Assembly: GCA_004376785.1 (NCBI GenBank)
Contig: SOIY01000229.1
Location: forward strand, 1-39,040
Length of the DNA: 39,040 nt
Reading direction: 5' to 3'
Source of the DNA: Candidatus Stahliibacteriota bacterium
Lineage (GTDB): Bacteria; Hydrothermota; Tepidihabitantia; SM23-42
Below are positions 1 through 39,040 of this stretch, one piece after another; within the stretch, counting starts at the first letter, position 1, and every line of letters starts with the position of its first letter. The notes below the pieces were generated by a model. It had not been told where the DNA came from. It searched no databases and worked only from the letters and a program-made list of their open reading frames with translations. The translations under genes and the position numbers were made by a program.

Positions 1-13
1 TTTATCATTTTAA

Positions 14-385
14 TTACCGCCCCGATGGAATGGTAACAATGTTATCAAGCTTACCATCAACAATAGAGACAACTATGACAGCAATAACGGTTCCATTCTC
101 GTCTTTTTTATTATAGATCCATTGCTCAAAAGATCGTTTCAGGGCTGTGTTGCCATCGTTAATGTTAAAAGCATTAACAATCTTTTTAGTAGGACCGTTT
201 GGAAAATCAACACTTATTTCCTCCCACAATTTACTGAGAGTTCTTTTCGGCCCAAGAACAACAACATCTTGATCAGGCGCAACCGCTGTTTTTGTACTCC
301 TCTTTTGCAATGCCGGACATCCAGCAGTAAAAGAAACAACAATTGCCAGTAATAATAAAGTTAAAAGTAATTTTCTAAATCTCAT
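14..385 (-). CDS. putative secreted lipoprotein
   Basis: 123-aa ORF. N-terminus MRFRKLLLTLLLLAIVVSFTAG|C has a basic n-region, a hydrophobic core and a lipobox-like Cys. AGGAGG lies 9 nt upstream of the ATG. Confidence 0.65.
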   Translation of the reverse strand: MRFRKLLLTLLLLAIVVSFTAGCPALQKRSTKTAVAPDQDVVVLGPKRTLSKLWEEISVDFPNGPTKKIVNAFNINDGNTALKRSFEQWIYNKKDENGTVIAVIVVSIVDGKLDNIVTIPSGR

Positions 386-407
386 GATTTAAATCCTCCT
401 GTTTTAT

Positions 408-638
408 TTATTCCCCGTCTTCTTTTCTTATTTGTAGGAAGCTGGCGCTATCTATATGCATGGTAGACACAGTATACAATTTGTTATAGAATTTTTTAGG
501 TATCAGAGTGCATTTTATCTTTGATTCAACAACACCTGTAGATAATACAACAGAATTGTCTATAACTTTGGTGACTTGGAACACTTCGTCAGCTTCGCCG
601 GCAACTAAAACGTAATCACCCATCTTTATTTTTTTCAT
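408..638 (-). CDS. hypothetical protein (76 aa)
   Basis: ORF in the co-directional gene train. GAGGGAG lies just upstream of the ATG. No recognisable motif. Confidence 0.5.
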   Translation of the reverse strand: MKKIKMGDYVLVAGEADEVFQVTKVIDNSVVLSTGVVESKIKCTLIPKKFYNKLYTVSTMHIDSASFLQIRKEDGE

Positions 639-709
639 TTTTCTCCCTCAACAAGTTAATTGCTGATGCATTGTATTTTATTCATACATTTCGAGAATTT
701 ATTCATTTA

Positions 710-907
710 TCAACCCACCTTAGGTTTTATTTCTTTTTCGTTTGAATATCCATTTGTAGCATTAAACCCATGTATATGGAAATGTGGTGCAGATATTATC
801 TTCTCTGCTTTGGCATCACATTTAGAACACTCTACCTCTTTAACGTCTCCTTTAACTATGGCTTCTGTGATTGTACCACATTTTTTACATCTGAATTCAA
901 ATAACAT
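710..907 (-). CDS. FmdB-like zinc-ribbon protein
   Basis: 65 aa. MLFEFRCKKCG...VECSKCDAK gives two CxxC pairs with the N-terminal F-x-F/Y-x-C pattern typical of the FmdB/CxxC_CxxC_SSSS family. Confidence 0.65.
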   Translation of the reverse strand: MLFEFRCKKCGTITEAIVKGDVKEVECSKCDAKAEKIISAPHFHIHGFNATNGYSNEKEIKPKVG

Positions 908-1184
908 CTATTCTAGCTCCTCTTATTTTTCTAAGTAATCTGCTCATTGCGCCTTCTACATAAATAAAGTCAGTAGCTTTAACAGCTGAGCCAAATTCAG
1001 CATTGACTGTATTTAGAAAATTCTGATTTGGTGATTCTTTTAGTTCTGACCATTCTATACAGTCGTCGGCATCTAATGTAGGACCACCCGTTTGTGGTAC
1101 TATAGGACTGACCCATATTTTATCATCTATATAGGTTGCATAAGTACCATACCCTTCTAGTTTTAAAATACCATTTATTAACAT
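897..1184 (-). CDS. hypothetical protein
   Basis: The longest ORF extends to 1235. The ATG at 1184 (MLINGILK...) is preceded by AAAGGAAATAAT, so I prefer it. The stop overlaps the start of 710..907. Confidence 0.5.
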   Translation of the reverse strand: MLINGILKLEGYGTYATYIDDKIWVSPIVPQTGGPTLDADDCIEWSELKESPNQNFLNTVNAEFGSAVKATDFIYVEGAMSRLLRKIRGARIDVI

Positions 1185-1568
1185 ATTATTTCCTTTAAAG
1201 TTTGCCCACCCCATCCCCACTCGATTCCTATGCACACAAACTGTATGCGACGCCTATGAATATCAAATCGCACAGCGTTAGATGATACATGATAGGCTAA
1301 TAGCACCACATAAATAATAATTGAGCACCCTCTAACGGGGGACAATGCATTATGCGGTGTTTCCAAATCTACTACTCGTGTCAGACCCGCCACGGTCACT
1401 AGTGACTAATAAACTTGGGCACTACACTAGACGTAGCAGAAGCTAGGTTGTAGACTTATACTGGTCATCTAGTTTGTTTTACTTCTCCGATTCATACCTA
1501 TAGCCACTAAATGGGTGCTGTTGGACACCGCCAGCCAGGAAAATATTAATAGAATCAATCAGAAGTTA
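1185..1568. ncRNA. gene-free, GC-enriched, stem-rich region; candidate structured RNA (strand unknown)
   Basis: 384 nt with no convincing ORF. A sampled 60-nt stretch (1381-1440) is about 50% G+C versus about 30% in nearby coding sequence. Perfect palindrome GTCACTAGTGAC at 1394-1405. Hairpin CTACA-CTAG (1421-1429) / CTAG..TGTAG (1442-1452). Shares a 19-nt motif with 5238-5256. Confidence 0.3.
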
Positions 1569-2345
1569 TCAGGTTCCAGAAAATCTTAGTACTTGTTTAC
1601 GACTAAGATTTTTTAGACTGTTAAAAGCATCAACGTAAATCTGTTTGCTTAGTTCAGTAAATCCTGGCGCTGAGTTAATTTCAATGAAGTATAATTCATA
1701 TTTACTATCAACTATAAAGTCTACTGCTCCGAAATTCATACCAAGCATAGTTAATATCTTGTCAGAAACTTTCCAAGCCTCCCTAAATATATTATATGAT
1801 CCAGGATTATGTACAGTAGCAAAGTGACCACCGTTACTATAGTTCCAAGCAATTTCATCATTACTCCCATATCTCTTTTGAACACTCCATTCGTCTTGTG
1901 GTAACCATTTAAAGGAATGAATTCTTATTTCATAAATTCTATTCTTAATGAATTGCTGATAGTATTTACCTGGAATCTGACCTTTTCTTCTTGCCCAACA
2001 AATTCCTTTACCACCGATAGAATTAACTCTCTTCTCAATCCAATCAGACTTGTTATCTTTTTTGTCCAAGGAAAGCTTCGTTTTGGGTACTGTAACGTCC
2101 TGAGAGGCCGCTCTTTGGACTACTTTAAATTTTGAGTATCCTACATACCTATTTAAAACTGGTATCTTTCTGGCTGATGGATACAATCTAAAGAAAGTAG
2201 CTAAATGATCCTTATTTAACCCATAATTTACCAGAATATCAGGCATTATCCTTGTTTTTCCTGTATAATTACGGATATTACACCCTTTTCTTATTTCTTT
2301 ACAGGCGTTTGATCCTTTTTTTCCTATAAGTTTTATATTAATCAT
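1569..2345 (-). CDS. ATP-grasp ligase (RimK-like)
   Basis: C-terminal FGAVDFIVDSKYELYFIEINSAPGFTE matches the ATP-grasp Mg/ATP-binding strand-loop (RimK: GVDIL...VMEVNASPGLEG). EIRIHSF lies upstream. Paralogous to 11020..12132. Start set at MINIKLIGKKG; the longer ORF to 2438 would overlap the small gene at 2387..2563. Confidence 0.8.
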   Translation of the reverse strand: MINIKLIGKKGSNACKEIRKGCNIRNYTGKTRIMPDILVNYGLNKDHLATFFRLYPSARKIPVLNRYVGYSKFKVVQRAASQDVTVPKTKLSLDKKDNKSDWIEKRVNSIGGKGICWARRKGQIPGKYYQQFIKNRIYEIRIHSFKWLPQDEWSVQKRYGSNDEIAWNYSNGGHFATVHNPGSYNIFREAWKVSDKILTMLGMNFGAVDFIVDSKYELYFIEINSAPGFTELSKQIYVDAFNSLKNLSRKQVLRFSGT

Positions 2346-2386
2346 TTTTGTAACTCTAAATATTTTAACACACTCCTGATTTGTTG

Positions 2387-2563
2387 TTATGCGTTGTGCG
2401 TCTCCCCTGTTTTTTCCCATTTCCCACCACAAGAACATCGGTCGCCCACATCAAAATGTGGGTACTCTTCCCTTTCACTGTTACATTTTGAACATGTCCA
2501 AATATACATTAAATTTAATTCGGTGTCCGTTTCAGCGTCCTCCCTGGTTCGGTATTCTCGCAT
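2387..2563 (-). CDS. small zinc-ribbon protein (58 aa, below the ORF-track cutoff)
   Basis: Own translation: MREYRTREDAETDTELNLMYIWTCSKCNSEREEYPHFDVGDRCSCGGKWEKTGETHNA. It has CxxC...CxC, and AGGAGG lies 6 nt upstream of the ATG. Confidence 0.55.
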   Translation of the reverse strand: MREYRTREDAETDTELNLMYIWTCSKCNSEREEYPHFDVGDRCSCGGKWEKTGETHNA

Positions 2564-2575
2564 CCTTAACCTCCT

Positions 2576-2786
2576 TTAAAAATAATTTGCACAAAGGTAA
2601 TGAACTTCCAAAGCAACAGCGTTATATGCTCTACCTTCTTTAGTTTTGACCTGCTTTTCTTTATTATCACCTGGACCTATACATACTAACGTAGTATAGT
2701 CACCTTCGACAAATGGTTTTTTTACAAGCAGGGCATAACTCTCCGATAGATGGATGACCCTTTGTCTTTGGCCCGAGTTTCCTCAT
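2576..2786 (-). pseudogene. small CxxC protein gene interrupted by a frameshift in an A7 run (T7 at 2717-2723 on +)
   Basis: The ATG at 2786 gives MRKLGPKTKGHPSIGELCPACKK, then stops after TICRR. With one A fewer, the frame continues PFVEGDYTTLVCIGPGDNKEKQVKTKEGRAYNAVALEVHYLCANYF to the TAA at 2576-2578. Total length is 211 nt (3n+1). Confidence 0.4.
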
Positions 2787-2802
2787 TTTATTATCTACTT
2801 TT

Positions 2803-2967
2803 TCATGCGGCGTTGTTTTCAGCGATCCACTCTTGAAATGCTATAAGTGCATTCTTACAATCTGATGAATTGTTTATATAGTCATTTGTTTCATCGCTGT
2901 CATATCGTGGCTCGATAAGCCGCTCTAAAAATGGAGCTATTTTTTCAAGACATTCTATACTATTCAT
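2803..2967 (-). CDS. hypothetical protein (54 aa)
   Basis: The track ORF runs to 3009, but the ATG at 2967 (MNSIECLEK...) has AAGGAGG 5 nt upstream and avoids overlap with 2988..3563. Confidence 0.5.
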   Translation of the reverse strand: MNSIECLEKIAPFLERLIEPRYDSDETNDYINNSSDCKNALIAFQEWIAENNAA

Positions 2968-2987
2968 CTTAGCCTCCTTAACATCTT

Positions 2988-3563
2988 TTAAGTATTTTTC
3001 CCCCGACATCGTTTCAAATTAAGTTCATATAAAAAACTACCTTTTGTTTCAAACAATGTTTCATGTAAAAAATTACAGCGATAATACCCAGTAGCGTATG
3101 ACAAGAATTTACACGTATTTTTCTTTTTTACATCATAACATAGGAAATTTGATGGAATACATTCCGGCGTTAGTTTCTCTTTGTATTTTACATTTATTAT
3201 AGGGTACTCAACTATATCAATAAAATTATAATCTGCTAATCTCCAATTCTCTTCTTTTGTCGTACCCGATTCTTTAGGTTTTTTACTATCCAACTTCCAT
3301 TCTCTACAGTTATACATGTGAAATCTTTGAATTGTGTCACGAGCATGCATATGAATATAAATAACATTATTGCTAAAATCAACTAAATTTATCGTGAACA
3401 TTCTTGGAACAGTATAAAAGTTGCCATAGTAAACAAAAATAGAATCCCCACTACCAATATTTTTAAGGTTGCCAATATGGATTGCTTCATCTCGTAAATT
3501 ATTTTGTTTTTCTATTTCATGCTGTTCAGTTACATGTGCAATTTTTTCTTTTAATGTTTTCAC
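2988..3563 (-). CDS. hypothetical protein (191 aa)
   Basis: Long ORF in the gene train. Its start overlaps the stop of 3560..3907 by 4 nt. No motif recognised. Confidence 0.6.
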   Translation of the reverse strand: MKTLKEKIAHVTEQHEIEKQNNLRDEAIHIGNLKNIGSGDSIFVYYGNFYTVPRMFTINLVDFSNNVIYIHMHARDTIQRFHMYNCREWKLDSKKPKESGTTKEENWRLADYNFIDIVEYPIINVKYKEKLTPECIPSNFLCYDVKKKNTCKFLSYATGYYRCNFLHETLFETKGSFLYELNLKRCRGKNT

Positions 3564-3907
3564 AATATTTCATCCTCATAACTTGTAAAATCAGGTTTTG
3601 GATTTTCAACAAACTGTCTAGCTGTTAAAGCCTTGCCAGTTGCCTTTGCTTTAATAATTCTGTGCCAACCATCCATCGGGTAGCCATCCGACCTAAGTAT
3701 AATCGGAATAGAGCAGTCGGCCTCTTGAACACGTTTATAATGAGCAACATAATCTCTTAAATTTGATATTTTCCAGCGGATTGTCTCATCAAGAGAGATT
3801 TTTTCCACATCAAATGGCTTTGCCTCGATACCTTTAGAAGCTTCTATTAGCGTAGAATCTCTCCAAATCCTTCCGTGCTCATCTATAAAGCAATGCTTTA
3901 GCTTCAT
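3560..3907 (-). CDS. ParB-like nuclease-domain protein
   Basis: ILRSDGYPMDGWHRIIKA resembles the ParB/sulfiredoxin-fold DGxHR core motif. Confidence 0.5.
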   Translation of the reverse strand: MKLKHCFIDEHGRIWRDSTLIEASKGIEAKPFDVEKISLDETIRWKISNLRDYVAHYKRVQEADCSIPIILRSDGYPMDGWHRIIKAKATGKALTARQFVENPKPDFTSYEDEIL

Positions 3908-4139
3908 TATATTCCTTTTCGCTTATTATTTTACCAGATGACAATAAAAATCCTCCTTCAACAGCCTTTGTAAATTCAAAAAAAGTTACAACTTTTTTTC
4001 TTCCGTGACCTATAGCATATTTTGTATCTATTATATGTTGCTCTTTTACATATGATATTTTATATGTATTGGGTGGTCGCCCTGTGCAGGGGGTTAAAAT
4101 ACCATGATCTTTATAATAAAAGAATTTATTTATCTTCAT
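3879..4139 (-). CDS. hypothetical protein (86 aa)
   Basis: ORF in the gene train. No motif recognised. Confidence 0.5.
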   Translation of the reverse strand: MKINKFFYYKDHGILTPCTGRPPNTYKISYVKEQHIIDTKYAIGHGRKKVVTFFEFTKAVEGGFLLSSGKIISEKEYNEAKALLYR

Positions 4140-4222
4140 TATCTACACCCATGACAACTTGAGCATTGTCTACAAACATGCTTTGATTTTTTCCTTTTAA
4201 TTCCATCAAACATAAACGTCAT
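4139..4222 (-). CDS. possible Cys-rich micro-ORF (27 aa)
   Basis: Own translation: MTFMFDGIKRKKSKHVCRQCSSCHGCR. Its TAA overlaps the ATG of 3879..4139 (TAATG), which suggests coupling. There is no SD upstream, so support is weak. Confidence 0.2.
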   Translation of the reverse strand: MTFMFDGIKRKKSKHVCRQCSSCHGCR

Positions 4223-4263
4223 TTTTTTTACAAGACTATATTTTGGTTTGATATATTTAGTTT

Positions 4264-4704
4264 TCATAGAACCTCCGTTATATCATCTTTCAGTTCAGTT
4301 TGAGCAATTTGATACAGCTCTTCTTCAGTATAATCTAACGGATCTGTAATTTTTCTCTGGCCCTTTAAAAAGTTTAAATACCACCTTTCAAAAGGTTTAC
4401 CTCTTTCAATTTCAGTAGTGTGTCTGGAAGATAAAGGAACTTTGGCTTGTTCCTTATCACCTTCCATTCTCTTAAGCAATTGTCTGGCTATACGATCTTC
4501 ATCCAACTCTTCTTGAGCCATATGATGACCAAAGCCAGCAGCAACTCCCATCTCAAATATACCTATTTCGCCGGCGCTGAGAGGCTCATAATCGTCGTCT
4601 AATTCAATGTCATACTCTGTGTCGTTATCTGGCTCATCAAACATATCCTCTTCTGCATCAGATTGAGGATCGTAGATGAAATCTGGATCATAAGGTATAT
4701 CCAC
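4264..4704 (-). CDS. highly acidic hypothetical protein
   Basis: 146 aa with a GTG start as in the track. The first ~60 residues are dominated by D/E (DPDFIYDPQSDAEEDMFDEPDNDTEYDIELDDDYE). Confidence 0.55.
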   Translation of the reverse strand: MDIPYDPDFIYDPQSDAEEDMFDEPDNDTEYDIELDDDYEPLSAGEIGIFEMGVAAGFGHHMAQEELDEDRIARQLLKRMEGDKEQAKVPLSSRHTTEIERGKPFERWYLNFLKGQRKITDPLDYTEEELYQIAQTELKDDITEVL

Positions 4705-4727
4705 TCAGTCCATCCCTTTATTAAATT

Positions 4728-4827
4728 TTTTTGGGGAATTCATTACCGAACACGGCTAACATCCGCTTCCATAGTAGGAAGATCAACTGTTTGTTGGTAT
4801 TTATTTGCGCCGTGAATTCCCCAAAAA
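4728..4827. repeat. 15-bp perfect inverted repeat enclosing about 70 nt
   Basis: TTTTTGGGGAATTCA (4728-4742) pairs with TGAATTCCCCAAAAA (4813-4827). Inner hairpin CTTCC-ATAGTA-GGAAG and CGGC/GCCG. It lies immediately upstream of the start of 4264..4704. Confidence 0.7.
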
Positions 4828-4855
4828 TTACCGCTTGTCAAGCATTTTTTTTGTG

Positions 4856-4935
4856 CTGAAGTGAAAAGTTATCTCCGCTACCCAGGAGCCGTATCAAGTA
4901 ACGGAAGGGCTCGTTTATCCACTTATTCACTTCAG
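4856..4935. repeat. 10-bp perfect inverted repeat enclosing 60 nt
   Basis: CTGAAGTGAA (4856-4865) pairs with TTCACTTCAG (4926-4935). Nested GAGCC...GGCTC / CCGT...ACGG hairpin inside. Confidence 0.7.
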
Positions 4936-5163
4936 CGATCAACACGTATCGGAATTTATAGATACGCACTGGCTTTGGAAGCCTATTTATTTGTTTACCC
5001 ACCTCTATCCCACTCGTCCTACCTTTTTCCACCATTTAATCTCTATAATTATAGATTGGTGTTCGATTTTTTTTGCGTTTTTCACCCTATGGTTACTTTG
5101 CGTTTAATCTACTCGCTACGATACTATGTTATACATAGATAGCTTAAGGAAAAAGACTTGTGA

Positions 5164-5243
5164 TCTACACTCGAACAACGGTGCTGGTTTAAAAAGTACA
5201 GCATTAGTGGGAATACCCACCCATCATCTTATGTGAGTGTAGA
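5164..5243. repeat. 9-bp perfect inverted repeat enclosing 62 nt
   Basis: TCTACACTC (5164-5172) pairs with GAGTGTAGA (5235-5243). Inner hairpin GTGGG-AATA-CCCAC at 5207-5220. Confidence 0.7.
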
Positions 5244-5632
5244 CCAGTACTTGTCACTTTGTGGATGGTAATGCTTAGGGAGCATTGTAGAAAAATATAT
5301 ATCATGTTGTTGTGATAGTCACGATTCGAACATGACTTCTCTCATTGGTATTCAATCAGCTTTGCACTTTGGTAGTTATGAGATATAGCTGACTACTCAT
5401 ACCTACTACAACAGGTTTTTCTTATTTAGCTAGTGGACAAAGTACGCCATATGTAAAAGCACCTGCAAAGATCCACCATCGGCAGTATTTTTTCGCCTGA
5501 TTTTTAACTACAGTTCTTATTGGTATCAGCCAAGAACTTGTCACTACCCGTCAGAAACAGGTGTGTACGTTAAGAAGGGCAGACGTAGATGAAATAACCC
5601 TCTACGATTTTTCGAATTAACCAATGAACATA

Positions 5633-5661
5633 ATATTACCCATAGCTATACTATATCACAA
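5633..5661 (-). promoter_or_regulatory. sigma70-like promoter candidate inside the gene-free region
   Basis: On the minus strand: TTGTGA (5656-5661), 17 nt spacer, TAATAT (5633-5638), pointing towards 4705. Such matches are common by chance in AT-rich DNA. Confidence 0.2.
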
Positions 5662-6040
5662 ATGTATAGATATATACACCATAAATATGAATTCTGCTTC
5701 AATCTCTAAACTCCGTGAATAGATGTAAACAGAATAACCGCAGAGCTCGGTTTATAAATTTTCTGTTTTGTATCAACTAATCACTCATATTTAAAAATGG
5801 TATTTACTCTTCGATAGGGCTTGGAACCCTATAGATAAACAGTTTCAAAACCATACAGATTTTTACTAATGGATTATCTACGCTTTCAGAGCAACGAATA
5901 GCCATCCACAAGGGTATATAAATCTTTATGTATGAAAGTTCTTTCTTATCTCCATAAAGATTATTAAACAACCGGTGATTAACAGCTCAGTTTCAGATAC
6001 GCTCAGCTTACAGTCATAGGAGCACCAGTTTGTTTACAAA

Positions 6041-7429
6041 TTAACTATTTAATACCTTGTTTAGATATTTTTTGTTCTTAATATATTGCAAAGTTATTTG
6101 TATTAAGTCTATTCTATTGTTTAACTTTTTATTTCGTGTTACACGTTCTGTTAGATAGCTTAATAAATTATCGACCTCCTTTCCGGGTGGAATATTAAAT
6201 GTATCAATAATTATACGGTTGTTAATGTCAATAGCAATTCCTGAACTATCTTTACTATCAAACACTTTTTTTATCCGCTTTTCAAAGCAGATTTGTTTTG
6301 GCGTTACGGGATTTTTTTTTAATCCGTTACCTAGCCTCTCTGCTGCTCGGAGCTTAAATAATGGTAATTCACTAAGGTTTTTAATGTTATTTTTATTTAT
6401 TCCAACTCTCTTAATAAATCTCCTAACAGCAGCATTTGTAAATTCATTAGTATAGTGATACATGTGCATACGGACTAGATCTAAAACTGATTCTTTTGTT
6501 TTACCATCATACCTTAACCTGTTCAAAAAAGTCTGCGCTCTTTTTACACTGGCTATTTCGTGTTTATAAAAGGTTACTCGCCCGTTTATCATCTTCCTAG
6601 TGTCCGGTTTTCCTACGTCATGTAGTACAGCAGCAAGGCGGAGCACTAAATCGACCTCGATATTATCACATGTAAGAATATTATGAGTGAATACATCATA
6701 CTTATGATATCTCGCGTCCTGTGTCACACCCGCACATCTACTTAATTCTGGCATAACATAAACCAGCAATCCAACTTTTTGTAATAGTCTTAAATAAACA
6801 GATGGTTTACTGCTAAGTAGTATTTTATTTAATTCTTTGCGAATATCATCAGGGTATGCCCATGTTATTCTATGTCTATATTCTTTTATGAATCCCATTA
6901 AGTTCTTATTAATCTTATAACCAGTCAGTGCTGATAATGAGATAGCTCTTAGTATTCTTATTGGTGACCCGTTGCAAAAATGCGGAGTTGTATAAGATAT
7001 AACACGTAATTTAATATCATTTAATCCACCCAGTGGATCTATTACATCTTTCTTTGATGTAAAATTTATTGGTAAGTACAATGCATTTATTTTAAAATCT
7101 CTACATTTAGAATCCTGTCTGAGTGTGTTATTTTTATCGATAATATGTGACTTACCTCTTCTTGGTAAGGATATTTGTGCTTCTCTATTATCATTAGAAG
7201 CTCTGAATAATATAGTCTTCTGTTTAAAGATGTCGTCTGATTTAACTATCCTACATTTCCCATGTTTTCCAAGAAAATTAATTATTACATCTTTATTTAC
7301 CTTACGAATAACTATATCTAAGTTATTGCTTTTCTTATTACGTATATAATCTCGAACAAAACCACCAGATAAGAACACTTCTGCTTTCGTCTCGTTTTGT
7401 AAAAGCTTTAGTGCTTGTCGTGTGTCCAT
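6041..7429 (-). CDS. class-II tRNA nucleotidyltransferase (CCA-adding / poly(A) polymerase family) with HD domain
   Basis: SGGFVRDYIRNKKSNNLDIVI (GGxVRD head motif), RDFKINALY (RRDFTINA-like), SPIRILRAISLSALTGY (DPLRxLRAxRF-like), AAVLHDVGKP (HD motif). Confidence 0.85.
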   Translation of the reverse strand: MDTRQALKLLQNETKAEVFLSGGFVRDYIRNKKSNNLDIVIRKVNKDVIINFLGKHGKCRIVKSDDIFKQKTILFRASNDNREAQISLPRRGKSHIIDKNNTLRQDSKCRDFKINALYLPINFTSKKDVIDPLGGLNDIKLRVISYTTPHFCNGSPIRILRAISLSALTGYKINKNLMGFIKEYRHRITWAYPDDIRKELNKILLSSKPSVYLRLLQKVGLLVYVMPELSRCAGVTQDARYHKYDVFTHNILTCDNIEVDLVLRLAAVLHDVGKPDTRKMINGRVTFYKHEIASVKRAQTFLNRLRYDGKTKESVLDLVRMHMYHYTNEFTNAAVRRFIKRVGINKNNIKNLSELPLFKLRAAERLGNGLKKNPVTPKQICFEKRIKKVFDSKDSSGIAIDINNRIIIDTFNIPPGKEVDNLLSYLTERVTRNKKLNNRIDLIQITLQYIKNKKYLNKVLNS

Positions 7430-7459
7430 TTTTTTACTCCTTATATATTTCCTCCCATG

Positions 7460-7726
7460 TTATGACATTTTACTTATATAATCGGTCATTAGTTTTTTGT
7501 TATTTAATTTATCTTCTATTTGATCTACTAAAGTTTTGACTACATTGTGCAAATCTTCTCTCATTTCATTAAGTATAGTTTTAGCAAATTGATACGGTGC
7601 ACAGTTATCCTCAGAGCATTCCTGACCATTTGGTTGCTGAACGCATGCCTTACAAGCATGATCTTCTCTTGCTATAACTCTCCATTTACATACTGCTGCT
7701 ATTTTTTTGAATTCCATTAGAATCAC
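7460..7726 (-). CDS. Cys-rich hypothetical protein
   Basis: 88 aa from a GTG start; an in-frame ATG lies at 7717. Contains CKWRV...HACKACVQQPNGQECSEDNC. Confidence 0.5.
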   Translation of the reverse strand: MILMEFKKIAAVCKWRVIAREDHACKACVQQPNGQECSEDNCAPYQFAKTILNEMREDLHNVVKTLVDQIEDKLNNKKLMTDYISKMS

Positions 7727-7732
7727 ACCATC

Positions 7733-8086
7733 CTATATATTTTTTATATTTCTAAGTTTTTTTAATGCTTCATCTATATGATGGTAAGTAAGGTGCTCGA
7801 CCTTAAGAATATTTATAACTTTATCTACCTCCTCCTGTTTTTTAGATTTTACAAAGACATTATTTGGGTCACTATCATCAGCAATAATAGTAGGCGTTTC
7901 AAGATTAGTTTCTTCACCGGTGTCTTCATTATGAATAGAAATATAACCAATTGTATTTACATAATCACTACCATCAGTATCACCTTGCCCCTGTTTTGCC
8001 AGGTGGATAGCATCGTCAATATCTTCAGCGGTAAGACAAAGATAAGAATGCCATATTTCTTTAGTGGTAATACAATATTCAGGCAT
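7733..8086 (-). CDS. acidic hypothetical protein
   Basis: 117-aa ORF. Its start overlaps the stop of the sigma-factor gene (ATGA-type junction). Confidence 0.55.
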   Translation of the reverse strand: MPEYCITTKEIWHSYLCLTAEDIDDAIHLAKQGQGDTDGSDYVNTIGYISIHNEDTGEETNLETPTIIADDSDPNNVFVKSKKQEEVDKVINILKVEHLTYHHIDEALKKLRNIKNI

Positions 8087-8898
8087 TATAGACCCTCTTT
8101 CAGTTCATCTTTAAACCTGTCTCTCATCTTATCTATTTGCTGTTTTACCCAAGGTCCGGTCCTTTTCGGTATTTGCTCATAACCTATCTCTTTGTATGTT
8201 TTATTAGCCATTATACCTTCAGCTATAGAAAGTTCAGTCTCTGTCATATAGTCCTTTAATTTACTAACTAACAGAGCAGCAGCTACTAGCTGTTTTTCTC
8301 TAAGGAATACTTCTTCCTGGGAGATCTCGTCTTCATCTAAACTTACTGCCGTAGGTATATGTTCCGACCTATCTATAATTCTTTCATAGGGTATGTTTAT
8401 ATTCTTTGATAAGCGTTTTAACTTTTTGAAGAATTTATTACACTCGGCTTTATCATTTTTGGTAACCGCTTCATTGTTTACCTCTCCACTAAGTAGTACA
8501 TCTTGTGAATCGATATTATACTTACTCAATATAAATTTGATGCCGTTTATATACACATTTGCAGTTTTAACATACGAAGGAATGCTAACAATTGTTCTGT
8601 TTTCTCTGTAATAATCATTTAAAGCATTCTTAATCTTATAAATCGCAAATGTTTTAAAGTTATCACTACGGGTATGATCAAAGTCTCTTTTTGCTCTTGC
8701 TAATCCTATCAAAGCCGTTCCGAATAAATCTTCTTTGTCTATACCAGACCACATGGAATAGCCGCCTGCCATAATATTTAACAGTTTTGAAAAGTCACTA
8801 AATACAGCTTCAGCTTCTTCTGGTGTTTCACCTAGATAATAATCAAGAAAAACTTCTTCTTTCTTTTTAACTGGTGATTGGGTTATTATATCTACCAT
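8086..8898 (-). CDS. sigma-70-family RNA polymerase sigma factor
   Basis: DLFGTALIGLARAKRDFDHTRSDNFKTFAIYKIKNALNDYYRENRTIVSIPSYV aligns with sigma region 2.1-2.4 ([37 protein letters not shown]...ARTIRIP). The C-terminal TYKEIGYEQIPKRTGPWVKQQIDKM looks like a region-4 HTH. Confidence 0.85.
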   Translation of the reverse strand: MVDIITQSPVKKKEEVFLDYYLGETPEEAEAVFSDFSKLLNIMAGGYSMWSGIDKEDLFGTALIGLARAKRDFDHTRSDNFKTFAIYKIKNALNDYYRENRTIVSIPSYVKTANVYINGIKFILSKYNIDSQDVLLSGEVNNEAVTKNDKAECNKFFKKLKRLSKNINIPYERIIDRSEHIPTAVSLDEDEISQEEVFLREKQLVAAALLVSKLKDYMTETELSIAEGIMANKTYKEIGYEQIPKRTGPWVKQQIDKMRDRFKDELKEGL

Positions 8899-8904
8899 TG
8901 TGAA

Positions 8905-9894
8905 CTAGCTCCTTACGTAATTAGCAGGTATTTCTATCTTATTTCTTTCAACATCTATATGATTATTCTTTTCAAGATGTTTGCGGCCTACCGAAGTTAT
9001 TACTCTTCCCTTTCCACTTCGTAACATAAGTCCTTCTTGTATTAAGAATGGTTCAATAGTGTTTTTGATATTTTTAATAGATTCATTAGTATTAATTGCT
9101 AAATTGTCAAGACCTATTGGTTCTTTATTATTGTATAACATTTTAAGTATTTTTATTTCTGCCAGAGTTAATCCTTTGGAATCGATACCCATCAATTTAA
9201 AGTTCTCTATAACTGTGTCACTTGTGATAACGTTTGCTTCAATATAGATAGTATAATCTCTACTACGTTCTAAGTAACTAACAGCAGTTCTAGGGATACC
9301 TCTACTGCGTTGTGCTATAACCCTCGTTGCTTTGTTGGTTATAATAGTTTTCTTGTTTTTGGCATGCATCCTTACAATTTCTGTAATTTCATCTTTGGAA
9401 TATGTCTCAAATAGAAAACGTAATTTAAATTTCTCTCTGAAGGGCTTAGATAATTCACCGTCGTCGGTTGTTGCGCCTATGATAGTAAAGTAAGGAATCC
9501 AATAAAATTTATTAGGTTTGCCTGTCTCTAACATAAACTTTTCCATGGCTATACCCATAACTTCTTGGCCTTTACGCCCCATCTGATGTATTTCATCAAA
9601 GAAGATAATTGTTGGTCTAACGATTCCCTTTCTATTGCCATATTTGTCGTAATTATTGTGGTCCAACTTATCCAAAGTTTTAAGTATTGCTTCACGATCT
9701 TGCATTTCATGTGGTGAAACCGCTAAAAAATCAACGCCGGATAATTTTGCCATTTCCATAGCCATTGTTGTCTTTCCACAACCAGCAGCTCCTGAAAATA
9801 ACATATGTGGTATGTTTTCATTTCTACTTTTAGCTGATCCTATAGCTATTTGAATTTGCTTTTTATTATTCTTATGCCCAATTAGATTATCCAT
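8905..9894 (-). CDS. ruvB: RuvB-like Holliday-junction branch-migration AAA+ ATPase
   Basis: Walker A HMLFSGAAGCGKTT, Walker B IIFFDEIHQM, sensor GATTDDGELSKPFREKF, RSRGIPRTAVSYLERSRDY (RuvB: ARGTPRIANRLLRRVRDF). C-terminal PIGLDNLAINTNESIKNIKNTIEPFLIQEGLMLRSGKGR matches RuvB [36 protein letters not shown]. Confidence 0.9.
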   Translation of the reverse strand: MDNLIGHKNNKKQIQIAIGSAKSRNENIPHMLFSGAAGCGKTTMAMEMAKLSGVDFLAVSPHEMQDREAILKTLDKLDHNNYDKYGNRKGIVRPTIIFFDEIHQMGRKGQEVMGIAMEKFMLETGKPNKFYWIPYFTIIGATTDDGELSKPFREKFKLRFLFETYSKDEITEIVRMHAKNKKTIITNKATRVIAQRSRGIPRTAVSYLERSRDYTIYIEANVITSDTVIENFKLMGIDSKGLTLAEIKILKMLYNNKEPIGLDNLAINTNESIKNIKNTIEPFLIQEGLMLRSGKGRVITSVGRKHLEKNNHIDVERNKIEIPANYVRS

Positions 9895-9896
9895 AT

Positions 9897-10595
9897 TTAT
9901 CCAGCAACATATCCAATTCGCTTCTCCTTAGTTTTTTCCTCCTCTTGCTTTTTACTTGGTACAACATCAGACTCGTATTCGCCAGCTGCAATCATTAACA
10001 CTTTCTTCTTCATCAGATTAAGCGCTTTAACTCCTGGTATATCATCACCTCGTTTAAATACAGTAGGTATTTTGCGTAATTCTTCCTGCCGTTTCTCTTC
10101 CTTTTCTCTCGTTTCTTTCTTCTTTTCCCATTCACTTGTACCACTACTGTACTGGTATGCATTATTATGGAAACAATTAGCTGGTTTTACTTTTTTAATT
10201 CCACCAGGGAGGTCTGTATAATTATACACATCAATAATCTCCGGATCGTTCTTAACCATTCTTTTATCCTTTGTCAATCTATCAAGAAAATCTAATAACA
10301 GATTGCCAGCTTTTTTCTGATCAGCTTCATGTGATTTAAAAAGTGCTAGTTCTTTTGTATTATCACATCTTGAGCTTATTGACATAATATTAAAATTGTC
10401 AAGGTTAAGAGCATGTATGTTGTTCTCGCTTCTTTCTTTCTCGATTAGGACATACGAAACAATCTCTGGATTCTCCGTAGCGCCGTTTGATCTTATTTTC
10501 ATACCTTTGAACAGACCGTACTCTACAGATGTTGTATTAGTGCCCCCTTTCTTTAAGAGTTCTACAGCAACAAATCTAATTTTGGACTGACTCAT
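9897..10595 (-). CDS. hypothetical protein (232 aa; charged KE-rich C-terminal third)
   Basis: ORF coupled to the GNAT gene by a 4-nt overlap. No motif recognised. Confidence 0.6.
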   Translation of the reverse strand: MSQSKIRFVAVELLKKGGTNTTSVEYGLFKGMKIRSNGATENPEIVSYVLIEKERSENNIHALNLDNFNIMSISSRCDNTKELALFKSHEADQKKAGNLLLDFLDRLTKDKRMVKNDPEIIDVYNYTDLPGGIKKVKPANCFHNNAYQYSSGTSEWEKKKETREKEEKRQEELRKIPTVFKRGDDIPGVKALNLMKKKVLMIAAGEYESDVVPSKKQEEEKTKEKRIGYVAG

Positions 10596-11020
10596 TTGAT
10601 ACCCCCACTCCTTCCTAGTGTTAAGACATAATGATTTCTTGACCAGATTTTATTTACAAAAACATAACCAAGTGATAAGTTCATTTTAATACTTGGTATA
10701 TTATCTTCCCTTACTGTTGAGAAAATATAACTTGTATCACAGTTTTGGATAGCCAGAAGTTTTAGCTTCTTGGCTATCCCTCTTCTACGAAACTCAGGAC
10801 TGACACATGTATGGAAATTCCTGCTTAAATTTTCTTCTTCCTTTATTAACGCGGTGCAACCTACTACTCTGTCATTTACAACCTCTACAAAGTAGTTAGC
10901 TATACTACTTAACACGGAGTATGCAGTATGTTTTCTATACAGCTGATTATGTGCGTTTATTAAACCAGCTATTTGCTCAGCCATTTCAGTGTTAGATAGT
11001 GATACATAAAACTCAGCCAT
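10592..11020 (-). CDS. GNAT-family N-acetyltransferase
   Basis: VVGCTALIKEE...FHTCVSPEFRRRGIAKKL is a GNAT motif A (V-x-P-x-x-R-G-x-G-I-like acetyl-CoA pyrophosphate loop). The start shares a base with the stop of the ATP-grasp gene. Confidence 0.7.
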   Translation of the reverse strand: MAEFYVSLSNTEMAEQIAGLINAHNQLYRKHTAYSVLSSIANYFVEVVNDRVVGCTALIKEEENLSRNFHTCVSPEFRRRGIAKKLKLLAIQNCDTSYIFSTVREDNIPSIKMNLSLGYVFVNKIWSRNHYVLTLGRSGGIK

Positions 11021-12132
11021 TAACCAAACATCCTTTGAGCAACCTTGTTCACAGCATCTTTCTCTGAGTCATCACCGCAGTTATCCAGCATATCTGCAAG
11101 CATTCTCAGCTTTTCCGGATCTATTTTACTGCCCTTCTCAGGTTTCTTTTCTCCCTTTGATAATACTCCTTTGATTTTAGACAGCACTTTACCACCTTTT
11201 TCGGGCTTCTTAGGGCTAAGTATGTCATCGATCACCTTCGTGAATGTTTCTACATACTTCTTGAACGATGTTCCTTCCAGTCCAGGTCCTGTGTTGACCT
11301 CTATGATCCATGCTTTACCTTCAGTGTCCACTACACAATCAACAGCACCAAATTCAAGTTCTAGCGCTCTTAATGCTTTTATACTCTCAACAATCAGATC
11401 ATGTGGTATGTTCTCTGGTTTTACCGATGAGAATTTCCAGCCACGTGTATTGGAACGCACTATGTTGTCAGCGCCAGCAATTTTTTTGCCCTGATATTCA
11501 AGTGCATACTTCAATGTCTCGTCGTTAAGATCAACCCCTTTCTTTTCAGCCATACGTCTGATCTTGTCACTCTGTTGCTCGATGTATGCCTCAGTTAAAT
11601 TATTTCTTCTTTTCTTTTTAACTGCATAAATCAGATTGTCCAAAACTATATGAAGTCGGTATTCTTCTTTTACATCAATATAATTCTGGAAATATCCTTT
11701 TTTACTGAGTTTATTATTTAACACATCAATAACGTCATCAACATGTGTTTTTGTTAAACAGGTGAAGAAATTAGCCCCACCTTGGTGGTAGTTGGTTCTA
11801 CCTATTACCGGCAACGCCATCGGGTTTTTGGTTGCTGCCAAATCTTTCATCACATTTTCTGCCGAAGAAAACGGAGCTATATTTACCTTAGCGGCACGCA
11901 TTAACTCCAAAGCAGTAAACTTATTCCGGTTAGTTCTGATTTTGTTAGGGTGATTCAACACTTTGGCTTTACCGAGGTCGATATTTTCCTTAGTTTTGGT
12001 GCCCCATCCTATAACTATTGCTTTGGTTTTGCCGGCAGATTTTACACCACCTTGAATGTCCAGCGCTTTTGCCAATAACCCACCAGTCTTGTCTGTTGCT
12101 CCACTGTAATTAATATAAACATTATTTTTCAT
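11020..12132 (-). CDS. RimK-like ATP-grasp ligase
   Basis: EYRLHIV, then LEFGAVDCVVDTEGKAWIIEVNTGPGLEGTS, close to RimK LGLDVAGVDIL...LVMEVNASPGLEGIE. KE/KG-rich C-terminal tail. Confidence 0.85.
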   Translation of the reverse strand: MKNNVYINYSGATDKTGGLLAKALDIQGGVKSAGKTKAIVIGWGTKTKENIDLGKAKVLNHPNKIRTNRNKFTALELMRAAKVNIAPFSSAENVMKDLAATKNPMALPVIGRTNYHQGGANFFTCLTKTHVDDVIDVLNNKLSKKGYFQNYIDVKEEYRLHIVLDNLIYAVKKKRRNNLTEAYIEQQSDKIRRMAEKKGVDLNDETLKYALEYQGKKIAGADNIVRSNTRGWKFSSVKPENIPHDLIVESIKALRALELEFGAVDCVVDTEGKAWIIEVNTGPGLEGTSFKKYVETFTKVIDDILSPKKPEKGGKVLSKIKGVLSKGEKKPEKGSKIDPEKLRMLADMLDNCGDDSEKDAVNKVAQRMFG

Positions 12133-12202
12133 TTGTCAAGTCTCCTTTAGCATTTTTTTAAGTTTTATTTTTCTGGATGAATTTTAACATTCGACCATGA
12201 TG

Positions 12203-13507
12203 TTAAATATCAACTGTAAATTTCTTGCTTCCCAACCAGTTTTCTTTTATATTCCTATTCCATTTGTTAATGTTAGGTATCGGTATGGTTAATATTTCCT
12301 TTAGACCATCTATATATTTTGAATACTTATTATACGTAGATAGTTTCCTCATCTTATTATGCCAATTAGATAAAAAGGTTTTGTCAATGTCACTACTTTT
12401 GGAATTATTTAATATTATTGTCAACTCTTTAGATGACATGCAGGTATTAGTATCTTTACAAATAGGTAAATTGTGCCAATCCTTAAACGAATCTGCAAGG
12501 AAGTAATCCCTTGGCCGGTCTGCATACTTTTTAGGTACGATATATCCATGATTAAAGTTCTCATTTGCCCATCTTTTAAAAACATCATCAGTAATTGCTT
12601 TAGCTGTACCTATTACGCATTTAGCTAGTGATGGGTGCATTAACCACATCCCACTCAGTGTTCTGTGTTCTAATCTTCCATCACATGTTCTCCATTCTCC
12701 AAAGTACCCCCAGCCGCCTGTAATACTCATTTGACATTGAGTTCTTCTTTTGTTTCCCATGTCATTGTCTAAACGTATACATGGAATGGCTAATAATTCG
12801 TCCATGATTTTGTTTAGAACATTAAAAAACATCTCTCTCTTACTCAACGTCATTTGAGCTACTTTCAGCGGATTTCCAATGTGAATATGTCCGCCCATCG
12901 GATAATCTCTGCTGTTATCTTTGTGATAACAACCAGCTACCCAATTATATTTAGTAATTGGACCGGTAAGTTCTTTATTAGAGAAAATAGATCTGATATT
13001 TTTTATTAATCCCTCAGGTGTTATAGATGGTTCAGGCCTAATTTCTGCCATAGCCCCATCACATCCTAGGACACCATGTTTACCCATAAGGTTGTTTGCT
13101 CTGACTACATTACCGTCTTTATCAAATAATAAAAATTCAGGATCAGCGCCTATTACCGTATCATGGACGCCTGTAGAAATCCACACGCTCTGTTCGTTTT
13201 TTCCATTAGTAATTCTATTCCATATTTTTGTTGTAACGAAACCTACTCTGTTCATATCCACATTTTTAGAGTCTTTGATCCCGTTTAAATCTTCTGAATA
13301 AGCATGAAATATGTTAAGTAAGATAGCACTTTTCTTACGGTCAGCGGCAGTATCACCTGCTGACCATATTTCTACCTGGTCTTCAGTAAATTTCATGAAT
13401 TGTCTAGCTTTTTTTGACATACGAATAAGATTACTTTCATCTCTGTTTTCTTTCTTATTCTTATCCATTGAACTAGACGGCAGTAGAATTAGCTTTTTCT
13501 TGGTCAT
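12203..13507 (-). CDS. phiEco32-type COOH-NH2 ligase (glutamine synthetase/GCS-fold amidoligase), copy 1
   Basis: IGADPEFLLFDKDGNVV, GCDGAMAEIRPEPS, MGGHIHIG and RLEHRTLSGMW. The same motif order occurs in 18673..19830 and 32959..33867. Start placed at the ATG at 13507, preceded by GGGAG; the longest ORF starts at 13519. Confidence 0.75.
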   Translation of the reverse strand: MTKKKLILLPSSSMDKNKKENRDESNLIRMSKKARQFMKFTEDQVEIWSAGDTAADRKKSAILLNIFHAYSEDLNGIKDSKNVDMNRVGFVTTKIWNRITNGKNEQSVWISTGVHDTVIGADPEFLLFDKDGNVVRANNLMGKHGVLGCDGAMAEIRPEPSITPEGLIKNIRSIFSNKELTGPITKYNWVAGCYHKDNSRDYPMGGHIHIGNPLKVAQMTLSKREMFFNVLNKIMDELLAIPCIRLDNDMGNKRRTQCQMSITGGWGYFGEWRTCDGRLEHRTLSGMWLMHPSLAKCVIGTAKAITDDVFKRWANENFNHGYIVPKKYADRPRDYFLADSFKDWHNLPICKDTNTCMSSKELTIILNNSKSSDIDKTFLSNWHNKMRKLSTYNKYSKYIDGLKEILTIPIPNINKWNRNIKENWLGSKKFTVDI

Positions 13508-15290
13508 TTTGGCTCCCAATTTCTATCTTTATTTTCTTTAATAGAATAACTTTTTCCATGTCTCCTACAGAAAATGCGTCTGAAAGAGCTTCGTAATCAA
13601 GCTTAGTATCTTTTACTTCGTTACTGACGAGTTTATCTATATTTGCTCCGCCTATCTCAAACGCCGATTTGTCAACAATTGAACTACCCAATTTTATAAC
13701 TGTTTTTAAGGTAGATATCTTTTTTGTAGCTTTTCTAAGTTTCCTAATAAGGACCCTAGTTGCATCAGTTCCTCCTATAGTTTCTTCCTCACCTTTTCTG
13801 CATATATAACCAGCCATGAATCCCTGTTTTAATATAAACTTCTTAATCCTGTTGGCTAAAGCATAGATAGGTAATGGTTTTAGAACAGATACATCAGATA
13901 GATCTAATTCATCTGCTACTTCCTCATCACTTTCATATTTTACTATACCTTCTCCAACAAAACTGTCAGCTTTCTTAAGTGCCTCAGGATCCTGACTCAT
14001 ATCTACCTCCCTTATTGTAGCCTCTTCGTTTTTTTTATGCTCCGTTAATTTAGCCTTAGAAGTAACAAGGTTTTCTACCTTACCTTCCTCAATTTCTGTT
14101 ATATCTATACTATTTACTACTTCCTTTTTACCTGAGGATTCTATTTGGATTATTTCACCTTTTTTTACTTCTATTTCGACTGATTTATAGACTTTAGTTT
14201 TTTCTATATCTTTTTGAGTTTTATATTTGTCCAGCGATTTGCTCCAGATTAGCCCGTCTATGTCTTTATCCTTATCTTTGTCTTTATCATCTTCTTCTTC
14301 TTTCTTATGTACACTGGTGTTCACTTCAGTATTTTTTTTGCTATTCACTCCCTGATAATGGTTATAGTTGTTATTATTATAGGTAGTGCTAGTGGTTCTC
14401 CAGATTTTCTTACCAAGAAGAGGTGCTTTTTCAGAGTTATATAAATCTCTTATTGAGGTTTTACTATCAATCTCTGTAGTCAAATCCCACAACGCAACAG
14501 TATCATCAGGAAGTGTGACGAAATCAACATCTTCTTTTTTGATATACGGAAGTTTAATCCCTCCAGAAGAAAATAATTTTCCCAGTTTGTTATATTCAAA
14601 AAGAATATTCTTTAGGAATTTCTCTTCTGAAGCTATAAATACTGTCTTTAGCGGTCTTACTAACACCATTTCGGCAGGTTTAGTATCTCTGAACTGAGCT
14701 ACCTGAAATGGATTGTTACCTGATATTGCTAGCACAGAATAGGTTCCTTGAAGCCTTCTACAAGTTTCTCTCAGCGCTTCTATTGTAAATGGTTCAGCCC
14801 CGTTTTTGGTATATTTGTGTAAAAGATGCGTAATAGCCTCAGTGTCAACCTCTGCATGTCTTTTACAATTGAGTTTGTCAAATATTATATCGTGGTTTGT
14901 TAATGTCCCATTGTGAATAACCATCATATTATCAACTTTTATAGGGTGGTTATTTTTATTATCATAGGAGTTACCTACTGAAGATTTCCTACAATGACCT
15001 AGAAAAACCTTCATAATTTTAGGATATTCTCTCCATAACTTTAGAATTCCTTCGTAATTTTTCTCAGTTTCACCGTACCTTGCTATAAAATCTGGGGCAG
15101 GTATGCCCATTTTCAACCCAGTGTAATTGCCATCAGACCAAAGTAATGATACACCAGTAGCATCTTTACCTCTTTCAACAGTTTTTTGGAGTAGCTGAGT
15201 TGTAATAAAAATAGACGACTCTCTTCTAACTCTTTCATCGGTTTTTGATTCAAATTTATCAAAGGCTAGTGCCCCTACAATTCCGCACAT
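13473..15290 (-). CDS. class-II (Ntn) glutamine amidotransferase domain protein with long C-terminal extension
   Basis: N-terminal MCGIVGA (catalytic Cys2), GHCRKSSVGN...NNHP and VIHNGTLTNHD match GlmS/PurF/AsnB-type GATase_2. About 300 further residues include an EEEDDKDKDKDKD tract. Confidence 0.8.
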   Translation of the reverse strand: MCGIVGALAFDKFESKTDERVRRESSIFITTQLLQKTVERGKDATGVSLLWSDGNYTGLKMGIPAPDFIARYGETEKNYEGILKLWREYPKIMKVFLGHCRKSSVGNSYDNKNNHPIKVDNMMVIHNGTLTNHDIIFDKLNCKRHAEVDTEAITHLLHKYTKNGAEPFTIEALRETCRRLQGTYSVLAISGNNPFQVAQFRDTKPAEMVLVRPLKTVFIASEEKFLKNILFEYNKLGKLFSSGGIKLPYIKKEDVDFVTLPDDTVALWDLTTEIDSKTSIRDLYNSEKAPLLGKKIWRTTSTTYNNNNYNHYQGVNSKKNTEVNTSVHKKEEEDDKDKDKDKDIDGLIWSKSLDKYKTQKDIEKTKVYKSVEIEVKKGEIIQIESSGKKEVVNSIDITEIEEGKVENLVTSKAKLTEHKKNEEATIREVDMSQDPEALKKADSFVGEGIVKYESDEEVADELDLSDVSVLKPLPIYALANRIKKFILKQGFMAGYICRKGEEETIGGTDATRVLIRKLRKATKKISTLKTVIKLGSSIVDKSAFEIGGANIDKLVSNEVKDTKLDYEALSDAFSVGDMEKVILLKKIKIEIGSQNDQEKANSTAV

Positions 15291-15310
15291 ATATTTTTCT
15301 CCTTTAAAAG

Positions 15311-16255
15311 TTAGTAATCGGTAGTATTGGCAGTATTACCTGTACTTGTTATGTATACTCCGTGATTATGTGATGGATATGACGTTACAGGCTCTATTAT
15401 TGGCTGTGATGGTACCTCTCCACCTGATTCATAATTTATATGAAACTCTTTATCTTTTTTGTCTCTTGATTGTTTTTTACTTTTTAATTTTAAGTTGTCT
15501 TTCTGAATCGGCAAATTATTTTTGATCTGTGATTTAATTTCTTTGTATAAACTATTTTTTACTTTGTATTCTTGATCTATCGTAGCGCCATCAATCGTAA
15601 ATAAATTATCACTGTAATTAGATACTATTATATCTACCCTAAAAGTGTTAACTTGTTTCCCAACCAATTGAGAATGTTTACGAAGTGTTTGTGTAAATGA
15701 AATTCCTAGACCATCAACTTTTTTTAAATTAAATAACGGTATACAATGTATGAAGTCAAAAAATGATATAATACTTAACAAATTATCGTTTTTTCCAGAT
15801 AAAAATCTATTACCATAAGTATTAAAATGAAATAAAGAGGAATGTTTATACTCTCTTACGATTGATTTTATAGAATCCATCATAGAAAAACCTGCCGCTT
15901 TTTTATTAGATATAAATGATACACCACCATGCTCTTTCACAGATTTGATTATAGTACTAAATTGACTATAATCAAATTCATCTATATTTTTTACTTTATG
16001 CGTTTCACAAAGAGGTGTTTTATCTACAAATTTTAAAATATTTTCCGGCAGCCATGTATAACCACAGATAGTGCTAGCTCTTGCTGGGAATACATTGATA
16101 CACGCTAATGTTCTTTGTTTTTTCACAGCGACCATAACTGGCGCACCACAAGGTAAATGATCGTAGTTTTGTGTTAAAATAGCATAAGCAATTTTACAGT
16201 CATCTGTAAAAAACTCTCTGTTTTTTGTACCTAGTATTGTGTCACTTCTTAACAC
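15311..16255 (-). CDS. hypothetical protein embedded between the two GATase-II genes
   Basis: 314-aa ORF. No motif recognised. S/T/N/P-rich C-terminal tail (...SGGEVPSQPIIEPVTSYPSHNHGVYITSTGNTANTTDY). Confidence 0.6.
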   Translation of the reverse strand: MLRSDTILGTKNREFFTDDCKIAYAILTQNYDHLPCGAPVMVAVKKQRTLACINVFPARASTICGYTWLPENILKFVDKTPLCETHKVKNIDEFDYSQFSTIIKSVKEHGGVSFISNKKAAGFSMMDSIKSIVREYKHSSLFHFNTYGNRFLSGKNDNLLSIISFFDFIHCIPLFNLKKVDGLGISFTQTLRKHSQLVGKQVNTFRVDIIVSNYSDNLFTIDGATIDQEYKVKNSLYKEIKSQIKNNLPIQKDNLKLKSKKQSRDKKDKEFHINYESGGEVPSQPIIEPVTSYPSHNHGVYITSTGNTANTTDY

Positions 16256-16271
16256 TTTAATCTCCTTTATA

Positions 16272-17066
16272 TTATGGCTTTAGAACAAATTTACTCATGG
16301 TTTTAGCAAATAAATTAAATGCCACACCCATACCACTTATTACCTCTATCTCTATTGGATCACCTAAGTAATCCTCGAAAGGTTTTACAGCAGTTAAAAT
16401 AAAATTTTCTCTGGTAGCAAATAATATAACTTTAACAGCTGGATAATATAATATCCTAATTGGATTACCGCTTCTGAATAAGAACAGGTTGTAAGGGGAA
16501 TCAATATTTAATAAAGCACACGCATATCCACCTTTGATATGTCCAACTGTTTCTCTTATAGATTTTATAGTCCGGTTACTGCCAAAACGCCTTGTAAAAT
16601 GCGATACTAATTGGAAAATAATTTCAGTATCTACCCGAGCGATACGTGTTATATTTTTCCTAAATTTATTAAATAATTCATCATCATTAGCGATCACACC
16701 GTTATGTACGCCTACAATATTCTCTACTACAATTGGATGATTGTTGTAATTATTTTCTGGACTTCCTTTGGTTGGCATTCTACAATGACCAATCATAGAC
16801 TTTAGATGATCACTTGAGGTCTCATCTTTTCCAACCCTCATGTGTTTATCTGCAAAATCGAGATAATCTTTATCTTTTGTAAGCATAGAGCCAGCTAAAG
16901 GTCTACGTATAACTTCTGTTGAGCGGCTTTTCATAACAGCTACACCACTAGCAGACCTCCCGTTTACCTCGGCCTCTTTAAGAAGGGTAGCCATTATAGC
17001 TTTTACTGTTGCAGTATCATCTAATGTATGCTCTTGGAAAAGACCCATACCGAAAATTGAACACAT
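16272..17066 (-). CDS. class-II (Ntn) glutamine amidotransferase-like protein
   Basis: MCSIFGM (Cys2), IGHCRMPTKGSPENNYNNHP and GVHNGVIANDDE. Stand-alone GATase_2 domain of 264 aa. Confidence 0.8.
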   Translation of the reverse strand: MCSIFGMGLFQEHTLDDTATVKAIMATLLKEAEVNGRSASGVAVMKSRSTEVIRRPLAGSMLTKDKDYLDFADKHMRVGKDETSSDHLKSMIGHCRMPTKGSPENNYNNHPIVVENIVGVHNGVIANDDELFNKFRKNITRIARVDTEIIFQLVSHFTRRFGSNRTIKSIRETVGHIKGGYACALLNIDSPYNLFLFRSGNPIRILYYPAVKVILFATRENFILTAVKPFEDYLGDPIEIEVISGMGVAFNLFAKTMSKFVLKP

Positions 17067-17077
17067 TCACAACTCCT

Positions 17078-18676
17078 TTATATTAATGACATGGAGCCGA
17101 TACGATCTAACCATACCATCTCTCCATCGTTCTTTTTAGTATTAATGAATTCAGATACTCTATCATCAATTACCTGATCATTGTCTTTATTAAGTAATAA
17201 GATAACTGCTTTAAGCCATTCGTCTTCATTTTTACACTGATCCACTAATCTTAGATCAATTATTTCAGTTAGCTTAGCAATAAATACATCTTCTGTGGTC
17301 ATCACTACCTGTAAATCTTTTTCAATAGTTTCCCAAGTATCACCATCGCATCTTCTAATACCACATGGACGTTCTGCAAGTTTTTCTAATACTTCATATG
17401 CCGGCCCAGTTTTCATCAGAATATGCTTTATTTGGGAAATTAAATCGAAGGACTCTGAGATTAGCACATCATAGTGTTTTGATAGACCGCTTGTATCACT
17501 AAATCTATCGCCAGAATTATAATCTTTCATGTTGTTCATCAAATCTCTTTTTATTCCTTCCGCTTTTTCTATCCAATCCTGACCGCCTACTTCTACAACA
17601 CCATATCTGGATATTTCTATGGCTTTAATCATCATAGCGTAGTACAAACATGATACAGCTGCTATTGCGCTCGGTGATAGTAAACAATCCATCACTCTTA
17701 GCTCTACGTGAAACCGTTTTACATCACCTTTTTTGGTAAAAGTGCAGTTGTTGTAATTTACCCAACCGTATTTATTTCCGCCCGCATTCGACGAAACGTC
17801 TGCTTTTACCTTTGACATATTATTTAACACTGCAGATATGTTAAGTACTGATACTCTGTATTTTTCCCATCTAGTTATACGCTCCGGCTCATCCAAACCA
17901 ATGGTCATCCAAGTTATGGCATTTTGATATCTCCGGCATAGTTGATGAAAATTAGCCAGTATAATTTCTGGCATAGCTTTTTCCATCTCATCTATTTGAT
18001 TAGGTACACCAGGACTGCCGCTACTACCAGCAATTTTTCCATAATAGCTAGCCAATAAATGCGCATGGATGCTAGTTCTTTCGTTAACATATGCCCCGTT
18101 CTTAACTGCCAAATCTATAATTTCTTTTGACATTTTAAAGAACTCCCAGTAGTCAGGTCTCCTACCAACTGTTATTACTTCAGCTCCTTTCTTTCCGAGC
18201 AAACTTCCGTCAGTTGTAATACTATGGACACCGTGTTTGGTAAGTGAACCATAGCTATGTGAAGGAGTTAGAAAGTTATTCATTCTTTCTCTGATATGGT
18301 CTGGATTTCTTTCTGGATCGAAAAGATTTTCACAGGACTTACAATCTACTTCAAATTTCTCGCAAATTATACATTTGCTAAGAAATCCAGTACAAAATAT
18401 TCCATGACAGATAAAATTTTTCCCTCGTTCAGCTTTACATGTGTCAAATCTGATACAGTCTTTCCAGCAATTAGATTCAGCCATGTGTTTACATGGACAA
18501 GCGTTGTTGTTTCCTTTACAGGTACCATTCTTATTTGGCAAATTAAATTCATACTCCAAGCCAATCTTTAATATCTTATGAAGCATATGTTTCCAATATC
18601 TTACATCACCTGTATTTATTGCTTCCTTAGAGGGATGAACATAAAATGTCCATTTATCTCTGTTATCTCTACTCAT
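17078..18676 (-). CDS. Amidoligase_2-type (glutamine-synthetase-like) amidoligase with Cys-rich insert
   Basis: KIGLEYEFNL (metal-binding E-x-E strand), TTDGSLLGKKGAEVITVG, SIHAHLL and RFHVELRVMD follow the GS-like amidoligase motif order. About 18 Cys lie between residues ~47 and ~125. Confidence 0.7.
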   Translation of the reverse strand: MSRDNRDKWTFYVHPSKEAINTGDVRYWKHMLHKILKIGLEYEFNLPNKNGTCKGNNNACPCKHMAESNCWKDCIRFDTCKAERGKNFICHGIFCTGFLSKCIICEKFEVDCKSCENLFDPERNPDHIRERMNNFLTPSHSYGSLTKHGVHSITTDGSLLGKKGAEVITVGRRPDYWEFFKMSKEIIDLAVKNGAYVNERTSIHAHLLASYYGKIAGSSGSPGVPNQIDEMEKAMPEIILANFHQLCRRYQNAITWMTIGLDEPERITRWEKYRVSVLNISAVLNNMSKVKADVSSNAGGNKYGWVNYNNCTFTKKGDVKRFHVELRVMDCLLSPSAIAAVSCLYYAMMIKAIEISRYGVVEVGGQDWIEKAEGIKRDLMNNMKDYNSGDRFSDTSGLSKHYDVLISESFDLISQIKHILMKTGPAYEVLEKLAERPCGIRRCDGDTWETIEKDLQVVMTTEDVFIAKLTEIIDLRLVDQCKNEDEWLKAVILLLNKDNDQVIDDRVSEFINTKKNDGEMVWLDRIGSMSLI

Positions 18677-19830
18677 ATTAAAGCTCCCATCTGTTTGTCA
18701 GTTTTATACCAGTTTACTTCCATATCTGGAGAACATTGTATCCCCGACTCCACATATTTAAAATATTCATTTATAGAATCAGCCCTTTTCTTGTATCCTA
18801 CCATCTTTTCAATACCAGATCTTATATTATCGTAGTAAGTCATTGCCAAACTAGTATCTATACTACATATGATAGAGAATATTGTCATGGCTGATGGAAT
18901 GTCTGGATATAATTCTAGCATATCTTTATCCGTTGATACATAATCTAATTTAGTAAAATTATCTGTACAATGTTTAATACGACTTACTACATCCTCTATA
19001 ACAGTTGCCCCTATACTTATTATACCGTGTGTCAGTACTGGATGCTTCATCAGTGCTGCTCCAGGTACTCTATATTCAAGAGTTCTATTATCTAGTCTAT
19101 AATTGCCTGGTTTACCGTAGGCCAAATAAGGAGTAGTCCTTCTGTAATTATCGTCCTTCCCCTCTGGAAGTATAGAAGGAACTCCTATGTAATAATCTAG
19201 TATCTTTACTATTTGGTCTGCTATCTTAATCTTTTTATAACCTAGTAATTCATTTGGGAGGCCATAATGTAAATGAAAACCGGCAGTGATTTTCTTATAG
19301 GAAGATACTGCTGTTATCATTATGTCAGGGTCATTTATTTTTTGTCTAGCTTGTTTTAACATGTTGAAGATGTGAGATACAACTACATTTTCATCGGTGC
19401 TTGGTAATGGCCTAAATTCTAACAGTAAACCATCACACCCGACAGCGTCCCATTTCTTAAAGTATTTACCTGCAGTTACTATACCAGCATCTTTCTTATC
19501 TACTAGTATTAATTCCGGATCGCAGCCGAGCGTTATATTATCTACGAGTTTTACTTCACAAACATTAGAAGGACTATTAGTTAACAATTCAAATATTTCA
19601 TTAGTAACATATGCAGAGGATGAATTATCTTCTACATCCTCTTCATAGGCCTTCTCAATAGACAAAGAAACTATACTATCATCAGTGGCTCTCATGTTTA
19701 AAAAACCGCCCAGGCGTATGTCTAATGCTTTTCTAAGATCTTTTGGAATTCTGATTACTTTTCTCTCTGTTAATCTTTCTTCACGTATCTTATCCTCCAT
19801 TAATTTAGAAGGGTTAATTATTAATTTCAT
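18673..19830 (-). CDS. phiEco32-type COOH-NH2 ligase, copy 2
   Basis: LGCDPELILVDKK, GCDGLLLEFRPLPS, AGFHLHYG and LEYRVPGAALM. 4-nt overlap with the downstream amidoligase gene. Confidence 0.75.
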   Translation of the reverse strand: MKLIINPSKLMEDKIREERLTERKVIRIPKDLRKALDIRLGGFLNMRATDDSIVSLSIEKAYEEDVEDNSSSAYVTNEIFELLTNSPSNVCEVKLVDNITLGCDPELILVDKKDAGIVTAGKYFKKWDAVGCDGLLLEFRPLPSTDENVVVSHIFNMLKQARQKINDPDIMITAVSSYKKITAGFHLHYGLPNELLGYKKIKIADQIVKILDYYIGVPSILPEGKDDNYRRTTPYLAYGKPGNYRLDNRTLEYRVPGAALMKHPVLTHGIISIGATVIEDVVSRIKHCTDNFTKLDYVSTDKDMLELYPDIPSAMTIFSIICSIDTSLAMTYYDNIRSGIEKMVGYKKRADSINEYFKYVESGIQCSPDMEVNWYKTDKQMGALI

Positions 19831-19840
19831 TATTTTCCTT

Positions 19841-21247
19841 TCACTCTTCGTAAGGCTCTATTTCAAGTCCTAACCTATTATAGGCGTTCCATCTGCAATC
19901 ATTTTTTCCCCTCGTATAAAATTGATTTTGAAGAAGTCCTATGTCAACATCCACATAGTCATATACAATTGCATCTGTTTTTCCTTTAGCAGTTCTTTGT
20001 ATCCTACCAACCAACTGCTCGACTTTTCCTTCTGCTCTGAATGGCATTGTTATGAATGCTCTATTTAAGAACTTTACATCAAATCCTTCTCCTAGCAGAG
20101 AAAAAGTGCAAACTAACACTGTTATTTCCTTATTATCTAATTTTTCTGCCTGCTCTACCACATATTTTTTAGTGTAGTTACCTGTTGCAATGCCTGTTTT
20201 TTCCCAACCAAGTGATATCAAATCATATAATATTTCTGCATGTATCTTACGATCAGTCAGTACTATACAGTAATTACCTAACACTGCTTCACGAATAATG
20301 TCGCCGACTATTAAATTGTTTCTGCTTGCGTTATTTACAATGTTCTGTTTTAATATTTCCTGAATTTTATTTCCGTATACAGGTTTGGAGTGTATAGATC
20401 TGTATTTTACAAGTGGTAGCATTATACCCCCGTCACTTTCTACTTCACTAACTGATATATGTATGAGTTTTGGCCCAATCATTTGAAACATTAACGTCTC
20501 CAGCTTATCTCTTCGATAAGGAGTGGCTGTTAATGCATAGAGATAATAAGGGTTAAGATTACTAACAACTGTTATAAATGTGCTTGCTGGCACGTGATGA
20601 CACTCGTCAACAATAACGAGACCATAATCATCTCTCATCTCATGTAATTCTTTTAATCTTCTAACAAGTGTAGGTATTAAAGCTACTGTAACGATCTTTC
20701 CTGGTTTCCATTTACCATCGCCTATTAGCCCCACATCATCGTCCTTCAACCCAGGCAGAAATTGTTTTATACGAGCTAAAGCTTGGTTAGATAGAGCTCT
20801 GGTGTGAGTAAGCCATAACGTTGGCTGGCCTAATATTGGTATCATACTAATACCAATAACTGTTTTACCACTACCAGCTGGAGCAATAAAAAGACCTTCC
20901 TCTCCTTCCTTAAGGAACTTTATCATATTATCGAATTGATATGGTCTGTATTTAATATGTGATGAATCAATGTCTATGTAATCGAATATTGCACGTTCAT
21001 CTTTGATTTTAACATCTTTGCCGACTGCTTCCATGAGGAGAGATCTACATCCTCTTGGTATACATAGACTATCATCGGGTAGCATTTCAAAGTTATAAAT
21101 GAATGGATCTAAACCCCAAGCACTATATCCGTTGGCAATAGCGTTATAATACTTAGGATTTTTTACTTTGAGTTTTTCCACAAGATAATTTTTAAGCTTT
21201 TCCGGCGGATTCTTTATCGTTATTTTGTTTGATAATGTTATCTCCAT
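19841..21247 (-). CDS. SF2 DEAD/DEAH-box (ResIII/RAD25-like) helicase
   Basis: Walker A FIAPAGSGKT, Walker B VIVDECHHVPA, TATPYRRD (motif III), and C-terminal GEGFDV...LVGRIQR (motifs V/VI). Confidence 0.85.
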   Translation of the reverse strand: MEITLSNKITIKNPPEKLKNYLVEKLKVKNPKYYNAIANGYSAWGLDPFIYNFEMLPDDSLCIPRGCRSLLMEAVGKDVKIKDERAIFDYIDIDSSHIKYRPYQFDNMIKFLKEGEEGLFIAPAGSGKTVIGISMIPILGQPTLWLTHTRALSNQALARIKQFLPGLKDDDVGLIGDGKWKPGKIVTVALIPTLVRRLKELHEMRDDYGLVIVDECHHVPASTFITVVSNLNPYYLYALTATPYRRDKLETLMFQMIGPKLIHISVSEVESDGGIMLPLVKYRSIHSKPVYGNKIQEILKQNIVNNASRNNLIVGDIIREAVLGNYCIVLTDRKIHAEILYDLISLGWEKTGIATGNYTKKYVVEQAEKLDNKEITVLVCTFSLLGEGFDVKFLNRAFITMPFRAEGKVEQLVGRIQRTAKGKTDAIVYDYVDVDIGLLQNQFYTRGKNDCRWNAYNRLGLEIEPYEE

Positions 21248-21743
21248 GAAGTATTTTCTCTACAGTAGCTTTAAACTTCTCATTATTACTTGAAAAAAAT
21301 GTTGGGTACGCCTGGCAAACGTACCTTCTTTCTCTTTTTCCTTTACGTTTTTGTTTAAACTTAGTAACTTTATGTTTTAAAGATGTTGCTTTGCCCTCAT
21401 TTTCAATCTGAGCAGTAAAAATGTCCCGGCAGTCTGGTAATAAAGGACAGAGCGCATTGGATGAGATATTATTACATACACCTGTGTGGCAGAATGTTTC
21501 AGAGAACTGTTCTATACCTATATCACTTACTGGTAGTTGAATAGCTTTAAAATGTTTACGTATGTTCAACAGATTCCTTAGCACTAATGCAAACTTTTTT
21601 GGGTTTAATTTATATATACTATTGTAGCAGAAGATTGGATTGCCCACATTATTACATATATTGCAGCTAGAGCAGACAATCCCAACAAATTGTTTCTTGT
21701 TGTATTTCTTCTGCCTCCCTTTATTTTTTCCTTTCCTTACCAT
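21192..21743 (-). CDS. Cys-rich basic hypothetical protein
   Basis: 183 aa. CSSCNICNNVGNPIFC and FCHTGVCNN...CPLLPDC. The K/R-rich N-terminus and tail suggest nucleic-acid binding. 56-nt overlap with the helicase start. Confidence 0.55.
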   Translation of the reverse strand: MVRKGKNKGRQKKYNKKQFVGIVCSSCNICNNVGNPIFCYNSIYKLNPKKFALVLRNLLNIRKHFKAIQLPVSDIGIEQFSETFCHTGVCNNISSNALCPLLPDCRDIFTAQIENEGKATSLKHKVTKFKQKRKGKRERRYVCQAYPTFFSSNNEKFKATVEKILHGDNIIKQNNDKESAGKA

Positions 21744-22135
21744 TAGCTTTTATACAATTCTTTAAGTGTTTCTCCTGTTGGTAACTTCCAGAACACCCAG
21801 CCACTTCTTCTGACACCACTAACTGCTTCCGCAGCAGCTGATAATGACGAATATTTAAAATTACCTATTCTATACCCATCTATTTCTACACTCATAATCA
21901 ATAGGTAAGGGACTTTTTCTGTAGTACCCCAACACTCTAATCCGATAGGGATACCATCCTTATTCAAATTGCTTGGTTCTTTCTTTGTTTTTAACAATTG
22001 GATTATCTTGTGCATATGATCTATCTGTTGCTCAAGAATATCAATCCGTTCTTGGTCTGATAATTCTTTTTTAGACACGGCTAACCCTACTCCACTACTT
22101 TTAACCGCTTGACCAAGGGCTATCTTCTGTGTCAT
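21743..22135 (-). CDS. hypothetical protein with DUF4357-like C-terminal motif
   Basis: YSSLSAAAEAVSGVRRSGWVFWK resembles, from memory, the S-x-S-x-AA-x-x-V-x-G-x-x-x-NGW-x-x-WK signature seen at the C-termini of some T5orf172/GIY-YIG and restriction-associated proteins. Confidence 0.5.
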   Translation of the reverse strand: MTQKIALGQAVKSSGVGLAVSKKELSDQERIDILEQQIDHMHKIIQLLKTKKEPSNLNKDGIPIGLECWGTTEKVPYLLIMSVEIDGYRIGNFKYSSLSAAAEAVSGVRRSGWVFWKLPTGETLKELYKS

Positions 22136-22254
22136 TTATATCACTCTCCTTTTGTGGTGAGCATTCAAACGTATTTACCGTTATCACGACCCGTAGGATG
22201 GGTTCTGACCCCATATCTCTCAAATACTCACGCTAATTATATAATTTCCACTCG

Positions 22255-22623
22255 CTATCGCAGTGCAGGTGTCTGATCTTCAGGCGGAACCCATTTCTTC
22301 CTACCAAGACTCATTCTCTTGATAAAAAAGGCATGTGCCGGTACATTATCTACGATCCACGGTTTATAATAAGCGTTGATCAAAAGTTCTCGACCATCAT
22401 GCACATACTTCACAATGGTTGCTACCTTTTTCATGTCGGTAGTAATTACCGGTATATCAATCACCGTGTCAGTCCACTGACCATTATCTCCAATTTCAGA
22501 TATGGATGTACGGATATTCATGAAGGCATAGTTCTCACCATTTACAACAGGCTCGCCTATTACTTTACCCTGAATGGTACATTCGTTCTGTGTTAATCCT
22601 AAAAATTCTTTGTTGTTCGACAT
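22255..22623 (-). CDS. ssb: single-stranded DNA-binding (OB-fold) protein-like
   Basis: NECTIQGKVIGEPVV..GENYAFMNIRT....W.D..IDIPVIT.....A.IVKYVHDGRELLINAYYKPW follows the SSB pattern (V.L.GRL..DPE....G...A.F.LAV......W......F..V..WG..AE.....L.KG..V.V.GRL....W). AAGGAG SD upstream. Confidence 0.55.
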   Translation of the reverse strand: MSNNKEFLGLTQNECTIQGKVIGEPVVNGENYAFMNIRTSISEIGDNGQWTDTVIDIPVITTDMKKVATIVKYVHDGRELLINAYYKPWIVDNVPAHAFFIKRMSLGRKKWVPPEDQTPALR

Positions 22624-22641
22624 AAATTTATTTCTCCTTTT

Positions 22642-22794
22642 TTAATCCTCATTTTTAATTCTATCCCATGCTTCTTCAGCCAGTGCTTTTGCATCAATCC
22701 TATAATCTGAAGCATACATATGAAAACAAGCATCAACTATTCGCAAAATCTTGTTTTTTATCCACTCATCATCCCTTTCTATATTTTTAGCCAT
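22642..22794 (-). CDS. possible small protein (50 aa, below the ORF-track cutoff)
   Basis: Own translation: MAKNIERDDEWIKNKILRIVDACFHMYASDYRIDAKALAEEAWDRIKNED. GGGAGA SD upstream. It fills an otherwise empty 170-nt gap. Confidence 0.4.
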   Translation of the reverse strand: MAKNIERDDEWIKNKILRIVDACFHMYASDYRIDAKALAEEAWDRIKNED

Positions 22795-22809
22795 TTATTT
22801 CTCCCTTAA

Positions 22810-23100
22810 TTACGGCTTAATTGCATCGATAGCTTCCAAACCATAAAGGTGGTATTCATCAAACCATTTATAAACACATGCTTGATATGTAATATCACCT
22901 TTTTTAAGTGTATACCAAACCTCTCCGCCAACAATAGGACATAAGCTATAGTGCTGATATCCAACTGCCTCAAAACCGTTGGACTTAAAAACTTTACTTG
23001 CATTAGCTTTAAGATTATCAACGTTTCTAGAACATCCACCAAAGCCTGAAAATAATATAATAGCCAGAATGAATACTATTATTAGGCATACAACCTTCAT
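22810..23100 (-). CDS. putative lipoprotein
   Basis: From the ATG at 23100: MKVVCLIIVFILAIILFSGFGG|CSRN has a signal peptide and lipobox. AGAGGAGGG upstream. The longest ORF (to 23136) would overlap the RNAP gene. Confidence 0.6.
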   Translation of the reverse strand: MKVVCLIIVFILAIILFSGFGGCSRNVDNLKANASKVFKSNGFEAVGYQHYSLCPIVGGEVWYTLKKGDITYQACVYKWFDEYHLYGLEAIDAIKP

Positions 23101-23113
23101 ATTTATCCCTCCT

Positions 23114-26100
23114 CTATACAAAACTGTTATTTCCACCGAGACATATCCCAGTGGTACGATTCTTAGATAATTCTTTTTGACCTTCTACCATTACATTGTG
23201 AGCATCATCGCTTATAGTATTAACAGTTAGCACCCTCTCAACGTAGTCCATAAGAGTTTTGCATGCGTCACGTTTATCTACGTCCTTAATAGTAGTTATT
23301 GTGTCATTATCCATAAAATCCTCAAGGACAGTCTTAGCATTATCTGATTTTCCACTCATAATAGTTTTAAGAATCTTACTTGGTGTATCTACCGCATCGG
23401 CGTCAAGATGATCGAGCAGTTGACATCCTTCTAAGTTAGCCCTGCTTGCAAAGTAAATCTTATTTTCTTTACGAACTATACGATTTATAACGTTGCTCCA
23501 GCCTTTCTCTTTAGCCTTTTGATGGTATGAATACAGATTATATATACCAACGTCTGCTGCTTTCTTCTTAATAATGTTGCATATTATAGCAGAGGTTTCG
23601 CTGGCGAATCCATGTTTGACCAGCATCTCAACATCACCGGTGCAGATTGCATCCATTACTATAGAATGCAGAGAAAGTACACCATGCTTCTGTTTAAACA
23701 CAGTATTACCTACCCGATCTAAAAATACTTCGATGGCAATGTTTACCTGTTGGTCATCTCTAACCTCAGAGTTTTCCAGTATACGCATTATATTATATGA
23801 TAACGCAATTACAGGACCGGTATGACTCTTAACACCTGTAGCTTTATCTACTAGGCCGGCGAGTGTATCAGCAGTAAGATCTCCGAACATTGTTATGTTA
23901 TAAGCGTGTAATCCAAAACAGTTAGTTTCAGGAACACCTGCTTTATTGTTTAACTGCTGAATAACCTCATAACACATCTTATTAGGTTCTTCCCACTCTT
24001 TTCGTAATAAAGCAACAGCTTCTTGTGTATGAAATGATGCCAGATAGATGACATCACCATCGAAATCTAAACCAAGAGAACATAAGTTGTTGCCACTGAC
24101 TCTGATGGTATATTTACATAAATCATCGTGTGTGACTCGTACCTTCTGAGGCCGGATAGACATAAAACCTAAGCATGGGAACCTTTCAACTAGCACTACA
24201 TCCCCATTGGTTACTCGCAAAGTTTTGGCCATATTCCTGTGTATCTCTATAGTATTTTCTGGCAGTCTGTTGGATAATGTAGCTACTGCTTTTGCAGAGA
24301 ATGGGTATCTTACTGACATTCCTAGTTGCGATATGTCACCACGTTTGGTGCCTAACATTTTAGATACCTTTGCGAAATAGGTATAGACTGAATTGTATAG
24401 CATCCGAATAGCTATAGCATTCTGAGGATCGGCCAAATATCTATGAGACATTACTAACATGTTATTAACTAGCACGCCTATCTCATTCAAGCCGAACTTA
24501 CCGTTGTCATGCTTCCAGCATTTTCTCATGCTAGATTTTGGTATATATATTTTATCAAACACACGAACTTTTTCAGATATTAATGTTCCTATTGTTATTG
24601 TTGCTGCGCCTTCGTGGATAACTTCACCATCATCATCAAGAGTCACCTGGTATGTTATAGGTAACTGCATGATAAATCCATCAGGCGCAAAGTAATCGTC
24701 CACAATAGTATTTTTGATATACTCTTCGTCCACTATAGTTCCAGCTGATTGATCCACATACTTCAGGTCTTTAGTTTGATACGTTGGAACATCTGGTGGC
24801 AACTCACCACGTTTTGATCTTAGAACTTTAAGATTTTCATGTATGTTGTCACTACCTTGAGCGTATGATAGGATCTCCGTTAGTAGAGCATTATCCTTTC
24901 CAAATCTAGTTTCTAATGCTCTCATTTCTACGTGTGATAGTTTTAAGCCAGCCCGTCTAAGTCCTTTAATATCTCTTCTGATAGTAGCATTCTCATCCCA
25001 TAGAGCGTTCTCTACACTTGCTATTACCCCCCAGAAAACTTCACCGCAGACACCTTCTAGCTTGCCCATGTATGTCTCACAAGACCATGTACCATCCCCT
25101 GGAAGATTATTCATTGTTAATATCTTACTCACATAAGACATATCTACTTGATAATCATCAGGTATTACTGTAGGTCCTTCCTTCGTGTTATTCAGAAGTG
25201 CTTCTAGTATCTGCCCGAAGTTCTTTCTTTTCTTTATTGATTTAGCAGATACAATTACATCAATCTTTCTTGTCTTGCCGGTCCTTGGATCGATAGCATA
25301 ACCAAGATCTTTCATCCTGATTACACCCTTATTGCCATGCAGATTAGTGATCTTTACGCCGTCTCTGAGATTACGTTTGTATTCTATTATTACATTGAAT
25401 ACTTCCGTAATTGTTCCACCTACGTTGGTCGCAGACTTAGTAATCTTTTTCACTTTTGCCTTATCACAATCAATATCAAATTTCTTAATGGTACCGGCGT
25501 TAGATGTAGATAGAATTTGTCCTTTTCTTATTAACTTTCCTTTGTGGACATGGAGTTTGTCGAAGCATTCGTATCTCTTCTCATATGTTATATACTTATT
25601 CCTATGTTGTAAGTCAACCATAATTTGGTCTTCAAAAACATCAGGAATATCGACAAACAAGGTAAATAGATTCCATCCTTTACGTGTAATACCTTGGTCC
25701 ATCAAATCCTGCATGGCCTGCGATCTAACTTTTGGTAATTCATCCCCCTTCATCCCTAACGTAGAATATAAATTTCGCTGGGGATTATGATAATGTATAC
25801 CGAATGGGGTTAGATGACGGATATCACGCATTAAGATATAATTCTTATTAGCTAAGCTACCATCAGCTAAACCGATTGAAGTCCATCCTCTATCAAAATA
25901 GGCTTTGTTCTTCTCAATCTGGTAAGATAAGCGTTCTTCTGGACTTTTAAGCTCATCAAATACAGGATCAACTATTACTAACCTTCTGTTCATTACCCAG
26001 CTATTAAGATAAGTCTCGTGCAGGGGCATCTTATTTATTATTTCATTAATTGCCCGTTGTAAATTGTATACAATTGTGGAAGTGTTGCCATTATTATATG

Positions 26101-26485
26101 AGTATACTAGTTGCTGTATATATGGAATTTTCTTGATCAACCCTCTAGGTATAATACCATCAGGATTATCACAAACTATTTTCTGCATAACAGCAAAGTA
26201 ACTTAAGATGAGGTCATCTTTACGAATAAAATGAGAACATACAGCTCTTCGCACTTCGTTCTGTTTGACTAAAAATACGCCATTGTCCTCATATGGTATA
26301 GGAACATTAAATGAATGCTGCTCATCATCTTTAGAAAGTATAAACCAAAGTGAATTATTAGCAATCTTTGTATCAAGTTTGATTCCGAAATCTATATTCT
26401 TTTTCTTCCCCTCAACATCAGTTCTGGCCACAAATTGTGCTATCACACTTGAACGCAGTAATTCAGTCTTTGACTCCAAATTCAT
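23114..26485 (-). CDS. single-polypeptide RNA polymerase with fused beta-like and beta-prime-like catalytic modules
   Basis: Beta-like: FEDQIMVD, NLHGNKGVI (aa 383-387, nt 25325-25339), KIDVIVSAKSIKKRKNFGQILEALL and GLKLSHVEMRALE (beta: [42 protein letters not shown]). Beta-prime-like: MSVRYPFSAKAV, VVLVERFPCLGFMSIRP, LGLDFDGDVIYL (aa 807-811, nt 24053-24067), ADTLAGLVDKATGVKSHTGPVIAL (bridge-helix-like). Confidence 0.8.
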   Translation of the reverse strand: MNLESKTELLRSSVIAQFVARTDVEGKKKNIDFGIKLDTKIANNSLWFILSKDDEQHSFNVPIPYEDNGVFLVKQNEVRRAVCSHFIRKDDLILSYFAVMQKIVCDNPDGIIPRGLIKKIPYIQQLVYSYNNGNTSTIVYNLQRAINEIINKMPLHETYLNSWVMNRRLVIVDPVFDELKSPEERLSYQIEKNKAYFDRGWTSIGLADGSLANKNYILMRDIRHLTPFGIHYHNPQRNLYSTLGMKGDELPKVRSQAMQDLMDQGITRKGWNLFTLFVDIPDVFEDQIMVDLQHRNKYITYEKRYECFDKLHVHKGKLIRKGQILSTSNAGTIKKFDIDCDKAKVKKITKSATNVGGTITEVFNVIIEYKRNLRDGVKITNLHGNKGVIRMKDLGYAIDPRTGKTRKIDVIVSAKSIKKRKNFGQILEALLNNTKEGPTVIPDDYQVDMSYVSKILTMNNLPGDGTWSCETYMGKLEGVCGEVFWGVIASVENALWDENATIRRDIKGLRRAGLKLSHVEMRALETRFGKDNALLTEILSYAQGSDNIHENLKVLRSKRGELPPDVPTYQTKDLKYVDQSAGTIVDEEYIKNTIVDDYFAPDGFIMQLPITYQVTLDDDGEVIHEGAATITIGTLISEKVRVFDKIYIPKSSMRKCWKHDNGKFGLNEIGVLVNNMLVMSHRYLADPQNAIAIRMLYNSVYTYFAKVSKMLGTKRGDISQLGMSVRYPFSAKAVATLSNRLPENTIEIHRNMAKTLRVTNGDVVLVERFPCLGFMSIRPQKVRVTHDDLCKYTIRVSGNNLCSLGLDFDGDVIYLASFHTQEAVALLRKEWEEPNKMCYEVIQQLNNKAGVPETNCFGLHAYNITMFGDLTADTLAGLVDKATGVKSHTGPVIALSYNIMRILENSEVRDDQQVNIAIEVFLDRVGNTVFKQKHGVLSLHSIVMDAICTGDVEMLVKHGFASETSAIICNIIKKKAADVGIYNLYSYHQKAKEKGWSNVINRIVRKENKIYFASRANLEGCQLLDHLDADAVDTPSKILKTIMSGKSDNAKTVLEDFMDNDTITTIKDVDKRDACKTLMDYVERVLTVNTISDDAHNVMVEGQKELSKNRTTGICLGGNNSFV

Positions 26486-26487
26486 AG

Positions 26488-27315
26488 TTAGGCTCCTTTG
26501 CTATGATTTAACTTGATTAATGCCATTGACATCTTATTCATGTTTGTTGCTATTATGCGTCGTGATTTATTAACTGCATATTTATTAACAATCGCCTCCT
26601 TTTGCATAGATTTTTCTTCATCAAAAAAGTTTTTGACATACATATTGAAAAACTCATCGTACCCAGCGTGTTTTATTTGTAATTTTAGTAACATTTGTTT
26701 AAAAGTAACTAGGTAATTAGCATAATTTCTTACAGAATATATTGTTGACGCAGTTCTTATTGCTAAAACAACATCTTGTAATTCAAGTTTGGAGTAATCT
26801 TTTAGTAATTGAAAGATAAACTTTTGTGAATACTTGAGTTGTTTTAAAATAATAGGTATTACTTTATTAAAATGATAGTGCTCTATATGACTTTGTACCC
26901 ACGCCCTATTTTTAATTCCTTCATTTTTTAATATATTACTAAAAGTATTCCTTGGTACAATAGTTCCGGCACAAACTACGCCACTATCTTCAGATAGTTT
27001 CTTGAAAAAAGAAGAGTTCTTTTTGAAGTTTCTTCTAAGACTTTCTATATTTTTTTCAGCATTTTGTTTAGAATTACATGTTTCAATTGGTATAACATTT
27101 AGAACAACTCTTCTCTCCCTTCTAAGCTTGTTCTCATTACCATATTTGATAAATATTATGGATATAGGTGTAACTATTAGTCCTTCTTCATAATTGATAG
27201 CCAGGAATCTTGTTGGTCCTATTCCAGAAATATAACCAATACTTCCACACCTAGGACTAAGCTTTTTGTTTGCGGTACTCATTACTATAGAAACTTGTGT
27301 ACCAATAGGAAACAT
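26488..27315 (-). CDS. hypothetical protein, tandem paralog A1 (immediately upstream of the RNAP gene)
   Basis: 275 aa. N-terminus IGTQVSIV...GSIGYISGIG...LIVTPISIIFIK parallels TGTKFTIS...GSVGFISSLGG...VVSMNTVLIRK in 27328..28110. Confidence 0.6.
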   Translation of the reverse strand: MFPIGTQVSIVMSTANKKLSPRCGSIGYISGIGPTRFLAINYEEGLIVTPISIIFIKYGNENKLRRERRVVLNVIPIETCNSKQNAEKNIESLRRNFKKNSSFFKKLSEDSGVVCAGTIVPRNTFSNILKNEGIKNRAWVQSHIEHYHFNKVIPIILKQLKYSQKFIFQLLKDYSKLELQDVVLAIRTASTIYSVRNYANYLVTFKQMLLKLQIKHAGYDEFFNMYVKNFFDEEKSMQKEAIVNKYAVNKSRRIIATNMNKMSMALIKLNHSKGA

Positions 27316-27327
27316 CGTTATAACCCC

Positions 27328-28110
27328 TTACTTGGTTTTGGCTTTATGTAATTTATTTATTTCTTTTTCTGTAACTTTGTAATACTTTATGGTTCTTTCT
27401 ATTAAACCATTATCATCAGTAAATTTGTATTCGTTTTTTGCCCCTTTCTTTTCCAGAAATTTACCTTTATTTGTAAACTCCAAAAATTCTGAAGCATTTA
27501 ATTCACATTTTGCTTTTGATTCATCCATGTCCAAATGTATTTTGACCATGGATGAATACATAACGCGTGCTTCGTCTATAAATGACTCCCTGACCTCCAG
27601 ATTTTCATAAAAATTTAGATGACCACCTGGGTCTTCTCTGAAATAATCTGGTAATCTAAGTATTTTATTAACAGGATTTTTATTACTTGACGGCCACTTA
27701 TTGTGCTTACATCTAGATGCCATTAGCCTTAGTCTATGAGACATAGCTACGGACCATCCCAGGAAATCTAAGGAAGTTACTTCCATTAAATTATTGTGCT
27801 GATTTTCTTCCTTATCTATATAAACAAAGCTTTTTCTGTTCTCAATTGTTGGTAGTATCTTTGCAAAATTTTCTGAGTCAAATGTAAAAACAGGCATTTT
27901 AAGTCTGCAAATCTCTATCCTGTCTTTACCTGTTTTACCCTTTCTTATTAGTACTGTGTTCATACTCACCACGTTTTGATAGCTATCATCCAGTCCACCT
28001 AGAGATGATATAAATCCAACGCTGCCTGGAATATGAGAGGGGTTTTTAATTTTGTCTGAAATTGTAAATTTAGTACCGGTATCTAGTATACCGCTTTGTA
28101 AAAGTTCCAT
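27328..28110 (-). CDS. hypothetical protein, tandem paralog A2
   Basis: 260 aa. Its N-terminal domain resembles that of 26488..27315. Confidence 0.6.
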   Translation of the reverse strand: MELLQSGILDTGTKFTISDKIKNPSHIPGSVGFISSLGGLDDSYQNVVSMNTVLIRKGKTGKDRIEICRLKMPVFTFDSENFAKILPTIENRKSFVYIDKEENQHNNLMEVTSLDFLGWSVAMSHRLRLMASRCKHNKWPSSNKNPVNKILRLPDYFREDPGGHLNFYENLEVRESFIDEARVMYSSMVKIHLDMDESKAKCELNASEFLEFTNKGKFLEKKGAKNEYKFTDDNGLIERTIKYYKVTEKEINKLHKAKTK

Positions 28111-28111
28111 T

Positions 28112-28471
28112 TTATTCTATCTCCTGCACAACAAAATTGTTATCATTCTCAGAAACAAACACTGCGCTTTTTTCTTTAGTGTTAACTGAGCTTATGTAGT
28201 TAAGTCTCTCTGATACAAAGAGTTTCTTATCCATATTAATGCTGTCCCCGTCTATTTTCTTTATTACTATAACAAGACGATAGCCTTCCAGGGTGTCATA
28301 CTTTTTACATACTTCTATTAATGGTTTAGTTTCTTTAGACTCTATTTTGCTGGCCGCTTTTCTGCTTTGGCATATAGCATTAAACTCGTCATCTTTTATA
28401 AAGCCTAAGAATCTACCAATATATTTATGTTCTGTTTTATCTACTAAATAATGCAACTCAACTTGTGCCAT
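28112..28471 (-). CDS. hypothetical protein (119 aa)
   Basis: ORF abutting its neighbours with 1-nt gaps. No motif recognised. Confidence 0.55.
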   Translation of the reverse strand: MAQVELHYLVDKTEHKYIGRFLGFIKDDEFNAICQSRKAASKIESKETKPLIEVCKKYDTLEGYRLVIVIKKIDGDSINMDKKLFVSERLNYISSVNTKEKSAVFVSENDNNFVVQEIE

Positions 28472-28472
28472 A

Positions 28473-28982
28473 TTAATCTTCTCCTAATTTATCTAATTTT
28501 TCTGCAATATCAGCTATACTTTTGCACGTTTCTATTGTGTCATCTGTCTCAATGTCATCCTCGTCAACCGACATCACTATACTTAATTCATAACCATATA
28601 GTATAAACATTTGATCAATATCATAAAGAAAGTTTGCTGATTCGTTACCTTTCAACAGAGACCTTACCTCATAGGCTAATTCTTTGTAGTCATCGTCTGA
28701 CTCAGAATCAAGTATAACTCCATGTGAATGATTCTCTTGATCCATAACTACTATAAATGCCTGTTGATTCCTAAGATCTCTTGGTATTGATTTGGCTGAC
28801 GTTAATACTCCATGTATTACTCTTAAGTCTGAACAAATACTTATATTTTTAGTCCTTAGATGACTAAGAAGCTGTTCATACGAGGAACACACAACCAACT
28901 CACCAGATGGAGTGACAGCAGTATCAACCCCTACTATGTACACTTCCTCATAGAGCATATTAAATAATGCTGATTTATCCAT
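28473..28982 (-). CDS. acidic hypothetical protein (169 aa)
   Basis: D/E-rich (DSESDDDYKE, VDEDDIETDDTIE). 8-nt overlap with the upstream gene. Confidence 0.55.
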   Translation of the reverse strand: MDKSALFNMLYEEVYIVGVDTAVTPSGELVVCSSYEQLLSHLRTKNISICSDLRVIHGVLTSAKSIPRDLRNQQAFIVVMDQENHSHGVILDSESDDDYKELAYEVRSLLKGNESANFLYDIDQMFILYGYELSIVMSVDEDDIETDDTIETCKSIADIAEKLDKLGED

Positions 28983-29688
28983 TTATTTCCTTAATGTTTA
29001 TGCTATCTGCAGAAACATATTTGGTTTTGAACTCTTTCATGTTCATTTTAAGAAAATTATTCAGTAATGTTTTGTAATAAATGTAAGCTTTGGCACTACT
29101 AACCATAAATTCAGGGTGCCATTGCACCCCAAACACTTTATACCATGGTATAAGAATAGCTTCTACTTCTGGCCCATGCCAATTTATTTCTTCATCTTTA
29201 TTACCTATGTATTTGCTAGATTGCTTTTCAAGACTCCAAGCTAGGATGTGTCCATCTGCTGGAGGTATACACATTTGATGATGAAGACTGTTAGTCATAA
29301 ATGAGTCAAACGTTTTACAAGAAGTATTTACTATATGCTGATTTGATACATGCCCATCCATATGGTGTATTAATTTACCGCCACACATCACATTTAGAAA
29401 TTGCATGCCCCGACAGATACCAGCCATAGGTATATTAGATTTCATAGCTACATTAAATATCTTTTTGTCCAACTCATCGCGTTTTTTACTCACCGTGCAA
29501 TAATTTTTTGGACTAGTATCACCGTAGAGTTCAGGTGATACATCTTCTCCGCCAGTAAATTGTACCAGTTTAAAATCTTTAGGATTTAACACAAAAGCAG
29601 TATAGTCGAGAGTTACTTCACCGAAATCTCTCAGCATAGGTGCATATGAGTTATTATCTGGGTTAAGAACTAGTATCCTATCTTTCAT
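28975..29688 (-). CDS. class-I glutamine amidotransferase-like / peptidase C26 (gamma-glutamyl hydrolase, PuuD-like), copy 1
   Basis: Nucleophile elbow PMAGICRGMQFLNV and GVQWHPEF (His-Glu of the triad). Confidence 0.85.
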   Translation of the reverse strand: MKDRILVLNPDNNSYAPMLRDFGEVTLDYTAFVLNPKDFKLVQFTGGEDVSPELYGDTSPKNYCTVSKKRDELDKKIFNVAMKSNIPMAGICRGMQFLNVMCGGKLIHHMDGHVSNQHIVNTSCKTFDSFMTNSLHHQMCIPPADGHILAWSLEKQSSKYIGNKDEEINWHGPEVEAILIPWYKVFGVQWHPEFMVSSAKAYIYYKTLLNNFLKMNMKEFKTKYVSADSINIKEING

Positions 29689-29691
29689 ACA

Positions 29692-29991
29692 TTATTCCTC
29701 TAAATCAGGTGTTTTGATTTCTTGTGGTTTTGCAAGCTCGTAAGCAATATCTACGACATCAGCAACCTTAATGAACCGTTGCACAGGTGACTCGTCAAAG
29801 CTTATACAAAATACAGGTTCTGTCATTCTCTTACCAGCAAGAGAGCCAGTCTCTCTATAATCTATTTTTGATACAGCGGGACTATCCTCTACTACTGTAC
29901 CATCTTCAAGCGTTGGTTGTTGATCAACAGTAAACTTAACTGGTAAACTTAAGTTATAACCTTTTCTCCAAATTTCTATAATTCCTGCCAT
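29692..29991 (-). CDS. hypothetical protein (99 aa)
   Basis: ORF with a GAGGAG SD, preceded by a 166-nt structured leader. Confidence 0.55.
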   Translation of the reverse strand: MAGIIEIWRKGYNLSLPVKFTVDQQPTLEDGTVVEDSPAVSKIDYRETGSLAGKRMTEPVFCISFDESPVQRFIKVADVVDIAYELAKPQEIKTPDLEE

Positions 29992-30157
29992 TTTTAATCT
30001 CCTCTTTTTTTATTTTACAGGACCGCACAGAACGGTCACAGAGAAACCCTCGAATCTTATGTTTCACTATTACTTTGCTACGCAAAGTCATATGTATGGA
30101 TTTTTGGTAAAAATCCAACACTATATTTATTGGACGATAGACAAAACTAATCAACGT

Positions 30158-30565
30158 TCACATGCCTGGTTCCCACAATCCATCATCGATTTTCATAGAA
30201 GTCTTAGGCTCTCGCGAATATTCATAGACATACACTTCCATCTTTTCACCATCTTTTGTTTTTGCCGTGACCACCCTACGGTTATACAAATTGTTTTTTT
30301 CTTCACTTTTTGGGTTATAACCTTCAATCATATCCATAGTACGGATTATTTCTTTTATGTCATCCTTGTGAAATTTATGAACTTCACCTTGGACGAGCCC
30401 TTTACCTTTCAGCTTTATTGTAGGATAAGGTCCTAAATTATACAGCGATCCAACAATCGTAGCAGGTGTTACAGATAGACGAGTATCAGCAAATACTTTT
30501 CTATCCAAGGGTCTTCCTTCTTTAAGCGTTCCATACACAAACACATTTAATACTTTCTTACTCAT
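30158..30565 (-). CDS. gamma-glutamylcyclotransferase (GGCT/AIG2-like)
   Basis: VFVYGTLKEGRP (YGTL-x-x-G signature), GPYPTIKL..GLVQGEV and MDMIEGY (catalytic Glu context). Confidence 0.85.
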   Translation of the reverse strand: MSKKVLNVFVYGTLKEGRPLDRKVFADTRLSVTPATIVGSLYNLGPYPTIKLKGKGLVQGEVHKFHKDDIKEIIRTMDMIEGYNPKSEEKNNLYNRRVVTAKTKDGEKMEVYVYEYSREPKTSMKIDDGLWEPGM

Positions 30566-31961
30566 TAGAACCTCCTTTTTTAACTACAATTTTTTTCTCT
30601 GTTACTTCTTCATCTAGACTCCATCTAGCCTGATCATATATTTTTACATCACTAATTACTCCTTTTATTTCTTTCCCCGGTTTAATTGATTCATTAGGTG
30701 GTGCAGCGTCCATCTTGAGTCTAATTCCACGAAATCTGTCAGAAGACAAACTTTTGATTGATAAATCTTGTCCTGAATTGCCTATATCAATTATAGGTGG
30801 AGAATCTTGGCCAAGAGTATGACGATTAACAAGAACAGCACTTTCATTAAGTGGATTTATAGTAGACTCAGCAGGTGTAGTTACAGCAAAACTAGACGCT
30901 TTCTCATAATCATCATGGTGTCTGAATTTCTTTTTCTTTTTAACAGAGGATCTTAATTTAAGTTTAAATACAATTTTCTCACACAGAGCTGCCGCAGAAC
31001 GGCTGCCGAGATACCTACCTTTTATTTTTCTGGCTCTATCTTCAGTGTAGACCATAGGGTCAGCACTTATTTTTTTGAGATAGATACCAAAGTCTTTTCT
31101 AGCCGTCGAAATAATCAGGCTATGTAACTCATCAGGTGTTAGTTTCTTAAGCATTGATGGAAAAAATCTGAGATTTACATTACCATCCTGACCAAGCATT
31201 ATTTTAGTATATATCTTACTACTTTGTTGTTTTACTTTATTACTTTTCCTTTGTTTCAGGTAATTTTGATTGGCCTGGTCTATTGATATGCCTAAACTCC
31301 ATCCTCGCTTTGTGTATTTTCTAAATCTTTCAGTAAGTTTTGAGTGGTAGTTAGCAACACGTATTATTCTATTTTTACAATCATCTAACGCTGATTTGAT
31401 AACTTCAAATATCTTGCCATGTCTATCGATAGCAACACCACAAAATATAAAATCAACTGCACGTACTATACTTAATGCATCACTCAATGGGTCATCTGTT
31501 TTTTCCATAGCCTGTATGATTTGAACATGTTTGTTGCCGACAGTTTCAAATGCTACTACGTCAGAAACGTTTCTGTAAGATTTTTTAGATTTATCCAGAG
31601 AAGATTTTTTAAATTGGGGTGGGGGAACGTGGTAACCAACCGCGCGAGGAGGATGCCACTTGCCTCTATTAGGCGATTTTGATCTAAATTCTTTACGGCT
31701 AAAATCAGTCTCACTTATTGTATTTCCTGCAATCTGTTTCCATTTTGAGGAGTTGGCAAATCTTTTGCACAGCTTCATAAATTCGAAATGTGATACTGCT
31801 ATATCCAAATCACCATTAGCAGGTAATCCTGAGATAATAGAAGTTATAGAGCTACCATATACTACTGCGTTATCAGTTAACATGGTGCTTATATTATCAA
31901 ATCGTTCATCAATAATTTCAACGATAAACGGTTGCTCTATTGTTTTAAGATATTGTTCCAT
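30558..31961 (-). CDS. pol-beta-superfamily nucleotidyltransferase-like protein
   Basis: VVYGSSITSIISGLPANGDLDIAVS fits the hG[GS]-x(9-13)-D-h-D/E-h minimal NTase motif. The rest is unrecognised, with a basic K-rich central part. 8-nt overlap with the GGCT gene. Confidence 0.5.
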   Translation of the reverse strand: MEQYLKTIEQPFIVEIIDERFDNISTMLTDNAVVYGSSITSIISGLPANGDLDIAVSHFEFMKLCKRFANSSKWKQIAGNTISETDFSRKEFRSKSPNRGKWHPPRAVGYHVPPPQFKKSSLDKSKKSYRNVSDVVAFETVGNKHVQIIQAMEKTDDPLSDALSIVRAVDFIFCGVAIDRHGKIFEVIKSALDDCKNRIIRVANYHSKLTERFRKYTKRGWSLGISIDQANQNYLKQRKSNKVKQQSSKIYTKIMLGQDGNVNLRFFPSMLKKLTPDELHSLIISTARKDFGIYLKKISADPMVYTEDRARKIKGRYLGSRSAAALCEKIVFKLKLRSSVKKKKKFRHHDDYEKASSFAVTTPAESTINPLNESAVLVNRHTLGQDSPPIIDIGNSGQDLSIKSLSSDRFRGIRLKMDAAPPNESIKPGKEIKGVISDVKIYDQARWSLDEEVTEKKIVVKKGGSNE

Positions 31962-32208
31962 TACCCTTCCTTGTATCAGTTACTGATAATCCCATAAGTG
32001 TATACCCCTGAGCTTTATAGACTTCCTCGAATGTAATGAATCCATACTCAAGTACCCAAGTACTTATGGGTGAAATTCCATTATCTATTATCTTTTCCCT
32101 TAACCTTTTTACTATATCCCTAGCTTCTGTTAAGTTGAAACTTTTATAGATAAGACATTCTGCGTCGTCATCACACAGTCTGAATTCTATCGTCCATCTT
32201 TTTGTCAT
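31945..32208 (-). CDS. hypothetical protein
   Basis: Start placed at the ATG at 32208 (MTKRWTIEF...), which forms TAATG with the stop of 32208..32957. The longest ORF (to 32268) would overlap that gene by 61 nt. Confidence 0.5.
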   Translation of the reverse strand: MTKRWTIEFRLCDDDAECLIYKSFNLTEARDIVKRLREKIIDNGISPISTWVLEYGFITFEEVYKAQGYTLMGLSVTDTRKGNGTIS

Positions 32209-32957
32209 TATTCTTTGCCGAAGTGATTTATAAGTAAATTGTGATCCTTTAGTTCTTCCGGATGCCATTGTACGCCAGCTATCTTACTTTTGCCCCAATT
32301 TCTAAAGATGATACCTTCTCCAACAACTCCCACTTCGTCAGCGCCAAGACCACGTGTTGCCCAAGCCGTCAACTGTAAGGTAGGTGTAACCATTGATGTC
32401 TTTTCTAACTCTTTTTCATCTTTGTGAACATGCAGATACTGATGATGCATACTATTTACCGGCATAAAATCTACTGTTTTCTTTTTGGCGCCGCCGTATA
32501 ATAAATCCGTCCTGGCTTTGACGTAGTGAGACGGAATAGTTCTTGATAAACCAAGTTCAGAGGTTGCCGCATGACTACTTATGTGTTGCTGATATTGTAA
32601 GTCTGTACCTGTTTTTGGATTCTTAAGAATGTACTCTCTTACCATCAATTGAAAGCCTCTGCAGATACCAAAGATAGGTCGTTCAGCTTTGAAGAAAGCC
32701 CAGAACAATTCTCTTTCAAATGCATCTTTTTCAGGATCAGTAGCATGGGAGCCCCAATTATTATCACCATAAAAGATTGGGTCAATGTCTTTACCACCAG
32801 GTAGAAGTAGACCGAATTTGCCTTGAGCCAACTCCTTTGTTTTGTTTTGCGGTACCGCTATTAATGGTACGTGTCCAGCATCGGCTATATAATCAATATA
32901 GGCTTTGTTGATTTGATATGTAGACTTTTCAGGCCCTGCAGGTATAACAATAACCAT
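32208..32957 (-). CDS. class-I glutamine amidotransferase-like / peptidase C26, copy 2
   Basis: PIFGICRGFQLMV and GVQWHPEEL. LLPGGKDIDP is typical of the family. Confidence 0.85.
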   Translation of the reverse strand: MVIVIPAGPEKSTYQINKAYIDYIADAGHVPLIAVPQNKTKELAQGKFGLLLPGGKDIDPIFYGDNNWGSHATDPEKDAFERELFWAFFKAERPIFGICRGFQLMVREYILKNPKTGTDLQYQQHISSHAATSELGLSRTIPSHYVKARTDLLYGGAKKKTVDFMPVNSMHHQYLHVHKDEKELEKTSMVTPTLQLTAWATRGLGADEVGVVGEGIIFRNWGKSKIAGVQWHPEELKDHNLLINHFGKE

Positions 32958-32958
32958 T

Positions 32959-33867
32959 TTATAACCCCCATTCTTCTTTTACAGTTTTATATTTTTTTAT
33001 ATTATCTTTACATAGTTCAAACAAATCTTTTGAGTCTTCACTAAGATGTTGTTCTACGTGCTGCTTTATGATCTCAGTTGCCTTTATAATCCTTCCATTA
33101 TTTATAACATCTTGTAGTATGTACTCTGTTATTGAGTCTAAAATCCCCCTCAATTTACCAGAGCTAACCAAAGTTAATGCATCTTTTGTCAATGAATCCA
33201 TCAACATTACTAGCTCGGGAGATTTCATCCAATAGTTGCTTAATACTCTGTACTCAACGCCATAATCAGTAGGTCTATGACAACCGGCTTTCCCATAAAG
33301 CTCTTTCCGTTTGGTTGCTGCTAAAGAGTCATCCAATACTGTGGAAATTATACCATGGAGTAAATCCATCGCTTTAACAGTATCTATCTTTCCTTTAAAC
33401 TCCATTAAAAATTCTAAGCCCACAATCGGTGTCTTCTTGTCATCAAGACAACCAACGTGGATGTGGGCTCCACAACTTCTGAATGTAGAATCCTCACACC
33501 ATGGCTTTTCGTTTTCTTCCAATAGATATGCACTAAAATCAGGATCACAGCCAAATTCGCAAGCTTCTGGATCGGTCAACTCACTTTCTTCAAAAGTAGC
33601 TGAAGGTTCCACTACTAACTCGTGCCCATCAGGAATTATATCAAGAGTATCTTTTAAACAATCCTTTACCTTATCTACAAAATCTTTACCGCTTTTTGCT
33701 GGTACAGTAGCAAACTCGACAGCTACATTATCTCTCTGTACTGTTCCACCAGATGGAAGCATTGCAGGTTCATGTTTCGATCCTTTTATGAAGGGAATGG
33801 CTGATACGTATTTGCTTCCCTTTTTTAAGAAGAATTCAGGATCTGTTCCAATAGTATGTCTCTTCAT
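32959..33867 (-). CDS. phiEco32-type COOH-NH2 ligase, copy 3 (shortest)
   Basis: IGTDPEFFLKKGSKYVS, DNVAVEFATVPA, CGAHIHVG and GVEYRVLSNYWM, in the same motif order as the other two copies. Confidence 0.75.
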   Translation of the reverse strand: MKRHTIGTDPEFFLKKGSKYVSAIPFIKGSKHEPAMLPSGGTVQRDNVAVEFATVPAKSGKDFVDKVKDCLKDTLDIIPDGHELVVEPSATFEESELTDPEACEFGCDPDFSAYLLEENEKPWCEDSTFRSCGAHIHVGCLDDKKTPIVGLEFLMEFKGKIDTVKAMDLLHGIISTVLDDSLAATKRKELYGKAGCHRPTDYGVEYRVLSNYWMKSPELVMLMDSLTKDALTLVSSGKLRGILDSITEYILQDVINNGRIIKATEIIKQHVEQHLSEDSKDLFELCKDNIKKYKTVKEEWGL

Positions 33868-33873
33868 TTTGTG

Positions 33874-34602
33874 TTATGTTATTCCTCCTAATATCTTTTT
33901 AAATTTGTCCTTAAGTTTTTCATCTGCTATAGTATTTGAACATAGTGCTACTACACCCGAGCGACTATGAAAATTTCCAATTAGTGTATCTCCAAACAGA
34001 ATCTTATCTTTTTGCTTAAACATCAACAGATTCCTGTTTTCCAAGGTAGCATGTATGTATTTATACACACCTTTTAAATATCTGATATCGTTAATGTTGT
34101 TAACTTTCGTATCATTAATCAACTTCTCGTAGGCTTTTGTTAATTCTTTCTCATTTTTAAATTCTATTTTCCTGCATCCTAATCTTATTAACAATGTATA
34201 TAAAGAAATCAATACTGAAGATTGTGTCCATTCTCCCGGCCCAAGAAATATGTACATGTCATCTACTTTAGTTATTTTAGATCTTGGTGTAAGTCCAGCA
34301 ACTTTTTCATAATGATTAACAAGTTGCAATGAATATTTTATTACTTCATCAAGGTTAACACCTTTTATCAACAACCTTGTCTTCTTCAAATCTATTTTTG
34401 GATCTTCTTTAGGAAGATAACAGAAACCATAAATTTTATCTTCTTTTCCAGTCAATTGATTTCTAACGGCATCTTGGAGGAAGTCTCTACATTTAATCCA
34501 AGTATGACACATTTCACTTTTAACTGATAAAAAAGCAAAGTACATACCTGTAGGTTGGTATTCCTCACTTAGAGATTTAGTAGGGTAAAGTTTTACTTTC
34601 AT
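33874..34602 (-). CDS. hypothetical protein, paralog B1
   Basis: YIFLGPGEWTQSSVLISLYTLLIRLG and C-terminal LKDKFKKIL parallel YYFEGSKKWVKSPNILSLFMLLIRVS and LRKKFAKVL in 36858..37673. Confidence 0.6.
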   Translation of the reverse strand: MKVKLYPTKSLSEEYQPTGMYFAFLSVKSEMCHTWIKCRDFLQDAVRNQLTGKEDKIYGFCYLPKEDPKIDLKKTRLLIKGVNLDEVIKYSLQLVNHYEKVAGLTPRSKITKVDDMYIFLGPGEWTQSSVLISLYTLLIRLGCRKIEFKNEKELTKAYEKLINDTKVNNINDIRYLKGVYKYIHATLENRNLLMFKQKDKILFGDTLIGNFHSRSGVVALCSNTIADEKLKDKFKKILGGIT

Positions 34603-35767
34603 AAGTGTAATCTGCTTTCAAATATCTATTAATAGCTTCAAACTCCTTTTCGTATTTCCCTTTGGTAATGTTTATCAATCTGTGAGGAGATAGTTTCTTA
34701 ATCCCCTCTCTAAATGTTTTTATTTGTTTATTTTTATACATAAATAACAAATGGCTCAGTGGATACGGAGGAACTGCTCTTGCAAACTCCGCTGGTTCAT
34801 TCATAAGATGCTGAATCGACGTCCATATTACCGTTAAGTCCTGCCAAACTTTCTCCATTGTTTTATCAAATAAAAGTAGAAAGTCGGCATATTTTGGGAA
34901 CGCTTTTGAAACTACCACTAGATCTACATTATCTTTACATGATAAAAATATTTTAGCTATGTGGATAGGCTCTATACGATCTTCGACCTCACCAGCAGCT
35001 TTAATACTATAATATAAAGAATCTGATAGTTTAATTCTTATTCCATTCTTGCTTAATATAACACCTCTGGTTGGTATTCTATTACAAGACATAAATGTTG
35101 ATAAAGATCTCCTACCAACGATTTCTCTATGTCTTGGTCTATCAAAACCTAGGCACTCTGAAATATCATCTACTACAAACGGGTCAAGTTCTTTACCTGT
35201 TTCTTTATCGATTATTGTCAATAAATATAACTTAAGTGCTGAACTTGGCCATACAGTTTTGTATTCTTTAGAAATAAAGTCAAATACGTAGATATAATTT
35301 TTATTTTCGTTAAATGCTGAGGTCCAGCATTTGTCAGGACTTCTACCAATAGTCTTTTTTACATCAATAGTATAGTCAACATCGTTAATACTATCTTTAG
35401 CAGCTACAGACCAGACACCCATATAGTGAAATATAATAATCATCATACCAGCCGTCATCTCTTCTATGTTACTTCTATATAGCTTGAAACCTTCCGGTAA
35501 ATTTTCAATCCCTCTTGCATTATAATGGTGATCCAGTCCTTTAGATAACAGAGTGTAGCTTTCGTCCAAGATAAGGCCATTTGCTTCTCGCACTAATGGA
35601 TTGTTTATATCAGAATGCTTACCTTTGTTATAAATATATACCTTAGATTTCTTCGAGTAATTATGCAAATAGTCATCTGTAATACTTAGAGATAATTTTT
35701 CTTTAAGGTAGACATTTGCTTCCTCAATAGAATTAAAGCACGATATAAACTCTTGAATTTTAAGCAT
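34577..35767 (-). CDS. T4 Rnl1-like RNA ligase-fold protein; motif I lysine not evident
   Basis: Compared with T4 Rnl1 recalled from memory: EANGLILDE ~ ECRGIMFEM; VFDFIS ~ NFEFVA (motif III); KLYLLTIIDKETGKEL ~ KIILLNVRENETGEYI; TRGVILSKNGIRIKLSDSLY ~ [21 protein letters not shown] (motifs IV/V). At the KEDG position the sequence reads EEMTAG. Confidence 0.5.
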   Translation of the reverse strand: MLKIQEFISCFNSIEEANVYLKEKLSLSITDDYLHNYSKKSKVYIYNKGKHSDINNPLVREANGLILDESYTLLSKGLDHHYNARGIENLPEGFKLYRSNIEEMTAGMMIIIFHYMGVWSVAAKDSINDVDYTIDVKKTIGRSPDKCWTSAFNENKNYIYVFDFISKEYKTVWPSSALKLYLLTIIDKETGKELDPFVVDDISECLGFDRPRHREIVGRRSLSTFMSCNRIPTRGVILSKNGIRIKLSDSLYYSIKAAGEVEDRIEPIHIAKIFLSCKDNVDLVVVSKAFPKYADFLLLFDKTMEKVWQDLTVIWTSIQHLMNEPAEFARAVPPYPLSHLLFMYKNKQIKTFREGIKKLSPHRLINITKGKYEKEFEAINRYLKADYTYESKTLPY

Positions 35768-35837
35768 CTTAATTACCTTATTATTTTACTAAGTAAAATC
35801 ATATAGGTATGATATTTTTTTTCAAAAAGTATCAACC

Positions 35838-36845
35838 TTATCGTAAAGGTGTAGTGTTTTTCAGCAGATTAGTAGGAATTATAACTGGAACCCCTATTTG
35901 CATTTGCTTAGGTATAATATTTGGATTTGCTTCTGATATTTTTCGCCAGTTATTTACATTACCAGTATACCAATTGGCAAGTAGACCAAGGGTCTCCCCC
36001 TTTTTTACGATATGGGTAAACAGTATATTACTTTTTACTTTGGCAGGAATTTTTGCCTCAATTGTCTCGTTATCGACCTTTGTCTCGTTACCAACCTTTA
36101 TTTTAGTATCAGCTATATCTTTCTTATCTTCTTCTTCCTCTTCTGATACTTTTATATCGCTGAATGATTTGAATACGATGAACTTGCCCATTGATTCATA
36201 CACCTGCTTGATATAGGGATGGCTGCCGCCAACATATTTAAATAATGCTTTACGCATATCGTTATCGGTAGCATCAAGATACCTTCTTAAAATTCTAACT
36301 CCACTATCTATACCTATTTCTATATCATGCAAATCATATTTACTTGAAAGCCCAAGCTCTTTCACCCAAATCCTAGGCATTACTTGCATTGCCCCTCTTG
36401 CCCCTTTTGGGCTAATAGCAAACGGATTAAAGTGAGACTCAACTTCTGTAACTGCAATTACTGCTACGAAAGGCACATTATGAATAGTGCTTTTCTCGAT
36501 AATACGAATAGCCATTTCTTCAGCTATAAGCGGAGCGACCGTTTTATAGTATGTCAATATATAGTTCTTTATATTATCTTTTTCTTGCATCTTTTTTGCT
36601 CTTAATCTTCTAACCATTTTTTGAAGTTGTGAACGTTCTTCTGTTAAGAGCTTTATTGACTCTGTTTGTTCCTTAACCACGTTGGATATTTGTTTGATGT
36701 TATTCCTTAAGTCAGCCTTAGTTTTTTCTTTTGACATTGCACCACATATTAAGGCCGTAACGATAACCATTATTACTAACAAACCTAAAATATATTTTCC
36801 ATTATCAGAAAACCATTTACAAAATTTATCAATTACCTTTTTCAT
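35838..36845 (-). CDS. membrane-anchored lytic transglycosylase (SLT domain) with C-terminal LysM
   Basis: N-terminal TM segment ILGLLVIMVIVTALICGAM. SLT motifs VTEVESHFNPFAISPKGARGAMQVMP. Acidic linker. LysM HIVKKGETLGLLANWYTGNVNNWRKISEANP...IGVPVIIP. Confidence 0.85.
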   Translation of the reverse strand: MKKVIDKFCKWFSDNGKYILGLLVIMVIVTALICGAMSKEKTKADLRNNIKQISNVVKEQTESIKLLTEERSQLQKMVRRLRAKKMQEKDNIKNYILTYYKTVAPLIAEEMAIRIIEKSTIHNVPFVAVIAVTEVESHFNPFAISPKGARGAMQVMPRIWVKELGLSSKYDLHDIEIGIDSGVRILRRYLDATDNDMRKALFKYVGGSHPYIKQVYESMGKFIVFKSFSDIKVSEEEEEDKKDIADTKIKVGNETKVDNETIEAKIPAKVKSNILFTHIVKKGETLGLLANWYTGNVNNWRKISEANPNIIPKQMQIGVPVIIPTNLLKNTTPLR

Positions 36846-36857
36846 TTTTTTCTCCTT

Positions 36858-37673
36858 TTATACTTCCCAAGATTTTAATATTTCGTTTTCTTTTAAAACT
36901 TTAGCGAACTTTTTACGTAAATCTAGATCTTTAACGAAAAGATCACATAAAGTATTTATTCCTTCATTAAACAGAGATGACTTGGTATCTGGTAGATACA
37001 GATCTCGCATAGATATTTTACCAAATAGTCTGTCGTAATATTTTAGTGCCAACAACCAACGTTTGTAATGTGTTTTCAAATAACTTACGTACATAGTATT
37101 ATTATTATTACATAAGCTTTTGTGAAACCCATCAAGTGTTCCAAACTCTGTATGTTTTTTCAAAGATGAACTAACTCTAATCAATAACATAAACAAAGAA
37201 AGTATGTTAGGACTTTTTACCCATTTTTTGCTGCCTTCAAAGTAATAAAATATATGATTTTCATTTAATTGTTTACATTCCGGCAAGTAAATCTTTGTTA
37301 ATGGCCATTTGAATTCTTTTTCGATTATATTTATTATTTTGAGACTGACCGCCATTTCTTTATCGTATTCTACTTTACGATGTTCAACAAGGCTTCTTTG
37401 CCTTTTAGTTAACTTACGACTGTCGCTAAATCCAATTAATTTATTGTATGATAGTAATCTAAGTTTTTTTACATCAAACTTTTCTTTATGGGTAAAATTA
37501 TTTCTCAGATGGTCACAAACTATCTCTCTACACGACTCCGGTAAAAGGTTTAGTTTTATTTTATTTTCCTTTATTGGGTCGTATACAAGAGAAAATATAT
37601 TCTTGCTCATATACAGATTGTTTCTTAGACAAGACATTTGCTCTTTGCCTAAAATTAATTGCAAATTATTCAT
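36858..37673 (-). CDS. hypothetical protein, paralog B2
   Basis: 271 aa. Similar to 33874..34602 (see that entry). Confidence 0.6.
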   Translation of the reverse strand: MNNLQLILGKEQMSCLRNNLYMSKNIFSLVYDPIKENKIKLNLLPESCREIVCDHLRNNFTHKEKFDVKKLRLLSYNKLIGFSDSRKLTKRQRSLVEHRKVEYDKEMAVSLKIINIIEKEFKWPLTKIYLPECKQLNENHIFYYFEGSKKWVKSPNILSLFMLLIRVSSSLKKHTEFGTLDGFHKSLCNNNNTMYVSYLKTHYKRWLLALKYYDRLFGKISMRDLYLPDTKSSLFNEGINTLCDLFVKDLDLRKKFAKVLKENEILKSWEV

Positions 37674-38098
37674 TTTAATATTAACATTCCTTTAATCGAT
37701 CTAGTAGTAGAATTAGGAAACAATTTAAATCCATAATGAGGTAGATGATCAGCAGCACATTCTATATCAGTATCAACTATTATCCTCTTTTTTTTGTAGG
37801 TTTTTGCAAATTTTATGAGACCGTCTATTGCCAAATAAAGGTAACCATCAATTACGTTCTTTTGGGTACCCACAAAAGAGGATGGTGTAATATCCGACAC
37901 TAATATTGTACTACCATGTTTCTGTGAATATAGATAACAGTCAAACAAGTGCTCGACTTGGTTACCAATGTACAAATTTATTTTATATGGTATAGAATTT
38001 AATTCTGTTGCTGCTTCCCAACCATTCTTCACAGTTAATACAACTCTACCGTCCTCCTTCATTTTTTCAATGACAGATGGTGCTAATTGTTTAAACAT
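37670..38098 (-). CDS. hypothetical protein (142 aa)
   Basis: ORF with a 4-nt ATGA-type overlap with the downstream gene. No motif recognised. Confidence 0.55.
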   Translation of the reverse strand: MFKQLAPSVIEKMKEDGRVVLTVKNGWEAATELNSIPYKINLYIGNQVEHLFDCYLYSQKHGSTILVSDITPSSFVGTQKNVIDGYLYLAIDGLIKFAKTYKKKRIIVDTDIECAADHLPHYGFKLFPNSTTRSIKGMLILK

Positions 38099-38175
38099 TT
38101 ATAATTTGCCTTTCAATATTTTTTTTCTTTCCAGAAAATATGTTTCAACCATGATACTTTGTTGAACAAAGCCTC

Positions 38176-38204
38176 ATTATAGATTTTTTGTTAAAAAGAT
38201 CCAA
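38176..38204 (-). promoter_or_regulatory. sigma70-like promoter candidate
   Basis: On the minus strand: TTGGAT (38199-38204), 17 nt spacer, TATAAT (38176-38181), within the 114-nt gap upstream of 37670..38098. A CTTTGTT/AACAAAG hairpin follows. Confidence 0.3.
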
Positions 38205-38212
38205 TATGATGA

Positions 38213-38542
38213 TTATTTAAAGGCTTTAAACTCGTCCTCAATAAATTTGAAGACTTGGATAATGGCAGGAACTTCAATATAAAGAGCCACAATTCTTTTT
38301 AACCATTCATCGAGAGTATCGCATGCAAAAGATAATTCATTATTTAACTTATCCACGAGTACGGTTTCATCATTAGTATATTCTATGTTGAGGATTTTTT
38401 CTATTTCGGGTAATATTTTTTTCATTGTGTTTCTGAAATCAATCCTCTTCTGATGCTCTTTTGCCTTTTTTGCTGCATTTTTACCACTATGAAGAGTACC
38501 ATCAGTGGTTCTATACGAAAATTCTCTTTTTATTTTATTCAT
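38213..38542 (-). CDS. hypothetical protein (109 aa)
   Basis: ORF in the gene train. No motif recognised. Confidence 0.55.
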   Translation of the reverse strand: MNKIKREFSYRTTDGTLHSGKNAAKKAKEHQKRIDFRNTMKKILPEIEKILNIEYTNDETVLVDKLNNELSFACDTLDEWLKRIVALYIEVPAIIQVFKFIEDEFKAFK

Positions 38543-38558
38543 GATTTTATAACCCTTT

Positions 38559-39002
38559 TTAAAATAATGAAACTTCGATATTAAACTGATTGATGCTGTT
38601 GATAAGTTTACCTTTGTTTAATATATATAACACATTAAACCCGTAATTTTCTATTAATGCAGTATCAATAAATATAGCTAATTCATCGAGCATTTTCTTT
38701 TTAGTTCCAAAACAATTTAGATCTATTCCATCCCCATGTAATCCCTCTGTTATTATGCACCAGTTCTGTTTCATAGCTTTCGTCAACATCGCCAGCCCAT
38801 CCGAGGCATGACCATAAGGCTCAAATAATACTTCAAGAACCCGATAATCTATTCCGTTAAATGTTTGTGATAAAGCAGAAACTCTGCCTTTGTCTTCCTT
38901 TATCTTAACACTTGTAAGACAGACGTCGTGGTAAGGTTTTCCTTTAGAGATGCTACCACCGTCTTTAATAATCTTATTACAGTAAGCACACATTACTTTC
39001 AT
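38559..39002 (-). CDS. hypothetical protein with N-terminal CxxC...HxxC zinc-finger-like motif
   Basis: MKVMCAYCNKIIKDGGSISKGKPYHDVCL (C-x2-C-x17-H-x2-C). AAGGAGCC SD upstream. Confidence 0.55.
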   Translation of the reverse strand: MKVMCAYCNKIIKDGGSISKGKPYHDVCLTSVKIKEDKGRVSALSQTFNGIDYRVLEVLFEPYGHASDGLAMLTKAMKQNWCIITEGLHGDGIDLNCFGTKKKMLDELAIFIDTALIENYGFNVLYILNKGKLINSINQFNIEVSLF

Positions 39003-39040
39003 GGGTATGGCTCCTTTTTTACTTACAATTCTCTTTTTTT

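What the first reader, a model, noticed from the sequence alone, without database searches (positions are those of the whole stretch)
4705..6040. 1.3-kb gene desert packed with perfect long-range stems, adjacent to the CCA-adding enzyme gene
Seen in sequence: intergenic gaps elsewhere in the window are mostly 0-120 nt, yet this stretch has no credible ORF. It contains at least three perfect 9-15 bp inverted repeats, each closing 60-70 nt (4728-4827, 4856-4935, 5164-5243). It also has many nested hairpins, for example AAACAGAA...TTCTGTTT around AACCG-cagagct-CGGTT at about 5728-5767, ATAGGG-cttggaa-CCCTAT at about 5813-5831, and AATCTTTATG...CATAAAGATT at about 5921-5963. A T-arm-like hairpin with a TTCGAAT loop lies on the minus strand at about 5319-5335. 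G+C looks higher than in coding sequence. Established knowledge: very large structured RNAs of unknown function (GOLLD, ROOL) occur in phages and prophages of Firmicutes, typically near tRNA genes or tRNA-related functions. Inference: this is a candidate large ornate RNA or an array of ~80-100-nt structured RNAs. I could not fold any of it into a canonical tRNA cloverleaf.
Basis: partly seen in the sequence, partly recalled or inferred. Interest (0 to 1): 0.75.

Follow-up and report, generated by a model that had tools for sequence, protein, structure and literature searches.

The report
Large phage RNA with embedded tRNA mimic
The 1.3-kb "gene desert" next to a phage CCA-adding enzyme gene encodes a conserved, heavily folded non-coding RNA locus built around a tRNA look-alike whose anticodon arm is replaced by a pseudoknotted domain; it matches no described RNA family, and in related phages it shares the locus with Ro60 and a Y RNA.

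Summary
The gap at 4705-6040 is real and non-coding. It is as conserved (75-83% nt identity) as the neighbouring CCA-adding-enzyme gene in more than 10 related uncultivated phage contigs.

On the gene (minus) strand, a 10-bp long-range helix (5902-5911 / 5259-5268) encloses a ~650-nt domain. Its core (5311-5659) is a tRNA-like module with an acceptor stem, a D-arm with GG, an invariant GTTCGAATC T-loop and no encoded CCA. The anticodon arm is replaced by an 8-9-bp helix leading into a ~270-nt insert with two covariation-supported pseudoknots. Downstream lie two long hairpins and a highly conserved 100-nt terminal element.

No Rfam family matches (GOLLD, ROOL, tmRNA, YrlA, tRNA, introns).

In more distant relatives with the same gene order, a Ro60 (TROVE) gene and a weak YrlA-like match sit inside the same non-coding island.

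Best reading: a new family of phage ornate, tRNA-mimic RNA that is functionally coupled to the CCA-adding enzyme. Maturation by RNase P and CCA addition is inferred, not shown. Function is untested.

The parts
6041..7429 (-). CCA-adding enzyme gene (class II tRNA nucleotidyltransferase with HD/HDIG domain). It lies immediately upstream of the RNA in every relative.
   Evidence: Pfam PolyA_pol, PolyA_pol_RNAbd and HD; PHROG tRNA nucleotidyltransferase, 1e-38; NCBIfam CCA tRNA nucleotidyltransferase, 1e-51, below the equivalog cut-off; synteny.
5966..6035 (-). Hairpin A: a 12-13-bp stem (AAACAAACTGGTG / CACCGGTTGTTT) starting 5 nt after the CCA stop codon.
   Evidence: RNAalifold pairs at columns 10-22/70-81, with compensatory changes at columns 17/75, 18/74 and 21/71; coordinates.
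5921..5962 (-). Hairpin B (AATCTTTATG ... CATAAAGATT) with a variable loop.
   Evidence: I5; columns 85-94/122-131, compensatory at 89/127.
5902..5911 (-). Long-range helix, 5' strand (TTGTGGATGG). It pairs with 5259-5268 and closes a ~650-nt domain.
   Evidence: I14, perfect 10 bp, 633 nt apart. Kept in all relatives, with compensatory changes in L044 and L008 and G-U pairs in L005 and L007. Recovered in the single-sequence MFE fold.
5690..5900 (-). 5' sub-domain with conserved helices, including hairpins 5814-5832 (ATAGGG..CCCTAT) and 5727-5768. It is short or absent in the Ro60-carrying relatives.
   Evidence: (for example 231/245 A-U to G-C in L005).
5669..5675 (-). Leader strand of the helix that brackets the tRNA-like domain (ATATATC). 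It pairs with 5297-5303 (GATATAT).
   Evidence: All 7 pairs show changes on both sides across relatives (helix 1).
5311..5659 (-). tRNA-like RNA with an expanded 'anticodon' domain. Acceptor 5654-5659 / 5312-5317. D-arm 5630-5651. Helix 5620-5628 / 5341-5349 in place of the anticodon stem. T-arm 5318-5336 with GTTCGAATC. Discriminator A at 5311. No encoded CCA.
   Evidence: Covariation: 96.5% of cells paired, 31 of 50 pairs compensatory, 0 of 500 shuffles as high. GTTCGAATC is invariant in 11 sequences. With the insert replaced by an artificial anticodon loop, ARAGORN and 9/10 homologs at 100, 95, 90 and 85% thresholds; 0 of 500 shuffles were called at the 95, 90 and 85% thresholds (shuffles were not run at default).
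5350..5619 (-). The ~270-nt insert. It holds hairpins hp1 5584-5606, hp2 5540-5568, hp3 5512-5538, hp4 5481-5497, hp5 5431-5478 and hp6 5372-5406. Pseudoknot A pairs 5461-5465 with 5412-5416. Pseudoknot B pairs 5387-5393 with 5355-5361.
   Evidence: Pseudoknot A: CAGGT/ACCTG becomes TAGGT/ACCTA (L045) and CAAGT/ACTTG (L008). Pseudoknot B: GTCAGCT/AGCTGAT becomes GCCAGCT/AGCTGGC and GCCAACT/AGTTGGC. Both strands of pseudoknot B are deleted together in L010 and L044.
5259..5303 (-). Trailer strand of the bracketing helix (5297-5303), small hairpin 5270-5286, and the 3' strand of the long-range helix (5259-5268).
5162..5245 (-).
   Evidence: (I13). The 9-bp stem is 100% paired in 8 relatives, with compensatory changes at two pairs (helix 2).
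5022..5159 (-). Conserved multi-helix sub-domain containing the invariant block AAGTAGATTAAACGC.
   Evidence: RNAalifold columns 974-1114, with several compensatory pairs. Not analysed across the more distant clades.
4998..5019 (-). G-rich motif GGACGAGTGGGATAGAGGTGGG. Candidate phage promoter or regulatory signal that may start a second transcription unit.
   Evidence: Two copies in the window, both on the minus strand, against 0.06 expected by chance. In nearly all phage-relative loci whose held sequence covers these positions it lies on the gene strand, at one or both of the same two syntenic positions.
4855..4936 (-).
   Evidence: I11; columns 1200-1281, many compensatory pairs. A possible loop contact with AGCCGU at about 4754-4759 is unproven because both sides are invariant.
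4728..4827 (-). A 15-bp closing stem around ACGG...CCGT, a small hairpin and the invariant GGATGTTAGCCGTGTTCGG. It is the most conserved piece of the region.
   Evidence: Conserved down to relatives with 46% CCA identity. In the closing stem 6 of 10 pairs are compensatory, and in the inner hairpin 4 of 5.
4702..4727 (-). Conserved tail AATTTAATAAAGGGATGG(A/T)CTGA plus the start codon of the next gene (GTG at 4704). It is conserved even where the downstream gene differs.

Best explanation
The gap is a non-coding RNA island transcribed from the gene (minus) strand.

Shown by comparative analysis:
- It is conserved end to end in a lineage of uncultivated phages, always directly downstream of the CCA-adding enzyme gene.
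- A long-range helix closes a ~650-nt ornate fold.
- The centre of that fold is a tRNA-like module in true tRNA order: acceptor stem, D-arm, T-arm, and a roughly 12-bp acceptor/T stack by my reading of the sequence.
- The anticodon arm is replaced by a helix leading into a ~270-nt domain with two pseudoknots. The 3' end carries no CCA.
- Further conserved hairpin RNAs follow.

Inferred mechanism:
- The tRNA-like module is recognised by tRNA-handling enzymes. RNase P would cut at G1 (5659). A 3' processing enzyme would cut after A5311. The phage's own CCA-adding enzyme would then add and maintain a CCA tail. This is what was observed for the tRNA-like Y RNA YrlA of M. smegmatis.
- The result would be a stable tRNA-mimic ribonucleoprotein. 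The pseudoknotted domain and the surrounding scaffold would be the working part, acting as an adaptor, decoy or scaffold in a phage RNA-maintenance or counter-defence module.
- In related phages that module also includes Ro60 and a YrlA-type Y RNA.
- The downstream hairpins and the terminal element are either companion small RNAs or the structured leader of the next operon.
For: Non-coding yet conserved. Nucleotide identity is 75-83% across ~1.2 kb, equal to that of the CCA gene, with no codon periodicity.

Conserved position. The gap follows the CCA gene in every relative examined down to 46% protein identity; the 49%-identity relative L036 instead carries two ordinary tRNA genes ~2.7 kb downstream.

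Structure.
- RNAalifold on 5 sequences gives 309 pairs, 49 of them with compensatory changes.
- On curated helices of the tRNA-like core, 96.5% of cells are paired and 31 of 50 pairs are compensatory. No shuffle of 500 reaches this, and slid controls give 29-43% paired.
- The long-range helix, hairpin 5162-5245 and the terminal element give 97.9% paired, with 17 of 34 pairs compensatory.

Strand. By my tally of the table, 43 of 459 paired cells are G-U, which would be A-C mismatches on the other strand.

tRNA likeness.
- The G53-TTCGAAT-C61 T-loop is invariant, and the D-loop carries AG..GG..A.
- Acceptor pairs co-vary: GTGATA/TATCAC in the window, GTAATG/CATTAC in L044, GTATAA/TTATAC in L038, CTGCTA/TAGTAG in L061.
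- With the insert excised, homologs score as near-threshold tRNAs, while 0 of 500 shuffles do.
- There are no tRNA genes in the 39-kb window, so this is the only phage-encoded CCA-less acceptor end seen near the enzyme.

Ro60 link. Relatives L038, L061 and L062 have the same gene order. They carry a TROVE/Ro60 gene and sub-threshold Rfam YrlA matches (E 4e-5, 0.015, 5e-4) inside the same non-coding island, together with homologs of the tRNA-like RNA and the terminal element.

Precedent from papers.
- M. smegmatis YrlA is cut by RNase P and receives CCA in vivo, and Y RNAs come in polycistronic sets (PMC4201824).
- GOLLD can carry tRNAs in its linker (PMC12286853).
Against: - There is no expression, end-mapping or processing data of any kind.
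- The acceptor stem is not at a free end. It is bracketed by a conserved leader/trailer helix and by the long-range helix. The module may therefore never be released and may act purely as an internal structural or protein-binding module.
- The acceptor has 6 Watson-Crick pairs plus a mismatch, and only 1 of 10 excised constructs passes ARAGORN's default threshold.
- ARAGORN's relaxed intron mode, which first flagged the domain, gives about one false hit per 39 kb.
- One relative (L005) has lost the T-arm and the 3' acceptor strand while keeping the rest.
- The window's own clade has no Ro60 gene or YrlA match in the sequence available, so the Ro60 link is by synteny only.
- The curated alignments behind searches were registered by hand, partly with knowledge of the pairing.
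Confidence: 0.6

Rival explanations
1. It is a divergent tmRNA-like ribosome-rescue RNA. The tRNA-like domain plus pseudoknots would enter stalled ribosomes, and a short internal reading frame would serve as a tag.
For: The topology matches tmRNA: 5' acceptor, then a large pseudoknotted insert, then the T-arm and 3' acceptor. A short ORF starting with an Ala codon (GCN) follows hairpin hp1 in every sequence examined. In three close relatives it is 9 codons long (ALLNVHTCF*, AFLNVYTCF*, AIFNVYAHS*), as read from the alignments.
Against: ARAGORN's tmRNA search and the Rfam library, which includes its tmRNA families, find nothing, even at relaxed thresholds. Pair 3-70 is G-C in seven of the ten sequences, A-U in two and G-U in only one, so the alanine identity element is not conserved. 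A true D-stem is present, which standard tmRNAs lack (my knowledge). The candidate tag varies in length and has no conserved C-terminus; it runs through a hairpin with indels that are not multiples of three. No SmpB gene was seen in the window.
Confidence: 0.1
2. There is no single large functional RNA. The region would be an array of independent small RNAs (Y-RNA-like hairpins and a tRNA-like RNA), plus the structured 5' leader of the downstream operon, all cut from or initiated within the island.
For: Bacterial Y RNAs occur as polycistronic sets with tRNAs. A recurrent strand-specific G-rich motif at 4998-5019 also precedes the next gene block at 1205-1220 and looks like a promoter. In relatives a Ro60 gene separates the upstream and downstream RNA parts. 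In several clades the 3' arm of the terminal element is followed by a T-run, which is terminator-like, and it abuts the ribosome-binding site.
Against: The 10-bp long-range helix and the leader/trailer helix are conserved with compensatory changes. This argues that at least 5259-5911 folds as one unit. The reading is partly compatible with the best explanation, which already treats 4705-5019 as possibly separate.
Confidence: 0.2
3. It is an ordinary tRNA gene interrupted by a self-splicing (group I-like) intron in the anticodon loop.
For: The insert size is typical of tRNA group I introns (my knowledge).
Against: The flanks of the insert form a continuous 8-9-bp helix with compensatory changes, leaving no 7-nt anticodon loop. 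The 'anticodon' that ARAGORN reports differs between homologs: CAT, TGA, CCC. There is no Rfam match of any kind, which includes its intron families, at E<=10. The pseudoknot topology does not fit P3/P7 (my reading). ARAGORN's relaxed mode gives about one false hit per 39 kb.
Confidence: 0.04
4. It is a DNA-level element (replication origin, packaging site) or a decayed or recoded protein gene.
For: Many inverted repeats lie in a long non-coding stretch.
Against: Pairing is maintained through G-U pairs that work on one strand only. tRNA-type conserved loops are present. There is no codon periodicity, stops of all three kinds occur in every frame, and indels are not multiples of three. There are no iteron-like direct repeats.
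Confidence: 0.02

Closest known systems
GOLLD and ROOL (large ornate phage/prophage RNAs)
   Same: Very large (>600 nt), multi-helix, pseudoknotted, phage-encoded, and found in a tRNA-related genomic context. GOLLD can carry covalently embedded tRNAs in its linker (PMC12286853), much as this RNA embeds a tRNA-like module inside a larger fold.
   Different: No match to either Rfam model at E<=10 in the window or in six homologs. The embedded module is not a normal tRNA. The neighbour is a CCA-adding enzyme gene rather than a tRNA island. Oligomeric cage formation is unknown.
tmRNA (SsrA)
   Same: A tRNA-like domain made from the 5' and 3' ends of the unit, with the anticodon arm replaced by a long helix leading to a large domain containing H-type pseudoknots.
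   Different: It has a proper D-stem. There is no conserved G3-U70, no conserved tag frame and no encoded CCA. Neither ARAGORN nor the Rfam library (which includes its tmRNA families) detects it. The module is embedded inside a larger RNA by two bracketing helices.
Bacterial and phage Y RNAs (YrlA/YrlB) with Ro60 (Rsr)
   Same: tRNA mimicry with D- and T-arm features. Several structured RNAs sit in one polycistronic island. [quoted passage not shown] In syntenic relatives the island contains Ro60 and a YrlA-like RNA.
   Different: YrlA has the permuted order T-arm, closed acceptor hairpin, D-arm, and is about 110-150 nt. Here the order is that of a real tRNA, the acceptor is open, and the unit is 350-650 nt. 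The window has no YrlA match, no Ro60 gene and no clear GNCGAA Ro-binding motif.
Phage T4 tRNA-region stable RNAs and CCA-less phage tRNAs (my knowledge)
   Same: Phage-encoded tRNA-like RNAs that depend on RNase P and on CCA addition after transcription.
   Different: Those are small (about 75-140 nt), cloverleaf-like and rely on the host enzyme. Here the phage supplies the enzyme, and the RNA is far larger and non-decoding.

Membership tests
GOLLD / ROOL | Match to the family covariance model (conserved sequence and secondary structure) | tested here: not met
   Rfam 15 cmscan gave no hit at gathering score or at E<=10 for the window and E<=1 for six homologs.
GOLLD / ROOL | Large, ornate, pseudoknotted phage RNA near tRNA-related genes | tested here: met
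   A ~650-nt unit closed by a long-range helix, two pseudoknots, and a position downstream of the CCA-adding enzyme gene.
GOLLD / ROOL | RNA-only homo-oligomeric nanocage | not testable with these tools
   Needs cryo-EM or SEC-MALS of the transcript.
tRNA | Acceptor stem stacked on the T-arm (about 12 bp), T-loop G53-TTCRANN-C61, D-arm with G18G19 | tested here: met
   Helices co-vary. GTTCGAATC is invariant and the D-loop carries AG..GG..A. Excised constructs score near the tRNA threshold, against 0 of 500 shuffles.
tRNA | 5-bp anticodon stem with a 7-nt loop (a decoding anticodon) | tested here: not met
   It is replaced by a co-varying 8-9-bp helix that opens into a ~270-nt domain. ARAGORN at default settings and the Rfam tRNA model find nothing.
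tmRNA | tRNA-like domain plus pseudoknot-rich insert between the acceptor halves | tested here: met
tmRNA | G3-U70 alanine identity pair | tested here: not met
   Pair 3-70 is G-C in 7 sequences, A-U in 2 and G-U in 1 (columns 15/161).
tmRNA | Conserved tag reading frame with resume codon and conserved C-terminus | tested here: inconclusive
   A GCN-initiated short ORF exists in all sequences, but its length and C-terminus are not conserved across clades.
tmRNA | Recognised by ARAGORN's tmRNA search or the Rfam tmRNA models | tested here: not met
YrlA / Y RNA | Match to the Rfam YrlA model, with permuted order T-arm, closed acceptor hairpin, D-arm | tested here: not met
   No hit in the window at E<=10. 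The module here has true tRNA order. Sub-threshold YrlA hits occur elsewhere in the island of relatives L038, L061 and L062.
YrlA / Y RNA | Encoded next to a Ro60 (TROVE) gene on the same strand | tested here: not met
   There is no TROVE gene in the window or in the loci of its clade. The feature is met in syntenic relatives L038, L061 and L062.
YrlA / Y RNA | Ro60-binding motif (GNCGAAN0-1G / CGAA) in a stem formed by the 5' and 3' ends | tested here: inconclusive
   Checked by eye only. CGAA occurs in several places but not in a conserved equivalent context. The terminal element does have a long 5'/3' stem.
Group I intron in a tRNA gene | Match to the intron model, and exons that reconstitute an anticodon stem-loop | tested here: not met
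   There is no Rfam match of any kind, which includes its intron families. The flanks form one continuous helix without a loop.

The most novel reading that the evidence does not exclude
This is a previously undescribed class of phage RNA. It is a non-decoding tRNA mimic whose anticodon arm has been replaced by a double-pseudoknot effector domain, built into a ~650-nt ornate scaffold. It would be matured and kept CCA-tailed by a dedicated phage CCA-adding enzyme. It would be the core of an RNA-based module (with Ro60 and Y RNA in sister lineages) that intervenes in host translation or tRNA surveillance. Possible roles are a tagless ribosome-rescue or ribosome-capture RNA, or a decoy or adaptor against tRNA-targeting defences.
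Probability: 0.35. Interest if true: 0.85.

Novelty: new variant of a known kind. Interest (0 to 1): 0.75.

Why it matters
- Very few RNA classes longer than 500 nt with extensive covariation are known in bacteria and phages (GOLLD, ROOL, OLE and a few others), and none has an established function. This one arrives with two unusually concrete handles.
- The first handle is a recognisable tRNA-like module with a CCA-less acceptor end, placed directly after a phage CCA-adding enzyme gene.
- The second is a syntenic link to Ro60 and Y RNAs.
- Together they make specific experiments possible, using RNase P, CCA addition, Ro60 pull-down and ribosome binding.
- It may show how large phages use tRNA mimicry beyond decoding. 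It would also extend the range of known tRNA-derived architectures: tmRNA-like topology without the tmRNA hallmarks.

Tried and rejected
- **GenBank phage searches.** Searches with the region and with 20 kb of context found nothing.
- **IMG/VR search with the CCA protein.** The single protein gave nothing. Its alignment gave only distant loci.
- **Metagenome scan for an invariant 18-mer.** It returned mostly chance or coding hits. Two hits, L017 and L018, looked similar locally. They lie in a GC-rich repeat of an unrelated bacterial contig and have no Rfam hit, so I dropped them.
- **Pattern scans.** The 3' half of the tRNA-like domain gave no hit in IMG/VR or in GTDB genomes. The terminal-element pattern found only relatives of L038. 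Its four genome hits match the number I estimated for chance and do not resemble the element.
- **Coding or recoded gene:** rejected.
- **Sigma-70 promoters and intrinsic terminators:** nothing beyond chance.
- **tmRNA tag:** no conserved frame found.
- **Group I intron:** rejected (see rival explanations).
- **Very long-range pairing.** RNAalifold paired the first nucleotides after the CCA stop codon with the ACGAGT motif. This was not supported in L007, so I dropped it.
- **RNAalifold on the terminal element.** Two attempts were spoiled by my wrong coordinates for some loci. I replaced them with the curated count.
- **ARAGORN relaxed intron mode.** It proved unspecific, with about one hit per 39 kb of shuffled sequence. 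It is not used as evidence on its own.
Full report
**1. The observation**

The stretch 4705-6040 lies between two minus-strand genes. One is a class II tRNA nucleotidyltransferase with an HD domain (6041-7429). The other is a 146-aa ORF of unknown function (4264-4704). All substantial ORFs in the 39-kb window are on the minus strand.

The gap has no ORF longer than 93 aa. The three long repeats fold better than shuffled sequence, with z from -2.7 to -4.7. G+C is raised only in the 4500-5400 part.

ARAGORN at default settings finds no tRNA or tmRNA in the window. Rfam 15 finds nothing at gathering thresholds, and nothing meaningful at E<=10.

**2. It is conserved and it is not coding**

GenBank phages hold no relative. 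The CCA-enzyme protein has many relatives in metagenome assemblies. I fetched contigs for proteins at 86-57% identity. Every one has a 1.2-2.0-kb gene-free stretch directly downstream of the CCA gene, in the same orientation.

The gap aligns end to end among the five closest sequences at 75-83% nucleotide identity. That equals the identity of the CCA gene itself. Substitutions in the CCA gene are strongly 3-periodic (for example 75/28/141). In the gap they are flat (70/81/67). Indels are of arbitrary length, and all stop codons occur in all frames.

A profile of the close sequences finds most of the RNA in the 60-63% relatives (L007, L041-L045). It finds parts of the RNA in L008 and in the IMG/VR contigs L037-L039.

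**3. Structure and strand**

RNAalifold on the five close sequences predicts 309 pairs, 49 of them with compensatory changes. Reading the alignments showed a tRNA-like arrangement on the gene-sense (minus) strand:

- acceptor 5' strand GTGATA (5654-5659);
- the dinucleotide UA;
- a D-arm (5630-5651) with the loop AG..GG..A;
- a helix, TTCATTGGT (5620-5628) pairing with ACCAATGAG (5341-5349);
- a T-arm (5318-5336) with the invariant G-TTCGAAT-C;
- acceptor 3' strand TATCAC (5312-5317);
- discriminator A (5311), with no CCA after it.

By my reading of the sequence, the T-stem and acceptor together make a 12-bp stack, as in tRNA. Between the two strands of the helix lie about 270 nt with six hairpins and two pseudoknots. 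Pseudoknot A is CAGGT/ACCTG. Pseudoknot B pairs the hp6 loop GTCAGCT with AGCTGAT.

I extracted the strands of eight helices from ten homologs by hand and checked that every string is present in the source. I then counted the pairs:

- 96.5% of 459 cells are standard pairs, and 31 of 50 pairs have changes on both sides.
- None of 500 shuffles reaches the observed values. Partner-slid controls give 29-43% pairing.

Examples of co-variation:

- Acceptor: GTGATA/TATCAC, GTAATG/CATTAC, GTATAA/TTATAC, and CTGCTA/TAGTAG in L061.
- Pseudoknot A: CAGGT/ACCTG, TAGGT/ACCTA, CAAGT/ACTTG.
- Pseudoknot B: GTCAGCT/AGCTGAT, GCCAGCT/AGCTGGC, GCCAACT/AGTTGGC. Both of its strands are deleted together in L010 and L044.

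By my tally, 43 of the 459 cells are G-U pairs, which would be A-C mismatches on the opposite strand. The RNA is therefore on the gene strand.

Caveat: the registers were set by hand, in a few cases with knowledge of the pairing.

**4. The tRNA-like module is embedded in a larger fold**

A leader/trailer helix brackets the acceptor. It is ATATATC at 5669-5675 pairing with GATATAT at 5297-5303. All seven pairs co-vary, for example ACACACT/AGTGTGT, TCACACT/AGTGTGG and GCATCAG/CTGATGT.

A 10-bp long-range helix, 5902-5911 with 5259-5268, encloses the whole ~650-nt unit. That unit includes a 5' sub-domain of about 210 nt. The helix is perfect in the window (I14). It is kept in all relatives, with compensatory changes in L044 and L008 and G-U pairs in L005 and L007. 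The single-sequence minimum-energy fold recovers it (z -2.6).

Downstream of this unit lie, in order:

- a long hairpin (5162-5245);
- a multi-helix sub-domain (5022-5159);
- a G-rich motif (4998-5019);
- a long hairpin with the invariant loop AUACGGCUCC (4855-4936);
- a 100-nt terminal element (4728-4827).

The closing stem and inner hairpin of the terminal element co-vary strongly. It is the most conserved piece, recognisable down to 46% CCA identity.

**5. How tRNA-like is it?**

That mode yields about one false hit per 39 kb of shuffled sequence, so it is not evidence by itself.

I replaced the insert by an artificial 7-nt loop and ran ARAGORN on the result. It and 9 of 10 homologs at 100, 95, 90 and 85% of its thresholds. 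None of 500 shuffles was called at the 95, 90 or 85% thresholds; shuffles were not run at the default threshold. The module is therefore clearly tRNA-derived in form but sub-canonical. It has no anticodon loop: the flanks of the insert form a continuous co-varying helix.

**6. Context that bears on function**

The window carries a block of phiEco32-type COOH-NH2 ligases, glutamine amidotransferases, ATP-grasp enzymes, a GNAT, a RuvB-like ATPase, a sigma factor and a fused RNA-polymerase beta/beta'-like protein.

In the more distant relative L038 (CCA identity 46%), the non-coding stretch after the CCA gene contains a 461-aa TROVE/Ro60 protein. It also has an Rfam YrlA match: 34.9 bits, E 4e-5, below the gathering score of 69. 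That match shows the canonical permuted order of T-arm, closed acceptor hairpin, D-arm.

Two further Ro60-carrying contigs were found through the TROVE protein: L061 (157 kb) and L062. Their gene order is the same as the window's: COOH-NH2 ligase, RimK, GNAT, an unknown gene, RuvB-like, sigma, CCA enzyme, ~1 kb of RNA, a small ORF in L061, Ro60, ~0.55 kb of RNA, a small ORF, ATP-grasp. They carry YrlA matches, a homolog of the tRNA-like RNA right after the CCA gene, the G-rich motif and the terminal element after Ro60.

The window's clade therefore holds the same island without Ro60 and YrlA. tblastn and Pfam find no TROVE gene in the window or in its close relatives.

The literature gives relevant precedent:

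- Bacterial and phage Y RNAs are encoded beside Ro60, often several per locus and polycistronic with tRNA.
- M. smegmatis YrlA is cleaved by RNase P and receives CCA in vivo (PMC4201824).
- Phage Ro60 with upstream Y-like RNAs has been described (PMC12135203).
- GOLLD can carry tRNAs in its linker (PMC12286853).
- Jumbo phages are known to carry CCA-adding enzymes and Ro60 as putative RNA-repair components (PMC7824862).

In the three searches and five papers I consulted I found no description of an RNA with the architecture seen here.

**7. Interpretation**

Shown:

- a conserved, structured, non-coding RNA island on the minus strand;
- a ~650-nt unit with an embedded tRNA mimic and two pseudoknots;
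- obligatory adjacency to a phage CCA-adding enzyme gene;
- co-location with Ro60 and YrlA in syntenic relatives.

Inferred: tRNA-processing enzymes recognise the mimic, and the phage enzyme adds or repairs its CCA end. This would give a stable ribonucleoprotein whose pseudoknotted domain and scaffold do the work, as an adaptor, decoy or scaffold in an RNA-maintenance or counter-defence module.

The two bracketing helices leave open a different possibility: the module may never be released, and may act as an internal protein-binding or structural element, as proposed for tRNAs tethered in GOLLD.

The part downstream of the G-rich motif may be a separate transcription unit, either small RNAs or the leader of the next operon. 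The motif recurs, strand-specifically, before the next gene block at 1205-1220, and it is found at one or both of the same two positions in nearly all relatives whose held sequence covers them.

**8. Rivals**

- tmRNA-like rescue RNA: the topology fits, but the identity pair, the tag frame and the detection tools do not.
- Array of independent small RNAs: partly compatible with the best explanation, but the long-range helices argue for a large unit.
- Intron-containing tRNA gene: no anticodon loop and no intron model match.
- DNA-level element or decayed gene: excluded by the strand-specific G-U pairing and the lack of coding signal.

**9. Novelty and verdict**

The RNA is not a member of GOLLD, ROOL, tmRNA, YrlA or tRNA as defined by their models. 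It combines features of three known kinds: ornate phage RNAs, tmRNA-like topology, and Y-RNA-type tRNA mimicry with a Ro60 neighbourhood. I rate it a new variant of a known kind.

There is a substantial chance that it represents a functionally new class. Pattern scans found the family only in environmental phage contigs, with none in GTDB genomes, and a BLAST search found none in GenBank phages.

Noticed in passing
window 4998-5019 and 1205-1220 (both minus strand); same two syntenic positions in relatives (for example L003 8473-8488 and 10569-10584): A G-rich motif (core GTGGG-N3-9-GKTGGG; longer form about GGAnCGAGTGGG-N5-GGTGGG in the window copy) occurs twice in the window, against 0.06 expected by chance. 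It lies on the gene strand at one or both of the same two positions in nearly all phage relatives, each time at the downstream end of a non-coding gap just before a gene block. It is a candidate promoter for the phage's own polymerase or sigma factor, or another regulatory signal.
   Followed up: partly
window 1236-1568 (minus-strand orientation): A second gene-free stretch of about 330 nt lies downstream of the ATP-grasp gene (1569-2438). Its G+C is 0.42. Relatives have a gap of 270-625 nt at the same position, with some conserved blocks. It could hold another structured RNA or leader.
   Followed up: partly
L003 7393-7468, L004 3383-3458 (minus strand of the loci); inferred for the near-identical L028, which was not scanned: One sub-lineage has an extra 76-nt tRNA gene inserted between the CCA stop codon and the start of the RNA, on the strand opposite to all genes. 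ARAGORN calls it Ser with anticodon ACT, and the Rfam tRNA model gives 40 bits.
   Followed up: no
L005 (about 8150-8560): This relative has lost 37 nt covering the T-arm and the 3' acceptor strand. It has also lost the 5' arm of the terminal element, while the rest of the RNA is kept. This may be decay, an assembly artefact, or evidence that the parts are separable.
   Followed up: no
L038 6064-6400; L062 about 6620-6960; L061 about 6440-6700: In Ro60-carrying relatives, the YrlA-like RNA and two or three following ~70-nt units all begin with a shared motif, (A)TGGTG(Y)AGT...TACTTCAC. The motif can form a helix with a U-U mismatch and is a candidate Ro60-binding site. It was not found in the window.
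   Followed up: partly
window 8905-21247 and 28975-33867: A dense block of peptide- or amide-bond-forming enzymes: at least four phiEco32-type COOH-NH2 ligases, several glutamine amidotransferases and Peptidase_C26 proteins, three ATP-grasp/RimK-like proteins and a GNAT. There is also a 1123-aa protein with both RNA polymerase beta and beta' motifs. Any link to the tRNA-like RNA, for example aminoacyl-RNA-dependent chemistry, is pure speculation.
   Followed up: no
window 4702-4727; same position in all relatives: The sequence AAAGGGATGGTCTGA(A/G)TG before the downstream start codon is nearly invariant, even where the downstream gene differs. It contains a two-codon mini-ORF (ATG GTC TGA) abutting the real start codon.
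   Followed up: no
L006 / L031 (contig Ga0164310_10005116): One source deposits this phage-like contig, which is syntenic with the window, under a 'Candidatus Asgardarchaeum californiense' MAG name. This is probably a binning artefact, though it hints at a hydrothermal-sediment origin.
   Followed up: no
window 5555-5583 and homologous positions in relatives: A short ORF starting with an Ala codon follows hairpin hp1 in every homolog: ALLNVHTCF* in the window, AFLNVYTCF* in L003 and AIFNVYAHS* in L005. Its length and C-terminus differ in other clades, so it is only a weak candidate for a tmRNA-type tag.
   Followed up: partly

Follow-up and report, generated by a model that had tools for sequence, protein, structure and literature searches.

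What might a phage build with a run of adjacent genes made up almost entirely of amide-bond-forming enzymes? This question is raised by a window of 39,040 nt, the whole stretch of DNA analyzed here, which covers positions 1 to 39,040 of contig SOIY01000229.1 (assembly GCA_004376785.1, Candidatus Stahliibacteriota bacterium). Nine closely packed minus-strand genes, g1 to g9, occupy positions 9897 to 19830:

18673..19830 (-), g1, COOH-NH2 ligase (GCS2/YbdK-type, GS-fold), 385 aa; Pfam PF14395, 7.6e-22
17078..18676 (-), g2, divergent GS-fold ligase of the Amidoligase_2 superfamily, 532 aa; signature gene of the block
16272..17066 (-), g3, stand-alone class-II (Ntn) glutamine-amidotransferase-fold protein, 264 aa; GATase_6, 9e-12
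15311..16255 (-), g4, fast-evolving protein, 314 aa
13473..15290 (-), g5, class-II (Ntn) GATase protein, 605 aa; GATase_6, 3.8e-10, N-terminal only
12203..13519 (-), g6, second COOH-NH2 ligase; Pfam PF14395, 1.2e-25
11020..12132 (-), g7, RimK-family ATP-grasp ligase with a Lys/Glu-rich tail, 370 aa; Pfam RimK, 1.5e-8
10592..11020 (-), g8, minimal GNAT acyl/acetyl-transferase, 142 aa; Acetyltransf_1, 1.2e-7
9897..10595 (-), g9, conserved protein, 232 aa

The block holds three glutamine-synthetase (GS)-fold ligases, two GATase-type enzymes, one ATP-grasp ligase, and one acetyltransferase. A Pfam search of each ORF places six genes above the gathering score (COOH-NH2_lig for g1 and g6, GATase_6 for g3 and g5, RimK for g7, and GNAT for g8), and g2 joins them as a seventh through its GS/PafA/YbdK fold, which confirms the near-contiguous series of amide-bond enzymes in the original prediction. 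That prediction had counted four GS-fold ligases within the block, but only three lie there (g1, g2, and g6), the fourth being encoded farther along the window at 32959 to 33867. Its limits, 10592 to 19830, fit the eight co-directional ORFs g1 to g8 but omit g9, which we include because it overlaps g8 by 4 nt and occupies the same position, after the GNAT gene, in all complete related loci examined. (g9 has no family match in Pfam, PHROG, or NCBIfam, and a PDB profile search gave nothing significant, the best match being 2zw2 at E 0.096.) Successive gaps from g1 to g8 are -4, 11, 16, 20, -47, 70, and -1 nt; such spacing had been taken for translational coupling, but the flanking genes are packed equally closely, and tight gaps do not distinguish the block. 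RuvB, helicase, and RNA polymerase (RNAP) genes flank it as had been claimed, but a search of the flanking window ORFs for the SSB gene also named there verified none.

The ligases g1 and g6 are paralogues (blastp, 1.2e-23) with a common N-terminal cradle-loop-barrel domain, which in g1 spans ~95 aa, is AbrB- and VAT-N DPBB-like, matches DPBB designs derived from the VCP N-domain (E 1.7e-5), and has a weak MazE/AbrB match in Pfam (0.0069). Orthologue alignments of g6 begin at residue 4-5, and ATG 13507 (434 aa) appears a more likely start than TTG 13519 (438 aa), which would reduce the -47 gap to -35. The GS-fold metal and ATP motifs are invariant among g1/g6 orthologues (in g1, DPE, DG..E.RP, H.H, and E.R) and among g2 orthologues. 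Although g2 has no match in Pfam, PHROG, or NCBIfam, its AF2 model (pLDDT 73) retrieves glutamine synthetase, PafA, YbdK, and GCS from the PDB in Foldseek (E 2e-5, probability 1.0) and phage proteins named "Amidoligase enzyme" from BFVD (E 2e-6 to 1e-3). A shorter sister subfamily aligns with the amidoligase gp086 of the phiEco32-like phage SU10 (hhalign probability 90.6%, E 1.3e-6), so that the connection of g2 to gp086 is transitive, through this intermediate. The earlier label Amidoligase_2 thus holds for g2 at the superfamily level but not as a Pfam assignment. Its invariant residues are E41/E43, DGSL, E166, H204/H206, E325/R327, and 12 Cys, the last carried by an insert of ~70 aa that is probably zinc-binding.

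Downstream, g7 is preceded by an AAGGAG-type ribosome-binding site and matches phrog_2599 (2e-35), the SU10 ATP-grasp protein gp082 (blastp, 1.6e-16), and, under the cut-off, NCBIfam rimK_fam (1.1e-11); g8 has the acetyl-CoA motif R-x-x-G-x-A (as RRRGIA) and a sub-threshold top NCBIfam match to RimI (3.9e-6). Scores of g3, g5, g7, and g8 all fall far under the NCBIfam equivalog cut-offs, and substrate specificity is therefore not transferable from the named families. The most variable member is g4, whose C-terminal tail is variable, of low complexity, and rich in Tyr and Thr; it has no match in Pfam, PHROG, NCBIfam, or PDB profiles, and its AF2 model is unusable (pLDDT 43). Only 12 homologues were found, 260 to 520 aa long and 22-29% identical where g2 retains ~53%, and the gene is missing from related locus L011.

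Related enzymes are encoded elsewhere in the window, mostly in a conserved second cluster (28975 to 33867; cluster 2):

32959..33867 (-), canonical short phiEco32-type COOH-NH2 ligase, 302 aa; phrog_3815, 2.1e-57; PF14395, 4e-6
32208..32957 (-), Peptidase_C26 / class-I GATase-fold gamma-glutamyl hydrolase-type protein, 249 aa; Pfam, 2.2e-25
30558..31961 (-), conserved protein between the C26 and GGACT genes, 467 aa
30158..30565 (-), gamma-glutamyl(amine) cyclotransferase, AIG2/GGACT family, 135 aa; Pfam GGACT, 6.9e-21
28975..29688 (-), second Peptidase_C26 / class-I GATase-fold protein, 237 aa; Pfam, 4.8e-22
1569..2438 (-), outside the cluster, second short RimK-like ATP-grasp ligase, 289 aa; phrog_2599, 2.6e-16

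Among GenBank phages, 316 have a tblastn match to the cluster 2 ligase, with Kuravirus, LUZ24-like phages, and 7-11 among them. Synteny of the ligase extends to L024 and L025, where the 249-aa C26 gene likewise adjoins it and the 467-aa protein keeps its position. The latter protein has no Pfam, PHROG, or NCBIfam match and 27 homologues, with conservation in its C-terminal half. The GGACT protein, present also in L024, matches the SU10 GGCT gp078 (blastp, 3e-4), and the second C26 gene recurs in L024 and L019, giving three gamma-glutamyl-bond-cleaving enzymes in the conserved segment. Small conserved proteins of cluster 2 end in acidic residues, and these ends are poorly conserved. Just past the cluster (35838 to 36845) lies an SLT+LysM peptidoglycan-binding lytic transglycosylase gene, syntenic in L024 and L025. 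The 289-aa ATP-grasp ligase is a possible further component of the pathway, with Pfam matches to ATP-grasp_3, RimK, and TTL at ~1e-5 and blastp matches to g7 (1.8e-8) and SU10 gp082 (9e-9).

Both class-II GATase-fold proteins retain the residues that bind a glutamyl moiety (Cys2 plus R, N-G, and D). The g3 protein, which begins MC, contains Cys2, HCR, NNHP, HNG, and DTE by inspection, and its best NCBIfam matches, all sub-threshold, are the GlmS, PurF, and AsnB N-domains and EgtC. In g5, a GATase domain (~300 aa) is joined by a disordered low-complexity linker, which varies among orthologues, to a helical C-terminal domain (~150 aa); it matches phrog_4736 (1.1e-21), the GlmS glutaminase domain (top PDB match, 6.9e-8), and the SU10 GATase gp085 (blastp, 1.2e-9), and C2, H99-C100-R101, N113-N114-P116, H126-N127-G128, and D149/E151 are invariant in its alignment. 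The two had been called amide-nitrogen donors; the fold is as described, but neither protein has a synthase domain, and a donor role is not established. Since the glutamyl-binding residues are kept and the genome also encodes two C26 enzymes and a gamma-glutamyl cyclotransferase, g3 and g5 are equally candidates for EgtC-like gamma-glutamyl-amide hydrolases.

To place the block, we compared related loci drawn from JGI, ENA, NCBI, and IMG/VR, on contigs reaching 330 kb. The order RNAP-helicase-g1..g8-232aa-RuvB-sigma is kept in all complete related loci examined, and mean identity is 52.8% for g2 (across 16 loci), 52.4% for RNAP, 53.5% for helicase, and 51.2% for RuvB (47.2% for g6); this shared order and the equal conservation of g2 indicate that the block behaves as one unit. 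It is phage-restricted, and the phages that bear it apparently infect diverse hosts. GenBank phages lack it, and of 185,579 species genomes only four, all MAGs, contain it. Another phage lineage carries a shorter g2-like ligase, with two Ntn GATases as well as RuvB, endonuclease V, and MazG in its neighborhood.

An amidoligase cassette of phiEco32-type phages was reportedly predicted by Iyer et al. in 2009. The SU10 cassette runs COOH.NH2 ligase, amidoligase, long Ntn GATase, RimK-like ATP-grasp, and GGCT, followed by primase/helicase; its proteins, detected as early gene products, are matched directly in blastp by g1, g5, g6, and g7. Together, the block and cluster 2 parallel it in composition and order, each system including a gamma-glutamyl cyclotransferase, and LUZ24-like phages have the same enzyme set with an AIG2/GGCT gene. 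These comparisons support the phiEco32-type affiliation proposed originally, and, judged from sequence, the nine-gene block is an enlarged version of that cassette. The literature searched reports no product or target for it, in keeping with the earlier statement that neither was known to have been determined.

GS-fold gamma-glutamyl-amine synthetases are paired with GATase-fold hydrolases in PuuA/PuuD and EgtA/EgtC, and butirosin synthesis relies on a GGCT-fold enzyme to take off a gamma-glutamyl protecting group. We tentatively favor the logic of the PuuA/PuuD, EgtA/EgtC, and BtrJ/BtrG pathways here as well: the block and cluster 2 may form one ATP-driven amide pathway that protects and deprotects a small-molecule amine with gamma-glutamyl groups. 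The number of ligases implies several ligation steps, consistent with the multistep assembly first envisaged; the reactions, their order, and the substrate are what we infer. A gamma-glutamyl-type amide-linked conjugate would first be built and then trimmed. The substrate would be a small molecule with an amine group, for instance a conjugate of a polyamine or amino acid. On it, g1, g2, g6, and the cluster 2 ligase would each use ATP to turn a carboxylate into an acyl phosphate and couple this to an amine, and g7 would add an alpha-linked amino acid, probably glutamate. By binding glutamine or a gamma-glutamyl moiety, g3 and g5 would either pass ammonia to a ligase, converting carboxylate to carboxamide, or hydrolyze gamma-glutamyl-amide intermediates; the two C26 enzymes and GGACT would remove gamma-glutamyl groups, and g8 would cap the free amine.

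Features unusual for small-molecule enzymes, namely the g1/g6 barrel, the 12-Cys insert of g2, and the disordered tether of g5, suggest a DNA, protein, or multi-enzyme-complex context. Post-replicative DNA hypermodification, in which the ligases extend or amidate side chains that bear a carboxylate or amine and are already present on a nucleobase of the phage DNA (e.g., amino-acid-appended thymidine) and the amide-linked hypermodified base shields a very large phage genome from host nucleases, is possible though doubtful. The barrel and Cys-rich insert are compatible with nucleic-acid binding, the block lies between helicase and RuvB and is as conserved as replication proteins, the SU10 cassette adjoins primase/helicase, and the shorter g2-like ligase of the other lineage has its own RuvB and endonuclease V neighbors. 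In metaviromes, Lee et al. 2021 (PMC8989533) found thymidine-hypermodification genes (5-HMUDK/aGPT-Pplase2) with amidoligase and glutamine-amidotransferase Pfam genes as neighbors, and this association keeps the originally proposed nucleic-acid target a possible one. Against it, tblastn (E<=1) of the window and related-locus flanks found no homologue of M6 gp51 (aGPT-Pplase), gp52, gp53, gp54 (5-HMUDK), gp55, or gp58 (dUMP hydroxymethylase), and Pfam scans of ~46 window ORFs found no known DNA-modifying family. As weak evidence from a pattern-based comparison, none of the eight IMG/VR contigs of the clade turned up among the 78 listed loci with 5-HMUDK. The literature searched does not link cassette-bearing Kuravirus or LUZ24-like phages to modified DNA, and the substrates for which GGACT and C26 enzymes are known are small.

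That amino acids or a short peptide tag are attached to a protein of phage or host (e.g., a carrier protein, a ribosomal protein, or the RNA polymerase), as in PafA/Pup, RimK/S6, and LysX/LysW, with the Ntn, C26, and GGACT enzymes serving processing or removal, we consider unlikely. PafA and Dop are among the top structural matches of the g2 model, phage RNAP and sigma factor genes flank the block, and peptide ligation was reportedly proposed for these families by Iyer et al. 2009 (cited through PMC2938197). The best named families of g7 and g8, RimK and RimI, modify ribosomal proteins, but their scores are far under the family cut-offs; the g1/g6 domain resembles the substrate-binding N-domain of VCP/VAT ATPases but may be a mere dimerization module. 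Small cluster 2 proteins offer acidic C termini, but poorly conserved ones, there was no sign of a tag- or carrier-like protein whose C terminus conserves a Gly-Gly-Gln/Glu or EDWGE-type motif, and the variable g4 is dispensable in L011. Peptidoglycan contains gamma-D-Glu and iso-Gln amide bonds, and the lytic transglycosylase gene is nearby; altered stem peptides or another envelope component, blocking superinfection, were suggested for phiEco32 by Iyer et al. 2009 as quoted in PMC10580990. This is the least probable reading and a very improbable one: the block enzymes all appear cytoplasmic, Pfam, PHROG, and NCBIfam reveal no signal peptide, membrane protein, or Mur-ligase or lipid II-related family in the block, and conservation at the level of replication genes across apparently diverse hosts fits an envelope-specific accessory role poorly.

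Within an uncultivated clade of very large phages, the block is a fixed feature of the core. Under the gamma-glutamyl-type amide pathway that we tentatively prefer, its genes would be coexpressed with those for replication and transcription, and the product would serve genome replication or packaging.

Eight co-directional ORFs, g1 to g8 in order of transcription, occupy positions 10592 to 19830 of a window that is AT-rich (30 to 39% GC) and transcribed almost wholly from the minus strand, and they are spaced by -4, 11, 16, 20, -47, 70, and -1 nt. Six of the eight pass Pfam curated thresholds, with concordant PHROGs assignments, and the families read from the sequence in the original prediction (COOH-NH2_lig twice, GATase twice, RimK, and GNAT) are borne out. 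The block of amide-bond enzymes is real and statistically secure, and it is larger than had been claimed, having a ninth gene and an accompanying second cluster. The ninth gene, which encodes a 232-aa protein and overlaps the GNAT gene by 4 nt, occupies the corresponding position in all complete related loci that were examined, and we therefore count nine genes in the block, as follows.

18673 to 19830, minus strand: g1, COOH-NH2 ligase (Pfam COOH-NH2_lig, PF14395, 7.6e-22, above the gathering score)
17078 to 18676, minus strand: g2, 532 aa, GS-fold ligase by structure and profile, without a Pfam match
16272 to 17066, minus strand: g3, short Ntn GATase (class II, Pfam GATase_6/GATase_7)
15311 to 16255, minus strand: g4, no family match
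13473 to 15290, minus strand: g5, class-II GATase (Pfam GATase_6/GATase_7; phrog_4736, 1.1e-21)
12203 to 13519, minus strand: g6, COOH-NH2 ligase (Pfam COOH-NH2_lig, PF14395, 1.2e-25, above the gathering score)
11020 to 12132, minus strand: g7, RimK-type ATP-grasp protein (Pfam; phrog_2599, 2e-35)
10592 to 11020, minus strand: g8, GNAT protein (Pfam)
9897 to 10595, minus strand: g9, 232-aa protein, following g8

The listed start of g6 is a TTG codon; because its orthologues align from residue 4-5, the ATG at 13507 is the likelier start. Scans for promoters and terminators returned counts at the shuffled expectation, so that no operon boundaries can be called.

The two COOH-NH2 ligases, g1 and g6, are paralogues (blastp, 1.2e-23) whose GS-fold motifs (DPE, DG..E.RP, G.H.H.G, and E.R) are invariant across orthologues. 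Both carry an N-terminal domain of about 95 aa that canonical phage COOH-NH2 ligases lack, and the profile of this domain resembles double-psi/cradle-loop barrel proteins derived from the N-domain of VCP-like ATPases (E value of 1.7e-5), with a weak MazE/AbrB match that comes from g1 alone. Barrels of the AbrB/VAT-N type serve in DNA binding (AbrB), protein binding (VAT-N), or plain dimerization. No free-standing version of the domain was detected when the g1/g6 profile was aligned by hhalign with the small ORFs of the second cluster.

Both class-II GATases, g3 and g5, begin with MC..., the cysteine being the Ntn nucleophile, and retain the H-C-R, N-N-H-P, H-N-G, and D-(S/T)-E positions, which we take to correspond to the residues with which GlmS-type glutaminases hold glutamine by its alpha-amino-acid end and build the oxyanion hole. 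Beyond about residue 300, a variable linker of low complexity leads into a helical region of about 150 aa in g5; its matches in Pfam, the PDB, and NCBIfam are confined to residues 1 to about 230, and since no synthase domain (SIS, PRTase, or Asn_synthase) was found at the C terminus, a fused AsnB-, GlmS-, or PurF-type enzyme was rejected. The ATP-grasp protein g7 scores 44.6 bits against rimK_fam (cut-off, 143.4) and 17.8 bits against PRK10446 (cut-off, 331), below the NCBIfam family cut-off for RimK, the ribosomal protein S6 L-glutamate ligase. The acetyl-CoA motif R-x-x-G-x-A is present in g8.

The divergent ligase g2 has no Pfam, PHROG, or NCBIfam match, with Pfam searched at an E value of <=10 over 21 family members. 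The Amidoligase_2 model (PF12224) in particular matches neither g2 and 20 orthologues (E<=10) nor 18 members of a shorter sister subfamily (E<=0.01). Nevertheless, an AlphaFold model built from 21 homologues (pLDDT of 73, pTM of 0.72) matches glutamine synthetases, PafA, Dop, YbdK, and gamma-glutamylcysteine synthetase in Foldseek searches of the PDB (E values down to 2e-5, probability of 1.0), and its top matches in BFVD are overwhelmingly phage proteins named "Amidoligase enzyme" (2e-6 to 1e-3), including those of Pseudomonas phage tf and of Cronobacter and Aeromonas phages. When 1.84 billion representatives were searched exhaustively with the profile, only 238 relatives were recovered, among them the sister subfamily, whose members are about 430 aa long and lack the N-terminal insert. 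Against gp086, the amidoligase of the phiEco32-like phage SU10, the g2 family aligns by hhalign over the DGSL...E...H.H core alone (E value of 0.0016, probability of 16%), whereas the sister subfamily aligns over 147 columns (E value of 1.3e-6, probability of 90.6%). The GS-fold motifs of g2 are invariant across orthologues (E41/E43, D156-G-S-L, E166, H204/H206, and E325/R327), and directly after the first catalytic strand lies an insert with 12 invariant cysteines, where the model is of low confidence. On modeled fold and profile, then, g2 is a predicted Amidoligase-type GS-fold ligase at the superfamily level that misses the formal Pfam test: the earlier "Amidoligase_2" call holds for the superfamily, through the fold and the link to gp086 via the sister subfamily, and fails for the PF12224 model itself. 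A shorter g2-like ligase (436 aa, without the Cys insert) occurs in a different phage lineage, the 146-kb JGI contig Ga0193592_1000079, in the neighborhood of two Ntn GATases, RuvB, endonuclease V, MazG, and an HD_4 protein.

Upstream of the block on the same strand lies a second conserved cluster of five genes (cluster 2), as follows.

32959 to 33867, minus strand: canonical short COOH-NH2 ligase (phrog_3815, 2.1e-57)
32208 to 32957, minus strand: Peptidase_C26/class-I GATase protein (Pfam)
30158 to 30565, minus strand: GGACT/AIG2 gamma-glutamyl cyclotransferase (Pfam, 6.9e-21)
28975 to 29688, minus strand: second Peptidase_C26/class-I GATase protein (Pfam)
within cluster 2, minus strand: 467-aa protein of no family, conserved in relatives

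Its synteny is kept in two relatives (L024 and L025), and it probably belongs to the same system as the block. No gamma-glutamyl cyclotransferase (GGCT) is encoded inside 9897 to 19830, the GGACT gene lying about 10 kb upstream in this cluster. The four GS-fold ligases originally assigned to the block are correct for the window, but the block itself has three, the fourth being the ligase at 32959 to 33867. Far from both clusters, at 1569 to 2438, is a further ATP-grasp ligase, short and RimK-like (289 aa). Cluster 2 also includes small conserved proteins with acidic ends, of 119 aa (...VQEIE, 28112 to 28471) and 99 aa (...PDLEE, 29692 to 29991); their L024 orthologues end in ...VQEIE and ...PSLEA, and a partial orthologue in another relative (L006) ends in Glu. 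These proteins, of which few orthologues were seen, might be carriers or substrates for C-terminal ligation. Just past the cluster, and syntenic in L024 and L025, is an SLT lytic transglycosylase with a LysM domain (35838 to 36845).

An amidoligase cassette of phiEco32-type phages was reportedly predicted by Iyer, Abhiman, Burroughs, and Aravind in 2009. It is carried by Kuravirus members such as SU10 (gp078-gp090), by LUZ24-like phages, and by Salmonella phage 7-11, and the canonical ligase matches 316 GenBank records. Its order in SU10 is COOH.NH2 ligase, hypothetical protein, amidoligase, 676-aa GATase, ATP-grasp, GGCT, and primase/helicase; LUZ24-like phages have the same gene set with an AIG2/GGCT gene, and proteomics of SU10 places the cassette proteins among the early gene products. 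Our literature searches returned only annotation-level mentions, with no product, substrate, or phenotype. The kinship with this cassette that had been proposed for the block is supported by both order and sequence. Shared components are a COOH-NH2 ligase, an Amidoligase_2-type ligase, a long Ntn GATase, and a RimK-like ATP-grasp, with the GGACT gene of cluster 2 as a candidate equivalent of the GGCT; g1-g2-(g3, g4)-g5-(g6)-g7 parallels SU10; and both systems are phage borne and sit in the early/replication module. Direct blastp matches to SU10 proteins were obtained for g1 and g6, for g7 (gp082 ATP-grasp, 1.6e-16), and for g5 (gp085, 676 aa, 1.2e-9), g5 and gp085 both being long Ntn GATases without a synthase domain. 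The window, like phiEco32-type phages, also encodes a canonical short ligase of phrog_3815.

The block differs from the phiEco32-type cassette in that its COOH-NH2 ligase is duplicated and extended by the barrel domain, its amidoligase is too divergent for the Pfam model and has gained the 12-Cys insert, and it has an extra short Ntn GATase (g3), a GNAT (g8), and the proteins g4 and g9, whereas GGCT and the canonical ligase have shifted out of the block and are found together with two Peptidase_C26 enzymes in cluster 2. Neither g4 nor the 232-aa protein has a Pfam, PHROG, or NCBIfam match, and PDB sequence-profile searches with these two and g2 yielded nothing significant; a hit of the 232-aa protein to 2zw2 (E value of 0.096) was set aside as chance level. 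Profiles of g4 and the 232-aa protein gave hhalign probabilities below 2% throughout against all unassigned proteins of SU10, a Leptolyngbya phage, and the window, and both therefore lack a counterpart in the canonical cassette. The fast-evolving g4 (22 to 29% identity where g2 holds about 53%) varies from 260 to 520 aa, is absent from one related lineage (L011), and gave an unusable AlphaFold model (pLDDT of 43). Its C-terminal tail (15311 to 15500) is variable, with a Tyr/Thr-rich end (..SY..YYTTT..) in most lineages, and is missing from relative L007. Taken together, the block is a strongly elaborated new version of the known phage amidoligase cassette. A set comprising the canonical ligase, GGCT, and C26-like, ATP-grasp, and Ntn-GATase proteins is also found in Leptolyngbya phage Lbo-JY46 (13801 to 30571), directly after genes for PncB (nicotinate phosphoribosyltransferase) and PrsA (PRPP synthetase).

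The block has no available cultured relative: neither megablast with the block nor tblastn with g2 and g6 (1e-5) or the RNA polymerase (RNAP; 1e-3) matched any of 50,697 GenBank phages. A scan of IMG/VR found 8 contigs with the g2 alignment and nothing with g6 alone, and metagenomic homologues of g2 amount to more than 540 clusters (52 to 86% identity) on contigs of up to 330 kb. Contigs of the clade include JGI Ga0613763_0052 (329,815 bp), NCBI SDBV01000002.1 (230,231 bp), and IMGVR_UViG_3300009285_010109 (268,764 bp). Among 185,579 species-representative genomes, only 4 carry g2, all of them MAGs of unrelated taxa (Muribaculaceae, Patescibacteria, and Woesearchaeota) that are best read as mis-binned phage contigs; on this reading, a cellular origin of the block was rejected. 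Since the labels of the MAGs that hold clade contigs (L010, L011, and L013) likely reflect binning contamination, they are unusable as evidence of host. In every complete related locus examined (drawn from JGI, ENA, NCBI, and IMG/VR), the order is RNAP, helicase, g1-g8, the 232-aa gene, RuvB, sigma, and CCA-adding enzyme, and the proteins of the block and its neighbors are conserved as follows.

Conservation of block and neighboring proteins (identity to the window, averaged across 16 loci)
helicase: 53.5%
g2: 52.8%
RNAP: 52.4%
RuvB: 51.2%
g6: 47.2%
g7: 45.7%
g8: 42.9%
g1: 41.3%
g5: 41.0%
g3: 33.6%
232-aa protein: 28.5%
g4: 25.4%

The block is a phage-restricted core feature of a clade of uncultivated, very large phages and not a mobile accessory island. 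In L007, the helicase gene and g1 are separated by an inserted HNH endonuclease gene, probably of the homing type, that runs in the opposite orientation (7724 to 8530).

A single 1,123-aa polypeptide (23114 to 26485) has Pfam matches to Rpb2_6 (beta) as well as to Rpb1_2 (beta-prime), which suggests a fused minimal two-barrel RNA polymerase, and a phage sigma-70-region-2 protein is encoded near it (8086 to 8898). Two products encoded at 6041 to 7429 and 34577 to 35767, a CCA-adding enzyme that carries an HD domain and an RNA ligase resembling Rnl1 (phrog_562), point to a capacity for tRNA repair; tRNA and Rfam scans detected no tRNA genes or Rfam families in the window. A gene for a CCA-adding enzyme is present in SU10 as well, separated by a few genes from the amidoligase cassette. 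The 1.3 kb from 4705 to 6040 stands out from the tight packing of the rest of the genome in that no coding-strand ORF there exceeds 65 aa; it is without a tRNA or Rfam family and contains a perfect 15-nt inverted repeat (4728 to 4742 and 4813 to 4827).

The block encodes at least four predicted ATP-dependent carboxylate-amine ligases (three GS-fold and one ATP-grasp), two predicted glutamine- or gamma-glutamyl-binding enzymes without a fused synthase partner, and one predicted acyl-CoA transferase, to which cluster 2 adds three enzymes of gamma-glutamyl-amide-cleaving families. These most plausibly act in a single pathway that would form amide bonds via acyl phosphates and in which gamma-glutamyl groups would serve as building blocks, whether transient or permanent. 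The outline of a multi-step pathway was right as first drawn, but the casting of the GATases as amide-nitrogen donors was an over-reading, in that g3 and g5 may equally be gamma-glutamyl-amide hydrolases. Gamma-glutamyl ligases of GS or ATP-grasp fold are likewise paired with amidohydrolases of class-I (C26) or class-II (Ntn) GATase fold, or with a GGCT-fold enzyme, in the PuuA/PuuD (putrescine), EgtA/EgtC (ergothioneine), and BtrJ/BtrG (butirosin) systems; C26 is the PuuD family, and EgtC is among the NCBIfam matches of g3 and g5. The likeness is at the superfamily level, far below equivalog cut-offs, and the block differs from the gamma-glutamyl-amine pathways in its phage context, its many more ligases, and its lack of their decarboxylase, oxidase, and sulfur-transfer partners.

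As the substrate, we tentatively favor a small molecule with an amine group, for example a conjugate of a polyamine or amino acid, in keeping with the presence of GGACT and C26 enzymes and with the lack of added domains in the canonical cassettes. Features that argue instead for a macromolecular or complex-bound substrate are the barrel domains gained by g1 and g6, the Cys-rich insert of g2, and the tethering of the GATase. DNA base side chains strike us as rather unlikely. The thymidine hypermodification clusters of phages M6, ViI, PhiW-14, and SP10 (Lee et al. 2018, 2021) resemble the block in being phage clusters near replication genes, and amidoligase and glutamine-amidotransferase Pfam genes occur beside thymidine-hypermodification genes in metaviromes (Lee et al. 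2021, PMC8989533), but neither the window nor the flanking sequence examined yielded the enzymes that define those clusters. Specifically, M6 gp51-55 and gp58 had no tblastn match (E<=1) in the window or in the searched portions of the related 230- to 330-kb genomes; Pfam families of 5-HMUDK, aGPT-Pplase, dUMP hydroxymethylase, and TET/JBP were not detected in the window; and, as weaker evidence, a pattern-based scan of IMG/VR for 5-HMUDK with a four-sequence alignment placed none of the 8 clade contigs among the 78 loci listed (from 80 of 130). The nucleic-acid target of the original prediction is without direct support.

A protein or carrier protein is an unlikely substrate. The g2 model aligns with the pupylation enzymes PafA (4bjr) and Dop (9cku) at Foldseek probabilities of 0.99 to 1.0, all being GS-fold carboxylate-amine ligases, but with about 10% sequence identity, TM-scores of about 0.3, and no Pfam Pup_ligase match, and there is here no Pup-like protein, proteasome, or Mpa-like ATPase. 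Nor was a conserved tag with a C-terminal Gln or Glu recognized near the ligase, where small ORFs end in Glu in a few orthologues and are poorly conserved. The cell envelope seems to us highly improbable; for the canonical cassette, cell-wall modification or secondary-metabolite synthesis has been suggested, an idea attributed to Iyer et al. (2009). A bolder reading, which we consider doubtful, is that the block and cluster 2 write a new multi-step amide-linked hypermodification, or a covalently DNA-associated polyamine-glutamyl adduct, on DNA across this clade of 230- to 330-kb phages, in which case the barrel-domain ligases would act directly on the polymer and the simpler cassettes of phiEco32 and LUZ24 would carry out a pared-down form of that chemistry.

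The phiEco32-type cassette occurs in hundreds of cultured phages, and the system described here is the most elaborate version seen in this analysis, with four GS-fold ligases, two ATP-grasp ligases, two Ntn and two class-I amidotransferase-fold enzymes, GGCT, and GNAT. It is a fixed core module of its clade, and its conservation, which is like that of the RNA polymerase, speaks for a function essential to the infection cycle and against a set of accessory genes. The added domains, of a type suited to macromolecules, and the clearly bounded gene set supply concrete constructs for heterologous reconstitution, and the interest of the system lies mainly in the fact that its size, conservation, and extra domains make the long-open question of the amidoligase cassette experimentally approachable. 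If the product is a metabolite, the pathway would be a new virus-encoded biosynthetic route; if it is a DNA or protein adduct, it would represent a new class of phage macromolecule modification.

What the first reader, a model, noticed from the sequence alone, without database searches (positions are those of the whole stretch)
23114..26485. 1123-aa single polypeptide fusing RNAP beta and beta-prime catalytic cores
Seen in sequence: the N-terminal half carries consecutive hallmark beta motifs (FED..I, HGNKG, FGQILE, ..EMRALE). The C-terminal half carries beta-prime motifs (R.P.L...S, invariant DFDGD, an ADT...bridge-helix-like segment). The total is about 40% of the combined length of bacterial beta plus beta-prime. 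Established knowledge: single-chain enzymes with two double-psi beta-barrels are known (SPbeta prophage YonO, crAss-like phage virion RNAPs, QDE-1-type RdRPs), but they retain very little motif-level identity. phiKZ/AR9-type phage RNAPs are split into subunits, not fused. Inference: the motif conservation here looks clearly closer to cellular beta/beta-prime. This may therefore be an intermediate, minimal fused RNAP lacking clamp, flap and probably trigger-loop elements, which would be informative for RNAP evolution and for its promoter-recognition mechanism.
Basis: partly seen in the sequence, partly recalled or inferred. Interest (0 to 1): 0.8.

Follow-up and report, generated by a model that had tools for sequence, protein, structure and literature searches.

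The report
Single-chain mini RNA polymerase of uncultured jumbo phages
This gene encodes one 1123-residue protein that joins cut-down versions of the two catalytic subunits of cellular RNA polymerase, and it belongs to a widespread family from uncultured giant phages that I found described in no paper searched.

Summary
Window 23114-26485 (minus strand) is an intact 1123-aa ORF. Its N-terminal half carries a beta/Rpb2-type catalytic barrel and its C-terminal half a beta'/Rpb1-type barrel. Both pass Pfam's curated cut-offs and both are backed by Foldseek. All eight residues universal to two-barrel RNA polymerases are conserved in 46-47 of 47 homologues.

The protein belongs to a metagenome-only family: at least 445 clusters at 90% identity, about 27 full-length clusters at 50%. 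Members sit on phage contigs of up to 330 kb, always in the same gene neighbourhood. No isolated phage carries it. All homologues are named "hypothetical", and I found no paper describing the family.

Most likely it is an active, DNA-dependent, phage-encoded transcriptase, probably non-virion. How it finds promoters is unknown.

The lid, clamp coiled-coil and switch 2 are retained, and a small beta-sandwich sits where the flap would be. The bridge helix and trigger loop are only candidates.

Fusion itself is not unique: yeast killer-plasmid ORF6, NCgl1702 and other metagenomic fused forms exist. Distant relatives with separate beta'-like and beta-like genes also exist. I rate it a new variant (a new family) of a known kind, of moderate to high interest.

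The parts
23114..26485 (-). Complete gene for the 1123-aa single-chain two-barrel RNA polymerase (stop codon included)
   Evidence: ORF listing. Full-length homologues at 50-90% identity. AF2 model with pLDDT 85.8 and pTM 0.81.
25886..26485 (-). N-terminal region, aa 1-200 (long helix, beta-sheet, helical bundle). It is family-specific, with no detectable counterpart
   Evidence: DSSP of the model. No Pfam or PDB sequence match to this part.
25733..25792 (-). YHNPQRNLYSTLGMKGDELP (aa 232-251), which I assign to the beta/Rpb2 hybrid-binding motif (E. coli beta 672-693, [20 protein letters not shown])
   Evidence: N234, P235, R237, N238 and L239 are invariant in 47/47. The E. coli motif position comes. 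The correspondence is by eye (inference).
25613..25684 (-). First part of the beta-type double-psi barrel, aa 268-291 (GWN..F..FEDQIMVD). E285/D286 correspond to E. coli beta E813/D814
   Evidence: E285 is conserved 47/47 and D286 46/47. E. coli FEDS lies at 812.
25370..25612 (-). 81-aa all-beta insert in the beta barrel, aa 292-372, at the position of the cellular flap (SBHM) domain. It has no flap-tip helix
   Evidence: DSSP shows strands only. The family profile aligns positions 323-375 to the end of the E. coli flap, 1012-1060. Four members give weak Biotin_lipoyl_2 hits.
25184..25369 (-). Second part of the beta-type barrel, aa 373-434, with K378 and K386 (E. coli beta K1065 and K1073), HGNKG and FGQILE
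   Evidence: Pfam Rpb2_6. phmmer and hmmsearch hits to bacterial beta chains, E about 1e-5. K378 and K386 are conserved 47/47.
24896..24958 (-). RRAGLKLSHVEMRALETRFGK (aa 510-530), the counterpart of the beta '[14 protein letters not shown]' anchor motif
   Evidence: R510, G513, L514, K515, S517 and E520 are invariant. The E. coli motif lies at 1271. The correspondence is by eye.
24551..24805 (-). Connector between the two halves, aa 561-645, mostly beta strands
   Evidence: DSSP. The split relatives break at this boundary.
24482..24550 (-). Lid-type motif IYIPKSSMRKCWKHDNGKFGLNE (aa 646-668), matching E. coli beta' 242-266 (LPVLPPDLRPLVPLDGGRF..). It is followed by two helices (668-685 and 690-711) that align with the clamp coiled-coil
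   Evidence: Colinear hhalign alignment of aa 646-823 with beta' 242-473 (weak statistics, E 0.34). P649, W657, H659 and G665 are invariant.
24272..24352 (-). Switch-2 region GTKRGDISQLGMSVRYPFSAKAVATLS (aa 712-738), matching beta' [24 protein letters not shown] and Rpb1 324-375
   Evidence: HMMER alignment to Rpb1 and to E. coli beta' 325-373. K714, G716, R726 and P728 are invariant.
24011..24247 (-). Beta'-type double-psi barrel, aa 747-825, with R768-F-P770 (beta' R425/P427) and the Mg-binding D807-F-D809-G-D811 (window 24053-24067)
   Evidence: Pfam Rpb1_2 above its cut-off. 43/43 members match it. All five residues are conserved 47/47. In the Foldseek search with the C-terminal half, all top 50 hits are largest subunits.
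23774..23872 (-). Candidate bridge helix, aa 872-904 (invariant T883 G884 V885 K886, T889 G890 P891, A894 L895, Y897 N898, M900 R901, E904)
   Evidence: A 33-residue helix in both models. Invariance. There is no significant alignment to bacterial beta', so this is inference only.
23639..23752 (-). Candidate trigger-loop hairpin, aa 912-949 (invariant F930, Q932, K933, H934, G935)
   Evidence: Helix-loop-helix in the model. Invariance. An F..KH motif is also present in the split beta'-like relative. Inference only.
23117..23638 (-). C-terminal helical domain, aa 950-1123. The last 35 or so residues have low confidence and are variable
   Evidence: DSSP and pLDDT. Consensus of the alignment.
26488..27315 (-). 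275-aa gene that ends 2 nt before the polymerase start. It is a possible accessory or specificity factor (not shown)
   Evidence: Found at this position in 12 of 16 related loci. It has a conserved ~80-aa N-terminal domain and a fast-evolving tail. No Pfam, PHROG or PDB match.
19841..21247 (-). SF2 (DEAD/ResIII) helicase that accompanies the polymerase gene in every locus examined
   Evidence: 16 of 16 loci, 2-9 listed ORFs downstream of the polymerase gene. PHROG 16, E 3e-56. Pfam ResIII, DEAD and Helicase_C in relatives. A functional link is not shown.

Best explanation
The gene encodes a catalytically active, DNA-dependent, single-polypeptide RNA polymerase of the two-barrel (cellular-type) superfamily. 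An uncultured jumbo phage of bacteria makes it to transcribe its own genome.

The N-terminal ~560 aa supply the beta-type barrel. This part carries the two lysines (K378, K386) and the E285/D286 acidic pair, which position the NTP and the RNA 3' end. The C-terminal ~480 aa supply the beta'-type barrel with the D807/D809/D811 triad that holds the catalytic Mg2+. They also supply R768/P770, switch 2, the lid and the clamp coiled-coil, which handle the template strand and the DNA-RNA hybrid. A long helix and a helical hairpin that follow probably act as bridge helix and trigger loop.

I could not find counterparts of the beta regions that bind rifampicin, the alpha-dimer platform or the sigma-4-binding flap tip. 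The enzyme should therefore work without host subunits and be insensitive to rifampicin.

The gene is free-standing and sits in a block of replication and nucleic-acid-metabolism genes, not inside a virion protein. The enzyme is therefore most likely made after infection (non-virion) and transcribes middle or late genes.

Shown: the fold, the motifs, their conservation, and the distribution confined to phage-type contigs. Inferred: activity, DNA template, timing, drug insensitivity, and whether a separate specificity factor is needed.
For: - Both catalytic Pfam domains score above their curated cut-offs, and 42-43 of 43 members match each at E <= 1.
- The AF2 model has pLDDT 85.8 and pTM 0.81.
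- Foldseek with the whole model: the top 50 PDB hits are all second-largest RNAP subunits (bacterial beta, archaeal Rpo2, eukaryotic Rpb2-type, ASFV), E 6e-13 to 2e-10.
- Foldseek with the C-terminal half: the top 50 are all beta', Rpb1, Rpo1N or AR9 beta', E 3e-8 to 1e-6.
- All eight residues invariant in two-barrel polymerases (PMC2919709) are conserved in 46-47 of 47 sequences that are only 50-90% identical overall. They remain conserved in members at 38-40% identity.
- Switch 2, proposed as a hallmark of DNA-templated enzymes (PMC2919709), aligns with Rpb1 and beta'.
- Phage context: PHROG-type clamp loader, helicase, RNA ligase, tRNA nucleotidyltransferase and transglycosylase genes, all on one strand.
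- The neighbourhood is conserved over 16 loci on contigs of 45-330 kb.
- In 185,579 species genomes the gene occurs only on 5 MAG contigs with mutually inconsistent taxonomy.
- Precedent: free-standing single-chain YonO and P23-45 gp64 are active non-virion RNA polymerases (PMC5467207, PMC10770324).
Against: - There is no biochemical evidence and no cultured host.
- Similarity to cellular enzymes is confined to about 110 + 80 residues at sequence level. E-values against PDB sequences are modest: 1e-5 for beta and 0.005-0.04 for the largest subunit.
- The asparagine of NADFDGD, which contacts the NTP ribose in cellular enzymes, is not conserved here: position 805 is G, S or N and position 806 is L. 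Sugar selectivity is therefore untested.
- The bridge-helix and trigger-loop assignments have no alignment support.
- No promoter motif could be identified.
- Only 39 kb of a probably >200 kb genome is visible. A second (virion) polymerase or a sigma-like factor elsewhere cannot be excluded, and the gene's time of expression is unknown.
Confidence: 0.75

Rival explanations
1. It is the catalytic core of a small multi-protein polymerase. On its own it elongates but cannot find promoters. One or more conserved small neighbours act as a sigma-like specificity subunit, in the way phiKZ gp68 or AR9 gp226 do. The leading candidate is the 275-aa protein immediately upstream (gene ends 2 nt before the polymerase start); the 260-aa protein before it is a second candidate.
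For: The upstream 275-aa gene is separated by 2 nt and is present in 12/16 loci. It has a conserved N-terminal domain and a fast-evolving remainder, as expected for a specificity factor. The 275-aa and 260-aa proteins share a ~65-aa N-terminal domain. The clamp coiled-coil, which is the sigma docking site in bacteria, appears to be retained. phiKZ and AR9 non-virion enzymes need such a fifth subunit (PMC13282480).
Against: These neighbours match no family or solved structure. The most divergent subclade (L093-L096) has different genes at these positions by BLAST. The whole region is syntenic across the clade, so adjacency alone says little. P23-45 gp64 and gp96 and YonO work as monomers (PMC10770324, PMC5467207).
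Confidence: 0.35
2. It is a virion-packaged polymerase that is injected with the DNA to transcribe the earliest genes, like the phiKZ virion RNAP, N4 vRNAP, crAss gp66 or P23-45 gp96.
For: The best full-length structural match among viral proteins is a 'minor tail protein' of an uncultured siphovirus (TM 0.50 over 1247 columns). The family profile weakly detects the beta barrel near the N-terminus of giant 4560-5013-aa proteins (E about 1e-9). There is a weak hit to P23-45 gp96 (E 0.03-0.05).
Against: The protein is free-standing at 1040-1200 aa in the full-length members, with no fusion to tail or internal-virion domains. The gene lies among replication and nucleotide-metabolism genes, not structural ones. 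The known single-chain virion polymerases are parts of giant proteins.
Confidence: 0.12
3. It is not a transcriptase. It would instead be a two-barrel polymerase used for replication priming, or an RNA-templated polymerase (QDE-1-like) or a DNA polymerase (PolD-like).
For: The gene lies in a replication-type block, a few genes from an SF2 helicase in 16/16 loci, with a clamp-loader gene about 13 kb further along in the window. The ribose-sensing asparagine of NADFDGD is not conserved. No primase was identified in the window.
Against: Switch 2 and the lid, typical of DNA-dependent transcriptases, are present. No QDE-1 or PolD chain appears among the PDB sequence matches or the listed top-50 fold matches. 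All listed structural matches are transcriptases.
Confidence: 0.06
4. It is a decayed, inactive remnant of captured host rpoB-rpoC genes.
For: It is much shorter than beta plus beta', and most cellular domains are undetectable.
Against: The frame is intact. The catalytic residues are conserved in 46-47 of 47 sequences, alongside about 160 fully invariant positions, across sequences down to 38% identity. The family has hundreds of members with conserved length. The AF2 model is confident.
Confidence: 0.02

Closest known systems
Yeast cytoplasmic linear ('killer') plasmid RNA polymerase, K2ORF6p of pGKL2 (with small subunit K2ORF7p)
   Same: One chain of about 1000 aa with the beta part first and the beta' part second. 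It has cellular-type motifs and much of the beta' clamp and other cellular regions are missing. It works in a system that also encodes an SF2 helicase (PMC6211774, PMC2919709).
   Different: K2ORF6p keeps almost all conserved beta regions and little of beta', and its beta' C-terminus is a separate 132-aa protein. Here beta is reduced to about 560 aa and the beta'-like part is about 480 aa in the same chain. The host is eukaryotic there and bacterial here. Its origin is proposed to be near poxviruses.
P23-45 gp64 (non-virion) and gp96 (tail-tape-fused virion) single-chain two-barrel RNAPs
   Same: They are phage-encoded single polypeptides with both barrels and DFDGD, and they are active as monomers. 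gp64 is free-standing and crab-claw shaped (PMC10770324). The profile gives a weak hit to gp96 chains 8H2N/8H2M (E 0.03-0.08).
   Different: Similarity is marginal and limited to the beta' barrel. gp64 (8F72) is absent from the PDB sequence matches and from the listed top 50 fold matches. gp96 is part of a 5002-aa tape measure protein. The sequence similarity of the P23-45 enzymes to known RNAPs is reported as extremely low or undetectable (PMC10770324), whereas this family matches the cellular Pfam models.
YonO (SPbeta) and related QDE-1/RdRP-like single-chain enzymes; crAss-like phage gp66
   Same: Single-chain two-barrel polymerases of phages. YonO is non-virion and active alone (PMC5467207).
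   Different: The YonO/RdRP type lacks the SBHM insert in the beta barrel (PMC7824862). crAss gp66 has no recognisable similarity to the cellular COG0085/COG0086 models, and YonO is highly divergent (PMC7481178). This family has an all-beta insert at that position and passes the Pfam cut-offs. No QDE-1 or gp66 chain is among the matches.
phiKZ / AR9 multisubunit jumbo-phage RNAPs
   Same: Jumbo-phage enzymes related to beta and beta' that have no alpha, omega or sigma homologues. PHROG families of their subunits match both barrels (E 3e-7 and 5e-7). The AR9 beta' N-terminal subunit is the second-best structural match of the C-terminal half.
   Different: Those enzymes are split into 4-5 polypeptides that together cover full-length beta and beta', plus a specificity subunit (PMC7598289). 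This one is a single chain about 40% of that size. No isolated phage has a homologue.
mReC phage RNAP (Weinheimer and Aylward 2020)
   Same: Metagenome-derived tailed phages, some above 200 kb, that encode cellular-type RNAP subunits.
   Different: mReC phages have separate beta and beta' genes of at least 800 aa each with NADxDGD (PMC7481178). This family is fused, about half that size, and has LDFDGD.

Membership tests
Two-barrel (double-psi beta-barrel) RNA polymerase superfamily | The eight universally invariant active-site residues: three Asp plus Arg and Pro in the beta'-type barrel; Asp and two Lys in the beta-type barrel (PMC2919709) | tested here: met
   D807, D809, D811, R768, P770, K378 and K386 are conserved 47/47 and D286 46/47. 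Equivalence to E. coli beta K1065/K1073/D814 and beta' R425/P427/D460-464 comes.
Two-barrel (double-psi beta-barrel) RNA polymerase superfamily | Two double-psi barrels forming one active site | tested here: met
   Pfam Rpb2_6 and Rpb1_2. Foldseek: the whole model hits Rpb2/beta chains and the C-terminal half hits Rpb1/beta' chains.
Canonical beta / Rpb2 subunit | The full set of conserved beta domains (protrusion, lobe, fork, external, hybrid-binding, wall/flap, anchor/clamp) | tested here: not met
   Only Rpb2_6 is detected in 43 members; there is no Rpb2_1-5 or Rpb2_7. The beta-like part is about 560 aa against 1342 aa in E. coli.
Canonical beta' / Rpb1 subunit | Rpb1 domains 1-5, including the N-terminal zinc/zipper clamp part, funnel, bridge helix and trigger loop; the NADFDGD motif | tested here: not met
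   Only Rpb1_2 is detected. The N of NADFDGD is replaced: 805 is G/S/N and 806 is L. There is no alignment of aa 826-1060 to beta' 470-1407. The lid, coiled-coil and switch 2 are retained.
YonO / QDE-1 (RdRP-like) single-chain polymerases | No SBHM insert in the beta-type barrel; no similarity to cellular beta or beta' beyond the catalytic residues | tested here: not met
   There is an 81-aa all-beta insert at aa 292-372 whose end aligns with the end of the E. coli flap. The Pfam cut-offs are passed. No QDE-1 chain is among the PDB matches. The YonO sequence itself was not compared.
Killer-plasmid K2ORF6p-type beta::beta' fusion | A single chain with beta regions followed by beta' regions | tested here: met
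   The order of the Pfam domains and motifs.
Killer-plasmid K2ORF6p-type beta::beta' fusion | Sequence homology to K2ORF6p beyond the universal motifs; a separate K2ORF7p-like small subunit | not testable with these tools
   The K2ORF6p and K2ORF7p sequences (P05472, P05473) could not be fetched. No eukaryotic plasmid collection was available.
phiKZ/AR9-type jumbo-phage multisubunit RNAP | Beta and beta' each split into two or more polypeptides that together span the full-length subunits | tested here: not met
   A single 1123-aa chain. Similarity is at barrel level only.
Virion polymerases fused into giant proteins (crAss gp66, P23-45 gp96) | The polymerase module is embedded in a multi-thousand-residue virion or tail protein | tested here: not met
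   The full-length family clusters are 950-1244 aa and free-standing. Packaging into virions was not testable.

The most novel reading that the evidence does not exclude
This family and its two-gene relatives (a beta'-like protein of about 520 aa plus a beta-like protein of about 545 aa) may form a distinct, previously unrecognised lineage of minimal RNA polymerases of about 1070 aa in total. On the beta side they keep cellular-type features: the HN..RN hybrid-binding motif, an SBHM-type insert and the GEME-type anchor. On the beta' side they keep the lid, clamp coiled-coil and switch 2. They dispense with alpha, omega and most peripheral domains. If the enzyme is promoter-specific on its own, it would be among the smallest known enzymes built on the cellular RNAP plan. 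It would be a tractable model for what that plan minimally needs, and a new branch for reconstructing how two-barrel polymerases were fused, split and reduced.
Probability: 0.35. Interest if true: 0.75.

Novelty: new variant of a known kind. Interest (0 to 1): 0.62.

Why it matters
Cellular RNA polymerases are 400-kDa assemblies. How much of that is needed for accurate, processive, promoter-dependent transcription is an old question. So far it has been approached through a few very divergent phage enzymes (YonO, crAss gp66, P23-45 gp64 and gp96).

This family offers a 127-kDa single chain that still aligns with the cellular active-site region. That includes switch 2, the lid and the clamp coiled-coil, so results should transfer more directly to cellular enzymes. 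The family is abundant in metagenomes, is conserved in a whole clade of uncultured jumbo phages and is annotated everywhere as hypothetical. Recognising it changes how the transcription strategy of these phages is read: recent reviews state that jumbo phages outside a small subset (mainly Chimalliviridae) lack their own RNAP.

Fused and split relatives exist with opposite gene order. This gives material for working out how such enzymes evolve. A compact, probably rifampicin-insensitive, orthogonal polymerase could also be useful in biotechnology.

Tried and rejected
- tblastn of the protein against 50,697 phage records found nothing at E 1e-3. At E 10 it found only barrel-sized fragments in phiKZ-like subunits and contaminating bacterial rpoB.
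- hhalign of the family alignment against single E. coli RpoB and RpoC sequences recovered only the beta barrel.
- hhalign against a 29-sequence beta' alignment gave a meaningless greedy alignment when run full-length. With the C-terminal half it gave a colinear but statistically weak alignment. For the bridge-helix/trigger-loop region it gave nothing.
- I rejected mReC membership after reading the paper: those phages have separate subunits of at least 800 aa.
- Reviews of jumbo-phage RNAPs and of huge phages do not mention this family.
- The upstream 275-aa protein has no Pfam, PHROG or PDB-profile match.
- Promoter hunting led nowhere. AATCTATAAT-like sites are at chance level. An A7T run is enriched in intergenic gaps (6 observed against about 1 expected), but some copies are simply spacers between the ribosome-binding site and the start codon.
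- There are no tRNA genes and no Rfam matches in the window.
- The giant protein P0252 has no PDB sequence match, so it is not a close gp96 homologue.
The accepted 10-sequence alignment gave only pLDDT 67, so its fold matches support family assignment only, not fine detail.
- I could not test whether the same phage encodes a second polymerase, because only 10 kb or less around a match can be read from related contigs.

Full report
**1. The observation.** Window 23114-26485 on the minus strand is one uninterrupted ORF of 1123 codons with an ATG start. It begins 2 nt after the stop of the preceding gene. The window has about 36% G+C, so roughly 7% of random codons are stops. An open frame this long has a chance probability of about 1e-35 (my calculation). 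The protein is 41% of the combined length of E. coli beta (1342 aa) and beta' (1407 aa).

**2.
- Pfam detects RNA_pol_Rpb2_6 at aa 324-434 (29.5 bits, cut-off 23.4) and RNA_pol_Rpb1_2 at aa 747-825 (26.1 bits, cut-off 25.3).
- PHROG families of phage 'RNA polymerase beta subunit' match the same two stretches.
- Against PDB sequences, the protein and a family profile match the barrel of bacterial beta (E about 1e-5). They match archaeal Rpo1N, AR9 beta', P23-45 gp96 and Rpb1 weakly at the second barrel.
- A profile of the C-terminal half alone matches Rpb1 at E 0.005. That match has two colinear pieces, switch 2 (Rpb1 324-375) and the barrel (435-508).
- An AlphaFold2 model built on 47 homologues is confident (pLDDT 85.8, pTM 0.81). 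Its 50 best Foldseek matches in the PDB are all second-largest RNAP subunits of bacteria, archaea, eukaryotes and ASFV (E 6e-13 to 2e-10).
- A separate, weaker model of aa 560-1123 (pLDDT 67) matches only largest subunits and the AR9 beta' N-terminal subunit (E 3e-8 to 1e-6).

**3. Conservation.**
- The large protein database holds at least 445 relatives at E <= 0.001. The best 120 are nearly all full-length (1096-1244 aa, apart from one 666-aa fragment), 50-90% identical to the window protein, and unnamed or named 'hypothetical protein'.
- In a 47-sequence alignment, about 160 positions are invariant.
- The eight residues universal to two-barrel polymerases (PMC2919709) are all conserved. D807, D809, D811, R768 and P770 are 47/47. 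K378 and K386 are 47/47 and correspond to E. coli beta K1065 and K1073. D286 is 46/47, next to invariant E285.
- These residues stay invariant in IMG/VR members that are only 38-40% identical.

This is the pattern of an active enzyme, not a relic.

**4. Anatomy.**

*Beta-like part (aa 1 to about 560).* After a family-specific N-terminal 200 aa come:
- YHNPQRNLYSTLGMKG, which I assign to the Rpb2/beta hybrid-binding motif (E. coli [17 protein letters not shown]).
- GWN..F..FEDQI, the start of the barrel.
- An 81-aa all-beta insert at the position where cellular beta carries the flap. It has no flap-tip helix. Its end aligns with the end of the E. coli flap, and four members give weak Biotin_lipoyl_2 hits.
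- The HGNKG and FGQILE part of the barrel.
- GLKLSHVEMRALE, the counterpart of [14 protein letters not shown].

*Connector.* A mostly beta-stranded connector (aa 561-645) follows.

*Beta'-like part.* It starts at a lid-type motif. IYIPKSSMRKCWKHDNGKF aligns with LPVLPPDLRPLVPLDGGRF. Two helices aligning with the clamp coiled-coil follow, then switch 2 and the barrel. The whole of aa 646-823 is colinear with E. coli beta' 242-473 (the statistics are weak, but searches agree).

*After the barrel.* Next come a 33-residue helix (872-904) and a helical hairpin (912-949). Both are packed with invariant residues, including K933-H934. By position and by precedent they are candidate bridge helix and trigger loop; both elements are conserved in all single-chain enzymes solved so far (PMC10770324). 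However, hhalign against bacterial beta' gave no support, so this remains inference.

*What is absent.* No other RNAP Pfam domain is detected in any of 43 members. The beta' N-terminal ~240 aa is missing. So are the regions of beta that form the rifampicin pocket, the lobes and the alpha-binding surfaces. The N of NADFDGD is not conserved.

**5. What carries it.**
- All genes in the window point the same way and are tightly packed.
- Recognisable neighbours are an SF2 helicase, a clamp loader, a T4-type RNA ligase, a tRNA nucleotidyltransferase and a transglycosylase. There is also a striking set of COOH-NH2 ligases and glutamine amidotransferases.
- Family members lie on contigs of up to 325-330 kb. 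The neighbourhood is conserved in 16 loci. The helicase accompanies the polymerase in 16/16 loci, a COOH-NH2 ligase in 14/16 and the 275-aa upstream gene in 12/16.
- No isolated phage has a relative of the polymerase or a close relative of the helicase.
- Among 185,579 species genomes, only five MAG contigs carry it. They are labelled Muribaculaceae, Woesearchaeota, Arcobacteraceae, Patescibacteria and Altiarchaeales, which is the signature of mis-binned phage DNA.

The element is therefore an uncultured jumbo-phage lineage of bacteria.

**6. The wider family.** A search of 1.84 billion representative proteins with the family profile returned only 254 proteins at E <= 0.001, of which about 27 are full-length clusters. 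At database scale the family is thus far from cellular RpoB and RpoC, which were not retrieved in bulk. The tail of the list is informative.
- *Split relatives.* There are stand-alone beta-like proteins of about 500-630 aa. One of them, P0231 (544 aa, Rpb2_6 E 3e-14), sits on an 18-kb contig. It is overlapped upstream by a 522-aa gene that carries switch 2 and NADSDGD. That gene is homologous to the C-terminal half of the window protein (hhalign probability 92%, E 6e-7). Two-gene versions therefore exist, with the order beta' then beta, the reverse of the fusion.
- *Other fused chains.* P0259 is 1018 aa with Rpb2_3, Rpb2_6 and Rpb1_2. P0247 is 1561 aa with seven RNAP domains. P0239 is 2278 aa.
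- *Giant proteins.* Proteins of 4560-5013 aa have a beta-type barrel near the N-terminus.
- *Structural matches.* Among predicted viral structures, the best full-length matches are a 'minor tail protein' of an uncultured siphovirus (TM 0.50) and a 798-aa uncharacterised protein of Acinetobacter phage ME3.

**7. Literature.** Known single-chain or fused two-barrel enzymes are:
- YonO (PMC5467207);
- crAss gp66;
- P23-45 gp64 and gp96 (PMC10770324);
- NCgl1702 and the killer-plasmid K2ORF6p (PMC2919709).

The authors of PMC6211774 called the K2ORF6p beta::beta' fusion unique. The mReC phages have separate subunits of at least 800 aa each (PMC7481178). Reviews of jumbo-phage transcription (PMC7598289, PMC7824862, PMC13282480) and the huge-phage survey (PMC7162821) do not describe this family. 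[quoted passage not shown] I found no paper describing this family in five full-text searches. The search covers open-access papers and preprints only.

**8. Mechanism and verdict.** The best-supported reading is an active, DNA-dependent, single-chain transcriptase made by the phage. It is probably non-virion, because the gene is free-standing and lies in a replication-type block. It is probably independent of host subunits and insensitive to rifampicin, but these last points are inferences.

How it recognises promoters is open. I found no over-represented promoter-like motif. The conserved, fast-evolving 275-aa protein whose gene ends 2 nt upstream is a candidate factor, but nothing identifies it.

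The claims that clamp, flap and trigger loop are lacking, and that fusions with cellular-like motifs are unknown, need correction. I classify the finding as a new family, that is, a new variant of the known class of reduced or fused two-barrel RNA polymerases of mobile elements. Interest is moderate to high.

Noticed in passing
L098:4476-7635 (also L099, L100): Distant relatives on 18-23 kb metagenomic contigs encode the two halves as separate, overlapping genes in the order beta'-like (522 aa, NADSDGD) then beta-like (544 aa, P0231). This is the reverse of the order in the fused protein. A 223-aa gene upstream has a faint RNA_pol_A_CTD hit.
   Followed up: partly
Proteins P0259, P0247, P0239, P0248, P0252: Other uncharacterised single-chain beta::beta' proteins exist in metagenomes. 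P0259 is 1018 aa with bacterial-type EHDD and ETPxG-like motifs and no flap. P0247 is 1561 aa with seven RNAP Pfam domains. Proteins of about 2000-2300 aa may be NCgl1702-like. Giant proteins of 4560-5013 aa have a beta-type barrel near the N-terminus and may be virion polymerases.
   Followed up: partly
window 26488-27315 and 27328-28110 (minus strand): The two genes just upstream of the polymerase share a ~65-aa N-terminal domain (consensus GTK..V..S....GPR.GS.GY...F.R.G; pairwise E 0.006). The rest of each protein evolves fast. They match no known family. They are possible transcription accessory factors.
   Followed up: partly
window 19841-21247 (minus strand): An SF2 DEAD/ResIII helicase lies a few genes downstream of the polymerase in all 16 related loci, followed by a COOH-NH2 ligase in 14 of them. 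This parallels the helicases associated with killer-plasmid, poxvirus and phiKZ-type polymerases, but it may only reflect clade-wide synteny.
   Followed up: partly
window 11020-19830 and 28975-33867 (minus strand): There is an unusual concentration of amidoligase-type genes: at least four COOH-NH2 ligase or ATP-grasp genes, class-II glutamine amidotransferases and peptidase-C26 GATases. A highly conserved 532-aa unknown (17078-18676) lies among them. The set is syntenic in related phages and suggests a peptide- or metabolite-modification pathway.
   Followed up: no
window 5036-5803: A 768-bp stretch has no ORF of 45 aa or more in the gene orientation. It has no tRNA (ARAGORN) and no Rfam match, although it contains a T-arm-like GTTCGAATC. 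It may be a non-coding RNA or a decayed region.
   Followed up: partly
BFVD entry A0A172Q0S6 (Acinetobacter phage vB_AbaM_ME3, 798 aa): An uncharacterised protein of an isolated 234-kb jumbo phage is the second-best structural match over its full length (TM 0.48 on its length, 12% identity). It may be an unrecognised single-chain two-barrel polymerase in a cultivable phage.
   Followed up: no
Vibrio phages D181/D148/D69 (OZ196140.1 at about 147330-147521): A 'hypothetical protein' in these 187-kb phages matches aa 365-428 (the HGNKG..GQILE barrel) at 42% identity (E 0.01). It may be an unannotated beta-like polymerase subunit.
   Followed up: no
window 22810-23136 (minus strand): A 108-aa ORF overlaps the polymerase 3' end by 23 nt and has a lipoprotein-like signal peptide (..LFSGFGGC). 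It has no counterpart in the related loci.
   Followed up: no
window intergenic gaps, e.g. 35768-35837, 38099-38212, 4140-4263, 12133-12202: The run AAAAAAAT on the gene strand occurs in 6 of 14 intergenic gaps, against about 1 expected from its window-wide frequency. Some copies are spacers between the ribosome-binding site and the start codon, so this is only a weak lead for a promoter element.
   Followed up: partly

Follow-up and report, generated by a model that had tools for sequence, protein, structure and literature searches.

The cassette of phiEco32/LUZ24/PaP3-type phages (PHROGs 3815, 7218, 2520 and 2599) combines a PF14395 ligase, a RimK-like ATP-grasp ligase, a class-II glutamine amidotransferase (GAT-II) and a gamma-glutamyl cyclotransferase (GGCT), together with a C26 hydrolase in many members, in co-directional genes of the early or replication region. 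According to a citing paper (PMC10580990), it was described by Iyer et al. (2009), and the same paper terms its function unexplored; the literature searched reports no function for the phage amidoligase cassette. The DNA analyzed here, a stretch of 39,040 nucleotides (hereafter the window), differs from this type in that the families are spread over two blocks about 9 kb apart, with three PF14395 ligases instead of one and two genes each for C26, GAT-II and ATP-grasp proteins. Its Amidoligase_2 is at best very divergent, and a GNAT-fold protein, a CCA-like nucleotidyltransferase (NTase) and two small ORFs are added. The cassette type is widespread among phages and has been known since 2009; the window copy, from an uncultivated phage, is a rearranged and expanded version, not a new kind of system. 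The genes at 28975-33867 are assigned, with moderate confidence, to a phage amidoligase cassette of the phiEco32 type, of which they form the hydrolase-rich LigC/C26/GGACT half.

The Puu/Pau polyamine pathway, in which an amine is protected through gamma-glutamylation, likewise pairs a glutamine-synthetase-superfamily ligase (PuuA) with a C26 hydrolase (PuuD/SpuA). However, the window lacks a PuuB/PuuC-type oxidase or dehydrogenase, and its ligases are of the PF14395 type, whereas PuuA is GlnA-like. In butirosin synthesis, the ATP-grasp enzyme BtrJ adds and the cyclotransferase BtrG removes a gamma-glutamyl protecting group. A comparable association of an ATP-grasp ligase with a GGCT-fold enzyme is present here, and in LUZ24-like phages the GGCT gene directly follows the ATP-grasp gene; a carrier protein (BtrI), decarboxylase and acyltransferase were not identified in the window. 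Ergothioneine synthesis employs the GCS-type ligase EgtA to add glutamate and EgtC, a hydrolase of the GAT-II fold, to remove it. Both GAT-II proteins of the window weakly match EgtC, but at 16-21 bits, far under the cut-off of 219, and the window is without EgtB, EgtD and EgtE homologues. Finally, the Campylobacter O-methyl phosphoramidate pathway pairs a nucleotidyltransferase (Cj1416) with a C26 hydrolase (Cj1417), but no glutamine kinase is found in the window, and the NTase of that pathway has a fold other than the pol-beta type seen here.

Gene content and organization

All genes at 28975-33867, encoding two Peptidase_C26 proteins, a GGACT/AIG2 protein, LigC, the NTase and two small ORFs, lie on the minus strand (Table 1). 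A preliminary description made from the sequence alone had named these families (two C26, a GGCT, a pol-beta NTase motif and a phiEco32-type ligase) correctly, as judged by Pfam and PHROG matches and, for the NTase, by motif and predicted fold. The overlapping stop and start codons that it noted are also present: C26b and the 87-aa ORF share 1 nt (TAATG), the latter and the NTase 17 nt, NTase and GGACT 8 nt, and C26a and the next ORF 8 nt. Neighboring genes are translationally coupled.

In the partner block (10592-19830), the 532-aa protein carries the motifs TDGSL..G.E... and ERTSIHAH and reaches an hhalign probability of 31% to Amidoligase_2. The GNAT-fold protein at the end of this block is kept at the matching position in the related contigs L096 and L097.

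Table 1. Features of the two cassette blocks and adjoining elements in the window.
Feature	Position	Strand	Basis
GNAT-fold protein, partner block end	10592..11020	-	Acetyltransf_1 E 1.2e-7
RimK-family ATP-grasp ligase	11020..12132	-	RimK PF08443, TIGR00768, phrog_2599
LigA, PF14395 ligase	12203..13519	-	PF14395 E 1.2e-25
Class-II glutamine amidotransferase, 605 aa; C-terminal half unassigned	13473..15290	-	
Class-II (Ntn) glutamine amidotransferase domain protein, 264 aa	16272..17066	-	GATase_6, GATase_7; weak EgtC and GlmS matches
532-aa protein, possibly divergent Amidoligase_2	17078..18676	-	Motif-level match only
LigB, PF14395 ligase	18673..19830	-	PF14395 E 7.6e-22
C26a, PuuD-like hydrolase, 237 aa	28975..29688	-	PF07722 E 4.8e-22, phrog_7218 E 2e-39
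Conserved ORF, 99 aa	29692..29991	-	Position shared with relatives
Conserved intergenic element: TTTCTCTnTGACCG, then hairpin, then ribosome-binding site, upstream of 99-aa ORF	29992..30157	-	Alignment of 5 relatives
GGACT/AIG2-type gamma-glutamyl(amine) cyclotransferase, 135 aa	30158..30565	-	PF06094 E 6.9e-21, phrog_2520
Pol-beta-fold NTase, CCA-adding-enzyme-like head and neck (predicted), 467 aa	30558..31961	-	Motif, AlphaFold model
Conserved small ORF, 87 aa from TAATG-coupled start	31945..32208	-	Position shared with relatives
C26b, PuuD-like class-I amidotransferase-fold hydrolase, 249 aa	32208..32957	-	PF07722 E 2.2e-25
LigC, carboxylate-amine (COOH-NH2) ligase, phiEco32 type, 302 aa	32959..33867	-	PF14395, phrog_3815, hhalign
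242-aa protein, cassette-associated family	33874..34602	-	Recurrence across loci, AlphaFold

Conservation of the cassette among phages

LigC is the most conserved gene of the cassette and its anchor. Its match to Pfam PF14395 is marginal (26.7 bits, cut-off 25), its match to phrog_3815 reaches E 2e-57, and its invariant residues include D9-P10-E11, E51, H135, H137, R187, E205 and R207. LigA and LigB, the two strong PF14395 ligases of the window, are homologous to it (hhalign probability 98-98.7%). Relatives of LigC comprise 4,622 cluster representatives at E<=1e-3; among deposited phage genomes it matches 316 records, and C26a matches 65. The preliminary description had counted LigC as the third ligase of a second module, a view that gives way to that of a split copy of the described cassette.

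Same-strand neighbors up to 10 kb away were counted in the 90 viral loci whose LigC relative is most similar to the LigC of the window. C26 is present in 84 of these, a linkage (93%) that is biased by this choice of loci, followed by ATP-grasp (76), GAT-II (74) and Amidoligase_2 (71), all at characteristic offsets, and by GGACT in 28 (about 30-40% of loci). Mostly, C26 lies right beside LigC or close to it (median offset -1 kb). The usual co-directional order is (GGACT) - C26 - LigC - hypothetical - Amidoligase_2 - GAT-II - RimK-like ATP-grasp - (242-aa protein). In smaller phages these families form one contiguous cluster, as in the deposited genomes of Alcaligenes phage QDWS535, an oyster-metagenome Zobellviridae phage, the uncultured crAss-like cr108_1, phiEco32 and LUZ24-like UFV-P2. 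Since phiEco32 is without C26, none is annotated in UFV-P2 and GGACT is confined to a minority of loci, the trimming enzymes are accessory, not obligatory.

The gene order at 28975-33867 is repeated in at least seven related metagenomic contigs (L014, L015, L016, L017, L091, L096 and L097) at protein identities of 39-67% and is not a chance arrangement. Co-occurrence of the two blocks, a check set beforehand, was borne out in both relatives with flanks long enough, L096 and L097, which carry the two halves together and in the order of the window. In this lineage, about 9 kb with an RNA polymerase and a helicase split the cassette in two, and no relative of this RNA polymerase turned up in 50,697 deposited phage genomes. 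Three PF14395 ligases, two GAT-II, two C26 and two ATP-grasp proteins represent duplicated families, and a CCA-enzyme-like NTase has been gained.

C26 hydrolases and the cyclotransferase

C26a (GICRGMQ and VQWHPE; triad C92/H191/E193) and C26b (GICRGFQ and VQWHPE; triad C99/H232/E234) share a Cys/His/Glu triad that is kept, with an HHQ motif, in at least 90 of 92 phage C26 homologues. C26a, not C26b, best resembles the single C26 gene of compact cassettes. The solved structures closest to C26b are Lin1909 and PuuD, and PuuD and SpuA are the closest functionally characterized solved relatives of both proteins. Scored with a profile built from the phage C26 family, Lin1909 reaches 102 bits, SpuA 69 and PuuD 61.5, well above the glutaminase subunits GuaA (43), CarA (40) and HisH (26), which makes a gamma-glutamyl-cleaving reading reasonable. 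The family groups with the stand-alone gamma-glutamyl-amide hydrolases PuuD/SpuA, not with glutaminase subunits. The cleavage proposed earlier fits this ranking, but both proteins reach only 38.5-38.9 bits against the PuuD equivalog, far under its 266-bit cut-off; the best NCBIfam match of C26a, gamma-glutamyl-CDP-amidate hydrolase, scores 47 bits, far under the cut-off of 250. In GGACT, the YGTLKEG motif (YGxL) is conserved at Y11, G12 and L14, together with E61.

Alternatively, the C26 proteins could act as glutaminase subunits that hydrolyze free glutamine and pass ammonia to the adjacent LigC for carboxylate amidation, in a GatD/MurT-like manner. Their proximity to LigC would suit such a role, and fold and triad are common to C26 hydrolases and class-I amidotransferases, with PF00117 matching both proteins. 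However, PF07722 scores higher than PF00117 for C26a and C26b, and in the phage profile Lin1909, SpuA and PuuD lead synthase-coupled glutaminases by 18-60 bits. The glutaminase partner of MurT, GatD, is absent from the profile matches at E<=1e-3. One or two GAT-II amidotransferases of the cassette are, moreover, already there for ammonia delivery, and a glutaminase role is considered quite improbable.

Some phage genome papers have also read such genes as auxiliary metabolic genes for nitrogen or amino acids (PMC10945688). The hydrolases would then work independently of the ligases, either breaking down gamma-glutamyl pools of the host (glutathione, gamma-glutamyl-polyamines) or rerouting nitrogen. 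Some enzymes of the GGCT family do break down glutathione, and PuuD/SpuA function in polyamine catabolism. Against this, hydrolases and ligases show strong same-strand linkage across many phage groups, the cyclotransferase is of the AIG2/GGACT type, not the ChaC type usually linked with glutathione, and glutathione cleavage is not known for C26 enzymes. An independent metabolic role is very improbable and, because of the tight linkage, the dismantling of host glutathione that had been offered as an alternative is the weakest option.

Nucleotidyltransferase, small conserved elements and genomic context

The NTase has no Pfam, PHROG or NCBIfam match and none in 50,697 phage records. It carries a conserved G36-S...G50-D51-L-D53 motif and an invariant D170, and its AlphaFold model is confident over residues 1-341. 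About 125 disordered residues form the C-terminal tail, which closes with a conserved GG[ST]NE, ending in Glu. The top PDB matches of the model are all class II CCA-adding enzymes, poly(A) polymerase and TENT5 (E 6e-5, probability 1.0, with a TM of only ~0.3). The gene occurs in 6 of the 90 LigC-anchored loci and is missing in L093/L094, and is therefore an optional insertion particular to the lineage of the window, not a core partner.

The preliminary description passed over the 87-aa ORF, the 99-aa ORF and the 242-aa protein. Neither small ORF matched in family searches. Homologues of the 87-aa ORF, whose start codon was checked, occupy the matching position in L014, L016 and L017, and those of the 99-aa ORF in L014, L015 and L017, with a called 99-aa gene there in L096. 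The intergenic element occurs once in the window; a UCUCU pairing with its Shine-Dalgarno sequence is predicted, weak and without covariation. The 242-aa family, with a paralogue at 36858-37673, is found in 27-32 of the 90 loci, typically directly after the ATP-grasp gene. Its AlphaFold model (pLDDT 95.6) has no PDB match, and the sole BFVD match is an uncharacterized phage protein.

The ligases might instead place reversible glutamyl or peptide tags on peptidoglycan stem peptides or on a host or phage protein, for instance to block superinfection, with C26 and GGACT as erasers or recyclers, comparable to PafA/Dop pupylation. PafA and Dop are members of the same ligase superfamily, gamma-Glu-epsilon-Lys is the model GGACT substrate, and the terminal Glu of the NTase tail would fit. 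Cell-wall modification was suggested for the phiEco32 genes by Iyer et al. (2009), as summarized in PMC10580990. LigC has an SLT+LysM transglycosylase gene three positions upstream, but this neighbor is peculiar to the lineage of the window; in most phages the neighbors of the cassette encode primase, helicase and DNA polymerase rather than lysis or cell-wall functions. No small, conserved tag protein that always ends in Glu was detected (the 99-aa ORF ends in E, A or D). Tagging is regarded as unlikely.

The same replication setting would suit hypermodification of nucleic acids: the amide ligases would modify a base of phage DNA or RNA that bears a carboxyl or amino group, and the resulting adduct would be matured by the hydrolases. 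Amidoligase and amidotransferase genes have been noted beside thymidine-hypermodification genes (PMC8989533), the ATP-dependent amide ligase CmoY targets 5-carboxymethylcytosine in DNA (PMC12783734), and the lineage of the window has, besides the CCA-like NTase, an Rnl1-like RNA ligase and a CCA-adding enzyme. CmoY is, however, AsnB-type, a family other than that of the ligases of the window, and the ORFs of the 39-kb window include no dUMP/dCMP hydroxymethylase, 5-hmU kinase, aGPT-Pplase, CmoA/CmoX or methyltransferase, leaving this explanation improbable.

Proposed mechanism

Under the preferred assignment to a split amidoligase cassette, the chemistry would be the making and trimming of amide bonds, probably of gamma-glutamyl type, in an ATP-driven, non-ribosomal pathway. 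Characterized RimK-family enzymes ligate glutamate. The glutamine-synthetase/GCS-type ligases and the RimK-type ATP-grasp enzyme would join glutamyl or aminoacyl units to an amine or carboxylate, after which the Ntn amidotransferases may amidate the intermediate or take the glutamyl group off. The two PuuD-like C26 hydrolases and GGACT would then strip gamma-glutamyl groups as glutamate or 5-oxoproline, and the grouping of C26 with PuuD/SpuA fits this logic of writing, then trimming, glutamyl groups. The glutamyl group may be installed only temporarily, as a handle or for protection, in the way known from the Puu, butirosin and ergothioneine pathways, with the NTase as an optional extra of the lineage of the window.

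A split and amplified version of a widespread phage cassette

The carboxylate-amine ligase (LigA, LigB and LigC), Peptidase_C26 (C26a and C26b), cyclotransferase (GGACT) and nucleotidyltransferase (NTase) genes of the window, with their ATP-grasp and class-II glutamine amidotransferase (GAT-II) partners, are a split, amplified and NTase-added version of a known, widespread phage cassette. The cassette is present in many cultured phages, including PaP3/LUZ24-type Pseudomonas phages and Kuravirus. Searches of deposited phage genomes with tblastn found LigC in 316 and C26a in 65; the same search with GGACT, which returned 11 distant records only, is too insensitive for counts. One cluster unites the C26, GAT-II, LigC and ATP-grasp genes of Alcaligenes phage QDWS535, of an oyster-metagenome Zobellviridae phage and of the crAss-like cr108_1; the Alcaligenes and oyster-metagenome phages carry an amidoligase annotation as well. 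The phage phiEco32 carries gp86 (LigC), gp84 (Amidoligase_2), gp83 (GAT-II), gp80 (RimK-like ATP-grasp) and gp77 (GGCT), without C26, and this layout is shared by the LUZ24-like UFV-P2, where GGCT immediately follows the ATP-grasp gene.

An IMG/VR scan with a LigC alignment yielded at least 534 loci, and the 90 most similar to the window's LigC were used for counting. Within +/-10 kb of LigC, these loci contain C26 (84), ATP-grasp (76), GAT-II (74), Amidoligase_2 (71, confirmed as PF12224), the family of the window's 242-aa protein (32), GGACT (28) and NTase (6); because the 90 loci are those closest to this LigC, the figures overstate linkage for the LigC family as a whole. With rare exceptions, the partners share the strand of LigC. 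Median offsets place GGACT at -2.8 kb, C26 at -1 kb, a hypothetical gene at +0.7 kb, Amidoligase_2 at +1.6 kb, GAT-II at +2.5 kb, ATP-grasp at about +2.8 kb and the 242-aa family at +4.2 kb, followed by primase, helicase and DNA polymerase.

The window, a 39-kb phage contig of ~35% GC in which all genes lie on the minus strand, has no such contiguous cluster. In this lineage, no ATP-grasp or GAT-II gene is found within 10 kb of LigC; in the window both sit with LigA and LigB in a block ~9 kb from LigC, C26 and GGACT, on the same strand (Table). Since LigA and LigB, used as anchors with the pattern method, gave no related loci, the intervening helicase served as anchor instead. Two contigs retrieved in this way (L096 and L097, helicase identity 68% and 59%) show the same split, with GGACT, the 99-aa ORF and C26a on one side of the helicase and LigB, an unknown gene, GAT-II, an unknown gene, a large GAT-II, LigA, ATP-grasp and GNAT on the other; a third contig stops at the helicase. 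The two blocks thus co-occur; the preliminary description had named the opposite outcome as one that would refute its reading. Its reading of the LigC region as a second module is less apt than that of one cassette, split and amplified. Neither megablast of the region nor tblastn of the RNA polymerase and NTase matched any of 50,697 phage records, among which the lineage is without a deposited relative.

Table. Features of the window and of two related contigs; window features are ordered in the direction of transcription
Feature	Position	Strand
242-aa family paralogue	36858-37673	-
SLT lytic transglycosylase	35838-36845	-
Rnl1-like RNA ligase	34577-35767	-
242-aa protein	33874-34602	-
LigC/C26/GGACT module	28975-33867	-
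LigC	32959-33867	-
LigC C-terminus	32959-32980	-
C26b	32208-32957	-
87-aa ORF	31945-32208	-
NTase (467 aa)	30558-31961	-
NTase C-terminal 125 aa	30558-30935	-
GGACT (135 aa)	30158-30565	-
Conserved spacer, 166 nt	between GGACT and 99-aa ORF	
Spacer element	~30000-30050	-
99-aa ORF	29692-29991	-
C26a	28975-29688	-
RNA polymerase-like protein (1123 aa)	23114-26485	-
ATP-grasp/GAT-II/LigA/LigB block	10592-19830	-
532-aa protein	17078-18676	-
GAT-II	16272-17066	-
GAT-II	13473-15290	-
RimK-like ATP-grasp	11020-12132	-
RuvB-like AAA+ ATPase	8905-9894	-
Sigma-70 region-2-like protein	8086-8898	-
CCA-adding enzyme with HD domain	6041-7429	-
Second ATP-grasp (289 aa)	1569-2438	-
YcaO-domain protein	L091, 1792-3156	
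TROVE/Ro60 protein	L093, 3377-4999	

Gene order and the conserved spacer

The 4.9-kb module had been described as two C26-like amidotransferases, a GGCT, a pol-beta-type nucleotidyltransferase and a third ligase with overlapping stop and start codons, and this gene content is confirmed by family matches, catalytic residues, overlaps and a recurring order. Junctions overlap by 1, 17, 8 and 8 nt, one of them as a TAATG stop/start. The order LigC, C26b, small ORF, NTase, GGACT, small ORF, C26a is kept in five related metagenomic contigs (L014-L017 and L091), for GGACT only where the contig reaches far enough, and downstream of C26a four unknown genes lead on to a large RNA polymerase; part of the order is retained in L096 and L097. 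In two further relatives (L093 and L094), NTase is missing and GGACT lies 10 kb upstream, with LigC, C26b, two small ORFs and C26a still in place. The grouping is not a product of chance. A LysW/Pup-like carrier role for the 99-aa ORF was rejected, since the residue at its C-terminus varies.

In the gap between GGACT and the 99-aa ORF, ~35 nt ahead of the ribosome-binding site, lies TTTCTCTnTGACCG(n)GTGCGG, a non-coding element that is conserved in five relatives and occurs once in the window. Its UCUCU pairs weakly with the Shine-Dalgarno sequence according to RNAalifold (-2.9 kcal/mol, without covariation). The element could control translation or serve as a phage promoter; scans for promoters and terminators gave no signal above shuffled controls.

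Ligases and their partners

LigC is recognised by phrog_3815 ("COOH.NH2 ligase") at E 2e-57 and only marginally by the Pfam family PF14395, where it scores 26.7 bits (cut-off 25), compared with 90.6 and 78.2 bits for LigA and LigB, to which it is homologous (hhalign probability 98-98.7%). Its family comprises 4,622 cluster representatives (50% identity) at E<=1e-3. Searches of the PDB with LigC as single sequence and as profile gave no significant match.

The C-terminus of LigC reads EEWG[LI] in the window and in the relatives L015 and L017, with near variants in L004 and L016; the L002 protein has an internal EDWGL motif, and the ending is missing from most compact-cassette LigCs. LysW, an amino-group carrier protein, has a similar tail, EDWGE, that is recognised by RimK-family ligases. 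Besides the RimK-like ATP-grasp protein of the window, a second, shorter ATP-grasp protein is encoded ~9 kb from it and falls in the cassette ATP-grasp family.

The match of the 605-aa GAT-II protein to the PDB is confined to its N-terminal Ntn domain. Amidoligase_2 (PF12224) has no Pfam match anywhere in the window. A 532-aa protein encoded between LigB and GAT-II, conserved across the lineage, has the DGSL..G.E and ERTSIHAH (RTS.H.H) motifs, and only these, in common with Amidoligase_2 (hhalign probability 31%); it may be the absent enzyme in very divergent form.

C26 proteins and GGACT

Both C26 proteins match Peptidase_C26 (PF07722; E 5e-22 and 2e-25, 79.2 and 90.2 bits, where the cut-off is 20.5), and their Cys-His-Glu triad is intact, being kept in at least 91 of 92 phage C26 homologues. 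Profile comparison places them in this family and outside PuuD orthology, which is ruled out by scores of 38.5 and 38.9 bits against an NCBIfam equivalog cut-off of 266. Their nearest solved relatives by sequence are alike Lin1909, PuuD and SpuA. A profile built from 12 phage C26 sequences scored 102 bits with Lin1909, 69 with SpuA and 61.5 with PuuD, against 43 with GuaA, 40 with CarA and 26 with HisH, and did not detect GatD in the PDB. The top NCBIfam matches are gamma-glutamyl-CDP-amidate hydrolase and PuuD, both far under the curated cut-offs. On the strength of these relatives, profile scores and NCBIfam matches, stand-alone gamma-glutamyl-amide hydrolases are favoured over ammonia-donating subunits, the role that C26 would have as a glutaminase subunit. 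GGACT belongs to PF06094 (E 7e-21, 75.5 bits against a cut-off of 22.8), and Y11, G12 and L14 of its YGxL motif and E61, presumably the catalytic Glu, are conserved in 28-31 of 31 homologues.

The nucleotidyltransferase

The NTase has no match in sequence-family libraries, including Pfam, and only 27 relatives among 5.8 billion proteins; identity across relatives of the module is 39-65%. The relatives keep G36-S37...G-D51-L-D53 and a later invariant D170. An AlphaFold model on their alignment is confident for residues 1-341, residues 342-467 being predicted as disordered, and its significant Foldseek matches in the PDB are to class II CCA-adding enzymes, poly(A) polymerase and TENT5 only (E 6e-5, probability 1.0, TM ~0.3). 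As all top matches are pol-beta nucleotidyltransferases and the hG[GS]x9-13DhD motif and third carboxylate are present, a pol-beta fold is predicted; membership of the class II CCA-adding enzyme/poly(A) polymerase family (PF01743) was rejected, there being no PolyA_pol Pfam match, no RRD (class II motif B) and no EDxxR (motif D) at the position expected for the latter. In sequence the protein does not resemble the CCA enzyme that the window itself encodes. Since it is absent from L093 and L094 while the module remains, the NTase is dispensable for the module. No similarity could be detected between the annotated phiEco32 nucleotidyltransferase phi32_73 and either the NTase or the CCA enzyme of the window, so a conserved link between NTase and cassette cannot be claimed.

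The disordered NTase tail is variable in sequence, holds a conserved KKKKKF...DDY patch and ends in the nearest clade with GG[ST]NE and a terminal Glu. This end is reminiscent of the GGE/GGQ ends of Pup-like proteins, intriguing beside glutamine-synthetase-type ligases, and is not kept in distant homologues.

Neighbouring genes

The 242-aa family, with two paralogues of ~250 aa in the window, follows directly on the ATP-grasp gene of the cassette in other phages (27-32 of 90 loci), and its invariant residues include C38, D44, E99, W125 and R140. A single-sequence search of the PDB gave nothing significant; the AlphaFold model (pLDDT 95.6, pTM 0.93) has no PDB fold match, and its sole match in BFVD is an uncharacterised phage protein. 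Weak Pfam matches of the 1123-aa protein to Rpb2_6 (beta, residues 324-434) and Rpb1_2 (beta-prime, residues 747-825) suggest a fused minimal multisubunit-type RNA polymerase, which also adjoins the module in L015, L017, L091, L093 and L096. Three genes upstream of LigC and conserved across the lineage lies a lytic transglycosylase with an SLT domain, a hydrophobic stretch at the N-terminus and, at the C-terminus, a weak LysM-like match below the Pfam cut-off; its context looks like an early operon, not a lysis module. Directly downstream of the amidoligase block follow sigma-70 region-2-like and RuvB-like genes. The relative L091 encodes, ~8 kb upstream of the module, a member of YcaO, another amide-backbone-modifying enzyme family. 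The window also carries a CCA-adding enzyme and an Rnl1-like RNA ligase, without a tRNA gene, and the relative L093 a TROVE/Ro60 protein; together these look like an RNA-repair toolkit interleaved with amidoligase genes.

Functional interpretation

Glutamyl amide bonds are formed or removed by characterised members of the glutamine-synthetase/GCS-type ligases, RimK-type ATP-grasp ligases, EgtC-like Ntn amidohydrolases, PuuD-like C26 hydrolases and GGACT cyclotransferases, and glutamate is a transient handle in the Puu, butirosin (BtrJ/BtrG) and ergothioneine (EgtA/EgtC) pathways. Because of these known members and handle pathways, we favour, at about an even chance, a biosynthetic or modification pathway that would proceed via gamma-glutamyl intermediates and trim them later. 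The preliminary description had likewise combined enzymes that write and erase gamma-glutamyl linkages; the closeness of the C26 profile to stand-alone gamma-glutamyl-amide hydrolases and the co-occurrence of the blocks support it in part, and its separate second module is not supported. That description also offered degradation of host gamma-glutamyl pools, which stands as an unlikely rival to the trimming pathway.

Three other readings compete with it: a reversible tag on cell wall or protein, nucleic-acid hypermodification, and a role of C26 as a glutaminase subunit. A 2009 prediction for the cassette, as relayed in PMC10580990, was cell-wall modification or superinfection exclusion (Iyer et al.). 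As to hypermodification, DNA-handle enzymes were looked for in the window and not found. PADLOC models of anti-phage defence gave 0 matches for 10 proteins. The literature searched contained no functional study of the cassette or its product; it also offers loose nitrogen-related auxiliary-metabolic-gene readings and explicitly describes the function as unexplored.

The translational coupling of NTase between C26b and GGACT in this lineage, beside the Rnl1-like ligase and with a CCA-adding enzyme elsewhere in the window, allows a rather improbable further reading, in which the cassette's intermediate would be carried on a nucleotide or an RNA, as a glutamyl/aminoacyl-nucleotide or an altered RNA 3' end, and C26 would remove the glutamyl group. 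CDP-glutamine processing in the Campylobacter phosphoramidate pathway is a model for such removal from a nucleotide-linked intermediate. If true, the phage would have a pathway that makes a peptidyl- or amido-nucleotide or modifies RNA ends.

The hydrolase-rich version in the window sharpens a testable idea, that of gamma-glutamyl intermediates which are trimmed later, and adds candidate components, namely the 242-aa family without a solved fold relative and two small ORFs. Cultured phages with the compact cassette are better places than this lineage to learn its function. The product, if identified, would explain a widespread early-gene function of phages, which could be to make a metabolite, to tag cell wall or protein, or to modify nucleic acids.
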